A stretch of DNA of 64,000 nucleotides from NCBI GenBank assembly GCA_023247725.1, contig JAHFFW010000002.1:64160-128159 (forward strand), written 5' to 3'. The notes beneath the pieces are model-generated. The model had not been told where the DNA came from, did not search any database, and saw nothing but the letters and a program-made list of their open reading frames with translations. Within the stretch, counting starts at the first letter, position 1. The number at the start of each line of letters is the position of its first letter. Made by a program: the position numbers and the translations under genes. This stretch comes from Candidatus Omnitrophota bacterium. GTDB taxonomy: Bacteria > Omnitrophota > Gorgyraeia > Zapsychrales > JAHFFX01. Positions 1-64,000 of this stretch are shown here, one piece after another.

Positions 1-2
1 TG

Positions 3-3000
3 AAACAGGGATCAGCTTCTGAATCTTCTCACCCCCCCGAAGAAGTTGATAAATACGACACCAACGTCAACCCCAATCCCATCACCTTTGGCGATGCCAA
101 TCGTCTGTGGATGTCGGCGCCGCGCCAGGATCGTCCGAAAGGAACCGTCTACGTGGATTTGTTGGGCCGGATTGTCGGCGGGGCGCAGACGACCGTTACC
201 CGGGTCATCGACGGCAAAGGTAAATTCAGACCGCAGCTTGACACCTTAAGCGAACGAGAGTTGGTCATGGGCCAGAGTCAGCAGCTCAAACGCAATCTTT
301 TGCAATACAAATTGAAACTTGCAGAAGTGGCCGCTATTGTGGGCGTTAGCAAGCCGGACCAAGCAACGCTCAATGGATTAGCCCAAACGGCAGTAGAGAC
401 CGCCACCCAAGTGGACAAAGATGGCCTGGCCGGCTATCTTGCCGGCGAACATGAGAATAATAATCCCCAGACTTATCGGGAAGAAGGCGAAAGTGCTTTG
501 ACGGATTCGGTGGTTGATTGGCTGGATAAGGTCAAAGGCGTAGGAGACCAGTCCGTCGACGATCACCTGAGCAAAGTCTTCACCCTGGCGAGTGCGGTCG
601 CGGGTTTGAATGAAACAAATCCCGCCGCTGCCTCCGGCCCGCAGAAAAAAGCGGAACCCTCTCCCGCCGACGCTTTTCTCAAAACGCTGCAAAATAATCC
701 CGCAGCCAAGGCAGATTTAATAAAGGCTTTAACCCAACAACTGGATAAAGAAGCCGAGGCCCTCGCCTTTGCCGTCAATGAAGCGCTTCTGGGCGACAAA
801 GTCAAGGGCAAGGGCCCGGACGGTCAAAAGATTGACCGGGCGATTTTATCGGAAGTGGCCTTCAACTATAAAGGGGATTATCTCTGGACGCCGGGCGGCG
901 ATTGGATGTCTTTTGCGAATTTTGGTAATCCGGGCCGCGTTTATGGAAAAGAGGAAGGCAGGCTGCCGGCCTTGCGGCAGACACTTTTTCGAGGAAACCT
1001 TGTGGACGGCAAAGGGGAGCTCCTCAATAAGAATCTCGGAAACCTCGACGAGAATTCCAAGATGATCGGCAGCGAGTTTATCCTCGCCCAGAAAAATTTC
1101 GACAACGCAGTCCAGGTCAACGTTCATCCGTTCTCCGCCAACCTTTATCCTTATAAGGCGACGTATTTTTTCTATCCAGGAATGGGTCAAGAGAGTGATG
1201 AAACGCCTCCAGAGAGAAGTCTCTATTTCAGATTATTCCCGGAACCATTCGGATTCACGACATATGATGCAAGTGCCACTCCCGCGTTGGCCGAACAGGT
1301 CGGGATCGATGTCGTCCAAGAGCGGGCTCGGGCAGCTGCGGATGTAAAACTCAATTATGGAGACAGTGCCGAGGTGTTGCCATCCAATCCCCGGTTAGAC
1401 TTGGATGCGGTCTATGCCAAGGCTGTCAAGACCTATTTGGATCTCCATAAAGACAAAGGGGACGAGAATCCGGAGGAAGCGGCAGCGACCGGCCGGGACG
1501 CGGCCATAATAGCCCTCACCGAGGCAGGTTTCAGTGACATTTATAATGAAGCGAAGAACAATTATCTCGCCGCGGGTGGACAGCAGTTTGAACTCGGTGA
1601 AGTGACCGGATTGAATAATGATGTGGACGAGCAGCAGTCCATCTCCAAGCTTTCGCTGCTGCACGCCATCGGACGATTTTATCTGGCGGGCGAAGATGGG
1701 GTGAGTTTTGGTAACCCTCAATTGGGGGCGATCACCAATACGGCGGGTCTTTTCACTTTGAAGAAAGGGGCGGCGATTATTTATGACATGGCCCGAGATA
1801 AAGATGGGAATCTCGCGAAAGACGAGGATACGGGAAAATTTGTGGGAGAAGTCCCGAAGTTCACCCGTGGCTCCCAGGTCATCCCCGCCTTTCAACAGTT
1901 AGGACTAAAAGAATTTCAGCGCAGTAGGGATCATTCGGAAAGCGGCCTGGCCCTGGTGCTTCAAGGAACCGACACGCTCTGGGAACAGAAGCCTGCGCCG
2001 TCAGTCCAAGATAGGCTTCTGCCGTCGGACGCTCAGCAGGATGACTCTCCCGAGGCCGTCGAAATTGCCAAACAAAAGGTCGGTGCCGAAACACTCGCCG
2101 ACAAAAAAGAAGCGTCCGCCGGGGATAAAGGCCAGTTGGCCGAAGAAGACTTTCTGCAGCCGGTTTTTGCCGAGGGCGCTCCGCATCGAGTGAAAGACCG
2201 CTTTTATAGCGCCCTGGCGCTTCGCGGTCAATCGGGCAGGCTCGAGTTGCTGCCGCCGCGTCAGGATTTTGTCTCCGATGGAACACCCTGGATCGACGGG
2301 CAGTTCGGCGATATCGCGGGCTTTACGCCGGAGTGGAAAGGTTTTGGAGCTACGGGAGAAACACAGAAAGTGGCAGGGTTCCTGCATCCGCAACCGCCCA
2401 AGGAAGACAAGGATAACAAGAACCAGGGGATCGATACGGTTCGGGATGCTGTGGCAGGTTTAAACATATTGACTGGCTACTCTTCTGCGGGAGACGCGAT
2501 TCCTTCCGACGCCGAGCAGGATGAGTCTCCCCAGGCGGTCAAAATCGCTAAGCAAAAAATGATGGGGGCCGCCAAAGCTGGAAGTTTGAATCAATTAACA
2601 CCTGGAGTCGTCGGCGGTTCGCTGCTTGCCTACACCACCAACGTTGTTACAAAAGACGCCGAGTTCAAATTAGGTTTGCAGAAAGAGGACAAAGTACCTT
2701 CCGACGCCGAGCAAGATGCCTCCCCCGAGGCGGCCGAAGTCGCCCTGCAAAAACTCGCCGAGGAAGCCATGGCCGAAGGGCCTCCCGATCATATAACCCG
2801 CCTGGCCAAAGTGGGCCGCCTCGCGGCGGTCGATGTGCCGCAATCGTGGCTGCTTATCCCCGGTGGCGATCTTTTGCCGACGGTGGGAGTGTTCGGAGGC
2901 GGCGTCACAATCACGAGTAAGGCCTGGGAAACCTTTTTTCCGGATAAAATAGCCAAGGCTGAGGCTATTAAAAAGGGATACGTCAAGTATACCAACGATG

Positions 3001-6000
3001 GCAAGATGGTGACCGGCACTTATGGAAATCCTGAGCAGGGACTATATCAAATCGGTTCGAATAACTTTTTTGGAGGCGCGTATCTATGGAACGGCAGCAA
3101 CTATCTTCTCCAGACGGGAACCTGGGTGGGTTTAAGGTCGGCCATGGACGTAAAGAAGGGGGATAAACCCATCCCCATCGGCGAATCTCCCGCCGGAAAA
3201 ACCAACCAGATTACGCGCATGATTATGGAACAAGTCGGTATCATCACAGAGAAGGTCGATGATACCGCGAGCAATATCGCCTGGGTGGCGATTTCGCCGG
3301 AAATCACCACCGAGACCACCCAGACGCGGTATAAACTTTCTCCGGAAGATAAGAAGAAAATTGCGGATTTGAGAAACGAGGACGTTAACGGAGAACTCAG
3401 ACAGCATTTTAATGAGGACGACGGGACCTGGACGATTTCTCTGGTCAGAAAGAAGATCGATTATAACCCCAGTCCTGTTTTGGGGGGAGTGAGGGCAATG
3501 TACAATCCATTCTTTAAGTTCATTGGCAGTTTGTCGTCGATATTGATAAGAGAAGAGACGGTTGATCAGGTGACTATAAAGCCGGAAAAACTTACCGAAA
3601 CCATCATCAATAACATCGACTACATCGCCGCGATGGGCAATCCGGATGGCTCAATTGGCATTGTTACGGAAGGCGATAAGGTCAGGGGTTATGTTGCCCG
3701 GGGTCAGGGAGTTTCGGCCAACGACATCGCCTTCAGCGGCAAGATCGATGGGCAAGTCTGGGATGCGGCCCTATTGGCCGCGGCGCAAAATCGCGCCGGC
3801 GATACGGCTGCCCGGCCAAACGGGCCGGCGCTCGCCAGTGCCACCGCCATTTCGCCGTATTTGATAACGGGAAAAGACGGCCTGCTTTATATGCATGTGA
3901 ATCGCGGTGAATACATGCCCTCCGTCGATCTCTTCGGCCATAATTTCAAGTACGATCAGAAACAAAGGGCGCAGGAATTAAGAGAGGCCTACGGAGGAGA
4001 AACAACGAACCGCAGCCGCCTGGAAGAACTGGTGCCGGAATCTTGGTTCTCCGTGACCAACCGAGGCGGAGCCGATATCGCCCAGTTGGGTGGCAAAAAT
4101 TATTTGAGATTGAATCTTTATGCGCCCTATGCCCCCAGCCTGGGTCTGGAGAGCAAGGTCTGGTTGGAAGACGGCAACTTCGCCAACTACGCTATTAATG
4201 AAGAAGACGTGACCAATGGCGGCACTGGCAACCGGTTTAGGCTGGCCGGACATTTATTGAATTTGAGCGGCAATGACATCGGCTTTGAGGTCAAGCGGGA
4301 TAATAAAACTGGAAATATCATCCCGGATTACTTTGGAAAGATTCCGCAAGAGATTTATTTGTTGGTATATGACTATTCGCTCGAAAATAAAAGCGGAGAT
4401 TTTGGGCGCGCTTATATTGTAGAAATACCCAAGCCCGGAGAAAAACAGTCGCAGCTTCTGCCGGCTGCCTTGAAAGCGTTTCAGATGCGCGGCCTGGCCC
4501 GCGGCATGGCGGATAAAACGGATCAAGCGGGAGAATGGGGCGGCGATTTTGATTACTACAATACGGATATTGTCGGCGGCACCCTGCGCATCTATCACGA
4601 CGACGCAACGGCCGCCAATCTCGGCCACGCCTTCCATGACTTTGCCATTGTGCCTTCCGACGAGAGTTTTTCCATCCTTGTCGGACCAGAAAAGTTGAAG
4701 GGATTTGCCGTGCGCGGTGGGGTCGAGAAGAAAGAAGAAGGGGCCGGAGAATCAGGAACGCTCGATGCCCTCGCCGAAAATCTTCAGGAAGGCCTGACCG
4801 TTTCGAACCTTGAATCCTTCTTAAAAAACAGAATGAATACCAGATTGAGAGGCGTGTTAACTCCGAATATGCAAAAGGAACTTGCGGCGAGGGCGTATGA
4901 CGGCCTGCCCCAGAAGTTATCGACACTACTGAGTCAATTGGAAAGGAACCCAAATAGGGAAATAGCTCCTTTCGAAGCCGCTGAGATTGGGGCCGAGTTG
5001 GCGAGCCGGGGATCCTCCTCCCAGGACAATAAGAAGAATTCCGATCAGTCTAGTGAATCTGCGCGTGAAATAGTTTATGGCACCAAAAATCCAGAACCGA
5101 GAGATCAACGTGAGCTAACCCAACAGTTGGAAAACGCCGATCCCCGGAACCGAGCCAAGAATGAAGCCAATTCCGGTATTCGCATTATAGGCCCGGACGG
5201 AAAAGAGAAAAATTTTACGGTCAGTTTTATGCCGGGACGAAATCGGGATGGGTCGGTTTATTATTCCGAGGATGAGGCGCTCACGGTCAACGGAAAAGGA
5301 CAGTCCTTGCCGTTCGGGTTTGACCCGAACCGGCCGATTGATTGGAATCCTTATGAGTCGTTGCAATACGGTGACGGGAGTCTTTATTTCGATGAAGAGG
5401 GAAAGACTGTTCCCGATTGGAACGCCCCTAATCCCCATTTTGGCGAGTTCCGTTTGACCTCCGCTTTATCGTCTCCCCAAATCAAAAATGTTGGTCTCGA
5501 CAATCTTTCCATATGGGACGTTCAGTTCAAGCTGGGAACAGTGATGGATCCACAATCCCCGCTGGCCTATTATGCTTTCCGCGGCACTTACGGCGGGGTC
5601 ACCTTTGGCGGCGCCGAACCTGACCGAAAAAAGATGGTTTTTGTCAGTACCGGCGAAGATCCGGTCACCCATAAAGCAATAGGAAGTTATATTACCAAGG
5701 ATCAATTTGATGACAACTCAGGGTGGTGGACCAGTCACATTTCTTCTTGGGAAGGTTTTGGGTTTCTGGGGAAAACCACCGTGGACCTTCAGTATGGCGA
5801 TACCGAAAACGGTGAGCTGACCAAAGGGACTTTAAATAAAGCTGGACTGCCTTATAGTCTGAATTCAGCCGGCGAGGATTTTACGCCGCCCAAACCCAAC
5901 AGTACGCCGGATGATCTGGATCTGGTGATTGGTCCCCAGGATAACATTTATATCGTGCCGGATGTCAAAGATGAGAATGGCAAAGAAGTCAACCTCTGGG

Positions 6001-9000
6001 CGTACACGAACGAGCAGCGGAAAAAGAATGGGAATCCGATAAGAATCGACGAGGCATTCAAAAGTAGAGTGGCGAGCCAGAGCGATTCTCAGGTCCAGAT
6101 CAAAATATGGAAAAATCGTAGCAAAGGCGAAACGGAATGGGTTTTCGTTGATCGCGGCAAAATGATGGTCAACCAACATGATAAAAAGAACGCCCAGCCG
6201 GATTCTTTCGGTGGCGCAGAAATACTGGATATTATGGGCGTGGATGCGGCGACCCAGAAGTACATGCGGGAAGAGATTGCGAAGCTGCCCGGGGACAGGA
6301 CGCTTGATTTTTCTATTGATCCATCGGAGGCACGTCATTACCGCTTCAACGCCACCAATCTCGCCGATATTGCTACGTCCGTTTTCACCGGTTCCTCCAC
6401 CGGTAGTAAATATGATACGCTTGTGGGTTACCGGTATATGAACCCCGACAGCATGGAGCGATTGGCCGATTATATGGTGAGTACGGGAGTGTTGCCCTTC
6501 GCCGACCTGGCTGAGCAAGCCCGCAATATGAAAGCAAATCAGCAATGGGAAAGGGCTATAGACAAGGGGTTTATAGTTTGGATCGTGGCGGATGCGGCGA
6601 CCATTCTATTTAAAGGTTTTGGGTGGTCACTGGTAGCTAGAGAGGCGGTCAAGGAGTCTTTAAAAGCAGGACAAAAAGTTGCATCCCGCCGTGCATCCAG
6701 CCTTATTTTTGAAAGAGTCCTGAAAGAAATGGGTGGGAACTATGCCAAACTAACCGCGAGACAGATTATTTCCAGAGCTTTGGCAACAGGCGCCGGTCGA
6801 TTAGCTGCAGAATGGGGATTGAATTCCATGTTATTGATGTCCTATATGGGCCTCACCGGTCAAAAGATGAGCATGGACGGTCTGGTCTACTTGCTCGGTT
6901 GGAGTTTTTTGGGCCGGTACGGGTTCTTTAGCAGCTCGGTTCGTGGAAAAATGTTGAACCCTCTGAAAAAGATGGGTTTAGCTCCGTTGGAACGAAGCGC
7001 CCTTACCAGAACTGGCGCGGTTGCGTCCGAAAGTTTCTTGAGCGGTATCACCAGCTGGAAGACTCGGTCTGTGATGGGCGGTTTTGGCATGGCCGCCTAC
7101 GGGATCGACCAGAAAGTATTAAGCGGGCTGGATGAGCAGAATTCTATCCGGTATTATTTCCGCAAAGGCGCCATTGCGGCAATTGCCATGATATTTTTTG
7201 GCCGCGCCCTTTTTGAGGGCGGCAAGGAGGGCGAGGCGGCCTTTAGCTTCTCTAAGGCGATGATTACTAAATCGTTCAAAGCCTTTGCGCCTTGGGCAAA
7301 CGAGGAAGAGGTCCAAGCAATAAGCAGGCGCCTTATGTACGACTACTTCGACAAGGGCGGCCTGTGGAACTATGGGAAAGGTACAGGATCTTTATTCTTG
7401 ACTCTAGCAAAAGAATCTGCGCTTTTGCCGACGGTGGGATTGGTCTATGGGGGAAAGAAAGCCGTCGACGCGTATGTTGATAAAAAAACTCGGGACCGGA
7501 TCCAGAACGTTTTATTAACCACCGCGACCATGGCCCTGGGCGCCGTAGTGGTGGGAGCAAAGAAAGGCGGAATACGGGAGTTCGCCAAAGCCTTCGGGGT
7601 AGGAAGCCGGGCGTCGGCGTATAACCTTGCCCGTAACATCGCGGTAGGAGCCCTGGCGGTTAAGACCGTGCATGAATTTTGGAAAAAGGGAGAAGACAGC
7701 AAGGCCGAGCTATGGGGAATGTTTTTATTGGCAGCCCTATTTGCCAAGCCATTATTGAACATCTGGAGCATTGAGCACATGGAGCTGGCGGATGACTTGG
7801 TGAAAGACGGGGCCGGGAAACTCGCGAGGCAAATGATAAAACCAACACCAATAGCAGGTGGTATACGCTTGACCGAAACTCAGATTAAGCAAATTGTTAG
7901 TGCCACCAAAACCCTTCGTACCACTGGAAATGTTATCGTTAATCTTGGGACCAAAGCCTTTTGGACGATCGCCGTCAACTCGGCCATGGGTAAGCCCATC
8001 CCCTTCCTCGGCTGGGCGACCCCAGACGACCGGATGACCGGCGTCAAAATGATGGCGGCTATGGTGATACTCCCTGGTATGGCAGAAGGGACCTTCAATG
8101 CCTACCGGTTGGGAGCGGGAAAAGGAATAGGCCTGGGAGGGAGTCGTTTGCTCGGCGCCGGGCTGGCCACCGCCACCGTTGCTTCGTCGGTGGGCCTGGC
8201 CTATGGCGGTTTTTCTATGGCCACCGCCACCGGTCGCAATGAAGATATCCTGGGCTTTGATCAAAAACTATTCGGTTACGGAGTGATGCTTCTTGGTCTT
8301 TCGACTCCGGGTGTCATGACCTCCCTTTATAGAGCCAAAAATATTGCCATGGGTCCTCGCCTTCTCGTCGCCATCTCAAACATTGTCAAGGATGCGGTGC
8401 ATATGGTGCCGCAGTTGATGGCATTTAATATGGTGATTCCCGTTGCTCAGCACCTGGCGGCGATCAAATCCCGGATTGACACTTATGGCGAGCAAGATGG
8501 CATTGATCGAAGTAATCCTCTTTATGGGACCGCGAAACTGGATGAGCAGGGCGATATTGCGCGAACTCCCGAGGCGGGAGGGTGGCGAGTGCTCGGCAAG
8601 ATCTTCGGTTATAACTCTTTTGAAGAATCAAGACAGCGCGAACGCTCCGAATTATTGGCCCAATATCAAGAAAAGGGTGATCAGCGATTATTGGATGCAT
8701 ATAAAGAATTGGGTACTAGTGAAGGTTACTGGATACGGGTTCTTTTCAATTCGGCTTATCAGGGCGCCAAGACGGCCCTGTACTTCGGCCCCTCGATGTA
8801 CGGGATGCGCTTTGTCCTGCATCCGGGGTTAATGACCATTCCGCTCATCGGGGAATCGATGTATTATCTGGGCGATGACGCTATAGGGATGGGAGACAGG
8901 GCGTTTAATTTCCGCAGTATTGAGTCCCTGAATGGCAACAAGTGGTTGCAAGGCTTCGCCAACTTTGCCAACAATTCGCAGAACTTCTTCTTCGAGGAGT

Positions 9001-12000
9001 TCTTCCGCGAGCCGATCATTTCCACGTTTTTCCGGATCGTTCTGGCGCCTTCCGGCTTGGGTCAGCCCCGTTCCGACAGCCCGTATTTCTCCATCTACAA
9101 CGGTTTCATGGAAATCGTTCAGGAGGCCGGCGACAAAACTCCGGAAACCACGTCGTTTGCCAAGGGTTCTATTTATCAAAAAGAGTGGAGCGGCAAAGTG
9201 AAAGACGCCGCCGGCCAGGCCTTAAGACAAGTGTCCTTGGAAGTGATCAAAGAGTTCATCGATAAACAAACACTTGAGGTAATACAAGACGGCAGTGGTT
9301 ATTTTAGTAGACTTGGCTTGGGGAAGTATTCAGATGCAGACGATATTATTGACTCTTTCACGGAGCAGATTAGAAGTATACGGATGGATAAAGATGCCAG
9401 GGATCAATTGCAGGAGGTTTTGGACCTATATTGGGGAGCCGGCGTTGTTGATGTGCACGACTTCTTAAATCAGTTGCAAAAAAATCCGATCTTGATTGCC
9501 CCGGAGGAATTGGCATACATCACGCGGGATGATCTTTTGGATGCGTTGGACCGAACTGATTCATCGCGCCTGAGTTCGAGCAAAAAACAACGTTATAAAG
9601 ACATCCTGCTGGAAGGTATGAATCCCGATGATATCGTTGTTCAACAAGGAACGTTTGTGCAACCCTGGGACGCCGCGGCCGCCGCTGGCCCCGCGATTGG
9701 ATTTGGATTCACTGTCCTGAGTCAGAGAACCTCTGGCGCCCTCAAAGGCGGGAGGCCTCGCGATGCCATTTTCATGTTGGCCAACACCGCCATTCACGAA
9801 GGCGGCGCGGGTTTTTCTTCCTATGGTCTAGGACGTCCCGGGTCATCATTCCCAAATAAACCTGTTTTATTCAAGGGCAGTAAGCTTCCTATGTATTCTC
9901 CAGACGAAGTTAATCACCTTTTGGACGAGCTTGCTGCGGATGAGAGGTTACCCCCCGGACGCAAAAAGGACAAGAGATTTGAGGAAGTCGAGGAGGCTAG
10001 GAATCATAATTTTGCTTTGGTCGGCGGTTTGACCGGGCGGTTTGCTTTGCGTTCGCAATTGCTGGCGCATGTGGAGAAGGCCCGTCGGGAAGGCCGCACG
10101 CAGAGCGTTGGCTTCCGCGGCGGCAATCCGAATCGTCAGGATCGCCATAATGATCCCCATGCCTATGAGATTATCCTGGTGGAAGGAATGGAAGCAGCTG
10201 GTTTAGGTCCGGCGGTCAATGATGGGAACAAGATTTATATCGATCAGGCGGCGTGGAATGGACAGAGCCAAGAAGCGAAAGAAAAGCTGGCGCAGGGCAT
10301 GACTCTGGAAGAAATCCGCAATGGAATCATCCAGCATGAATTCGAAGAAGTCGTGAAAGTCGCCCGCATCGGGCGTAAGTTGGGCAGACAATCCGGTAAA
10401 AAGATGTCGGCCAATCAGGCGGTCGCGCGCGTCAATCAGAGTCGGTACACCAGTTATCGGGCGTTTAAGTTCGGCCACGACAATGCCGCGGCTTCGCCGT
10501 TTGCTTCCACCTCCTCGTCGCCTGAAACCCGCAGCCAGAGTCAGATCGCCAATGATAATGCCAGGCGGGGTTTGGAAGTTCTTGAGCAGCTCGCCAGGGA
10601 AGCCATGGAAGGACCTCAGGCACCGACCACGGCTCAGCCAATGACCGCCGCTGGTTTGATCGAGGGTAAGAAACGAACGCCCTCCTATGCCTGCACCGAC
10701 GGGAATTGTAAGGAAGAAAATCAATTTGCCGCGGCGCCCTTTGCTCAGACGTCCGGTCCCTCCCGGCCGACGCTGCAGTTAGCCACGGTTGCTGCATTGC
10801 CTGACCAGAAGGAGCAGCGTCCGCAAGGATCGACCGACATCAGCAATCAGGGAACCATGACCGGAACTGGTTCGATGATCGTGGAAGATGATGGTTCTAC
10901 TTTCACGTATAAGGGGTTGGAGGGCTCGCTGGCTGTGACCCGAGGCCATTCTTACATGGACCCCACCCACATTAAAGTCGAGAATGCCGGCAGCATCGAG
11001 AGCAATGGTTCAACAAAAATTTATGACAGCAATATTGAAATAAAAAACGAAGGCACGATCAGCACACAGGGGTCAGGCGACATTCATAACGCCAATATTA
11101 AAATTCATGTTAAGCCGGGCGAAACAGTCGTGTTCGGCACAGGTTCGCAAAAGGCGCAAACGACCTTCTCCACCGGGAGTAATGCCTCAGGGAAAGCCCT
11201 GTCACCGGCAGCGACTGCTGTCAATTTCAGTTTACGGCCGAAGACATCGTTACAACGAAATTTCCATCTGGGTGGGGCCACGCCTCGCTTTAGTCCGGGG
11301 GTATCGGGAATGACGATTAAGGGACCGCCCGTATTGCCTCATTTCATCGGCCCACTTTCTTCCAACAACCCTTCCACCTCCTTCTCTAATAATAATACAG
11401 CAAATCCAGCTTCCCCAATTCAGATCGCCAAAGCGCAACCGGCCCAGCTAGCCACACCCAACGCTCAATCTGTGACCTTTACGGTTCCGAGTTCCGGCGC
11501 GATTCAGTTGGCCGGTACGGCAAAAACGCCTTCGACTCCGCTGGCCCTGGCAGCGCTCGCGGCTGTTATCGCCAATGAGCGAAATTCCGGCTCCGCCAGC
11601 CCCGCCGTTGACGGGGCCAACGTCACTGACCATCAACAAAAGATTGCCTTAAGTAGTACCCCCGACCACAATAAACCTGTCCGCCTGTCCTTGAATATGG
11701 GCGAGGGCAGTGTTGTGCTTCCGGCCACGCCGCAAGGGGTAAAATCCGTTGGCCATCCGATGTACGACGTGAGTGGAAGATACGATCATGTTGCTGAAGA
11801 CCAAAGAGGATATCTTGAAGGTCTCCACGGACAATTGGCCGATACGTTTGTAGGAGTGGAGGCAACCGCCAGAAAACTAGGTTTCGATAATTTGCCAACC
11901 ACAGCTCGCGTTGATCCCGACGATTCTTTTGCTGTCTATTATAATGAGCAGAAAGAGATCAAGGTTCAACCAGCCTTTCTCAAAATGGCACAGGCGTCGC

Positions 12001-15000
12001 GGGATGTCGTGATGGCCCATGAATTCGGCCATGCTGCTCGTCAACACAGGCAGCTAATGGAAAAGAATCCATTGGCTAATAAAGAAGAAGCAGAGTTAAC
12101 ACAATCTGAAGTCCATCAGTTGGAAAGAATTGTACAGGGAAATGAACTTCAAGCTGATCAAGATGCCGTAGACATTGCTGTAACAATGCATGGTCCGGAA
12201 GGCGTTGCTGAATCTTTGATGGAGGGGTTGTTTACGGCCCATCAAACTCAGGGCAGTAAAATAGAAGATGTTGTCAGTCAGCCAGCCGGCACAATCAAAG
12301 TGGGTTCTTTTGAATTGGCACCTTATTTCCACATCGTTACTCGAGTGGCTTATGCTTCTCAACGAGCCAATGATGCTGCTGGCAGAAAGTTGTCCCAACG
12401 ACAAAGAGAATCTCTGGCGCTGGCCAGGGAAGCATTGCAGACGACGAATACTCAGATTGAGGCTATTGTACAGAATGGTGGCAGCGTCGAAGGAACAAAT
12501 CTTTTGACCAGACAGCAGAATTTGCAGGCGCGGGTTGACAGTTTGGAAGAATCCCAGAGGCCGAAATTTGATGAACAAAGGACAGCGAACAAAGGATCGG
12601 CTGCGCCGACGGCGCCATCCGTGACCTTTACAGTTCCGGGCTCTGTCGCTATTCAGACGTCCGGCGCGAACGCAACCCATACCACGCAGCTCGCTTTGGC
12701 GGTGCTCGCGGCCGTTTCGTCCGACAAAGACCGCCATGATTCCGCCCAGGTGAATTCGTCCAATAATGCCGCCTCCGGCACCATCGCCGATGAGCGCAAG
12801 GTCGACTCCGCCAGCCCCGCCGTTGACGGGGCCAGCGTCACTGACCATCAACAAAAGATTGCCTTAAGCACGCCGGATCATAATCAAACCACCGGCGCCG
12901 CTCCGGCGAGCGCTTTAGAAAATTTTGATCGAGCCCTGGACCACGTTCTTAAAAACGGTGATCAGGATTTAAATGTACAGCAGCTTGCTTCGTTAACGCG
13001 ATCATTGATCCGTGATAATCCGTCTGGAGATAAATATGTAAGAGAGCAGGCGGCTATGCTGCAAAATCTTTCAGAGGCAAGTGACAACGTTAGGGGTGCC
13101 ATACATGCTCAGTTTCAGCATTTAGAATATTCTCCGGTGGCTATTAATGATGAGCAAAATCAGGCTCTGGCTCGGATGGGACAGCAAATGACGAACGGAA
13201 AGCCCGAGCATATTGCTGTGGCCGCATTTGGACTTAATGCCGGTTTGGGAAGGATAGCGATGCCGTTGGAACAGGAACCGACCGATTCCGATTTTGGTCG
13301 GGATTCGCGGGATTCTCAAACGGTCGATTTTTCCGTAGGTAACTCTAAACGACTGGGGCCATGGAAACGAATTGCCGTCGCGGCGCTGGCGGCGACGATT
13401 GGCTTAACCAATGCGCCGTCTGCTCCTTACAATGCCCCTCAGCAAAATCCGGCAGGAATTTATCAGACGGCGGCTCCGGCGGCTCAAATAGGGGGATTCG
13501 CGGGTATTAATGATGATGTTTATGGGAGCGAGAACGGTAATCACCGATCTTTATCCACACCACAATTAACATCAGAACAACCGCAAGCCAGAAGAAAGCA
13601 GGGATATTCGCCATCTCAATCATCTCCTTTGGGCAGTATTGAAAGCGCTCCGAATAATAATCCAACCAGGCCGACAACAATAAATGCCCAACCCATGGGC
13701 GGAATTTTAGCAAGAAAGTCCCCGACCATAAGGGTAATGCAACCGCCTTTAAATATATCTAGTAGCGCGGCTCCAAATTTTTCACGTCTCGATTTTGAGA
13801 AGAATTTTGCTTCGGATGCCATGACAGTAGGGACTATAGCACAGAGCGCGAGCTCTGTCAACGAGACGAAGGCCGACGCCGCCTCGGCAAAGTCTCAAGA
13901 TAATGCACCCGGAGTCAATACTGCCGACGAGCGCAAGCCCGGTCAATTCTCCCGAAGGTCTTTCTTAAAAGGGGCGATGGGTGCTGCCTTGACACCTCGC
14001 GCGACAGCGCAAAAGTTGATAACCGTTGCTTCTTCCACGAGATTGAATCCAGCGGATTATCAAAAAGTGGCTCAAGCTCTCTATGATACGCCTTATTTGA
14101 CTGGCGGTTTTATGGATGAAGATGGCAATGTATACTTAGAGGCCACAGATTTAAGGGGTGACTACCATTTTTTTTCCCAAAGTCCCTATACCTCGAGCCC
14201 CAACCAGGAGCAAGAAGAAAGAATAATATCATTAATATCATCTGAATTGCAAAAGGATCCGCAGGTTTCGAAATATCTCTCAAAAGCTTTGAAGGACAAA
14301 ACATTATCCGCCACCAGCCATGAGGAATTAAAAAGTTTACTTACGAATATTTTGACAACAAGAGAGTCAGAATTTTTGCCTAAACTTCTACCTAAAATGG
14401 AAAAAATTAGTGTCCAGCTAAAAGAAGTTGCAACGGCAGAGAAATTGGCAGCACAAGTGCTCTGGGAACAGCAAGAAGATCAGATTTGGCGGGCGCGACA
14501 AAATCGGCAAAATCAACAGCCGCAAGAAAAAATCCAAGGGACGACCCACGGTCTTAAGGATGGACTAGAAGACAGCCTCTTCCAGGCCCGGATTGAGTTA
14601 GACGCCACGGAAAAAACAATGGCTCTGATCAGCAGCAACGGTGGGTCGACGAAGGGGACAGATATGCAGACTCGTCGGGACAATTTAGCCGCTTTGGTGG
14701 CGAATTTGGAGAGCCGCTTAAAGCAGGATGGGGGAAATTCCGCCTCCCAAAGCCAAATCGCTTCAGCGCCGCCAACCCAAACTCTCACCCCGGGGGTGAG
14801 AGGCGGTCAAAATAACACCCATTTGATTTTGGCGGCGCTCGCGGCGGCCGTTGCGCCGGACCGCCATGATTCCGCGCAGGTCAATTCGCCCCAAGCCCAA
14901 GCCGTTGTCATCGCCGATGAGCGAAGGGCCGACGCTGCTCAGGTGAATTCGTCTCAAGCCAGTGATACAACAATTGCCGATGATCGGCAGGGTTTGAAGC

Positions 15001-18000
15001 TGGCTCGGACTCGAGAAAAAAGCGTCACCGCCGGCGACCCGGCCATGTATTCCACGAAGCCAACGCCGGAACCGGGCGAACAGCTTGTTGTCTTGGAGGT
15101 GGATGAAAAGACCGGCAAAACCCGGATTGAGAATTTTAATAATCCCGAGGGGATAAAAGTCAGCGGTTCCGATCGGGAAATCGGGCTGGGTCAAGCGGCC
15201 AGCTTCGACAGCGATGCGATCGAGATACAAGAAGATAAACAACTTTCTTTTGACCGGAAAACGGAACGCGAGGCAGTGGAAGAATTGTCCCGGCTTGGGC
15301 TGGGAGTGGAGCACAACGGTCAGCTCATCGTCAAGCAAAGCGAGCTGGAAAAGATCGGCTATGACGCCGACTGGCAACATAACATCACCCGAAAAATACA
15401 GAGTGAAGAGGCCGGTCTAGCCGAAGATCGGAGTTTGATTAAGCAAGCAACGGAGAAAGAACTCGGGGCCGACCATCCGGTCAACCAAGGTATTGAGGAG
15501 GCTCGCTCTGAGCTTTCCAACGGAGAGAAAAAGCAATTTGATCAGATGCGAGAGCAGGGCCGGATTGTTTCTATGGAACTGGGTGAAGATATCGAAAAAG
15601 CCGAAAGCCGGGAGGCAGACCTTAAGAAGGAAGCCCTAGCCTTAGCCCTAGCTTTGCTCCATCTATCTCCCTTGGAGGCGGCGGTTTATAAGAAAAGGAT
15701 GGAGGGGCTGGAGCCGTCCTCGATGATCATTGGCGAGGGCAATGAGGCGTATATGGTGATAACCCCCAAGTCCAGGCATCAAGCCCTCCTTCAAGAGAAG
15801 CCCTCGTATAAGGCGGCGGTGCTTAATGAATGGAATGTGATTAAGGATTCCAGCCTCACTCCGGAGGCCAACATTAAGAAACAACTGGAGAAACAGGGCA
15901 AGGCGGGCAGGCGCCTGATCAGCTTAAGCCAGTTGAGATTGCGGCCGGGGTCAGATGAGGTTCAAATTCAGGGACAAAACATTCCCCGCATTAAGTCTCC
16001 TGGAGCGCAAGCTGGCTCTCCGACGGATGTGAAGCAAAAGCAAAACCAAAGCCCTATGATTCCGCAGAAGATGTCCGGTCCGCGTCAAACGCTCGACTCG
16101 CAAAAGGCGGTGGTCATTCCTTTCGATGCAAACAAGCAATTAATGATCACTCTGAGTGGAGAATCCGTCTCGTTTTTCAAATTGAAAGACGGCGCCATCG
16201 ATTTCCAAAGAAATAATGGAAATCTGCGCACCGCAGAACCTGGCCAAGTCTATGGATACAGCTTACCCGGGCAATTGGAACTGGGAATAGCTTTGAGCCC
16301 CAAAGGAGAGCTCTTGCTGTTCAATGCGGCCCCTGCTCAATCATTGGAGGTTGAAGTTCAACCGATTAAGGAGCCTTTAATACATCCTAATGATTACGAG
16401 GTGACTCATTCGGACTTGGGCGAAGACCGGGATCAAGACGGGCTAAGGCGATACAGCCCCCGCCATGTTTCTTCCGGAGATCGCGGCGTTTATCCTTTTC
16501 ACGGGGATGCTGTTAAAGTGAAAATTGAAGGCGCTTTGGTTGAATTCAAAAAAGACAAAAACGGACTGCAATATCAACGTGAGGGGGGAAGTCTCCACAG
16601 AGGAAAATCCTATAAAGTGCGCGGGTCGGACGGCGAAGTGTTATTTGATTTACAGGTTGGGCTTAATGAGCGCGGCGAGCTGGAAATCAAGAACATCGGA
16701 AAAAATGAAATCGAGACCCGCCAGCTTGACTCCGCCAAGCTCGAAAAAGGCGAAGGCAATGATACGAATTTCGCCGATCCGACCGACGCCGCGCAGGCCG
16801 AGGCGCGGGATCAGATTTCCGTTAATACGAACGACGAACGACGAACGACGAAATCCGACTCCGCGCAGGCGGACAAATTCAAAGGCTCCCTGACGATTTC
16901 GCGCGATGATGAGTCCTCGGATCGTACGCCGACCGACGCGGCGAAGGCGGAGGATTTAAGAGTGGCCCAATTGAGTTCCGAAATGCCGACGGAAGAGGTT
17001 CAGTCGCCAAGATTTGAAAATTGGAAAGCGAGATTGACCGATTCTGCGCACTCCATAAAACTGGTTTTCAACTGGAAAAAAGAAGAAAGGGCTGTAGATG
17101 GATTATATCAGCAGGCCTTGGCCGCATCGGATACCAATGCCAGATCGCAGGCCGTCGAAGGTTTAGTTCAAGCCGCGCATCGTCGAGGCCTTTCGTGGAG
17201 AAGTAGTATACCGGCATATTCGGCAAATACTTATCTAACGATGTTGTTTAGAGATCGGAAGTACACCGCCCAGGTGGCTTCCAGAATGAGCAAGCAAGAA
17301 ATTGCGGATATGATTGTAGGAAATGCCGCCTATTCTTCAGCGGACCTTGCAGCAAGATTGTCAGATTTTTCGTTGATAAGAGGGGCCTCTCATTCTTTAG
17401 CCGACGTTGGAACAATGTTGTCCGATGTACAAGATCGAGAGGACTTCCCAGAAATTCTCGCGCAGGTTGAAAAGAAAATCCAAACCCGCGCCAATGATTC
17501 AGGGCTTTCCGAGTATTCTCAGAAAAAAGTTGCTAAAGCCGCTTTGGACTATGTCCAGTGGGTGTTGAATCAGACGTCTGGGGATTCGGGAAACAATCTT
17601 CGACTTCCCCCCGCCGCAGACCGGATCGTCAAGGCCCGAAGCGTTGTGGAAAAGAATTTGAATTTTTCAGATAGACTTGGATTCTCCGTCGGCGAAGATT
17701 CGCAAAACCAGGTGAATCCGGCAACGGTTGAAGAGAAGAAGCAGGCCATGGCCCTCACTATTTTCAGGATCGCCGCTTCCCCCGGGAAAATCAATTTAAC
17801 ACAGGATCTTAATTACGTGAACCGATTTGATTGGGATCGCGTGAAGCTGTATTCGCCGGAAATCCAAAAACGATTAACCCGCGACCGGATTAATCATGAG
17901 CATGGCAAAAAAGATAACCGCCGCAAGGCGATTGTGGTTTACACCAAGGCGGATAATAATGGGGTGTTTAATAATGAGGCGGTGATTAAAGGCCTGATGG

Positions 18001-21000
18001 CGGCCGATTTTAACATACTTTTTTATGAAGTTGACGGAAATACCGATGCTGAGGTCGAAGATAATATTGTGAAGGCCTTGAAAGCGGCCACCCGGGATTT
18101 TACTGAACCGGCTGACTTTATCGATTTCGGAGCGCACGGCCCGTACACCGCCGACAGCATGAACTATGGAAAAGGAGGAGCGCTTACCGTAGGCCGTTGG
18201 CAAGCGCTAAGGGGGAAAGTTTCCGGCGCTTTGGCGGAAAAAGGACGAGTGCTGCTTGAAAGTTGTTTTACGGGCAAGGGCGGTCTTGAGCAAAGTAATC
18301 CGGCGAATATGTGGGCCATGGTCTTCCCTCAGGCCGCGGAGATTTTGGCGCCGAACAAGGCTGCTGCCGTAAAAAGCTTTGCCATTGACCGCAACAATGA
18401 AGTGACGATTGAGCATTCTCACGGAGCTTCTGTTTATCGTGCTAATCATGATCAACTGAGCCGGTTTGAAGCGTCGGTTGAGTCATCGGATATTGGAAAA
18501 CCGGTTGTGAAGAAAGTCGACGACGCGGCCCAGGTCGGCACTCCGCCCCAGATGCAAATGCGCGCCGCCGATCCCCGCAGGGAATTGTTGCGCCGGCGTT
18601 TGACCGACGCGGTGGATGCGCTGGTCATGGTCACCGGCAAGCGGGAGAGAAAATCCGCCAAAATCGAGGTGCGGGCCGCGGCTAACGCTTTGGTGGCGCA
18701 GGGAGACCGGGATTTTGTGGGAGAGAAGTTGGATGCTTTAAGCGGCCTGATCGCCGCCGATGACCGGCTGCATCCGGTGGCCGGCGGGCTGGGCGTCATG
18801 ACCGCGAAATCAACGCCGTTGCAAAACCAACAAGCGGCGGCGGCGCAGAGTTTATCGTCTGAGGAATTAGGAAATGTCGCGCAATCGATCGATGTCTTGC
18901 AAAGCGCCTTGGGAACGGAAGGCTTCTCCCGTACCGATATCTTGGATCAAATCAAGCGGGGAATGCATCAAGAGGATTTCAACGCCCACCGGCAAGCCAT
19001 TGAGCAATTAAGCGATAATAATTTGGTACAAATTAAAAATTTTGTCGACGTGGCCGACCGGCAGCAAGTGCGGGAAGGAATGGCGAATTTGTTAGGCCTC
19101 GCCCAGCAAAGGGACAATGAAAACAACCCCAGAGAGCTCAACAATGATGACCTGATGCTGGTTTTAAATCGTCCGGACACCGACGCAACGCCGGTTCAAT
19201 CTCAATCCCCCATAAAGGTCAGTCCCTGGCGGGGCAGATTGGTCATGGTGCCCAAGCTCGTCGCTGCGGTGGTTGCGGTGGCGTTGATTGTGCCGGCGAT
19301 CGCGAGTGCCGCCGGGGCGGTAGGGGAGATCGGTCCATTGGCTCAGCACCCGAATCTTCCCCCGACGGGCGATCAGATGGGGGCCCAGCCTACTCAAGAC
19401 GTGCAGCCAGTCCTCAATGTTCCGACCCAAGCGGAGATCCCGAAGTCTCCGGACATTAAACCGGTTGAATTGAAAAACGCCACAGCAGAATCGGATCCGC
19501 AGGGTTCGCCCGAGGAAGTGCGGCCAACGCCGGTGGAACCCATCCATTCCCCGATCGGTACAGAGTTAACGGCGCCAACGGCACCTGACTCTTCCGAAGC
19601 GGTTATTCCTTTGGTGGAACCGATCCATTCCCCGATCGGCACAGAATTAGCAGCGCCAACGGCGCCTGATTCTTCCGACGAAGTGGTTGTTCCTTTGGTC
19701 GAACCCATTGTCTCGCCCATTGGCACACAATTGACGATGCCGACGCCGGTGACACCGGAGCCAGCTCAAGGCACGGCGGCCGGTCAGCTGACCGATCTGA
19801 CGATGGAATCACCGGCGAGTATTGAAGCTCCCATAGCCGAGTTTCCGCTCCATGAATTACCCATGGCAAAATTATCTCCGCTATTGACTTCACCGACCCT
19901 GGATGTGGAAGCGCCGTTGGCAGAAATTCCCGACCAGGCGCCGGTGACATCCTTGGCCGAGCCGCCGGCGAATCCGCACCCCGACGGCGTGCCGGTGGTG
20001 GTAGAACAACCCGGAAAGGGTAAAGGAATAATCCAACAGCCTCCCGCACCGTCGATTTCTCAAATTTCCAAAACGAAACCGTCACCGGTCGTGGCGCAGC
20101 CCGTTGTCAAACGACCGGCGCCGGAAAAAACAAGCACCAGCACGATAGAACGGCCGCCCGCTTCCCATTCTTCCGGGACTTCTCAAACGATCACCCTGCC
20201 TCCGCCGGAGCCGCATGCGCCGGCGGTTTCCCAAATAGCCTCCGCCGATACACATTCCCCGGTCCAGGTCGATACCACTCCGCCGACGCTGGAAGAGAAA
20301 AAAGCGGGGGATAGAGATTCTCAGCACGGCGGGGTTTCGGCTAAAGAGGCCAGAGATCAATATATGAAATCCTCTAAGGCGTTTGGGGATCAATATATAA
20401 GTTATTTCTTGGATACGGGCGATCAACACCTTAAAGATGGAAATAGGAAAGCAGCGAGAGAGGCCTATGCTAAGGCCTTGCAGGCGGGAAAGACTCTCAA
20501 CGACGGTGAACATGCCCGGCTTGCCCAAAGTAAATTGGACGACCTTGAAGGCGGCCAGCCTCCTTCTTCGGAATTTCCATTTAATGCGACTGGCGCCGCT
20601 ATCACAGGGATTGGGTTGCTTGCGACCGGCCTGGCAGGTTATGGCGTCTATCGTCAACGACGGCAGCGCTCCGCGCGGAATCGTCCTAACCCAGCAAAAG
20701 CGGCCTCGGTTGCGCCCCGCCTGTCTGCGGAAATACCGGTGGAGCGGCGTCAACAACCCTTGGTTGAATGGTCCTTTGACAAGCCCAATCTGGCGCATGC
20801 CGATCCCGACAAACGTCAGGTGATGCATATTGCGCCGGATGAGGACCCTCTGATTACTTCACCGGTTTCCGGTACCGTGCATATCGGTGTTCGGGATAAC
20901 CAAGGGAATTGGACGGAAGTAGAAGATCGGCCGCTTACTTTGAATCCGCAAACCGGCCGGTATGAACTTCGCGTGACCAATCCCCGCGCCAACGTCTTTA

Positions 21001-24000
21001 CCGTTCATTGGGGCAATGATGCGCAAGCTCCAGGCTGGGATCAGCGTCCGGCGTTTGAAATTACCCGTAATGCGCCGGCTACCCAACAACAGTCGGACGC
21101 GCAGGCAACCGACTCGCGACAGCATCAGGGTACGTCGCTGGATGATACTTTAGATGCCGTGGAACGAAATCGCTTGGCCAGAGAGGAAGCTAAAGATGAT
21201 TTTAATCGGCAACACCGGCCGGAAGTCGATATTAAGAATACAACCGGAGGAAAATTCGTCGTACAAGTCGCTTATCGAGGCCGCAGTTTGGACCACAGTA
21301 TAGTTATGGTCGTCAGGGTTGGCGACAGCCGGGAGTTTGCGACGCAGGAGGAAGCCGAAAGATTCGGCGCGTTCTTGGAGAAGAACCATGGGGATCATTA
21401 TGCGGAGCATGGGGACTTAAGGAAAGGGACTTCCTTAGACCCAACCTTGGATCCGGCCACTCGGCAGAGACTGGCGAGGGAAGAAGCCCGGACAGCAGCC
21501 GCGTACACCTACACCTTGAAGGTCTCTCCAACCGACGACGGGAACTATGAGGTCAGAGGCGTTTATTGTGGGGTGAGTTTGAATGGGCAGGAGTACTATG
21601 AGGAGGCGGCGGACTCCAGCAGCACACCACCGCTGCGTTTCCTATCGGAATCGGAAGCCGTTGACTATGCCAGCCGCGGCGGACAGGATTTTTATGTGAG
21701 AGGAAGCGCCAGTACGAAAGCTTCTGGGAAAGGTGGTGGGAGCGGTTCAGAAAAATCTTCCGGTCAAGAAGCCGGAACGAGGCAAAAAATTTCCATTGAG
21801 GCCAGGTTGAAGACCGCCCGTCGCGCCGCGCAAGGGGTATTGATGGAAAACGTTCAAGAGCAATTGGATGGGTTCGGAAATCGCCTAAGTTGGGCTTTAG
21901 GCTCCCCAGGGGAGAAATCGGATAGAGATCGAGGGCTGGAGTTGCTGAGGCGCATCAAAGATCAGATTGCCGAACAATTGAAGGAGGATGCCGCGCAGGT
22001 TATCGGCTTGCCGCAAATTCACGAGCTGATGGCGTTCCCGGAGGAACGAAGGAAAATATTGGAAAAGAGCATCGGGGAGTTAAATGACTTTTTAGCAACA
22101 CTGAAGGTTCCGGAGGCGATGGAAGCTAGCCTCAATGCGTCCACTAAGAACATAGAAAGGATCATTGCTTTTGGCAACGTGGTATCAAAGGCTAGGGATG
22201 CGGAAGTACTCAATCATCAATGGAAGGACATAACCAATTTTCTTGCTGAGATGATACCGGAGAAGGAGCGGACATCCCCCTCTCCGCGTCTTGAGTTAGC
22301 CAATGCGGCGATCCAGGAGGCAACTGAGGCCCAGGCGAATGTAAGACCCGCCCCAACGCAAACCCCAACCGACGGCAACGGCGCGGGTGAAAATGGTTCC
22401 GGCGCCCGGACGACGGGGACGGGTAGTTCCATAACACCTCAAGAAAGACTCCAGCAATTAGAAGAGGAGATAACCGCTAAAACAAATGAAAAGGAGGATT
22501 ATCTTCGTCAGTTAGATAAAATTGATCCGAATTCTTCCTTAAGGACTCAGGAAGATCCGCCCGCCCCGGTCAAAGATTTACAAGGTAGAAAATTGGAAAC
22601 ACAACTTTACCGTGAAAGTGATAAAGGTCGCAGTGATACCGACCTTTATCGGCGTGTTACTCAAGCGCGGTCAAAACTAATAAGGGGTAAAGAATCGGTC
22701 TCAGGGGATTTGGATAATATTTTTAAACAGATGGCGGACCACCAAAGAGGTGGAAATCCTTTTTCGGAAGATTTAATCAATCGAGCCAATGACGCATTAG
22801 CCCAACCGCACCCCGGGGGTGAGAGTGGTTCATCGACGTCGGTAGATTTCAAGGCAGGACAGGTTATCAAAACAGCCGATGGCCGAATTTTTGTTGTTCA
22901 AGAAATTGTCAGCAAAGATGCCCCGATCAACCGCGCCGGTGTTTCGAAGGTTCGCCTTATTGAAGTTGATCATACAGGAAAGGGCTTGAGGACTAACGGT
23001 AGGATTAATCAGCAATCTCATCCTATCGAGAATGTCTCCCCGGATTCGCCTTTGTCGGTTCTGCTGGCGGGCGCGGAAATTTTAACGCCCGGGGATGATT
23101 TTTCTGACGATAGTTTGCCTTATAATGAAGCCTTTACATATCTTTTTGAACATTTGGGTTTGGTGCAGGGGCTGAAAGATCTTCCTGAGGATCAAATTGT
23201 GATGAAGGCGCGGTTAGGGGATTCGAAGGCGAAAAGCCTTTTGAAAGAAAGATCTGTGGATTGGCGGCCGCGGAATTCGCAGGGAATAGTCACCGTCCAC
23301 GCGCAGGGAGAAGGTCACGGTGGTAATTTAAAGGTCGGGGATAGATATTTTGATCATTATAAATTTTTGGATGTCAAGACAGCACCCGAAGAAGTTCCAT
23401 TAAGCCAGGCGCCTGCCGGGTTGGCGGTGGGAAATAGATTTATTATAAATGTGTCCCACCATGAGTCCGGCGAGTTAGGACAGCCTGGACATTCTAAGGC
23501 GGTAGTTTCTCTGGGGCGGGTCGTTGCCGACTCCACCGGAGCTGAGAGCGGTTCACAGACATCCGCGCAAGAAGCACAAGTAAAACTACGGAGTGAGGCC
23601 GAAAACGCGGCATGGCATGGCGTTGAATTTGAAGATCTGGCCCAGGATAGCAGAACTCCCCAGGAGGGAGTTCACCATCAGCAGGCGGCGGTTGGGGAAT
23701 ATCGTGAGGCCAGAGATCTCGATCCGGACACATTTGAATATGCGGCCATGTTAGGCGAAGCTTATGTGCGGTTGGGAAAGCTTCGGGATTTGACGCCTGC
23801 GGAGGCCCAGGAAGCCATGGGTGCCTTGCAGGCCGCCCTGAAATTGGCGAGCTCCACCAGCCAGAGTTGCGCTTCTTGCAATGAAGCTTTGAATGAATTG
23901 GGGCAAATCGTCGCTCGCCAAAAAGAATCTTCCGATCAAAGAGAGCATGCAGCGTCGGGCGTTTCCCGCGAGCAGGCCGTGGCCTTTGCCCGCACGGCGC

Positions 24001-27000
24001 TTGGAAACTATAATCCTTTAGCCGACATTGACCGCCGCATAGAAGAGAATGAAGCTAATATTAAAAAATTGCGCGAGCGTTTGAATACAATTGACCCGGA
24101 CGGTTCTTTGCTGCAATTACCCGAAAAAGATCAACCCGAAGAAGTTAGAAACGTTGGGAAAGAATTAGACCATCTCGTGCATTTCATAGGAGAAGCCTCA
24201 TTTATTAAACGCAATCGCCTGCGCATAGAGATTCACCGAGCAAGTGAAAAGGGTCAGGCCGATGGGGATTTTTACGACCAATTCATGGATGTGAGAGGAC
24301 AACTTATAAGAATAAGAATGAAAGAAGATAGCAGCTATGAGGAAGATCTGTCTGAGGAAATGAAGGATATGTATCTTGATCTAGAGCACAATAGGGGATC
24401 CGGTACTCCATTTTCTGATGAAATGATTCAATCCGCTCAAGCTTTAATGGCTCGAGTTGAGTCGGCACTCGCGCAACGACCGAAACCCGCCTCGCACCCC
24501 GGGGGTGAGAAGGTTGCCCCAACCGACGGCAACGGCGCGGGTGAAAATGGTTCCGGCGCCCGGACGGCAGATGATATCATCGGGGGTATTCGGGATATTG
24601 CCGGCAGCATTATTCAGTCGTCGCAACGAACCGATGTTATAAATAACCCGGAAATGATCCAGCAAATGAAAGATGAGAGTGACGCCCTTCACCGGCAATT
24701 AGCGGAAGCAGGCCGCGGCAAACCCGTATCCGATGTCACTCTCAGTCAGCTCCGGGGAGGAGACGTTATTCAAGTCAATGGTGAGTTGTATATTGTTAAA
24801 GAAGTATCCGATGGATCGGATGGGGTAGCAAAGGGAGCGATGGTGATTGGCAGAACAAGAGGAGGTACATTGAAGGGCATTTTTGATGGGGGCCTGCATG
24901 TTGGGGGAGAAAGATTTAAGAGGGTAGAGGTGCGAGAGGCCGCGCCGGGGCCCGCCGCGCCGGAAAATGATTTAGAGTTAGCGAAAGATCTGCAGCAGTT
25001 GGACCATGACCGGCAACATTCTGCCGCAGTCCGCAAAGCCGCGCCCACGCCGGCGCAGGGCCTGGTTGAGGATTTTCTCTATCGAGGTACAGGTAGACGA
25101 AACTCGAGAAGCACCGCGATCGTTCGCCAGGCCAATGACGAATTCGCTGACGCCGATGCGGAAGTTGCCCGAAAAATTGTCGCGGAAATCCGATCCGGAA
25201 ACACGGAATTCGAGGAAGTTGACGCCTCCGTTCCTCTGGCGGTGGGTCAGGTCGTGATGGTCGGTAACATCGCCATTGTCGTCGCCGATTTAAATAATGG
25301 GAAGCCCCTGTACGTCAGTTCTCCTCTGCAAACGGAGGCAAGATCTGCCATAGCTATTCTATCCGAATTCTCTGCTGAAGTGATTGCGAGGGGAAAAAGA
25401 TACCAGGTGAAAAGTGGGACGGAAGTCAGTGCCGCACAGGCCGGACCCGCCTCGCACCCCGGGGGTGAGAAGGTTTTACCGGAACCCACCGCGCAGGAAG
25501 CGCAGGCGGAAACTTCCTTGCGAAGATCGCGAGCGCTTGAGCCCGTGTTGCAGAAACTTGAATCCTTTGCGGGTCAGGACGGGCATATTTCGAGCCTGGT
25601 GGAAGGATTAAAGGGAACAATGGCCGAGGGCACCGCAGGCACGGATGAGGAGTATGCCAAACAACTCATGGAGAGGTTGAATAGTTTATATCGGGCGAAG
25701 AAATCTTCGCCGGCCAAGGTTTACGGGGAAGCCTTTGCAATGCTTCAGTCAGTTATCTTGCAAAGCACCGGGGGAACAGTGATTGCTCCCAGCGTCGGTA
25801 CGAAAGCTTCAAGCGGATCAAGAGAAATGCATGCGCTTTATTCGACAACGGGGGAGTCGTCTCCCACCGGAAAATGGGTCGTCCATGAGACTGTGGACTT
25901 GGGGTTAAAAGTAGCGGGCGATAGGGTTTTAGTTCCGGCCAAAGTCATCATTGCTCCGGATGTGGAGCCCACTGCTAAAGCACCGGCTTCCCAAACGGAT
26001 GACGAGATCGAGGCAGAAGTGCGGAAAGAGCGTGCAGAGCAGAAAGCGCAGGAAGAACGGGAACAAAAAGCCGCGGACATGTTCTCTGCCGGCATGCACA
26101 AGATGGAAGGTCATCCTGAAATAGCCATCGAGGACTTTCGACAAGCCCTGAGCCTTACCAAGGATCCCAGAGATCAGCAAACCTACAAAGGAAGCATTGC
26201 TATGGCAGCCAGCAGGATTGGCCATAACAAAAATGAGGAAGGCCGCCTCCGGGAAGCGATAGAATATTTCCGGGAAGCGGTTGATTTGGATCCAGGAGAA
26301 AAGCATTATAGAGAACAGCTGGCCAATGCGGCGGTTGCAGCCGGACAGGTTTTCCTTGCGAGTGATCACGGTCGGGCTGCCAAATTTTTTGAGGAGGCCG
26401 TTCGGCACGCTCCAGATAATCAAGATTTTATGAAATTATTAGATTACGCTAGAAGCCAGCTGGAAAAAAACGACGAACCCGCCTCGCACCCCCGGGGTGA
26501 GAGTGAGAGTGGTGAGGAGGTTGCCGCTACTCCCGTCGATCAGCCCCCCGTTAATGACAATACCAAAGTTATCACCGAGACCGGCCCCGATGGGAAAAAG
26601 TATTATGTACGTGTCCGGGAACCAGCAGAAACTTCAACGGGTTCGGCTCCCGTTATAGAAGTAAAGACGCCGGAACCGGCCGGCAACGGTGCAGAAAAGT
26701 CCAAGGAAAGGCTATCCGGGGCGGACTCTACAATACCCGCTCCGGCGGCGCTGCCCCGTGCCCCGTCCTTCGCGACGATCCCAGGTGTAACGGAGCGGAT
26801 TATGGGCCTGCCGGTGGCGCATGACCATACCGCCTCGTTGGAGGCATTGCGAACTCATCTTGCGGCGGATGCCCGGGAAGCGCGTAATGCTTTGGCCTCT
26901 GCCGCTTCGCCGGCTTCCGCCGTCTCAGCTTCGGCCGGCAGTTCCGCCGACGTACGGCCGGCGAGCGTAGACTTAGAGGCTTTGCATCAGCAAAGAGCGG

Positions 27001-30000
27001 AACTTTTAGAAGAAATCAACAGGTTGAAAACAGAAGCTGACGGCGCCCAAATTGATAAGGATCAGCGAAAGGGAGCAATCGATGCCTGGCCGCCGACCGA
27101 TCACACCGAGATAGCCGCCCCCGGAAATAAACCGGAGACCCCGGCGGATGATCAGGTTGATTCCAAAGAAAAGCGCAAAGCGGAATTAGCGGAAAAGATC
27201 GCGGAAAAGCGCTCCGCGTTGCAAGCGCTCGAAGGGCAGATCCAGGTGCAGCAAAGAGAACTCCTGGCCGGCGCCGCCGACCTGGCGGTTCGCCTGCAGG
27301 GAAATTTATTTAGACCATCGACCGGCGGGGCTTCCGTTCCCGACCCGAACATTGCCTCTTCCAGCGCTTCCCTGGAGACCATGTTGCCCCGTTTGTTGGC
27401 TATCCTGGACCGGCAAAAAGCGGTGGTCGACGAAATCGTCGCCCTGGAGAAAGATTTAACGAGCCTGCAAAAAATTGCAGCAGAGTCGGATTTAAGGCGG
27501 TATGAGTTGGGTTTGCGCTGGGATGCGAAGCAGCTGGATGATTATTATATCGGCAATCAACGCGCCGAAACACGCAAAGTGGTGAGAGGGGCAATGATAA
27601 GGAATCTTCTTGGGCCTTTGTATAATTATTTGAGATCTCGAGAGGCGCAATTGTCAGAAGGAAGAAATAGCCCCGACCTTCATGCGCTCCAGCGTGCGCA
27701 AGATGTGGTTTCAGAATTGATCAGCACATTGAGAGAAAGCGACAAAACAGTGTTAGAGGATAAAGAAATAGAAAATTTAAGAGTTGCTTTAGAGACGATC
27801 GTTGCGCAGTCGGACCTGGGGGAGCATGGCACAGCGTTCCGAGAATACTTTATGCGCAATATTGAGACCTTGAACAAAATAGACCCGCAGAATCTTTTAG
27901 CTCAAGTGCCGGGGTTATTTGATGAAGACGGGCAGGAGATTCCGGATCATGAATTGTTGTTGGAACGGCAGGAATTTAAAAGTCCTTTGCAAGGCCAGCT
28001 TCCGGAGCTGCGTAAGTTAGCCCATAACATGGCTGGTCTAAACGCCAGCCTGCAAAAAGTTAAAGATCAAATAGCACAAGTAGAGAGGGTTAATAATGGC
28101 GGGATAAAAAAGGTAGAAGAACAATTATCCCAGCTTCGTCAAGGATCGCTCGCGCAGGCTGGGGAGCATGCGCCCTCCGAAGCGACGCCCAAGACCATCG
28201 GTGCTGAACAAAAAATCGCACCACCACCGCGAACGATTGCGACTCAGCAGATTGAACATAAAGGCATCAAGGCGTTTCGTATGGATCTGACAGAGCAGCC
28301 GAATCGCAACGTGCTGGTCATTACGGATAATCATTCCGGCAAACCGGTTTTGAAGTTACCCGGAGGCCGGCAAATCGAAGAAGGGACTTTTGCGGGAGAG
28401 CAGCAGGCAGAGGCAGCGGGATTTGTGGGCTTCCAACAGGGTGGGGTGACGGCGGCTTTTAAAGATTCCGGCGACGGGAACCAAAGACTCAATTGGGGGG
28501 TCCCTATTGGAGATGATCATGTAGGTCCGCCCGCTGCGCTCAAGATTTTATCGGGCGGAGAAGAGCATATCACCCTGGATGTGGAGCGGCGGGATCTGGC
28601 CCGATCGACGGAAGACGGCCGGCGGTTGAATCCCGCCTTAGATTCTAAAGAACAGCTGAATTTGGATAAGCTGAGCGATCAGATCGGCGGCGCGATTGTG
28701 GGGGTCTTGGATTCCGAGCCATTGGCGGACAACCGTCACAGGATCGTCGTCGAGCGGCAGAAGGACGGCAAACGCTTTGAGATTCATCTTCCCCATATTC
28801 ATGATCTGCCGGCAGCCCGGGAATTTGCCGAGGTTTTAAAAGACGAAAGTTCGAAATATGATCAGGCCGCTAAGGCTAACAGGACTTTCGCGTTTGGTCG
28901 GTTTCTAGGGATTCCCCTGTATATATGGAACCACCGGAGCCTCTCCAGAAGGGCAAACGCGGAAGTCCTGGCTAATAAGAAGAGTTACGCTATTTCCTCT
29001 GATAGCTTAAGAAGGTTTAACGATTTGAACAGCAAGCTGGCGGGAGAAATTGTCGCGGCGACCACGGTTCGTGAAGTCGACGCCGCCCAGGCGGAGCGTG
29101 ACAGAATCAAGGAAACCGATATCGCCGATCCCAATCGTCGGGGCCCGACCGACGGCGCGATGGCGAACCCCGTGGGCCCCGACGATAAGAATATCGCCGA
29201 TCCGACCCGAAAGACGAGGGGCGAGCGGCGAGGGACGAGGGACGAATCAGACGGTGCGCAGGTGGGCACGGCACGCGCGGTCGAGATCACGACCGCCGAA
29301 CCACAACGAAAACTTTCGGTCTTTCGACGCATAGGGATGAAGGCGCTTTTGGTGGGGGCGCTCATGGCGATTCCCGCCTTCGCGTCGGCTCATGGCACCA
29401 CCCCCTCGCCACAAAATTCGGCGGGTCTTCTTGGTGGGGAAATCAACCAGATCATTCAGATTGAGAAAGAAAAGCAGTCGCCGCTTAAGGGAGGGACGAT
29501 TAATGGTGATGGTGGCGCGAGGATCGGTATTGATCGATCAGGAACCATACAAAAATACCCAGAATCAGTAGAATCAAATAGAAAGCCGCAGGCAGGTTCA
29601 ACATTTCAATCTTCTCCTTTCCGGGGAAGCACATATAACCCAACAACAAGGCTCGATAATAAAAGTCCTACAACGGTGAGTTTTAATAGAAGTCCGAATT
29701 TGATGAGTGCGTCGCCGATAAATAATGCTAATACCCCATTTTTAAAGATGTCTAGTAATGCAGTACCAAGTACTTTACGTCGAAAAGAAGTGAAAATTTT
29801 GGGTTCAGATTTGTCTTCCATAGTCGGTAACAATTTAACATTGGATCGGACTGTTGTCAAGTCAGCTGCTGAATCCAGCCAGATATTTGAGCGCGACGCC
29901 GCGATGGCGGAGCGCCGGATTACGGATGCCGCCATGACCGAGCGGCCGGAGCCCGGGAAGCAATTGTTCGCCGATGAGCGTCAAAGGGCCGAGCCGCAGC

Positions 30001-33000
30001 TTAATGAAAGGGACGACAACCCCAGGCGCTCCGACAAACCGTTGCCGACGACCCTGGAAGGACTGCGATCCGAGATTATAGGACAGGCCGGGAGGAGCTC
30101 AAGAAGTGGAGGCAGAGGATACCTGGACATAATAGGAGAAGTCAACAACGAAATGGCCATGCGTTTCTTAGAGAAATCGGGCCTGGAAAGCGATCCGCAT
30201 TTAAAGCCGGTTGCCGATGATACTATTGCTTTGGTAGCGCGGGGTTTTGGATTTAAACCGGAAAGTATTTCCAAGCTCAAGGATGATGTGCGGATTATCC
30301 AGACCATCCCGCGCATGAGTCTGGGAGAAAAAATGCAGCTAAATTCCGCTCTGGTGTTGTCCAGGCTCATTCATGAATTGGAAACAAACGGACAAATAAA
30401 AGATCGGAAAACTACAGCAATGATAGCGCACCTTATTTTTAAGGTGCCGGGCGATCTTCCGAAGGCTGATTCCAGAGATTATGACGCACTCTTCCACCTT
30501 AAGTTGGTGGGAGGAATATTCGACAATCTTCGATCGATGACGGGCATTGCGATACCGGAATTGAGGTTTCCAGAAATGTATTTCTATCGTTTATCTCTAG
30601 CGCAGAAGATTGCCATTCTAAAAGAAGTGATGGACCATGCGACGGCAGGTATGGGGCCGGATGTTGAAGGTACCCTGGCGATGGATGCGATACGAGCTAA
30701 CTGGTCAGGCCATGCCGATCATTTCAGAGGAGATCTCGGAGTTGATCTCAAACCCGAGGAGCAGCGCAAGGGATTTATTTTGATTGATCCCAGTCATCAA
30801 AGCGAGGAGCAAAGAGCGGTTATAGCCGGCGAGGTGGGGCATTATCTATTTATGAAGATGCTGCCGCAGTCAGAAAAGGGATCTGGTCCATCCAATGGAG
30901 TCCATGAGATTTTTGATTCCCTGGCCACCAATTATATCCGGGCGAATAACAAGCCTGTATCTGAAGCGCAGCGGGGGCAAGTCGCGCTCCTGGACACAAA
31001 GAAATATAATGAAGAGAGCTTTCATGGTATTGAACATGCGATAGCAGATGTTACCGTGGAAAAGATGATTCAGAAAACGGGTTCCATCGTCGTCGCCATG
31101 CGGATTGCCGCGGACATCGCCCGGGACCCGAACAGTGCCAGCCGGCAGGATCACCGGGCGTTTCTCGAAGAATTTAATAAGCGTGCTGATAATCCCGAGT
31201 ATCTGAATTCAGTCAAGCAAGCTATCGACAGAACTGCGCAGGAACATCAGGTGGCGTTGGTGCCGGTGGCCAGGCAGATGTTTGGTTTGGAGGAACAAAG
31301 AGAGATTCCCTCCATAAATCCTGGACCTCGGGCCGACGGCGCCAGCGTCAAAAAAGAAGAAGGGCGCGCCGCCTCGGTCACTTCCGAAATGCCGACGGAC
31401 TTGTCCGGCGTAGCCCCGCTGCTTTCTGCGAAAGCAGGAAGCGGGGCGAAGTCGGACGCCGCGATGGCGGACCTAAAGGAGGGCGCGCCGCAGAGCCTTG
31501 CCGACCCCACCCGCATGGCGCAGGCGGATCGTTCCGCGCCCGATGAGTTTAAACAGATTCCAAAAGGTGTTCAACGACGCATTCATTTCACAGGGCCACG
31601 TGTTCTGGAAGAAAATAGGTTAACATCTATTTTTGAGAAGGGGCTAATGATAAAGAATCGAGGCCTCACAGGTACGACTTTGCCATTGTCCCAAGATAAT
31701 ACGCAAGCTGACCTCGATGGAATGATGACCTATCAACACAATAGAGGGGGAGAAGGCCTGGGCTATATTTTGGTTATAGATATTCCCCAGGAGTATTACA
31801 GGGATATAGAGAACGTTCGGAATACCGATCCGGACAGACCTAATTGGGATATTATGGATGACCAACGAGCGGCTTATGACGAAGAAACCAGCCAGAAGAT
31901 CATGGGAGATGAATACTTATCCAATCGTCGCCTCTTGAAGCCGGAGTTTATCATTGGAGCTGTGAATCAGAAGACCGGAGAGTGGATTGCGAATCCGTAT
32001 GCAATGAAGGAGAGCGAACAGCGTTCCGTGTCCAACACCCGGCCTCCAACCGACGCGGCGAGTGCGGATCGCGTCGGAACTCCGCGGTTGAGTCTACAGC
32101 AAAGAAAGGAGCTTCCTGAAACACCTGTTGTTAAAACTCTGAATACTTCGACTCGAGATACAATACAGAAGAAATTAAAGTTGTACCAGTTTCATACTGA
32201 TCCTTTCGAGAGCTCCATCGGCAACATTGTTCGAGAACTCGAAAAGACCCCGCAAACTGAACAAATCCCCGATTTTGGTGATAAAGAATTGTTATTCCAT
32301 GCTACTCCGTCCGTTATTAATCTGGGCCAGATGATCGTCGACCGTGAGATTGTGTCTGAGGCAGAATTGATCCGTCGAGGGCGAACGGTTAACTCGGGTG
32401 AAGTAGGTGCAAAGTACAAATCCCTTGAGGGTAAAGAAAAAATAGATAAGAAAAAACATTTTGAAAGTATCGACGAACATCCTTCTTCTGAATCTGAGTT
32501 GAAGGAAATTCAGGAGGGCGAAGAAATATTGGCTTCCCGTTTAAAGAGTGAAAACTTGGAAGATAAAAAGAAGCTCGATAATGAGGTGAGCTTCTCGGCG
32601 TTTAAATTCCGTGAAGAATATTCGAAAATAGATCTCCAGGCGGGCGTGATTGTTCCGGCCCGTGATTTCTTCCCGGGCGGTTTGAGACCGGAAGATATCA
32701 GTACAGCAGAAGACCGGGTGGGTATTCCGGAGACGGCTCCTTTGACCCGTGCGGTTTTTGTTGTGGATCATAAATTTAGGGGCTCTTTGCGGCAAGCTGT
32801 TATTAACAAGTTAAAGAAGGACGAGGGACTGAGTTCGGACGCTGCCAGGGAAAAAGCCACGCAACTGATGAAATCCGTTGTTTTCATCGACAACACGTTA
32901 AGCATGAATGATGCAGTTTCCCAGATGATCGACAGCAATGAAGGACGCTTATTATTAAGTCATTTATTCAATGAAAGCGTGGTCAATCCTGACGCGGCGC

Positions 33001-36000
33001 AGGTGAATGGAACGCCCGAAAAGAAAATCATTTCCGCCCAGACCGATTCCGCGCAGGTGTCTGCTGCACAGTCCCAGAAAGCGGCGTTCGATTTCTTCGA
33101 TAGATACCGTGGTTTACATAATGATAACGTTCAGAATTGGGCCATTGAGCGTCATGGCGCCAAGAGTATTTATGATAAAGAATTCTTAAGTCCGCTCCAA
33201 ATCAAGCGTGGCATCGAAACCGGTTTGATCGGGCTCAATGCCAAGGGCGACGATCTGCAATTCACCGCGCCGGGATTGACCGCCGAGAGCATACCCGCTT
33301 CGCAGGAAAAGACCTTGGAGTATGTGAAAAATATGAGTCTTGGCTTCTCCGGAACGATGATCCATCGTGATACCTATGATTCTCAGAGCAATCCTTACGA
33401 GATGGATCACTTCGATGCCCAGGAAAGAGTCGACATCGAAGCCGGTGTCCGGGCCAATGTCATTATTTTGTTCGACCGGGGACGTTATCCGAAGTTGCAA
33501 TTTGTTCCGGGATACAACAAGAATAATATTCCCGCCTTCAGTTTTATCGACGGGCTTAATAGAGAAGTGACGATCACCACGGCTCAGCTTGGCAAATACA
33601 ATCGTGCCCGGGAATTGGCCCAGCAGGGACGAACCGAAACGGCGAAGAAAGGGCAATCCGATAGGCTTTATGCGGAAGTCATCCAGGAAGCCTCCCCGAC
33701 CCAGGCGGGCGACCTGTTCGTCGATGGGGTCGGCCGGGTTTATCAAGTGAAAGCTGTTCAGCTGGAGAGTTCTTTGGGCGGCCGCCGCTTCACTTTTTCG
33801 CATACCCTGGAAGAAGTGGACAACCCTGCATTGGGACAGACGGTGCCGCGGGGCGTTGAGAAGCGCCGCGAATACGGATTAAAGAACCTTTCTCCAACCA
33901 CGGCCGCCGAGGTCAAGGAACTGAATTTCAACAATCTTCTGGCGCGCGCCGGACATCAGGCGGCGTCCGCCACGGCCAACAACGATAAAATTGTTGAGGC
34001 GAGGGCTTCTTTGGAAAACGCCCTTAAAATTTTTCCGGAAGACCAACGAGCGACCCAAATCAAACAACAGGTCGAACAGAAAGAACGCCAGATCGGCGAG
34101 GACAAGGCGGAACGCGCCTTCAAAAGTGATTTAAACAGACAATATGCCGATAAGCTTGCCTGGATTTGGAATGAGGATCTTTCAAATGCGACCAGTTCCG
34201 AATTGAATGGCCTTTCGGACCGACTCGGCCAATTTGAAACCAGCCTTAATACTCTTCAGAGACCGCAGAATCTTCCGCCGGAGCGATTCGACCGGGTGGT
34301 TGCGGAAGCCCGTGGCCAGCTTCAGAAACACCGTCAAGCCATCGAAACCCGGCAGAACGCATTAAAGAGCAGCGACGATCAAATCCAGAAACTCGAAGCC
34401 GTCAGGCAAACGGTGCTTTTGGAAAATTCAACTGAGGGGATCCTGAAGCCATTTGAAAATAATCCGCAGTTAAAAGATGAGGTCAAGGCGATCATCGATT
34501 CCGGTGCGGATCGCTGGGAAAAGGCCGCGCAGCTGGAAAAGAAGATCGACCAGTTAAGGGTCCAGGGCCGTCAGCCTTCCCAGCTCGGGAAAGCCCTGGA
34601 TGTTGAATTCACCCGGGAAACGGCCCGGGCGGTTATTGTGAAACAAAATGAGTTGGAAAATCGGTTGGGACACATGAGCACGCTGGCCCGTTTCCGCGAA
34701 CAGCTTGAGGATTATTCCACTTTAAAGGATGAGGAAGAAGCCACTGCCGAGATCATGCGGTTGGTGGTGGGCAATAAGGATTCTGAGGCCGCGTTGCAGC
34801 TACGCGGCGCTCTGGGACGTTATTTTAGCAACCACGAGACCGATGAGATCGTGAAGAATATCCTATGGGGACGAACCGACCCGCGCTATAGGGGTACAGC
34901 CTCCGATGACCACCAGAGGCAACGGATCATCCAAAGCATTTTTGATGCATTTATGTGGCGGCAAGATCCGAGTGGTAACAACCTCGTCAATTTTATCAGT
35001 GCCTTACGCGGTCCGGGTGGGGCACAGGAACAATTTTTCGGCCGGGCGTCGGGCTATACCGAGACGGTTTCGATGTCATTCGCCCAGGACACTGATGATT
35101 TTATCAACCAAGTTATCGAGGCTAAGGAGATCATAGAGGGACGTTCTCTCAGTGAGGCGGAAAAGGATGAGATCCGTAGCAATCACGGCATACAGGAGGA
35201 GCAATCTCAATTTCACACCCAGAAGAGACTGATAGGCGGAGTCACGTTCTCAGAACACCATATAAAGATGATGCAAAGTGGTTCTCTTTTGGGGATAAAG
35301 ATGGGGCAGAAGACCATTTCCCGGATCATCATGAATCTGGACGCCGGCGGATTCCGGAACCAAACGGCGGCGGCGGTGCATGAGCTGGGGCATCACGGAC
35401 TTGCGCAAATAACCAATGCCGATCTCAACAATAATAAGCCAGAGCCACAAAATGGCAAGTTGCGTGAGCAGCAAATGGTCGGCGAAGGGATAGCGGAGAC
35501 TTATGCCCGGGATGGTCTTGATACGCTGGGCGACTATTATACCGATGAGGCCGGAGGGGTGAATCCCATCAAGCAATTGGCAGTAGCGCATCAGGCCGCA
35601 ACCATTCAAGGCCAAAGCGGCGAAGTTTACAAGGCCAGCCTGGTGGCGGTGACCACGCTGCGCGAGCGGACCGGAGCGGTCAAGTTCCGCGAAGTGGCTG
35701 TTCCCGTTTTGGCGAACGGTGGTTCCTTCCTGGCTGCCGATCTGGCGATCGGCAGTTTGGGCGATTCCGTGAATCTCACCCAGCGTCGCGTGCAGGCGGT
35801 GCAGGCTAAGTTTAGTGAGGCCAGGGTGCAGCGGGACTTCACGAAAATCGGCCGGATGATCAAATTGATCATGGCGGTTGCGGAGAATAATCCTGGCTTG
35901 ATGAGAGAAGAGGGTTTGCCCAAGAATGTGCAGGATCGGTTCGAATCTGACAGCGGCCGGTTTGTCGGCAAGTTCATGGCGAACATCGCTGCGATGGACC

Positions 36001-39000
36001 GGATGATCCCCACTGACAGTCGCCGCTACGACTACAATAATATTGCGAAAGAATTGAAATCCATCCACGACGCCGCCCAGGTCAGTGGCGCCTTACCGAA
36101 TGAAAAAACTATTCTGGCCAAGCCCGATGAATTCAATTCGGCCCAGGCGGCTCGAGCTGCCGGGATCGCCGACTTGTCCGCCGTAGCCAAAGGCGAAAGC
36201 ACTTTGGCGAAGGGGGACGGCGCCAGTGTTGACCAGCGGCCCGCCGCCGCGGTCACTTCCGAAAAGCCAAGGGAAATGAAATGGGAGCGAGAGGCTAAGC
36301 CCACCGACGGCATGACGGCCCACACCGACTTCAATCGTTTAAAGAATCTGAATGACATGATCGGCAACGAGGGGATGGATTTTGTCATCAAGAATTCCTA
36401 TTCGAGTGCGGTGGAGGATGTTCAGGGAGGGCTGACATCCAGCGAATTTAGTTCCGAACGCATTGGTGGGGATGAACACAAACAGCTGATTTCTTCCAAA
36501 CTGGATGGCAGGGAAATTGTCAAAGAGATTCAACAAAAGACCGAAGCTCAGCGCTTTGGCGTGGTCTCTTTGGGGACACAAGCTCTGCCCGCGGAAGCGA
36601 AGGACTTTATGAAGGAGAAGGGCGCCGGCTTTTCCAAAGTCGGCAACGAACAGATTTTAATTGTGCCGCTGGCCGAGGGACAGACTGCTCAGGAAGGCAT
36701 CTACCAGGCAATCGATGATGTCAAAGGCGCTTATGGAGATAAGGTGGCCGGTCTCAAAGCTGATTTCCGAGCCTTGGACTTTTATAAGTTTGACAATGAA
36801 ATCAATCCGACGCTTTCGATCGGCACCGCCACCCAGCAAGCCGTGGAAAATCAGATCAAGAAAAACCAATTGGAGACCACCGATCCTGATCGAGGGGCTT
36901 ACCTCGTTGCTACTACTGGTGCGGACAAAGCCAAAGAGAGATTTCAAGGGAATGGAAAACTGGTCGCCGGCGCGAGTCCCGTTGAGGATGCCCGTTTTAT
37001 TGATCGTCATAAACAAAAGCCGGGAACCGATCAAGAGAAAGAGGAAATCGATCTTTTCAAACATTACCCACAATCCGCTAAGGCCGTTGAGCAATATAAA
37101 GAAATCCAGAAATCAGCCAAAACGGGGGAGGTCACGATTTCCGTGCAGGACCTGAAACAATCCGCTTCAACGGCGCAGTCCTCTGCCCCGTCCGCAGAAA
37201 AGTCAACGACCATCGTCCATCATTTTGTCGACAACGATCAGTTCAAGGCTAAAATGGCGGAACTCCAGAAAGAAGGACGGTTGCGGGGAGCGTTTCTGAT
37301 TCAAACGGAAATGGTCTATCTGGCTGAAGGCTCTTCGGATCCAGTTAAAGAGAAATTATTGCCGGTCATTCAAAAGTTTATCGATGCTCCTTTCAAGGAT
37401 CGCCGCGTTGATACCGCCGGTTCGACGGGTGGTATCAAATTACTCAACACCGCTTTAGGATATACTCCCGCCGACCAAGCGCTGGGATTGTATCGTCATG
37501 CTGCCATGGCCAATATGGGCACCTATGACGGGTTTGAAGTTTACATGCTCGAAGGTCCGCCGGCTGGTCCCAAAGTGCTGCTCGTTCCGGTACGGGAAGA
37601 TACCAAGAAGATGGTGCCCGATGACTTTGCCAGACAGGCGCATGAATTTGCGCAGCGGGTTAACACCGATTTCAACAATGGGAGTGAACTGAAAGGGAAG
37701 GTGGACCTGGTCGCCTGGAACAGATTTGAAACGGGCGAGGAAAATATTGGCGAAAAACTTGACAGCATCGATCAGATCCGCTATGTGCATGAATTTGACC
37801 GGCCAGAAGCGCTGGCAGAACGCCGGGATTTGTGGGTCACCGGCTATGATGATTATATCCAGCAGAGATTCCCGGAAGTTCAGGAAGAACTGGCCAGAGA
37901 GGTGGCGGATGCGTGGGGCCGAACGCGTAACGATGCCTCCGTCCCGGTGGCTGTTCAGGTTCGGGAAATAGGCGCTGGTAAGAACCAGAATTTTGAATGG
38001 GCCTCCGCAGTCAGTCTTCAAAGATTGTTAAAACAGAGAGGATACGATTCCTACGTTGGTGGAAGGCAGCAGGTCGTAATCGATGGCCGGATGGTGGAGA
38101 AAAAAGATTTTAGCCGGTTTATGCTGAAGCCAGGAATGAAGATTGAAATCACCGACGGCGCAATGGCGGAGCGCGCGCGCGGTGCCGAGGTCACTTCCGA
38201 AATGCCGACCGACGGCGCGCAAACAGTTCGCGTGGGCGGAATGTTCCGACGCTGGATGTCTCGTCTGGCCGTTCCGGTTTTGACCACCGTGCTTTCCGGT
38301 TCGGCGGATCTGGAGGCGCAGGTGATCGGAGAACCGCCGCAAATCAACTCTCGAGGACAAATCGTTGTAAAAGTATCGCCGCAAATCAACCTTCAGGGCC
38401 GGTCGATCAAAGTGGACTGGTACAAAAACGATTCGAAAGTTAAAGATAAGTTGAGCCAACAGGAGCGGAATCAGCTCGACTTGTTCTTGAATCGTCTGCC
38501 CCCCGACATGCTCGGCAAGTTCAGTCAAATTCAGGTGCGGAAAAATAAAACTTCCGCAGGTGAGAAATCAGTTTATTGGTTTGTCAGTCATGAAAAAAGC
38601 TGGATTTCAGTTCCCGAGCAGGTATTGAAAAATCAGACCAAACCCTCGGCTGCGGACTTTACCGTGACCAAGACGTTTGGGTTGAGCAGAATCATTCCGG
38701 AAAATTTTAATCACCAAGACTCCATAGAAGTTGGGGGCCGCCGGATCGAAGTCAAGGCTAACTTTTCCCAGGCTGCGACGCCGATCAATGATTTGAACAT
38801 CAGGATCCAGGAGTTGATCGAGAGGCTGCCCGCATCCGATCAGAGCGAAGTGGACCAAATTATGATCGATACTTCCGCGGAGGCTGCTGTCCAGAGAAAT
38901 CAGATCCTTTATTTAATGAAGGACGGCGAGCGGCGCACTCTCGTGGTGCCGCTTCGCTGGCTGACAGGAGATGAAAAAACGCAAGTTACCGGGATCATTG

Positions 39001-42000
39001 AAGTGATGAGAACCGCCGATCTCACGCCTTCGGGGCGCAGCGAAACGCAGTATGTTCCCGGTTCCAATGCCCGGGAAACCATCCGGTCTTTTGTCAGAGA
39101 AGAATTGTCCCGGTCGCAATACATCCAAGGCGCCGTCCGACGTCTTTCGGAATGGAATTCAAATCCCGAGTTGCGACGGGAGATTCCTTCGGCTATCGAA
39201 GATTTAATTCGACAGGATAACAAACCTGAGATTGTGATTCGCGGTGTCGAACTTTTGGGACGTCTTAATATTCAGCCGGCTAACCGCACGGAAGTAACCA
39301 CCCAATTGATTAAAGCGACTAAGGCTGTCGAGCAAAACCAGAGTTTGTTCTTGGAAGGATTGGAGCTTTTGGAGAAATCCGAAGCCCCACTCAACGCGGA
39401 GGTCCTGGATATCACTTTGACCGGGATAGGCAACGCGCAGCAAACGACCCAGGGTAGATTGATTTATTTGACCAGCGCCCAAATTCTGAGAGAGAAAATG
39501 CCGGTGGTGGCCAGCGATCCCAAGGTCATTGCCAGGCTGGTGGAAGCCGGCTTCAATGAAAATTCTAAGTCCGCTTCTGACGTTTTATTCGCAATGCATC
39601 AAAGGAACTTTTCCGAAGCGGCCCGGCAGGAATTAAGCCGGCAGATTCGCGAACGTGTTCAGAGGGAGCCGAAAGATCTGGGCAAGGGCCTGTCGGTTCT
39701 GGCCCAGTCCGATCCGCAAGCGATGCTGGGCATGCTGGATGAAAACGATTGGCAAGGCCGGCTTGAACCGAACCAAAAGCTGGGTGTGGTCCAGGAGCTG
39801 ATGCGAGTCGCTCCGCAGCGGGCGGTTCCCTTCGTGCGGGAAATGGGCGGGGAAGGACTTGAATTTTTGACGGATGTCATTTCTTCAGGCGTGATCGGCG
39901 GGGAGAAGACCGGAGAGCTCAATGAGAATTGGATGCCGCTTCAGGAAAAAGCGAAAAAATTCCTCGAGGCCCAGCAACAGGCAAGTCAATCCAAGCCCCG
40001 GGAATCTCAGCCTTGGCACAAAAACGTAGCTCAGGCCCCCCAGGAGAAAGCCACGCTGCACCTCACGCAGTATTTGTTCGCCTTGGCGTTGACGAATACT
40101 CAGATGAATGACCTTAAGGATTCTGAACTAGGCAGCCTATTCGAACAAATTTCAAGAGCGGTTGTTACCGCCAAATACGATAACGCTGACTCATCGTTGG
40201 AATTCGGTCAGAAGCTTATTACCCGGGAAAAGGATTTTAAGCAGTTTATGTCGATACTTGGACATGAGTTGGGGCACAACCAAGTTATTGCTTTGTACAA
40301 AAGGTTTGGTCCGGAGGATTACCGGGAAAAAGGGTGGGTTCCCGTTACCAAAGACTTTGGGGTTATCGAAGAATTCGGCGGCGACCTGTTCGCGGCCGAT
40401 TACATCGACAATGTGATGCAGGGCTGGACGAAACAAGACACAAAGAACTTGGTCAATAGACAAGGATCCTGGCTTTCCAGAATCGTCCGGGGAGAGGTCC
40501 TTCAGGCGATGAACCTTAAGCAGGAAACCGAGGAGCATCGTGTCGCCAGAGATTTCTTTGAGCAGATGGAGAAATCCGGACGGAGCAACAAGACCATCAT
40601 GAAGGGCGCTTTCAAACTCCTCATGCCGCGTATGGACGAGGAGATGACGGCCAATCAATTTAAAGCAGAAATGACTCAGCTTTATGATCGGCTAGTGAAG
40701 GATCCGCAGACGAATGTGGATGTCATCATTAATTATGACCAGACCGTAAAGCCGGATTCATCAAAAGACAAGAAAGAGGAGGAGTTTGATCAGGACAAAT
40801 TCAGATCGGAAATGAAATCCGGCGCCCCGGAAGGCTTCGCCCTATACGCTTCCCATCGGAAATATGGAACTGTTATAGGTTATCAAAACGGCGCAGCGGC
40901 AGCCGCAATCCACTTCTTTATATCACCCGCTAGACCAGACAACAGCAAGTTTTTACAACGCGCTAATCGTGAGGCCACGCGGGAATTCTTGGCCTCTCTG
41001 GCCGGAAGCACGAAGCAGGCCGTCAAGGATGCTCTGGCCCGTCGGGAAGTCGTAACGGCCCGGACAAATACATCTTCTCTCATGGGTATGAGAGCCAGCG
41101 CACCTTTCGACGGGGCTATGGTGGAGGAGCAGTCGAGTTCGAAAAGAAGTTCCTTCGATCCGAACGACAGGGAGAATACGTGGGACGTGGGACGTAACCT
41201 GCCCGCCAAACAGGGGACGTGGGACGTATCAGATGCGGCGAAGACGGAGCGCGGGCGCAGTGCCGAGGTCACTTACGAAATGCCTCAACAAACGGTCATC
41301 GAAATGGCGCGACAGGCTCCCGCTGATCGGTTGGCGATTATTGGTTTGGGTGAACTCAGTGAGTCACAGAAGAGCGATCTTAAAAATAAGCTGGAAGCCT
41401 TAGGTGTGGATCGGCCGATCATCGTGGTTAATGACCAGGAAGAGTTATTCAAGGTTGCTCAGCAATCCAAACAAACCGAAACCAACCCGCCGATTGTGCT
41501 GGTCGCTAATAATAGTGTCAACCCTCAGGATGGAAAGGTCCGAGATTTGGTCAGGACCACCAATGCCTGGTTGGGTGGCCACACGACCGATATCCCCCAG
41601 CCCGGCGACAATGAAGGCCGTGAAATTCATTCGATGACCATGCCTACGCGGACCTTGACTCTGCAAAGAAGAGAAACAGAAAAATTTGTCCAGCATAATT
41701 TCTCTTCGGATCAAGAAGCCATGAAGGTCCTTCGGGGCCTTCCTAATTCCCAATTCGAAGGCGTCGATTATGTATTGGTCGTATCCGATGAGGAGTTTAG
41801 CCGGCAAGCAAAAGACCATAACACCTCTGAAGCGGTGATTCTGCACGTCCAGGACCAAGACGGGATCTCATGGGGCGTCATGCTCGTGCCACAATCTGCC
41901 GTGAATGAAATCAAAACCAAACATGAAGAAAATCTTTTGAATACGGCGTCCCAGGATTTTGTCGAAAGCGCGACCAATGAGAACGCCTCCTTTGGGAAGG

Positions 42001-45000
42001 TCTTGGTGGCCGCAGGAGTTCAGGGTTTCAAAGATTTGATGAAGGCGATTCCGGAGGTTCGTTCAGATATTCCTCTGGAACAATTAAAGGAGGATTTAGG
42101 CATCGGGCAGCGTCCGCCAATTCGATCGACTCGTCGGGGACCACAGGAACTGGCCCGTCCGCCGACGGGGCCGACGTCCACGAACTTTTCTCAAGAACGT
42201 CGGCCCGGTCCCGAGCCGACCGAGTCCAGTTCAGTCGGCGAGGGACGAGCAACGGTTGCCGAACGTCCGACGCCTTCCTCTGTTTTAACCGAAGAATCGC
42301 CCGAATTCCAAAAATTTGAAAAGACGTTAATTCCTTTTAAATCCACTCCTCCCGTCGCTGATTTCAATCGCCGTTTGGCTCCCAATATCCTCAAACGACT
42401 CGTTCCTTTTAAGACAACATTTCCTTCCTCAGATAAATTCATTACTCCAAGATTCCGGGCCTTGCCTTCGCCAGCCGCGCTGCCGGCGGTGAGAAGTCTT
42501 TTGCTAAGCCGGCAAACGGGCGTTGCCGAAGGCCAAATGGCTGACGCTCAAGTCGACGACGCTCTAGTCAGCGCTCCGCCGATGACGGAGCGTATCTCCG
42601 ACCCGACCAATAACGCCGCCCGTCGATGGACGTATTGGGATCATGCCACAAAAACGCCATTCCTGGAATTAGTGCGGTATAAGGATCAACCGAAACCAAC
42701 CGCTGAGTTGATGAAGTCTTGGGATCCTGCGTTTCAACAGAGTCAGCTTGATTATGAGCCTAATCAGGCGGAAGTGAGAGGAGAATTCTTAAGTATTCTT
42801 GACGATATTGCTACCGGTAAGCTAAACGCGTCAGCCTTTCCCGCGCGCATGGAGGATTTAAACCGAACAGATTTAATGGGAGCGAAAAGACAGCGCTCCT
42901 ATATGCCATTCAGCTCTTCCTCAAGCCAAGGGCAGGATGTTAAATCGATAGCCGGGAGATACCGGACCTCGGCTCCGGACGCCGCCGAAGATATCCAGAA
43001 ACATTGGAATAACCTTTATGGTAATCTGCAGGAATTTGTTCGGATGTCGGGATCGGGAGATTATTCTAGAGAAGAAATTGTAAAACATATTGCCGAAACA
43101 TATTTGCAATCGATCAAGATTGAATTTTCTGGGGCTTCTTCCACTAAGATGGGTTCGGCACTTCCTTTTATCAGCGGTAATAATTCCATGTTTATGAATA
43201 TGGCCAATGGAATGTTGCGTTTGTCGGACGTAGAGTCTGGGATTTCGCATAAGAATCTCGACGACTATGCATTCCGTTCGGCCGGCAGAGAGTCCGGGAT
43301 TAATGAATTTTTGCAAGAGGTGAAACTCGCAAATCCCGGCTTGGATTTTGAAGAGAAAGTTAGGGTTTATGCAGATGCCGCCAGCGTAACTCCTCCCGAT
43401 AAAAATGCGCAAACAGTTTTCCAACGGCCGACGATAGAAAAAACAAGCACAAACAATTCAGCGAAGCCGGATGCCGCCAGCACGGACCGCGAGCGTGATA
43501 AACAACGGCGGATCATGCGCGAAGATCCGCAATTTTCGATATCGAATGCCCAAGCTCGTATCCAAGAGAAGCCCGGCGTTCAGATGAAGATTCCGGTGGG
43601 AGAATTCAGCGTGGAATATGTGAACACACCTCCTGCTCAAACATCTCCTTCCACGATTTACTTGTTGTCGCTTTATCTTAGTCTCTCCAAGGTGCCCACC
43701 CGGGACGGGGCTTTTCATATGATGGATGTATATGGAAAAGACTGGGCGACGGAAAATCCTCGCCAGGTAAAGACCGAGATTGTTTCTAAATCTGCAACGG
43801 AATGGGTTGGAAAGACCCAAGAAGAGGGATGGGAAGTCGGACTCCCTGGAGCTGTGGCTCAAGGGGTAGCGGATACGGATCTTACCGGAAAGACGGTCTT
43901 GATTGCTGGATTTGGCGACGGGATTCAAGCCATTTTAGCGAAGAAAAAAGGTGCGAAGCGGGTGATCGCTGTTGATAACAATGCGGCGGTTTTAGATTTG
44001 GCTCGTGAAAATACGCGCTTGAACGGCATGGGAGGCCAGATCGAATTTAAGACGGCCTGGGCCGAAGACTTGACGCCGGATGAGATCGGACCCATCGATG
44101 TTCTGGTGGCGAATCTGCCGGGAAGAGTAAGTCAGGAAGTTGTTCCCCCCATCCTAAAGAATTTTCCTGATCTGAAGCAATTGATTTTAGGAGGCGGCGC
44201 CGGGGATTTGGTGGCTGGCAAAACTTATACGGAAAAAGAACTTAACGACCAATGGAAACGCCACATTCCGGATGCGCTTCATCAAGCGATCATCAATCAA
44301 GGATTTTCCGAAGATCAGACGTATTCCTTTGAGCAAGAGGACGGAAACAGGCTCGCCCATCGGTATGAACGTCTTGCATCTGCGTCGGCGGATGCGGCCT
44401 CCGTGAATCCGAGCGACGAAGCGCGCCGGCTGTTGTCTGCCCGGGATCCGGATCGATTCCAACGGCAAACCCCCTCGGAAATGGTGGAAAGAATCGGTGT
44501 GGTTAATCGTTTTGAACTTCTTCCGCAAAGACTCTTCGATGAACCGACACGCATCCTTAGTTATCTGAATCGGCAAAGAACAGTGGAATTCCAGCGTTAT
44601 ACCGTCGAAGAGCTGGAATTGATGGCCCCGCAGCTTACTGAGGATCAGGATTGGCAGCAGCTTAAATCGGGACTTGACCGAGGGGAAATGATCCAAGTCA
44701 CCGGTGTCCTGGCCGAGAAGGTTGTCACTCATTTGGAGGCGAATCGGCTGAACAACTTGGCCATTGATGTGGTTCGAGAAGCAATCCGGAGAAATGGTGT
44801 GGTGGATTTAAAAATTTCTATCCCATTTTTGGAAACGGTGGGCGTCAGTAAAGATCCTCAGTTAAAGCAGACCGCCGATGAATTGATTGACGTGCAGGCG
44901 CGCGCCTTGGGCACTCCGACGGAACTCCGGGATCAAATTAAGGATACCGTCAAAATCATCCGGACCCCACCACTAGATTCCGAACAGGATTCCCGCAATC

Positions 45001-48000
45001 GGGCGTTTCTTACGTTATCCCGATTGATCAACGACCTTAAGGCCAATGCAAAACTGGAACCTGAAGAATATGCCTTGCTTGGAGATCATTTTTTCAATTT
45101 GGGGATTATGTTGAGTCCCAAAATGGATGAGATTCCAATTCGGGATAAGGCCCACTTTGACCACCTTATGATCGACGATGGAAATCTGCAATACCTCGTA
45201 GATTCGAAAATTGTAGATGGCCTTGCTTCCGTAAATGCGGCCCAGGTGACCAGTTTTGACGACATGGTCAACCACCCGCAGAAATTGCTGCCTGTCCTGG
45301 AAGAGGCCGCCGCGGCGGTGGCTCCAGAGAGTCTATATCAAATGGCTCACGATATCGTGAACACTCAGTTGTCCGGTCTGGCAGAGAAATTAAGAGCAGG
45401 TCTTGCCGGAGTTTTGGGCGAACTGCATATAAACCCCCTGGAAAGAACGGATATCATCCTAATTAGTTCGGAAATGCAAGGTGATGAGATTCGTCAACAT
45501 ATCTCTGCAGAAACCGCTCATATGCTGGCCCGAAGGCTCACGTCTCCTATGGAACAACCCCCGGCAGCTTTTCTGGAGGCCCTTGTTGAGAATCGGCCAA
45601 TGAAGGACACGGATCCTGGCGTAGATGAGGCCTATGAGGCGCTTTTGCAAGACTATCTTGGCTATAAGGAAATACTAAGCCCTGCCGAGCAGGAAATCAT
45701 ATCACATATTACCCGGTCTCTGGATCGCATGAGCGACGCCGAATTGAGCCAGGCGTTGGAGCATTACTCGATTAGTGAGGAGGAACAAAGATTTAGAGAG
45801 ACTTTCGGGTTTGCTCAGGATACGCATCCAGTGGATGCCCGGTATAGCCGGGTCACCAATGCTGCCCGCAACAGCGAAGTTGTGCTGACCGATGTTTTTG
45901 AGAAAATGGGTTATTCCGAGCCCCGCAAAATGGCCAGGGAATTTTTGGAGCAAGATCCGCGTTATATTTCCCATGCCGTAGGCAGGACAATGGGAAACCG
46001 AATGGAAGATAAGGTGGATAAGGTCGGCGGGGATATTAAGCTTGCCATTCGGATTGCCGGAGACATGGCGCGGGAGGCCCCGGAATCCTTGCTAGACCAT
46101 CGGGATTTTGAAAAAGAATTCAACCGCCGCGCGGACGATCAAGATTATGTGGCCCGCCTGATTAAAGAAATTGCAGCCAGCGATCGCGAAGTGGCGCTGG
46201 TTCCGGCGTTCACCGCCGACAAGGCCCAGATCGGCACCCCAAGCGACAAAGATCATAAAGTTTCCTGGGAGCAGGAACCCAATCGCGAAGCCGCTGTGGC
46301 GCGTTCCTCTCAACAGAGTGATGCCGCTCAGGTGAACCCCAGAGAAGAAAGTTCTCAATCGAATGAACGGACCCCGGAGAGGGATCAGGTGCTGAATGAA
46401 AATGGGGAAGACAGCGTTCATGTAGGGGGTCTTCTTGCTGCTCCGCACCGGGCGGTGAATTTGCGAAGTTCATTGATTAATCTGTCCAGGCAGGCTGATG
46501 CACAGCCAGACTTCTTCAGTTCGGTTCTGAACAATACGGAAAAAATGACCGTGCATCCGGAAACCGCTTATGAATTCGTGAAGTGGATTACGCAAACGAA
46601 ATACGATGTTAATAAATTGCCAAAGATCTCAACGGCGATTCAAAAGATAAGACGATCCAAAGAAACGATCAAGGATTTACTTTCCGGTGAAGATTCGATC
46701 GTGAAGGTGCGGATGGCAGCGGAGATCATGAAGTCGGCCCAGTCGGGCGCGAATCAGAAAAGTTTTAAGGACCTCCTTAAGTATTTTGGAGAATTAAAGC
46801 AATCGGGCGTTCTTAAATCCGAGGATATTGAGCGGGCCATTCGGCTCGTCGCAGGACACAATCCAGCTCAGTTGATCGCGGCGGAGGCCACCCGAACCTA
46901 TTCTCAGGAGGACAATATGCCGGCCCTGCGGGAGTTGGCCGCCAGACATAAGGGAGAAATCCAGACGATCCCGCAAGCGGATCTGGTTGCGGATGCGAAC
47001 CGTGAAAAAGGGACTTTGATCGTTGGAGGAGAAGGCAGTGGCAAATCCACGCTGACTTATGCCCTGGTGAAGAAAGGATTTAATTATGGCGGGCAAGGCA
47101 TGGATATGCTGCGGACCGGTTCTCATCTGATTGCCGGCGTGAGCCAAGAGACTAGGTCCTATCCTCTCGAGTTTCGTTCCGGTGAGGCGGAGCCTGGCGA
47201 TCTCACCCGGGATCGTCCGGTCGAGACCATTCCGACGGCGCCTCGATTCGTGCCGGTTAGAGTGATCGTTCAAATGTTGAAAGCGCCTCAATTAACGAAA
47301 CCGGAGACGACCATTCGTAAGGCGACGGATACCGAAATCGCCGGATCCAGGGTTGCTGAGACCTGGAATTCCCTGAATCGTCCGTCGGTCGATTATCTGG
47401 TGGAAGTCCGGATGCCAGAAAAAGTGACCGATGAACAGATGGCGGTGGTCGCCCGCGATATCATGCGCGCCGACGCCGCGATGGCGGTGAGATCGCACAA
47501 TGAGGATTCCAATCCTTCCTATAAGCCCACGAACCAGACGGCCCAGACTAGGCCCTTTGACCTTACCGAGTTGACCAACCAAAAGATGGCGCTGCGGGAT
47601 ATCGAGCTTCAGAATTTGAATTTCCGGCCGCGGCGGTACGATGACCGGCGCGACGGGATGGTTGATTTCAATTTAAGCAGCGCGATGAATGACCAAAATC
47701 TTTCTGAACCTGCCGATGAGATTCCGCTTGCCGAACATCCGACCCTAGGCCTGGTCGCGCTGGCGCAAGTGGATCATTTTGTTATGGTGGAAGCCAGTCC
47801 CAGTCAAACTATCGGAATTTACTCTCAGGAACATGTGATCTGCCTGCTGGGCGATATTCGTGCGGAAAAGGTCTATGCGGACGGCCATCGGGAGACGATC
47901 GTTATTGGACACGCGCACATCAATCCGAACTCTCCAGCGGACCGCAGCGGCCAGAAGGGGCCGGCCTTCGCCAAGTTTGAGAGAGTTCTGGACTACCTCG

Positions 48001-51000
48001 GACAAACGCATCGTGACGCCTCGGGCCAAGAGTTCAAATTCGAAAACATTCAGATGGCTCTGGATATGGATGGGGAGTTCCGCGGCCTCGGTTCCAGAGA
48101 AGCGATTCTCGAGGCGGTCCGCCAGCGGAACATCACGGTCGTGGCTGAACGTGTCCGTGACCGGAATAATCCCAAGCAGGAGGAAGCCGATTCCTTTGTC
48201 AGCGCGCGCTATGCGGTCGTCGGCCATCATCCGGAGAATGACCGGACTTACGATATCCATCCGGTTATTTGGCAAACTGCCGCTAACGATGCGGGGAGTA
48301 CCGAACGCAAGCAGTCTATGTCTTTGACTACATCGGCGGATCTGAGAAGGATTGCCGAAACGCGACAGGCCGAGAGGACCCACCTTGCTGGTTCAGTGAT
48401 AGCGGCCTCAAGCCAGCGCCCGCAAGAAATTATGGCGGCGTTCGACGCCGCCTCCGTCGGCGTGCCGCGCGAGGCCTGGAAAATCACCTCGGAAGTCGAA
48501 ATCTATAGAGAGCAGATCGAGCGTTATGCGAAGATAAGAGATTCAATCGCTTCCGGAGATCTGAAAGTTAACCAGCAATTAGTCGGGACGATTTTGGGCG
48601 CCTTCCAGAAAGCCAGGGCCGAGCAAGAACCCACCGTCAGTGAATTGACCGATCTGCTGCGATTGGCGGCGCAAAAGAATTCAGCTGCCGTCCCGGCGGC
48701 GGAGGCGAAACTTGTTATTGCTGAGGCCGAACGGCAGGCGAAAGTCCAACTGGTGTCCCCCATCGCGACGGCTAAACCCGCGGCCAGCGTGTCGGCGCCG
48801 GTCCAGCTTTCTTTGTGGAACGAGGAGCCACCACAACCAAAAGCCGAGCAGTTATCGCTGCTGGATTTCCGGGAGGGGATAGAGTTAATGAGGCTATTCT
48901 CTCGAAAAAGGGACGTGGATCGCCAAGAGATCTTGGACACCGCGCAACGGATCCTCAGTCGAGAGCAGTACCAAACTTTTGTCAGTAGGATTGTTCCAAG
49001 AGTCGACCAATGGGCTGCTGGGAATTTTAAAAGGGCAAATTATAAGCTCGTCTATGATGTCCTTACGGATATGGTCAATCGGAAGGAACCGCGGAGCGAA
49101 TATGAATATATCTCCGATGAAGACATCGCAAATACTCTCAAGATCCGCAGAGATTACAAGGAAAAATTGCCAGGAATTCTCCAAAGCACCTTGGAATCGG
49201 AGAGGACGAGATTAAAGAAACTGGGCGTGGTTGGCGTGGAATTGATTGGGACCGCTGCTCAAGATCTTGAGACATTGCAGGTAAATTTTTTCTCGGCTCT
49301 TCATGATGCGTTCGGGAAAGCGGGAGATATTAAAGAACTCATTCCTACCGTGCCCGCAATTCCTGGCGTTTCTCCTGTGGTCATGGTTTCTGATGCTCCG
49401 GTGGGTATCAGGTTCTTGTTGCCTGACGCCGCCTCCGTCGGCAGCCAGCGCGAGGAGAAGGAAACGACTTCCAAGACGGAAACCGACCGGCCGGATTCGG
49501 TCTCTGTCGGCGCGCCGCAGCGAGAAGCTAGTCATATTGCCGATCGGGATGAACTTCCGGGTTCACCCAAGATCCCTCGGAGATCATTTTTTACTGCGAT
49601 AGCGGCGCCTTTCGTTTTGGCATCATCGGGGATCAGGGACCGTGCCCAGGATACTCGGGAGCGGCTGCGAGAACAGGTGCAACGTTTGCGCCAGGCCATG
49701 GAGCGGTTTAACAACAACACTAGAGCGATAAACAGCGCCAATACCATGGCTTCGGCTCTTCAAAATCGAAGATTAGCGGACAGCTATTCCCAGGCGACCA
49801 GAGAAATAGGATCAAGCAAACTGCTGGATAACGATATGGTACGCACCAGCCGGGATGAACTCGTTATTTCCGTGGGTGATCATTTTACTGAGGTAGGGCC
49901 TAACGATCAGCTCCTGATCATCATCTCCGGGCCTGCGGCGCAGATTTGGAGTGTCGTTCCAGGACTGGAGAATGATCGGCAGGTCCGTTATGTGCCGCTG
50001 ACGGTCGACCAGGGCCTGAACAATGAACAGAATATGCGCGAGCTGATCGACATCACTCGCTATTGGGGATATTCGGGCCAAAGGCCATTGGAGGATTTTT
50101 ATCGGGATCGTCAGAGAGAAAGTACAGATCGACGGGTTTTGATGGTGGGTCTGGAAGAATTTGGTTCCGGGCCCCGGCAGGACCGTAAAGAGCAGGCCGT
50201 TAAGCAGTTGGATGAGCTGATTAAGGACTACAATCCGTCGAGCATCCTTTACCTCGTCAATCAGACCGATCCGAATGGGCTGGTGAATACGATCCGCGGG
50301 CAGCGACAAGCCCCCAATTCCATCGAGGCGTTTCTTGCCAGGCAGTACTTGAAAGGAATCAAAATCGGGGTCAACAATTTTAACCGGCCGTTGGGAGACC
50401 TTTATTTTGCGGAGCCGGGGGGAAGATTCAGGTTCGCCCCGGAGACGCCCTACCAAAAGCCGCGCTACATTCAAATACCGGCGTCACAAAGAAGGATTGC
50501 GAGAAGAGACGCGTTCAAACTAGCGATCCTCGATTTGGCAAATGTCGATCGACAAGAGCAAGCAAGGATCCGTTTCGCCGAACCGAATACTGCTACGCAG
50601 GCGACGGCTCGCTTTAGTGTTCCTTCCGACTCCGCGATGGCGGAGAAGGCGACAACGAACGGATTGCCAGAAGATGCGGATCTGAGGAGGCGTGCCGAAG
50701 AGCGCACGATTTCCGAAAGGCCGACGGTGGAACAAGCCGGCGCCCGGATGATTCAACCCACCGACCTGTCCGGCGTAGCCAAACGCGCCGTGCCTGCCGG
50801 CAGGCAGGAAAGCAATTCGGCGAAGCCGGACGCCGCGATGGCGGAGCGGCGTGATGGTGAGTCTCTGCCCATTTCCGAGAGACCGTCGATAGATCAGGAA
50901 ACCCCGACCAAATTCGACATTCACTTTGCCTTCGATAATTTTCGTAAGCTGCCTTCGCATGTGCGGGAAATCTCGGATCAAATTGGGCAATCCGATATTG

Positions 51001-54000
51001 TGGTCGTGCAAACTCCCGAAGTATTCGACGAAATTTTTAATGCGGTTTCTCACGGCCTGTCTCCTGCCGAGGGGATGACGGCCATTCAACAGAAGGCTCA
51101 AGAAGAAAGAATTCAACTCAATTTGGATTCACCCCTGAAGGCCTTACTCACGGCGATCCATGGGTCCGGGAAAACCATTGTAGGTAATCGTCTCCCCAGT
51201 GACCGGATTCGGTCCTCGAATGAGGAAGCGTTTACCGAAATTACCCAGGCGCTGAACCGGGGTATCACCAGAGGCGACATGAGAAGCGCGGTCAAGAGTT
51301 ATAAAATACTTACCGAAAAGATGGGTGCGGCGACGGCGGAGCATGGCAGAGACATGGTGGCCACCATTCAAAAGGTTCAGCAGCAATTTCCCGATAAGAA
51401 GAAGATTTTGGTCATCGACGGGCAATCCAATACCGCCCCCTACATGAATTTGACGCTCAACCAGGATCTATCCTCCCAGCAGGGTGTTGCTCAAATCACG
51501 CGGGAATTTTTGGATAATCCTACAACTCCGGTGGTGTTCTCTCTGGACGACGCCCTCAAGTGGGATATCGCATTTCAGGAATTGAAGATTAAGCCGGCAA
51601 AAGAGTTGAGCGATCAGGACGTCATTCCGGCGCTGGTTTCATTGATATTGGTGAATTCCATCCCCGAGTCTCAGAGAAGTGAAATCGATTTTGCTGGGAT
51701 CAACAAAATCGCCATAAGAATTGATTCGATGGATAAGCTTTCTGGACTGCAGCGGGAAATGCAGGCGCATCCGATAACGAGTCACGAAGATTTCCAGAGT
51801 AGAGTTTACTTCTGGCTGGTGAAGGGAGATTTTGCCAGACCAATGGAAATTAAGCGGGTTCTGGGTTTTGACGCCGCGATGGCGCAGCGGCGCAAAGAAG
51901 ATTCGACCATTTCTTATGAACCGACGCAGACAGAACAAACGGCCACGGCCCGGCACTCCGACGCCGCGATGGCGGCGCGATTGCAAAGCCGGGATTTAAC
52001 GACCGCCGATCCGACACAGGATCAGTCGGCAGTTATTGCGAGCCGCGCGATTCAAAACGACCTTGAGAAGGCTTTACGGGCCATTGGGCATATTTACAAG
52101 TCTAGTGATTCTGAGGCGCTTTCTAAGATGTCCTTGGATCTCGTCAAGAGCGCAGTTTTCAATGAAGTTTATGGGGCGTCGCCAGATCATTTTATTGCCG
52201 CACTTTCTCTCGCGGAGTCGCCGGCCCGCAACTGGGCTACCGCTTGGTTAAGGCAAAGATATAATGCTTACGGTCGGACTGAGATGTTCCGGTATCCTTC
52301 TCAAGACAGGGAATTCGAAGTCGCTTTAGGTACCCTGGAACAAAAGCCGGCGCCGTTTAAGGCTGTATTATTGGGTTCATCAAACGGAGATGACCCGGTG
52401 ACCAAGGCCTTGACTATGGGGGATCACCCGAACTTGCAAGGGCGGCGCATTGATGTGGTGGGTGTCGACATCAGTGCTCAGGCGATCGCGAAAGCAAAAG
52501 AAAATCTGCAGTCAGGCAAATTCCGGATCGATGCGGAATATATCCAATATCTTTTCGAGTACGAAGGTTTCAATGCGCTTCCGGAGGCCATCAAGAGCAG
52601 ATTGGCGCAGGGCGGAGATGTCTCCGAACAGATCAACAGCTGGATCGCTGAGCGGTTGCCCGCCTTGCAACAGGAAATCCGTTTCGTAGAAGCCAGTATT
52701 CTCGAGGAAGCGTCTTGGAAAGAAGTCCGAACTGCCGATGCGGTATTCATCAACTCAATTTTGTATGAAGTTCCTAAGTCGGCTCAAGCTGAGTTTTTCG
52801 AGGGTCTGAAGAGAAACATGAAACCCGGAGCTTTCTTATTCTTATCGACCGATTACTTTAGGGATGGCGAGTTTGAAAGTAGTTGGTTGGATAAAAAAGC
52901 TTATGGGGTCTATCAGGTCAAAGATGCCGCGATGGCGCAGCGGCGCAAAGAAGGTTCGACCACTTCTTATGAACCGACGCAGAGAGAACAATCGGCCACG
53001 GCCCGGCACTCCAACGCCGCGATGGCGGCACCGCGCGAGAAAGAATCGACAACTTCCTATAAACCGACGGAGAGCGAATCATCGGCCGTGTCCGCGAGTC
53101 GTTTGGTGAAATTGACACCATCTGGTATCCTGAAATTCGCGGCCAGAGTGGCGCCGACGAGGGACTTGCGCGAGCGCGTCATTCAGGGATTGGGCGCGAA
53201 GGCCTTAGCATCGTCCGCACCGGCGACTAGGGCGCTGCGCCGGCTGGCTCAATCGCAGCGGCCGCAGATAGCGCAACCGGCTTTTGACCAATTGCTGGCC
53301 AATGTCCGACAGGGCCATTACCGTTCAGTTGAAGAATTGGTGAACCTGGCGGAGCAATTTAGGGTCAGCGATTTAATGAAGGAATTTTCGCAAGCCACGA
53401 TTGGGCTTGGTGTGGCCGGGCTCGATCGACAGCAAACTATTTCCGACCGTCATTGGTCTCAAGTTCTGGGTACTGGAAGTTATGGCCACAGGGATCATAT
53501 TTTATGGCTCGCGGAAAATGTTACAAATGATCCTCGAAGACCGCAATTGGCCGAGGCCACGATGAAAGCCCTCGAAACGCTGGCCTTAAGAGGGCATCCC
53601 GATGCGATTTCGGCGTTGAGTCAAATGGTCAATTCATCTCATCCACAACAAGCCGAGCGGGCGCAAACCGTCCTCGCGATGGCGGCGATCAGCGGACACC
53701 AGTTGGCTCAATATGAAGTGGCTAATAAGGTTGAAGGCGACCCATTCATTTTAGAAAGAGAAGAATTCATGCGGGCTAATAGAGCTGTGGCCCAGATCGT
53801 GACAGAAATCGTTTCGGATCGCCGCAAATTGACTTATCAGGAGGATGAAGTGAATCGCCGGGGTGATTACACGGGCAGAAAGACGCCCCGGTTTGACCAA
53901 TCGGTCCATCGAGATCTCATGGAGCAGATTAAACGTGCCATTGTTCACGGAACGCCGCAGGGCCAGGCGCTCGCCATTCAAGCCTTGGAGCGCAGCGGCA

Positions 54001-57000
54001 TCCTGGAGGACCCCTCTGAATATTATTATTTTCATTTGGAGCCGGTCGTGTTGGCCGCTGCGGCAGGTTCGCAGCCGGCGATTGATTTGTTGGGGAAGGA
54101 ATTGGCGCGGCAGGGCGCGAGATTAGAACAGGATTACTACCGGAGTAGAGAAAATGATTTCCGTTTGAACAAACAATACGATCGACAGAATTGGGAAAAC
54201 ATTCTGGATTTATTTGCCGTGGGGATGCGATATCCGCAATTGCGGGGACAGGTCTTGCCAATTCTGGAGAGGGCGATTGCACGCGGCGATGAGAAGGCCT
54301 TTGCCCTGGTTCGTGACAGCATCCGGGCGTTATTGTCTGACTCCGCGAGTGTCGACCGGCAAAAGAATCTGCCCATTCCGCTGGCGGATGACCTAAGCAC
54401 GATATCCGGCAACCCGACGGAAGCGGTCGCCTGGGTGAAGGCAAATGAAGCAACCCTCAAATCCGACCGTGAGATTCCACCGGGCGCCATCCGGTCTCCT
54501 CCGACGGAACGACGCGAAGCCTACGCCATTGATAACACGATTCCCCAAGAATATATGGACTTACGCGATCGTGATGACGTTCTTCAAGCAATTCGTAACG
54601 CGGCCGATGTCGTACCCCAGCCCCAGCCTGCTGAAACCATTGCCCAATCAAGAAGTGTTCCGCGGATTGAGCTGCCACCATTTCGAGAAAATCCTCAACG
54701 GATAGAACTTCCGCCCTTCCGCGAAGACTATCAACCGCAAAGACCACCCACATTCCGTTCTGAAGAACCGAAATTTTCTCAATGGACCAAGTGGTTGGTC
54801 AGGGTTGCGGGCGTTGCTACGGCTCTTCTCGCGTTTCAATTGAATCAGGAAATACAACCGCCTCCGCAGTCCCCGCAGGGACAAGTTGTTCCGCCAACAC
54901 CAGCAGATATTGCCAAGAAACGGGAAGAACTCCGACTCTTCAGTAAAATTCCGCCAGCACCGTCGACAAAACCCGGTACGAGTACGAACGGTCCAACAAC
55001 ATCCGAAAACAAGACGAAGGAACCAGGCGCACCTTCTTCTACCCCAGCCGAACGTGGCCAGCCGTCTCCCGGGGTCATTACCCCGCGCTTACCGTTGCCG
55101 GATGGTGTCTTTCCAGAGGTCAGAAGGATGTTTCCACAAACTCCGGGACAAGAAGGGCGAGGACCAACTTCTCCTTCCCGGCCTCAAGAACCTTCTTCTC
55201 AAGAAAGGGAACAAACTTCTCCTTCCCAGCGCGGCGCGCCTTCTCAGGGAGCCGGCAATCAACAAGGGACACCGGCTACCGGTGACATCGTGATCCTGCC
55301 CGTTCGGCCTTTGACCCCACAAGAACAATTGTTCTTGAATTTATTCGGGCTTGAAAAGAAACAGCCCGAGAAACCTTCGGACAGCAGAACTCCAGGCGTT
55401 GGGGAGGGGCGGATCGTCATTGGATCGATGGAATTCAAGTTTCGCCTGCCCACGATCAGCCGCGGTGACCGCGGTCCGGCGGTGCGGACGCTTATGCGAA
55501 TTCTGAGAGTGGTGTTTGACGGCGAGGATGGCATTCGGTCTCTTGCGGGCAAGACGAATCCGCTCACTGGCCGACCTTATGATGAGGAGTTTGCCCGTCA
55601 AGCCTTACAGCTATGGCAAACAGCCCGTCGAGACAGCGAATCTATTGAGGAATATACCGCCAATGTGGAACGAGCGATTGTCGCCCTCCAAAACGCATTC
55701 GATATTAGAGAAGACGGTGATGTAGGGCCCGAAACCTGGAGTTTACTCGGTGAATTGCTGGAAGCATACCAGCGCCTCATAGAAGAGCGCCAGAAACCGC
55801 GGCAAGTCGCTTCTCTGGAAGGTTCGATCAATACGTTGTTGGAGTCCATGGGAAGTCCGTTTCGAGTGCCGTCCAATACGGATCAATCCACCGATGCTGC
55901 AAAGCTGGAGACCCGACAGGAACAAGATTCCACAGTTGCAAGACCCACGGAGCAATCCAAAGCCCAAATGATTCCGTCCTCTGATGCCGCGAGTGTTACT
56001 TCGAATGAAGCGGATCGCCAAGAGGATCGAATGGGTAAACCTGATCAGTTGAAACAGGGTATTTCTACACCCAAAGATGAAATAATTGAGCCAGAGTATA
56101 AAAAGTCGCCTTTAAGAGGGTTTGCCAAGATGTGGAATCAGTTCCGAAATAGAAGGCTGGTGCCTTCCAAATCTTCTACAATTGGACCTCATTTTCCGAC
56201 GATCTCCCCCACACTATTGCAAATATTCCATCTTAGTGCCTTACCTTCCTCTAATAATACGCCGGTTGGAACTGATGAACGCGATCGTGGTTCAAAGAAC
56301 GGCGCGTTGCCAGCACCCCCAACCCTTCCTGCCCCATCGGAAAGCACCTTGCCTGAGCCGCCAGGCAATAGTGGATCAAGTGGTGGTTTTGCGAAGGCAA
56401 CCAGCGCTATTGTTCAGTACGTAAAAAGCCTAGCCTCTAAGGATGAACATCTAAATTCTGAAATTATCAATAAAGAACAGGAAAAAGGTAGCCAATGGGA
56501 GCGTCTTGCCTCCCGTAAGGACCCAACGAGCAAATCAGGCGTTGGACCTTGGAACATTAGAATGCTGTCCGCCATTTCCGCAATGGCGCAGACAGCAGTT
56601 AGGAATGTAGGAGCGCGGATAACAAAAATTGGAAGCAGTGTTGTCAATGCAGTTAGCAGTTTCTTTGTAGCAGAAGCATACGCAGCAGAAGTAGCAGGTA
56701 GTGAAGTAACACGTAGCACTGTTCTGAATGCAGCAAAGCAAGTAGGTAATGGACTCAATTTGGCTGAAAATAGTTCCGGCAACGGGGCTGCTAAAGCTGA
56801 AGAGAGATCCTTATCGGTGGTTCCCGGAGTGCGGCGAACGACAGTTCGTGCAACCGGTAGTAGGGTAGTGAATGTAGAACCCTCTAATCGCAGTTTGGTT
56901 AGAGTTATCGTCAAGTTAGCACAGGCAGTAAAAGCAGTAGTCAGAAGCAGAAGTACGAATAAGCAGTATCGCTCTGTCTATGGCAATAAGGTTGCTGAAA

Positions 57001-60000
57001 CCGGATCTGCCATTGATGAAAGTGCAGTAGAAACACCGAAGTATCGTTCTCATCGCATCATCGGTAATGCGGTTAGTTTAGTTGAAGCCGGTGCCCGTTA
57101 CACGGTAGCGGCCATAGCTCAGATTATCCGCAATTCCAAGGTTCTTAGAGTGTCTGTTCGTAAGAATGGACAATTTAAGAATAAAGCCTTAGATTCCGAG
57201 ATCGATGGCAGTAGAAGTAAAGCTCAAGCCGTAACGTTAGGCTTTGAGCCGTATCGTTCTGGTAATAGAGAAGCAGGTAATAATCTCCGGTTCGCAATAG
57301 GTCTGGTCTTGGCGAAAGCCGTGACTGGAGCTAAAGCTGACTTGAGAGCGTTATTGAAGGTTCTTGGAGTTTATCTCGCCGAAAGGCTGGAAAAGGTCCG
57401 AGAAAAAATCTTTGGTTTTGCTGGTTCCCTCAAGGTCCGTATCAATCGAGTTGGGGCGAACGTCGGCCGGCAGGCCAGAGAGGGTTCTGACAAGCGTGTC
57501 AGCCATGGCACGGCTGCAGTCTTTACTGGCAAGTTCAGCAGTGTTGCAAGTAGGGTAATTGCCCTAGCAATAGCTAGGATCTTTACGTTACTTACAGTTC
57601 TTAGAGTCCGCCTGGCAGAAGTAATCAAGGTACAGGCTGAAGCTGAGAATAGCTTCTTGGAGTTTGCACTCTCTACCTTTGATAGTGGTAGAGTCGACGC
57701 ATTAGAGACTTCAAGAGACACTGTTACTAGTCGTAGAGAAGATGAACGTGGTTCTCAGCGTAATGTTCCAGTGGTGGAAGCAGTGGAAACTGCTGAAGCA
57801 CTGGCATCTGAAATTCTCGGAGTGCGTCAAGGTGCTGAAAAAGACCGAAATGCGACCGGGAATTCCGACGTTACCGGGAACGTAATTCTTGCTCAGCAGG
57901 ATCGTTCAGTTGGTGGAACTGGCAACGAAGTCAACCTTGCTGAAGCTGTTAACGTTAACGCCCTCATGGGTGATCGAACAACAGCCGCAGCAAGCAGTGC
58001 TTCCAAGCCTGAGAATTTCGGAGTGCGATTGGCCAAATGGCTCAACGTGATCCGAGAGTGGTTTTTGAAGACTGTCCCCTCGAGCCTAAACAGGATCGAG
58101 GTTAAAGCTTTAAGAACCAACCGCAAGACCACCAATAAAAATGTAGCTCCAATTGTCAACACTGAAACGAATACGTTCGTTTCAGTGGCTTTGCAAACTC
58201 TGTCTGTCAAAGTTCGCAATGCAAGAGAACTTTGGCAACGGAGAAAGTCTGTTTCTGCAGTCCAAGAGTTGATCTCTACTCAGATTTCCAACCTACGTCG
58301 TCTCATTCAAACCCTCAAAGAATTCGCTAACGTTCAATCAGTTCCTAACCAAGGAGGATTCCCATGGACAAGAATATTCGTTTTGACCATTTTGTTGAAT
58401 TCACTAAGAACGACTGCCTCTTTTGCGCAGGCCGTCAACCGGGCAGCAAACGTCGAAGTTTATACCTCATCGTTAACCACACCGGCCGGGTCTATGAACG
58501 ACATTTTAATAGCTGGCGCCTTGTCGATTCTGATGCTGAGTCTCATATTCGCCGCGAGGCCGAGAGCGCCAAGCTCGGAGGTGTCCCGTGTTACGTCACA
58601 CACAGCCACTTCAGCAATTAATCCTGCCGCAAGTATTCTTTCTGCCGCTTCATTAAGTAATCCTCATCGTGTAACGATTGATCAATCATCCATGTTTGAT
58701 TCTGCCCAAGTTGAATTGCTCCCCAACATTCAGGCCCAATTGGCCTACCTGGCCTTGAATGGTCAGAATGCAACCTCGCTGATCGATACCATCCTCACTT
58801 CAGAAACCGGAGACACCACCCAAGCCGAAAATCTCCTTCGGCAACTTCAACGTAATGCCCAAATGAGGCCTAGCGATGATGTGTTAAAGCCGTTTATTCT
58901 GTCGAGAGTCCACAGCATTAACCTAAAAAATCCGACCAGCAGCGACTTGAAATATATGATTTGGGCTTCCCGGAGAGGTTACCGTTTATCAAATGAGATG
59001 CAGAACTTAGTTGGCCGGGCCACAACCCTAATTGATGATGACGAAATGATGAAGGATTTGGCCGTGCAGATTTTGCCCTTTATGCGGGGTGCAGCGACCG
59101 AGCGCTTGGTCGATGTGCTCCGCCCCGAAGGTGTGGTTCGTTTCCTGGCTAGCGATACCATGCGTATCGTAGGCATCCAAAGGGGAGAGGTTTTGCCGGA
59201 ACGTGAAATTCTCGAAGTCATTGCGCTCAGAGTCAAGCGGGGTGTTTATGATCGAGATGCCTTAAAGGCGGAATTTGACCGGCTTTATTCCAGTGATTCT
59301 CAGCAGAATTTATTGGAAGGCATCTTTGACCGGAATATGGATCGTTTGGAAGCTCTGGCGAAGTTGCTCGAGGAAGATGAAGAAGATAAAGAACAGCAGC
59401 GCATCTTCTTCAAACCGGAAGATGACTTGGTCGGCTTGACGGTGCGTTTGCGCGAAGCGACGGTGGTGCAAGATGAGGACGCGCTTCAACCTGGTCACCA
59501 ATTCGACCAAGATTTATTGCATCGCCGCTTAAGGCGGGAAGGACAGCTGGAAATTCATGACCTGGAGCGGCAATACAGCGAATCCCTCAAAGAATTGGAC
59601 AAAAATTATGCCAATCGTCACACCAATGACAGCCAGAAGAAGGCCTACAATGACGATAAGAAAGATTTGGACAAGTGGCTGACCGAACAAAAGCGCCAGG
59701 CGAAAATCCGCCGTCAGTTGCAGGAACTGGGATTTGCCTTGCACACTCACAAGATCGTGCAAGGGGATCTGAGGCTGTTCCGCCGATCCTTGGGAACGAT
59801 GGTCTATGACGGTCTGTTTGTCGGTGAGAAGGACATCCTGGCGCTGTTGAAGAAAGACGTGGATGTTATGGACATGATGGCGCAATGGGATACCTTAGTC
59901 GATCCAGCGCAGCGGAAAGAATTTTACCGAGATTTCATGATCGCTCCGATGATGGCCAACCGCGGCCAATTTGATGTGAGCCAATTGATTCTCCGGTTGT

Positions 60001-63000
60001 CTCATCCGCAGCATATGACCTTGTATCTGGAAGATCATATCGAGCTGGTTATTCCGGCTCAGCAAGCGCAAGTTGAGAATGATGCCCAATTCATCCGCGA
60101 GCAGGCCCAAGTGGCGGTTGTGCCTGGCGAAACCAATGAAGACCTGGGGGACATTGCTTCCAGCCGGGGAGGACGAAAACTCATGCAGTCGCTGCCTCTG
60201 CCCAACGGGAATGTCTGCGTGGCCTCCATGCCCGAAGAAACCGCCCGCCGCGGGTTCAGGTCGGCCGGTGACCTCGAATGGGGCCTGAACCGATATCGCA
60301 TCATTAAAGATTGGTTGAAGCACACCTTCGGCCGGCCGCGGATCACGCAATTCATCAGCCCGCGGGGGCAGGAAGCCCTCGCGCATGCCGTGCGCTCCTC
60401 TAATCCTCAACGCACCCTGATGATGATCAGCGGCTTCGCCGGGGCAGTGACCAATGATATGCTGGACGAGTTACGATCGGTTAATTTCGCAAGTACCAAT
60501 AATGTGCGCACGATCCTGACGGTGGAGGCCATCTTCGACGCGATCCGCGCCGATCACGAAGAACCACGAGACCGGGCCAGGCTCGAAGAACTGCAAGAGC
60601 ACTATACAGAATATGTTCAATCCATTTCGGATCCGAGCTCAGATTATTTAAAGACTCAAACAGCCTTTGCCAACAGTTGCAGTGCGGCGGCAGATGCCAG
60701 CGATAAGGCTTATGTCGCTTACCGCCAACATGCGGATGGGGTGAAAACCCAGGGAAGAATCTTTCAGCTTTTGGCGATTGGGAACATGACGGTTAAGGAT
60801 GCGGTCGAACTGATGGAAGATACCGACAGCAAGGGTTATAAGGCCATCCAGGAAGAAGTTCAATACGATCTCGATAATCGCAAGACCCAACGTGGCGGCA
60901 AGCTGGTCAAATTCCGCGCCAGGGCCATGGCGGCCATCCGAGCTCAGAGAACGTTTGGATTCTATATCAAGAAATATGTCTTGGTCCCGCTGGCCGTTCA
61001 GATTGCGGCCATTGTGGTGCTTTATTTAGTGTTCCATGTCATCGCCGTCATGGCTGCAACATGGGGGGTTGTCCACCTTTCCTTACTGGGTTTTGAAATT
61101 GTCACCATCAATTTCGCTGAGGCTCTGACCTTCAGCCACGTTGTTGCATTCAATCCGATAGACAAAGCCCAAGCCATTCTACCGTTTATTCTCTCGGTCG
61201 TCTTGCTCATTGCCCGTCACGAATACGGCCATGATCTGCACGCCTTCATGGTGGGTGATCCTAATAAACAAGGAACAAATGAACCATCTCTTTGGAATTT
61301 ATTTAAGAATATTCCGCAGTATATAAAACCAATGAATCTTTTCGGGATGGTCTTCTTTGGCGGTCTGGGACAGGGCGGTTCGACGACCATTAATCCCAGA
61401 GTTATGAGGAACAAAGGATACCGGTTTGTCGCTTTAGGTGGACCGTTATTCAACATCCTGGGCGCCTTGAGCGGACTTATCCTTTGGGGAGCGATGAGTG
61501 TATTGGGTCACTTTGTGACCATCCCGGCCTTGATCATCTGGGGGACTAAGATCCTGATCCTGGTTGACCTTTACTTTGTTATCCCCAACCTCATTCTGGC
61601 CATCTCGGTCAAACTTCCGATGATGGGCGACTTGACGTCGGACGCGGCCCATATCTACTTCGGCAAAAAAGCCGTCATGAATGAAGACAAAACAAAGAAC
61701 CACATACCGTTCTGGTTTAAGATATTCAGCTGGGTTCTACTCGCCGGATTCTTCTATTTCCAATATGCTCATTTTTATCGTTGGGTTAGTGCCATTGGGG
61801 CCCGCATGGGATTGACGGCGATCAATCTGCCTGCCCTCCAAATCGCCGCAGCCGGCTTACCGTTGAAGGAAATCATGATCGTGATTGGCATTATTCTCTT
61901 GATCGCGATGGTGGTCAAGCTGAGGCACGGAGAACCCGGAAAAGCTACTGCGATATTTTCGTTGTTCGGATTGTGCGTCGGGATTTATCTCCTCATCGGT
62001 TCAAACCAGACGTTTACTGTCGGCGCGATGGTGACTGGCTTTATGAAAATTCTGGCAGCTGTTTCTACGACCTTCTTGACCATTGGAATCGTCCTCGCCT
62101 TGGCCGTCCTCATCGCTCAATGGGCCTCGAAGCACTCCTCACAAATTAAAGTGAAGGTCACCCGGGTGTTGCTGATCCTCGGGGTCGTGTCCGCGCTCTT
62201 AGGCGCTAGCGGAGTCCTCTATCGGCTTCATGCCGCCGGAGAGCCGGTACAGTCTTCACAGACAACGGTTGTTCAGCCTCGCGCCCCGCCGCCAGGGGGC
62301 ACCACCACGCCGACACCCGCGGCCGCCCAACCACCGGCTCCGGCGACGCAAACCACGCCGACCACGCCGGCGCCTGCCGCTCAATCGTCACCCGCGCCGG
62401 TCGCCGGGCAACCGGTCCAGCCGGCGGGAGCCGGGACTCAAGCTCCGCCGTCTCCGACGACACTACAAACCACCCAGCCGCCGGTTGCAAATCCGCCGCA
62501 GGCTCCGGATGCCGCGCAAGCGACTGCGAGTTCAGCTGCTGGCCAGGCCTCAGCCCCAGCTCCAGTGCCCCCGCCACCCGCATCCGGCCAGGCCTTTGCT
62601 TCTGCGGGGCCGCAAGGCTTGCCAGATCGCACTGATTTATTGATCGTTGCCGACACCGCGAAACTTTCGCAGGATCAAAAGGATGCTCAGTCTCTGCACA
62701 TTTATACATTGGATGAAATCATCTGGAAGTCAGTGGAGAATCTGAAACGCCGCGCGCAAGCCCCGGACGCCGCAACGAAGGATGCTGCCGCCGTCACCTT
62801 GGCCGGGGCTCTGGAGCCCCGCCAGCTGTTCTTTGGGAACGTGGAAAACGGCCGGGTCCTGATGCTCAAGGTTAGCGATGAGCCCAAAATGATCTTCTTC
62901 GACAATACTCTGGCGGCGGCCGGCGATAAAGCGGGGGTTGATCCTGCCAAGCGGGTCGATATCACCTATGTTAATCTAACCCGCGATAATAAGGTGTGGT

Positions 63001-63998
63001 TCAATCTTCCGGGCCACGGCGAATTTGTGGTGGACCAGGAAGGTGTGGCGCAGAAGCAGGTGAATACCCGAGCAAGTGCCGAAAGAAATCCGGCACAGCC
63101 GCAAAATAAACCTTCCCCCACCTCGGCCAAAGAAATCGTGTTGGCAATTATCTTGGGAATTGCGCTCATTCTCGCCTGGAATAGTTTCAAGAAAATAAAG
63201 CGGACGTACTGGATTAAGAGAATCAAAGAACTCCTGGCGCAAGCAAGAGGAGCGCTTACGGAGGGCAAATGGCCGGAAGCTGGAAAAGCCTTGAAAAAAT
63301 TGGAAGACAACAACGCGGTTCAGGATATGGAACCAGAGCAAAAGGAGGAAGTCCAATCCCTTCAAGAAGAATGGAATAGACAGAAAAAGGAAAAAGAGGA
63401 AGAGCAATTGGGTGCCCGAATACCTCCCGAAATTCTGGGCAGAATGTCGCCTGAGTTTCTGGCCCGGCATATCCGTGCCCGTTTCCATGAACGCATTAAG
63501 GCTAACGATGCCGATAAAAATCTAGACCCCGATGAAGCCAAGCATCAATTACGAGTAGTTCAAGAAGAATTGATTGAAGACTTAATGCATTCGGTCATGC
63601 TGGATGTCAGTTTGTTGGCCAAGGCGGCCGTCAAGATTTTGGAGGAATTTCTCAAGGCCGAGGAAGCCCAAAAAGACAATCGAGCCAACTCGTGGGCGGG
63701 CGAGACGATTTTTGAGGCTATTCGACGGAAGGCAGAGACCTTGATGGCCCAAGGCGAGATCGTAAGAGCACGGATGAATCCCGGCGAGAAATTAGCGGAC
63801 GGAGATTTGATTATCATTGATCGTCGTGACGGCATGAGGTTGATTTTCGGCGAGCATGCCTTTGGAGAAAACGACGTGCATCCCTATGCCTATGACCTCG
63901 GAGGAGGCGGACGGCAAACGATTAATCCACAGGATATTGACCATGGCCTGATTGATAAACTGGTCAAACCTAAGTCGGCGAAGAGTGAAAAGCCGGTG
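3..63998 (+). CDS. Internal fragment of a giant multidomain protein gene (at least 21,332 codons within the window; 5' and 3' ends lie outside the window)
   Basis: Seen in sequence: reading triplets from position 3 I found no TAA/TAG/TGA through 63996-63998. I re-checked the frame at both window ends, in AT-rich stretches (about 29700-29900 and 32400-32460) and near 41160. All + strand ORFs in the supplied track have start mod 3 = 1 or 2, none = 0. A stop-free frame cannot appear as a bounded ORF, which explains its absence from the track. The frame shows a strong GC-rich third-position bias (gcc/ggc/ccg/gtc/acc). The translation reads as bona fide protein with catalytic motifs. Inference: I translated by eye and cannot fully exclude one missed stop; the track's lack of any frame-3 ORF argues against that. 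Confidence 0.9.
2019..2750 (+). repeat. Three in-frame copies of a ~20-aa motif [LIV]PSDA[EQ]QD[DEA]SP[EQ]A[VA][EK][IV]A[KL]QK (copies at about 2019-2078, 2499-2558 and 2691-2750)
   Basis: Seen in sequence: ...ctgccgtcggacgctcagcaggatgactctcccgaggccgtcgaaattgccaaacaaaag / attccttccgacgccgagcaggatgagtctccccaggcggtcaaaatcgct / gtaccttccgacgccgagcaagatgcctcccccgaggcggccgaagtcgcc. The third copy is followed by LAEEAMAEGPPDH, which recurs as LAREAMEGPQAP near 10590-10640. Confidence 0.75.
6570..8470 (+). other. Hydrophobic, Gly/Ala-rich helix-rich region (at least 8 candidate membrane-spanning or amphipathic helices); possible polytopic membrane domain I
   Basis: Translation contains runs such as FIVWIVADAATILFKGFGWSLVA, MLLMSYMGLTGQKMSMDGLVYLLGWSF, IAAIAMIFFGRALF, VLLTTATMALGAVVVGA, LWGMFLLAALFAKPLL, MMAAMVILPGMAEG, LLGAGLATATVASSVGLAYGGFSMATA, GYGVMLLGLSTPGVM and LLVAISNIVKDAVHMVPQLMAFNMVIPVAQHLAAI. 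Hydrophobicity was judged by eye only. Confidence 0.4.
11440..12880 (+). repeat. Duplicated linker block (SVTFTVP[S/G]S..AIQ...LALA[A/V]LAAV...SASPAVDGA[N/S]VTDHQQKIAL) flanking an HEXXH module; 62-bp near-identical DNA at 11589-11650 and 12819-12880; a third degenerate copy at about 14760-14960
   Basis: Seen in sequence: ctccgccagccccgccgttgacggggcca[a/g]cgtcactgaccatcaacaaaagattgccttaag occurs twice, 1.23 kb apart. Both copies are preceded by SVTFTVP... and an Ala/Leu-rich LALAALAAV segment. The 14.8-kb copy shares LILAALAAAVAPDRHDSAQVNS. Confidence 0.8.
11950..12200 (+). other. HEXXH zinc-metallopeptidase-like module 1 (HEFGH at 12018-12032), possibly ImmA/IrrE-like
   Basis: Seen: ...RDVVMAHEFGHAARQHRQLMEKNPLANKEEAELTQSEVHQLERIVQGNELQADQDAVDIAV. 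This has HEXXH plus a downstream E-x-Q-A-D-x-x-A motif resembling the Glu third-ligand motif of ImmA/IrrE-type zincins (established family knowledge). The assignment is by motif only. Confidence 0.4.
13950..14012 (+). other. Internal twin-arginine (Tat) signal-like motif SRRSFLKGAMGAALTPRATAQ
   Basis: Seen: tcc cga agg tct ttc tta aaa ggg gcg atg ggt gct gcc ttg aca cct cgc gcg aca gcg caa. This matches the canonical [ST]RRxFLK followed by a short h-region and an A-x-A-like site. An in-frame Met (ATG about 13821) lies 43 codons upstream. It could be a vestige of gene fusion or chance. Confidence 0.3.
17927..18450 (+). other. Clan-CD cysteine peptidase-like module (caspase/legumain/clostripain-type His...Cys dyad): His codon 18135-18137 (FGAHGPY), Cys codon 18264-18266 (VLLESCFTGKG)
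   Basis: Seen: KAIVVYTKADNNG...IDFGAHGPYTADSMNYGKGGALTVGRWQALRGKVSGALAEKGRVLLESCFTGKGG. An H-G is followed about 43 residues later by hydrophobic-x-E-x-C. This is the spacing and context typical of clan CD peptidases (established family knowledge). Motif-level inference only. Confidence 0.45.
19215..19335 (+). other. Predicted transmembrane helix (LVMVPKLVAAVVAVALIVPAIASAAGAVG)
   Basis: A run of about 28 aliphatic residues preceded by WRGR. Seen in the translation. Confidence 0.6.
19340..20290 (+). repeat. Pro/Thr/Ala/Ser-rich low-complexity segment containing a 78-bp (26-aa) tandem repeat x ~2.9 at about 19535-19760 (VEPIHSPIGTEL[TA]APTAPDSS..V.PL)
   Basis: Seen: ccggtggaacccatccattccccgatcggtacagagttaacggcgccaacggcacctgactcttcc... 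is repeated with a few substitutions, then decays into a generic P/T/A-rich sequence up to about 20290. Confidence 0.8.
20585..20700 (+). other. Predicted transmembrane helix with a basic stop-transfer tail (ATGAAITGIGLLATGLAGYGVY-RQRRQRSARNR)
   Basis: Seen in the translation. With the helix at 19215-19335 it would bracket the P/T-rich segment on one side of a membrane. Confidence 0.55.
23660..23880 (+). other. TPR-like helical repeat(s) (EYREARDLDPDTFEYAAMLGEAYVRLGK...)
   Basis: The motif pattern A..Y..A..DP with small/large residue alternation is typical of TPR (established knowledge). Assignment by eye. Confidence 0.4.
26080..26460 (+). other. TPR-like repeats (IEDFRQALSLTKDPRD...AIEYFREAVDLDPGEKHYREQLANA...FFEEAVRHAPDNQDF)
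   Basis: About three consecutive 34-aa-like units with A/F/Y positions and [DN]P turns. Assignment by eye. Confidence 0.45.
26980..28150 (+). other. Long coiled-coil-like region (heptad-like E/K/Q/L-rich: ...QQRAELLEEINRLKTEADGAQIDKDQRKG...AELAEKIAEKRSALQALEGQIQVQQRELLAG...)
   Basis: Seen in the translation. No heptad scoring was computed. Confidence 0.4.
29337..29399 (+). other. Internal Sec-signal-peptide-like sequence MKALLVGALMAIPAFASA|HG with in-frame ATG (29337-29339) and upstream aggg purine tract
   Basis: Seen: cgacgcatagggATGaaggcgcttttggtgggggcgctcatggcgattcccgccttcgcgtcggctcatggc. This has an n-region (RRIGMK), a hydrophobic h-region and an A-S-A cleavage-like site. It may be a fusion vestige, an internal start or a TM helix. 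Confidence 0.35.
30100..31270 (+). repeat. Module with a paralogue at about 45300-46210 (shared ~65-aa segment: A[MI]RIA[AG]D[IM]AR[DE].....[QD]HR[AD]F[LE][EK]EFN[KR]RAD[ND][PQ][ED]Y...REVALVP)
   Basis: Seen: IVVAMRIAADIARDPNSASRQDHRAFLEEFNKRADNPEYLNSVKQAIDRTAQEHQVALVPVARQ (about 31090-31280) versus IKLAIRIAGDMAREAPESLLDHRDFEKEFNRRADDQDYVARLIKEIAASDREVALVPAFTAD (about 46030-46215). Confidence 0.6.
35280..35520 (+). other. HEXXH zinc-metallopeptidase-like module 2 (HELGH at 35379-35393), ImmA/IrrE-like pattern
   Basis: Seen: ISRIIMNLDAGGFRNQTAAAVHELGHHGLAQITNADLNNNKPEPQNGKLREQQMVGEGIAETYARDGL. This has HEXXH plus a downstream E-G-I-A-E-T-Y-A motif. Confidence 0.4.
40200..40420 (+). other. HEXXH zinc-metallopeptidase-like module 3 (HELGH at 40263-40277), ImmA/IrrE-like pattern
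   Basis: Seen: FMSILGHELGHNQVIALYKRFGPEDYREKGWVPVTKDFGVIEEFGGDLFAADYIDN. This has HEXXH plus a downstream E-E-F-G-G-D-L-F-A-A-D-Y motif. Confidence 0.45.
43800..44260 (+). other. Class I (Rossmann-fold) SAM-dependent methyltransferase-like module (PrmA/HemK-like motif I and post-II)
   Basis: Seen: DLTGKTVLIAGFGDGIQAILAKKKGAKRVIAVDNNAAVLDLARENTRLNGMGGQIEFKTAWAEDLTPDEIGPIDVLVANLPG. Motif I is a degenerate G-x-G-x-G-like glycine-rich loop (LIAGFGDG), followed by an acidic loop (AVDNN) and a DVLVAN[IL]P motif characteristic of PrmA-type methyltransferases (established knowledge). Confidence 0.55.
46990..47110 (+). other. P-loop NTP-binding (Walker A) motif GGEGSGKST (about 47029-47055)
   Basis: Seen: REKGTLIVGGEGSGKSTLTYALVKKGFNYGGQGMDML. 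The motif GxxGxGK[ST] is preceded by a hydrophobic beta-strand. No Walker B was assigned. Confidence 0.5.
51870..53034 (+). repeat. Pair of ~110-bp direct repeats (about 90% identical) at 51870-51981 and 52923-53034, encoding linker DAAMAQRRKE[DG]ST[IT]SYEPTQ.EQ.ATARHS[DN]AAMAA; they flank the CheR-like module
   Basis: Seen: gacgccgcgatggcgcagcggcgcaaagaagattcgaccatttcttatgaaccgacgcagacagaacaaacggccacggcccggcactccgacgccgcgatggcggcg versus gatgccgcgatggcgcagcggcgcaaagaaggttcgaccacttcttatgaaccgacgcagagagaacaatcggccacggcccggcactccaacgccgcgatggcggca. Confidence 0.85.
52300..52900 (+). other. CheR-like (protein-glutamate O-methyltransferase-type) SAM-methyltransferase-like module
   Basis: Seen: FKAVLLGSSNGDDPVTKALTM...RRIDVVGVDISAQAIAKAKENLQSGKFRIDAEYIQ...ADAVFINSILYEVPKSAQAEFFEGLKRNMKPGAFLFLS. 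This parallels CheR motifs (IWSAGCSTGEEPYS.A..., I.ATDIS..AL.KA..G.Y, FD.IFCRNVLIYF...Q..V...F...L.PGG.L). Established family knowledge, by-eye alignment. Confidence 0.45.
54880..55290 (+). other. Pro/Ser/Thr/Gln-rich low-complexity linker with short TSPS/QEP repeats, preceded by a weakly hydrophobic helix (about 54790-54850, WLVRVAGVATALLAF)
   Basis: Seen in the translation: ...QPPPQSPQGQVVPPTPAD...GPTSPSRPQEPSSQEREQTSPSQRGAPSQGAGNQQGTPATGD. Confidence 0.6.
55450..55770 (+). other. Peptidoglycan-binding domain-like module (PG_binding_1-type signature)
   Basis: Seen: GDRGPAVRTLMRILRVVFDGEDG...YDEEFARQALQLWQ...NVERAIVALQNAFDIREDGDVGPETWSLLGEL. This matches the G..V..LQ..L......DG.[FV]G..T..A[VL]..[FW]Q...L..DG.VG..T...L pattern of PG_binding_1 (established family knowledge, by-eye). 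Confidence 0.5.
56100..58900 (+). other. Compositionally distinct segment of the giant ORF (visibly lower GC; Ala/Val/Ser use gca/gta/agt instead of gcc/gtc/tcc). It encodes a Val/Ala/Ser/Arg/Asn-rich region plus two predicted TM helices (about 58363-58440 and 58490-58565).
   Basis: Seen by eye: e.g. gcagttaggaatgtaggagcgcggataacaaaaattggaagcagtgttgtcaatgcagttagcagtttctttgtagcagaagcatacgcagcagaagtagcaggtagtgaa. GC not computed. Frame +3 remains open throughout. Confidence 0.5.
60980..62235 (+). other. Polytopic membrane region (at least 8 predicted TM helices) carrying HEYGH (61218-61232); reminiscent of M50/site-2-protease-type intramembrane metalloproteases
   Basis: Seen: VLVPLAVQIAAIVVLYLVFHVIAVMAATWGVVHLSLLGFEIVTINF...ILPFILSVVLLIARHEYGHDLHAFMVGD...FVALGGPLFNILGALSGLILWGAMSVLGHFVTIPALIIWGTKILILVDLYFVIPNLILAISVKLPMMGD...IMIVIGIILLIAMVV...LFGLCVGIYLLIG...FLTIGIVLALAVLIAQW...VLLILGVVSALLGASGVLY. 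HEXXH next to TM helices plus a later N-x-x-P-x-x-G-D-like segment loosely parallels the M50 HExxH...LDG pattern (established knowledge). Weak, motif-level inference only. Confidence 0.35.
62240..62610 (+). other. Pro/Thr/Ala/Gln-rich low-complexity linker (PRAPPPGGTTTPTPAAAQPPAPATQTTPTTPAPAAQSSPAPVAGQPVQP...)
   Basis: Seen in the translation. It generates the Arg/Pro-rich artefact ORFs 62230..62643(+) and 62438..62656(-) in the track. Confidence 0.7.
63120..63190 (+). other. Predicted transmembrane helix (IVLAIILGIALILAW) followed by a basic stretch (NSFKKIKRTYWIKRIK)
   Basis: Seen in the translation. Confidence 0.5.
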
Positions 63999-64000
63999 AA

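Follow-up and report, generated by a model that had tools for sequence, protein, structure and literature searches.

A divergent, split PG_binding_1 module in a giant Omnitrophota protein and its possible role as a cell-wall tether

The 64-kb stretch of Omnitrophota DNA analysed here (the window) raises the question of what a short segment resembling a peptidoglycan-binding (PGB) domain is doing in a giant, almost wholly unannotated protein. A single frame reads through the window (Table 1), and no other frame stays open for as many as 300 codons. With this frame open at both ends, the polypeptide that carries the module is longer than 21,332 aa. Membrane helices are scattered along it, its domains are sparse and highly divergent, and it has almost no close homologues. 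Across the whole window, matches at E ≤ 0.01 were confined to methyltransferase, TPR and weak EF-P/TOM20-like ones; a weak M48-like match (E = 2e-3), about 43 kb upstream of the module, appeared when that segment was scanned alone. No internal paralogue of the module was found within the window. A word-index homologue search with the upstream methyltransferase region, aimed at giant relatives, gave no match, nor did a locus search of genome and metagenome collections with a 500-aa query.

Table 1. Features of the giant reading frame (nt, position in the window; aa, codon of the frame)
Feature	nt	Strand	aa	Basis or remark
Single stop-free frame +3	3..63998	+		21,332 codons; runs off both window ends
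SAM-dependent methyltransferase (CheR / Methyltransf_25-like)	52278..52844	+	~17426-17614	PF13649, PF01739
Moderately hydrophobic 17-mer WLVRVAGVATALLAFQL, candidate membrane anchor	54792..54842	+	18264-18280	Kyte-Doolittle 1.22
Pro/Ser/Thr/Gln/Gly-rich low-complexity linker	54843..55400	+	18281-18466	Composition; ~18% Pro
Predicted beta-hairpin before the domain	55401..55448	+	18467-18482	Strands at model residues 3-9 and 12-18; pLDDT 57-72
N-terminal piece: entry strand and helix 1 (TISRGDRGPAVRTLMRILRVV...)	55452..55520	+	18484-18506	
Insertion splitting the domain	55521..55649	+	18507-18549	~45 aa
C-terminal piece: helix 2 (NVERAIVALQNAF), DGxxGxxTxxxPho repeat, helix 3	55650..55793	+	18550-18597	
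Low-complexity Ser/Thr/Glu/Gln-rich segment downstream	55803..56552	+	18601-18850	No recognisable domain
Strongly hydrophobic helix cluster ('S2P-like' region)	61002..62222	+	20334-20740	HEYGH at nt 61218-61232

Homology to PG_binding_1

A sequence-only reading of this DNA had singled out a string that it took to follow the PG_binding_1 consensus. The string lies in frame +3 and consists of GDRGPAVRTLMRIL (aa 18489-18502), DGEDG (18507-18511), EEFARQALQLWQ (aa 18528-18539) and VERAIVALQNAFDIREDGDVGPETWSLLGEL (aa 18555-18585), together covering nt ~55467-55757. In Pfam, the module matched PF01471 with 22.0 bits (E = 1.8e-4) at profile positions 25-57 only, which is the C-terminal half of a 57-position profile; the gathering score of 23 bits over most of the profile was missed by 1 bit, and scanning the module inside a 1,666-aa chunk gave 18.3 bits. 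Read strictly, this is no significant PF01471 hit, but independent searches overrule that outcome. An exhaustive phmmer search with a 1,200-aa query against 1.84 billion proteins or cluster representatives returned six matches with E ≤ 1e-3, all six on the module segment, and four of them were proteins with five to eight canonical PG_binding_1 repeats. We built a custom profile from 27 canonical repeats of the phmmer-matched multi-repeat proteins, and the module matched it with 35.8 bits in two collinear pieces. A profile of the module and its two relatives, described below, had PGB-bearing chains as all of its top three PDB matches (5tv7, LdtA (entry 7aj9, listed as YcbB) and the ErfK-family 4lpq).

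We asked whether the resemblance could be due to chance, with a helical, Gly- and Asp-containing stretch of a very long protein happening to fit a short, motif-rich profile. The sub-cut-off PF01471 score and its coverage of just 33 residues would be consistent with this, and with about 120 segments of module size the window offers room for a weak match. Such a coincidence is nevertheless highly improbable, and we consider it effectively ruled out. Against the 35.8 bits of the module on the custom profile, the best of 5,000 shuffles scored 10.0 bits, the best window in the rest of the giant protein 7.6 and the best in the reversed protein 7.8. The sole significant matches among 1.84 billion proteins were PGB proteins, aligned exactly on the segment; hhalign of the variant family against canonical repeats gave a probability of 97.8% (E = 7e-13 over 35 columns); and the N-terminal piece matched collinearly. 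The PG_binding_1 likeness is thus confirmed by Pfam, phmmer, the custom profile and hhalign, and on these sequence comparisons the module is very probably a true but divergent homologue of PG_binding_1.

Split architecture and the relatives that share it

The three-helix PG_binding_1 domain occurs in the 1lbu Zn DD-peptidase, phiKZ gp144, SleB/SleC, SltB2/SltB3, L,D-transpeptidases and CtpB. As judged by alignment, the entry strand with helix 1 and the helix 2–DGxxGxxT–helix 3 unit of the module are the counterparts of this domain, present in split form, and a family-specific insertion of ~45 residues stands where canonical domains have a short loop and their first DGxxGxxT repeat. The module shares with canonical domains the GxxGxxV entry strand, helix 1, an AVxxFQ-like helix 2 (AIVALQ), a DGxVGPxTW repeat and helix 3; it differs in being split by an insertion with its own conserved motif and extra helix, in its degenerate first repeat and in scoring below the Pfam cut-off.

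The N-terminal piece aligned with L+xGxxGxxVxxLQxxL at canonical profile positions 2-22 (7.3 bits) and was modelled with a helix at residues 28-42 (block-mean pLDDT 91-95 for residues 21-40). The C-terminal piece accounted for 26.6 bits on the canonical profile, matched 5tv7_A in the PDB and was modelled with a pLDDT of ~92. Its DGxxGxxTxxxPho repeat, the second of the canonical pair, is intact (DGDVGPETWSLL, aa 18571-18582, nt 55713-55748), whereas IEEYTANV occupies the position aligned with the first, so that one intact repeat was found rather than two. Both repeats have been described as important for ligand recognition (PMC12547810). The insertion contains DGEDGIRS, a conserved NPLTGRPY motif (nt 55557-55580) and an extra helix, EEFARQALQLWQTARRD (model residues 64-80), and the segment is missing from 26 canonical repeats in the alignment. 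The string quoted in the sequence-only reading therefore follows the consensus in its flanking pieces, whereas DGEDG and EEFARQALQLWQ fall inside the insertion (alignment A2).

An AF2 model computed with an alignment reached a pLDDT of 82.8 and a pTM of 0.74. Its top PDB and viral matches were nearly all PGB-containing wall enzymes or anchors, all with E > 1e-3, and included SleC, the EpsAB periplasmic domain (4g54), SleB, LdtA, 1lbu, phiKZ gp144 and endolysins; match probabilities were 0.96-1.0 for most of the named PDB entries and 0.72 for LdtA. These fold matches are partly circular, because the alignment behind the model held canonical repeats. When AF2 was run on the single sequence, Foldseek matched the resulting model to no PGB structure.

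The split variant is rare. Among the 1.84 billion proteins searched, only two others had the same layout, both unannotated 'hypothetical' proteins: MCB9757364.1 (P0005; 1,113 aa) from a Ca. Omnitrophota metagenome-assembled genome (MAG), and MCK5591497.1 (P0006; 531 aa, partial), labelled Ca. Paceibacterota. Their identity to the module is 34% over 101 aa and 44% over 82 aa. All three share the GxxGP start, a D...L...NP[LI]TG[RK]xY insertion and IR[EP]DGD[VL]GP[EQ]T; N55, P56, T58, G59 and Y62 of the insertion are invariant in all three, and the second repeat and helix 2/3 signature are well kept throughout. DGEDGIRS, just after helix 1, is not conserved in either relative. In both, hydrophobic helices and a linker precede the domain. 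Unlike the giant protein, the relatives are of ordinary size, and outside the domain they have no part in common with it. P0005 is encoded in its MAG among envelope genes (GH26-like, MacB/FtsX ABC pairs, DUF1302 and Wzi-like).

Further searches added little to this set. Word-index homologue searches with the domain and with the three-member alignment, alignment-based locus searches of metagenome and viral collections, and tblastn against phage and plasmid collections gave no match. An alignment-based genome scan recovered only the P0005 locus and one small Spirochaetales ORF, whose kinship is unproven because it shares only a pattern-selected LAGxxNPLTGxPY stretch. In all three variant members the module is preceded by a linker and, before that, by a putative membrane segment; the source lineages named for them are Omnitrophota and Paceibacterota. 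Both lineages are thought to include host-dependent, ultra-small cells that live attached to others.

Surroundings of the module and membrane topology

The sequence-only reading had placed the module next to protease-rich regions, downstream of methyltransferase and peptidase modules and about 5 kb upstream of an S2P-like membrane region. The methyltransferase is real: 2.6 kb upstream of the module, PF13649 matched with E = 3.6e-6 (28 bits against a cut-off of 27) and PF01739 with E = 1.3e-5. The proteases did not hold up. We searched for lytic domains with Pfam at E ≤ 1 (nt 45003-63998), PHROGs, NCBIfam and phmmer against the PDB (nt 49200-59402), and these sequence searches found no glycosidase, amidase, lytic transglycosylase or peptidase family within ~6 kb on either side. 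Pfam gave no peptidase family anywhere in nt 45003-63998, leaving the distant M48-like match as the only peptidase-like signal, and a catalytic-motif scan of the flanks turned up nothing convincing. The module is thus unattached to any recognisable wall-processing catalytic domain, and its assignment to a modular cell-wall hydrolase of the endolysin, SleB, SleC, SltB or AmpDh type is not supported, as these sequence searches revealed no adjacent peptidoglycan-cleaving domain. The 'S2P-like' region fared no better as a site-2 protease (Peptidase_M50, PF02163): HEYGH (aa 20406) lies beside hydrophobic helices, but there was no Pfam match at E ≤ 10, to M50 or otherwise, no PDB match and no NxxPxxxxDG motif.

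The candidate anchor WLVRVAGVATALLAFQL is one of the 22 segments of highest hydrophobicity in the giant protein and is marginal as a helix (summed biological-scale value of 3.5 over 17 residues); no strong membrane helix was found between aa 9795 and 19182. The hydrophobic segment that precedes the domain has three K/R residues in its N-terminal flank and none in its C-terminal flank in the giant protein, and 3/1 and 4/0 in the variant relatives. Apart from this marginal segment, no clear membrane helix lies between the module and the SAM- and NTP-dependent domains at aa 14625-17614, which are expected to be cytoplasmic. In P0005, a signal-like N-terminal helix and a second helix would formally give the domain a cytoplasmic location. 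West-Roberts et al. (bioRxiv 10.1101/2023.11.21.568195) caution that predicted topologies of giant proteins of this kind are unreliable.

Possible functions of the module

Because the module has no catalytic partner, is flanked by low-complexity linkers and follows a hydrophobic segment with an N-in/C-out charge pattern, we consider it most likely that it ties part of the giant protein to the cell wall and does not cut the wall. In the full mechanism, to which we assign a probability of roughly 45%, the module would sit on an extracytoplasmic loop and, tethered by a linker, serve as a wall anchor without catalytic activity; its location, its binding to murein and whose wall it binds are what we infer. 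The WLVRVAGVATALLAFQL segment would act as a membrane anchor, oriented N-in/C-out by its charge distribution, and the Pro-rich linker would cross the periplasm. The module would then bind the murein layer, most simply that of the cell itself, so that this part of the membrane-embedded giant protein would be fixed to the sacculus. Omnitrophota carry complete peptidoglycan synthesis (bioRxiv 10.64898/2026.06.07.730766). We counted the availability of this own wall and the envelope-gene neighbourhood of P0005 in favour of the tether, and the sub-cut-off Pfam score, the single intact repeat, the weak and partly circular fold matches, the marginal anchor helix and the P0005 topology against it. The broader claim of an action of the whole giant protein on a cell envelope would go a step beyond the PGB-like fold, because the evidence is one isolated, atypical binding module with no lytic or peptidase neighbours.

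One alternative is that the PGB-like scaffold has been repurposed for protein–protein contacts or intramolecular packing without binding murein, possibly in the cytoplasm; a homologous fold serves as a packing module in matrix-metalloproteinase prodomains, and the MMP-10 proenzyme was among our weak fold matches (rank 39). Loss of the first DGxxGxxT repeat to a conserved insertion with its own motif would fit this explanation, as would the lack of a confident membrane helix to part the module from the SAM/NTP-dependent domains upstream, and the helix count in P0005, which would put the domain in the cytoplasm. By contrast, all three variant members have a well-conserved second repeat and helix 2/3 signature, which suggests that the canonical surface is under selection, and the Pro-rich linker and positive-inside pattern favour an outside location. 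We consider repurposing somewhat unlikely.

It is also unlikely, in our view, that the module brings the giant protein, whole or as a processed fragment, to another bacterium's peptidoglycan, for attack on that cell by catalytic parts of the same protein or of its partners. To our knowledge, archaea have no murein. The one cultured relative of such organisms preys on archaea (bioRxiv 10.1101/2023.11.21.568195; 10.64898/2026.06.07.730766), and neither the ~6 kb on each side of the module nor the window as a whole, in which methyltransferase, TPR, weak EF-P/TOM20-like and distant, weak M48-like matches are all that was found, offers a wall-degrading family by sequence searches. Prey or host targeting does draw on the fact that in most characterised proteins PG_binding_1 accompanies wall-cleaving enzymes, which form nearly all of the fold matches, and on the Omnitrophota and Paceibacterota labels of the closest variant relatives; predation and wall degradation have been proposed for giant Omnitrophota proteins (bioRxiv 10.1101/2023.11.21.568195). 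A more specific proposal, which we regard as quite improbable, is that the NP[LI]TG[RK]xY split modules form a distinct, undescribed family whose ligand has changed from the cell's own murein to the wall or a surface polymer of a partner cell.

Two known systems offer a comparison. In type II secretion, a component is anchored to the cell's own sacculus through the periplasmic PG_binding_1 domain of GspA/ExeA/EpsAB. The likeness lies in the proposed logic only, in which a protein that is largely cytoplasmic crosses the membrane by a helix and carries a PGB domain in the periplasm as a non-catalytic anchor; 4g54 was the fifth-ranked fold match (119 aligned columns, rmsd 5.2, identity ~17%). Unlike these proteins, the giant protein has no adjacent AAA+ ATPase (the nearest P-loop, a weak match, lies ~2,800 aa upstream) and no GspB-like partner, and its membrane helix is marginal. 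A secretion-system context is also absent, because the whole window is one ORF. We therefore rejected membership of the GspA/ExeA family and retain a functional analogy only.

The giant, membrane-associated multi-enzyme proteins of Omnitrophota ('Archaeovorin'-type) resemble this one in overall build: a stop-free ORF of more than 64 kb whose sparse, divergent domains include methyltransferases and TPR, with membrane helices scattered along it and hardly any close homologues. The variant domain, too, has its best relative in an Omnitrophota MAG. Archaeovorin-type genes are defined by an Omnitrophota genome, a length of more than 90 kb and glycosyl transferase/hydrolase, methyltransferase, peptidase and NUDIX domains. 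In the 64 kb visible here, methyltransferases are present, but the searches did not detect the glycosyl hydrolase/transferase, NUDIX, SecA-like, C39 and dockerin domains that are typical of such proteins. The main texts of West-Roberts et al. 2023 (bioRxiv 10.1101/2023.11.21.568195) and Nielsen & Lui 2026 (bioRxiv 10.64898/2026.06.07.730766) make no mention of a PG_binding_1 module.

By itself the finding is modest, since the domain is very common and this copy of it is a divergent one. A binding module that has no lytic domain beside it speaks for anchoring more than for attack, which tempers a 'cell-wall degradation' reading of the giant protein. Were the split module to have the altered ligand considered above, it would be a host-attachment determinant of giant envelope proteins. 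As a wall-binding module, a 140-residue fragment would provide an experimentally tractable handle on a protein of more than 21,000 aa. In giant proteins of uncultured bacteria, which are almost wholly unannotated, securely identified modules help to establish how the polypeptide lies with respect to the envelope, and this one, if it binds the wall, would mark its stretch as periplasmic.

A divergent PG_binding_1-like domain in a giant reading frame

One stop-free frame fills the whole 64-kb window and is open at both ends, so that the gene exceeds 64 kb and the module described here sits inside a giant protein. No open stretch of at least 300 codons was present in the other frames of the window, and a mechanical ORF listing gave minus-strand ORFs of 272 aa at most. 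Word-index searches and locus scans found no homologues of the giant protein beyond the module's relatives. The protein is strongly depleted in cysteine (10 of 21,332 residues, 0.05%; zero in aa 17640–19181, nt 52920–57545), and its gene is non-repetitive apart from an 81-bp tandem repeat (about 2.4 copies, 81–85% identity) and a 26-bp run of 7-bp units, the window's only tandem DNA repeats. A mid-ORF stretch resembles an internal Sec/Tat-type signal peptide (twin arginine, hydrophobic core, AFA|S site; four K/R before, none after) and could be a sign that the protein is processed internally or that the gene arose by fusion.

Features of the giant reading frame (aa, codons of frame +3; nt, window positions)
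Feature	Sequence	aa	nt	Strand
Stop-free frame +3		21,332 codons	3–63998	+
Run of 7-bp units			16827–16852	
81-bp tandem repeat			19532–19732	
HExxH motif		4006	12018	
Signal-peptide-like stretch	QRKLSVFRRIGMKALLVGALMAIPAFASAHGT	9762–9800	about 29286–29400	
HExxH motif		11793	35379	
HExxH motif		13421	40263	
PrmA-like SAM methyltransferase		about 14625–14721	43875–44165	
SAM-methyltransferase upstream of module		about 17426–17614		
Tandem RIELPPFRE	RIELPPFRENPQRIELPPFREDYQ	about 18220–18245	about 54660–54740	
Marginally hydrophobic stretch	WLVRVAGVATALLAFQL	18264–18280		
Module		18484–18597		
Quoted peptide, part 1	GDRGPAVRTLMRIL	18489–18502		+
Quoted peptide, part 2	DGEDG	18507–18511		+
Quoted peptide, part 3	EEFARQALQLWQ	18528–18539		+
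Quoted peptide, part 4	VERAIVALQNAFDIREDGDVGPETWSLLGEL	18555–18585		+
Insertion		18507–18549		
HExxH motif	HEYGH	20406	61218	

The peptide quoted by the sequence-only reading as a PG_binding_1-like module was found as written in the frame +3 translation. PF01471 was the sole Pfam match on the 180-aa segment; the proposed family was thus recovered by E value (1.8e-4), with a score of 22.0 bits that lies under the curated cut-off of 23 and a match to profile positions 25–57 of 57 only. The window holds about 120 segments of that length, for which we would expect about 0.02 chance matches of such quality to any Pfam family. Weak matches to a PHROGs endolysin family (E = 0.048), an NCBIfam peptidoglycan hydrolase (E = 0.05) and the PDB sequence 5tv7_A (E = 0.048) cover the same 35 residues and are not independent of the Pfam match.

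An exhaustive phmmer search with a 1,200-aa query (aa 17640–18839) against 1.84 billion cluster representatives returned only six proteins at E ≤ 1e-3, all aligning to query positions 845–975, which is the module. Four of these carry 5–8 canonical PF01471 repeats each (Pfam scores 268–510 bits). A profile built from 27 of their repeats matched the module with 35.8 bits, as two collinear pieces: positions 2–22 against TISRGDRGPAVRTLMRILRVV (7.3 bits) and positions 37–69 against EYTANVERAIVALQNAFDIREDGDVGPETWSLL (26.6 bits). Because the source proteins had been picked for their resemblance to the C-terminal piece, full independence is limited to the N-terminal match. The same profile reached 10.0 bits on the best of 5,000 module shuffles, 7.6 on the highest-scoring window elsewhere in the giant protein and 7.8 on the top window of the reversed protein. 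Profile–profile comparison of the variant family with canonical repeats gave 97.8% probability. These three comparisons bear out the family assignment and make homology of the module to PG_binding_1 highly probable.

A conserved insertion and the predicted fold

About 45 residues without counterpart in canonical repeats split the domain between helix 1 and helix 2. The complete split layout recurs in the other two phmmer proteins: a hypothetical protein encoded in a Candidatus Omnitrophota MAG (MCB9757364.1) and a partial sequence labelled Candidatus Paceibacterota (MCK5591497.1). The former is 34% identical to the giant protein over 101 aa and the latter 44% over 82 aa; neither shares anything with it outside the module, and each matches PF01471 weakly in the same C-terminal half. 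All three have an invariant N-P-x-T-G-x-x-Y within the insertion and also share I-R-x-D-G-D-x-G-P-x-T. Few wall-binding domains are as widespread as PG_binding_1, and descriptions of giant Omnitrophota-type proteins already exist (bioRxiv 10.1101/2023.11.21.568195); the split variant with its conserved insertion, found in only three proteins among the 1.84 billion cluster representatives, is new, as is its presence in a giant protein.

PF01471 domains are described as folding into three helices and carrying two DGxxGxxTxxxPho repeats important in ligand recognition (PMC12547810). The module's second repeat is intact (DGDVGPETWSLL), and the first-repeat position reads IEEYTANV in the alignment. 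The DGEDGIRS string that directly follows helix 1 might represent a first repeat that has moved, but neither relative conserves it.

MCB9757364.1, the closest carrier of the split layout, is encoded in an envelope-related neighbourhood (L001:10001–20778, Ca. Omnitrophota MAG JACKFI010000005.1), where a GH26-like gene, two MacB/FtsX-type ABC pairs, a TP_0789-like gene and a DUF1302/Wzi-like gene come after its gene. A 216-aa ORF in Spirochaetales MAG JABTUL010000004.1 (L004:5848–6498, +), which has a hydrophobic anchor at its N terminus, has only LAGQINPLTGEPY...LWQ in common with the insertion and lacks the peptidoglycan-binding (PGB) halves. The insertion motif might thus exist as an independent element, the match being pre-selected by the search pattern and of doubtful significance.

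A single-sequence AlphaFold model gave a hairpin and five helices (pLDDT 75, pTM 0.69), with no PGB structure among its Foldseek matches. A second model, built on the three variant members aligned with 26 canonical repeats, reached pLDDT 82.8 and pTM 0.74. Its top PDB matches were SleC, the EpsAB periplasmic domain 4g54, 5tv7, SleB, LdtA, 1lbu, phiKZ gp144, AP3 endolysin and CtpB, and almost all its viral matches were endolysins; most matches had probabilities of 0.96–1.0, and none reached E ≤ 1e-3. This model is consistent with a PGB fold and is not independent proof of it, the underlying alignment itself containing canonical PGB information.

Topology and flanking domains

A linker of about 190 residues (18% proline) precedes the module and is itself preceded by the 17-residue hydrophobic stretch, which is flanked by three K/R N-terminally and by none C-terminally. 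Both relatives likewise have a hydrophobic helix (K/R 3/1 in MCB9757364.1, 4/0 in MCK5591497.1), then a linker, then the variant module. Under the positive-inside rule, this asymmetry would place all three modules outside the cytoplasm. The marginal helix aside, there are no clear membrane segments between aa 9795 and 19182, and without it the module would share a compartment with SAM-/NTP-dependent domains. A simple helix count in MCB9757364.1 puts its module inside the cell, contrary to the extracytoplasmic placement; topology predictions for Omnitrophota giant proteins are unreliable, according to their describers (West-Roberts et al., bioRxiv 10.1101/2023.11.21.568195). Shortly before the candidate anchor helix, the peptide RIELPPFRE occurs twice in tandem.

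A methyltransferase upstream of the module, as the sequence-only reading had it, was confirmed (PF13649, 28 bits; cut-off 27). Elsewhere in the window, Pfam found a PrmA-like methyltransferase, TPR repeats and weak P-loop matches. The PrmA-like domain (PF06325, 34 bits; cut-off 22) is the window's best-supported Pfam domain, and a word-index search with the 500 aa around it found no homologue. Pfam at E ≤ 1 detected no peptidase, lysozyme, lytic transglycosylase, amidase, LysM, SPOR or OmpA family in nt 45003–63998, and PHROGs, NCBIfam and PDB sequence searches of nt 49200–59402 added nothing in the flanks; the lytic transglycosylase or amidase domain that the sequence-only reading proposed to look for was not found there. 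The supposed S2P-like region consists of strongly hydrophobic helices clustered beside HEYGH, with no Pfam match at E ≤ 10, no PDB match and no second M50 motif, and we reject its M50/S2P membership. Among the four HExxH motifs, only that at aa 4006 has family support (Peptidase_M48, E = 2e-3, under cut-off), and this weak match, about 43 kb upstream of the module, is the only peptidase-like signal. A position next to protease-rich regions is thus not supported.

A possible wall tether

Chance resemblance to PG_binding_1 is highly improbable and was rejected, the shuffle, decoy-window and reversed-protein scores being far below the module's. The module may instead be a repurposed PGB fold that has lost murein binding, a doubtful alternative that the lost first repeat and the ambiguous topology favour. 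That it targets another cell's wall, as the sequence-only reading proposed, is unlikely, there being no lytic domain nearby.

The best-supported reading, to which we give a probability of roughly 0.45, is a non-catalytic, linker-tethered putative wall-binding module on an extracytoplasmic loop. In function it would most resemble the periplasmic PGB domain of GspA/ExeA/EpsAB, although the module is not a member of that family. Omnitrophota retain complete peptidoglycan synthesis (bioRxiv 10.64898/2026.06.07.730766). The tethered module would bind a murein layer, in the simplest case that of the cell itself, and would thereby hold the surrounding stretch of the giant membrane protein to the wall.
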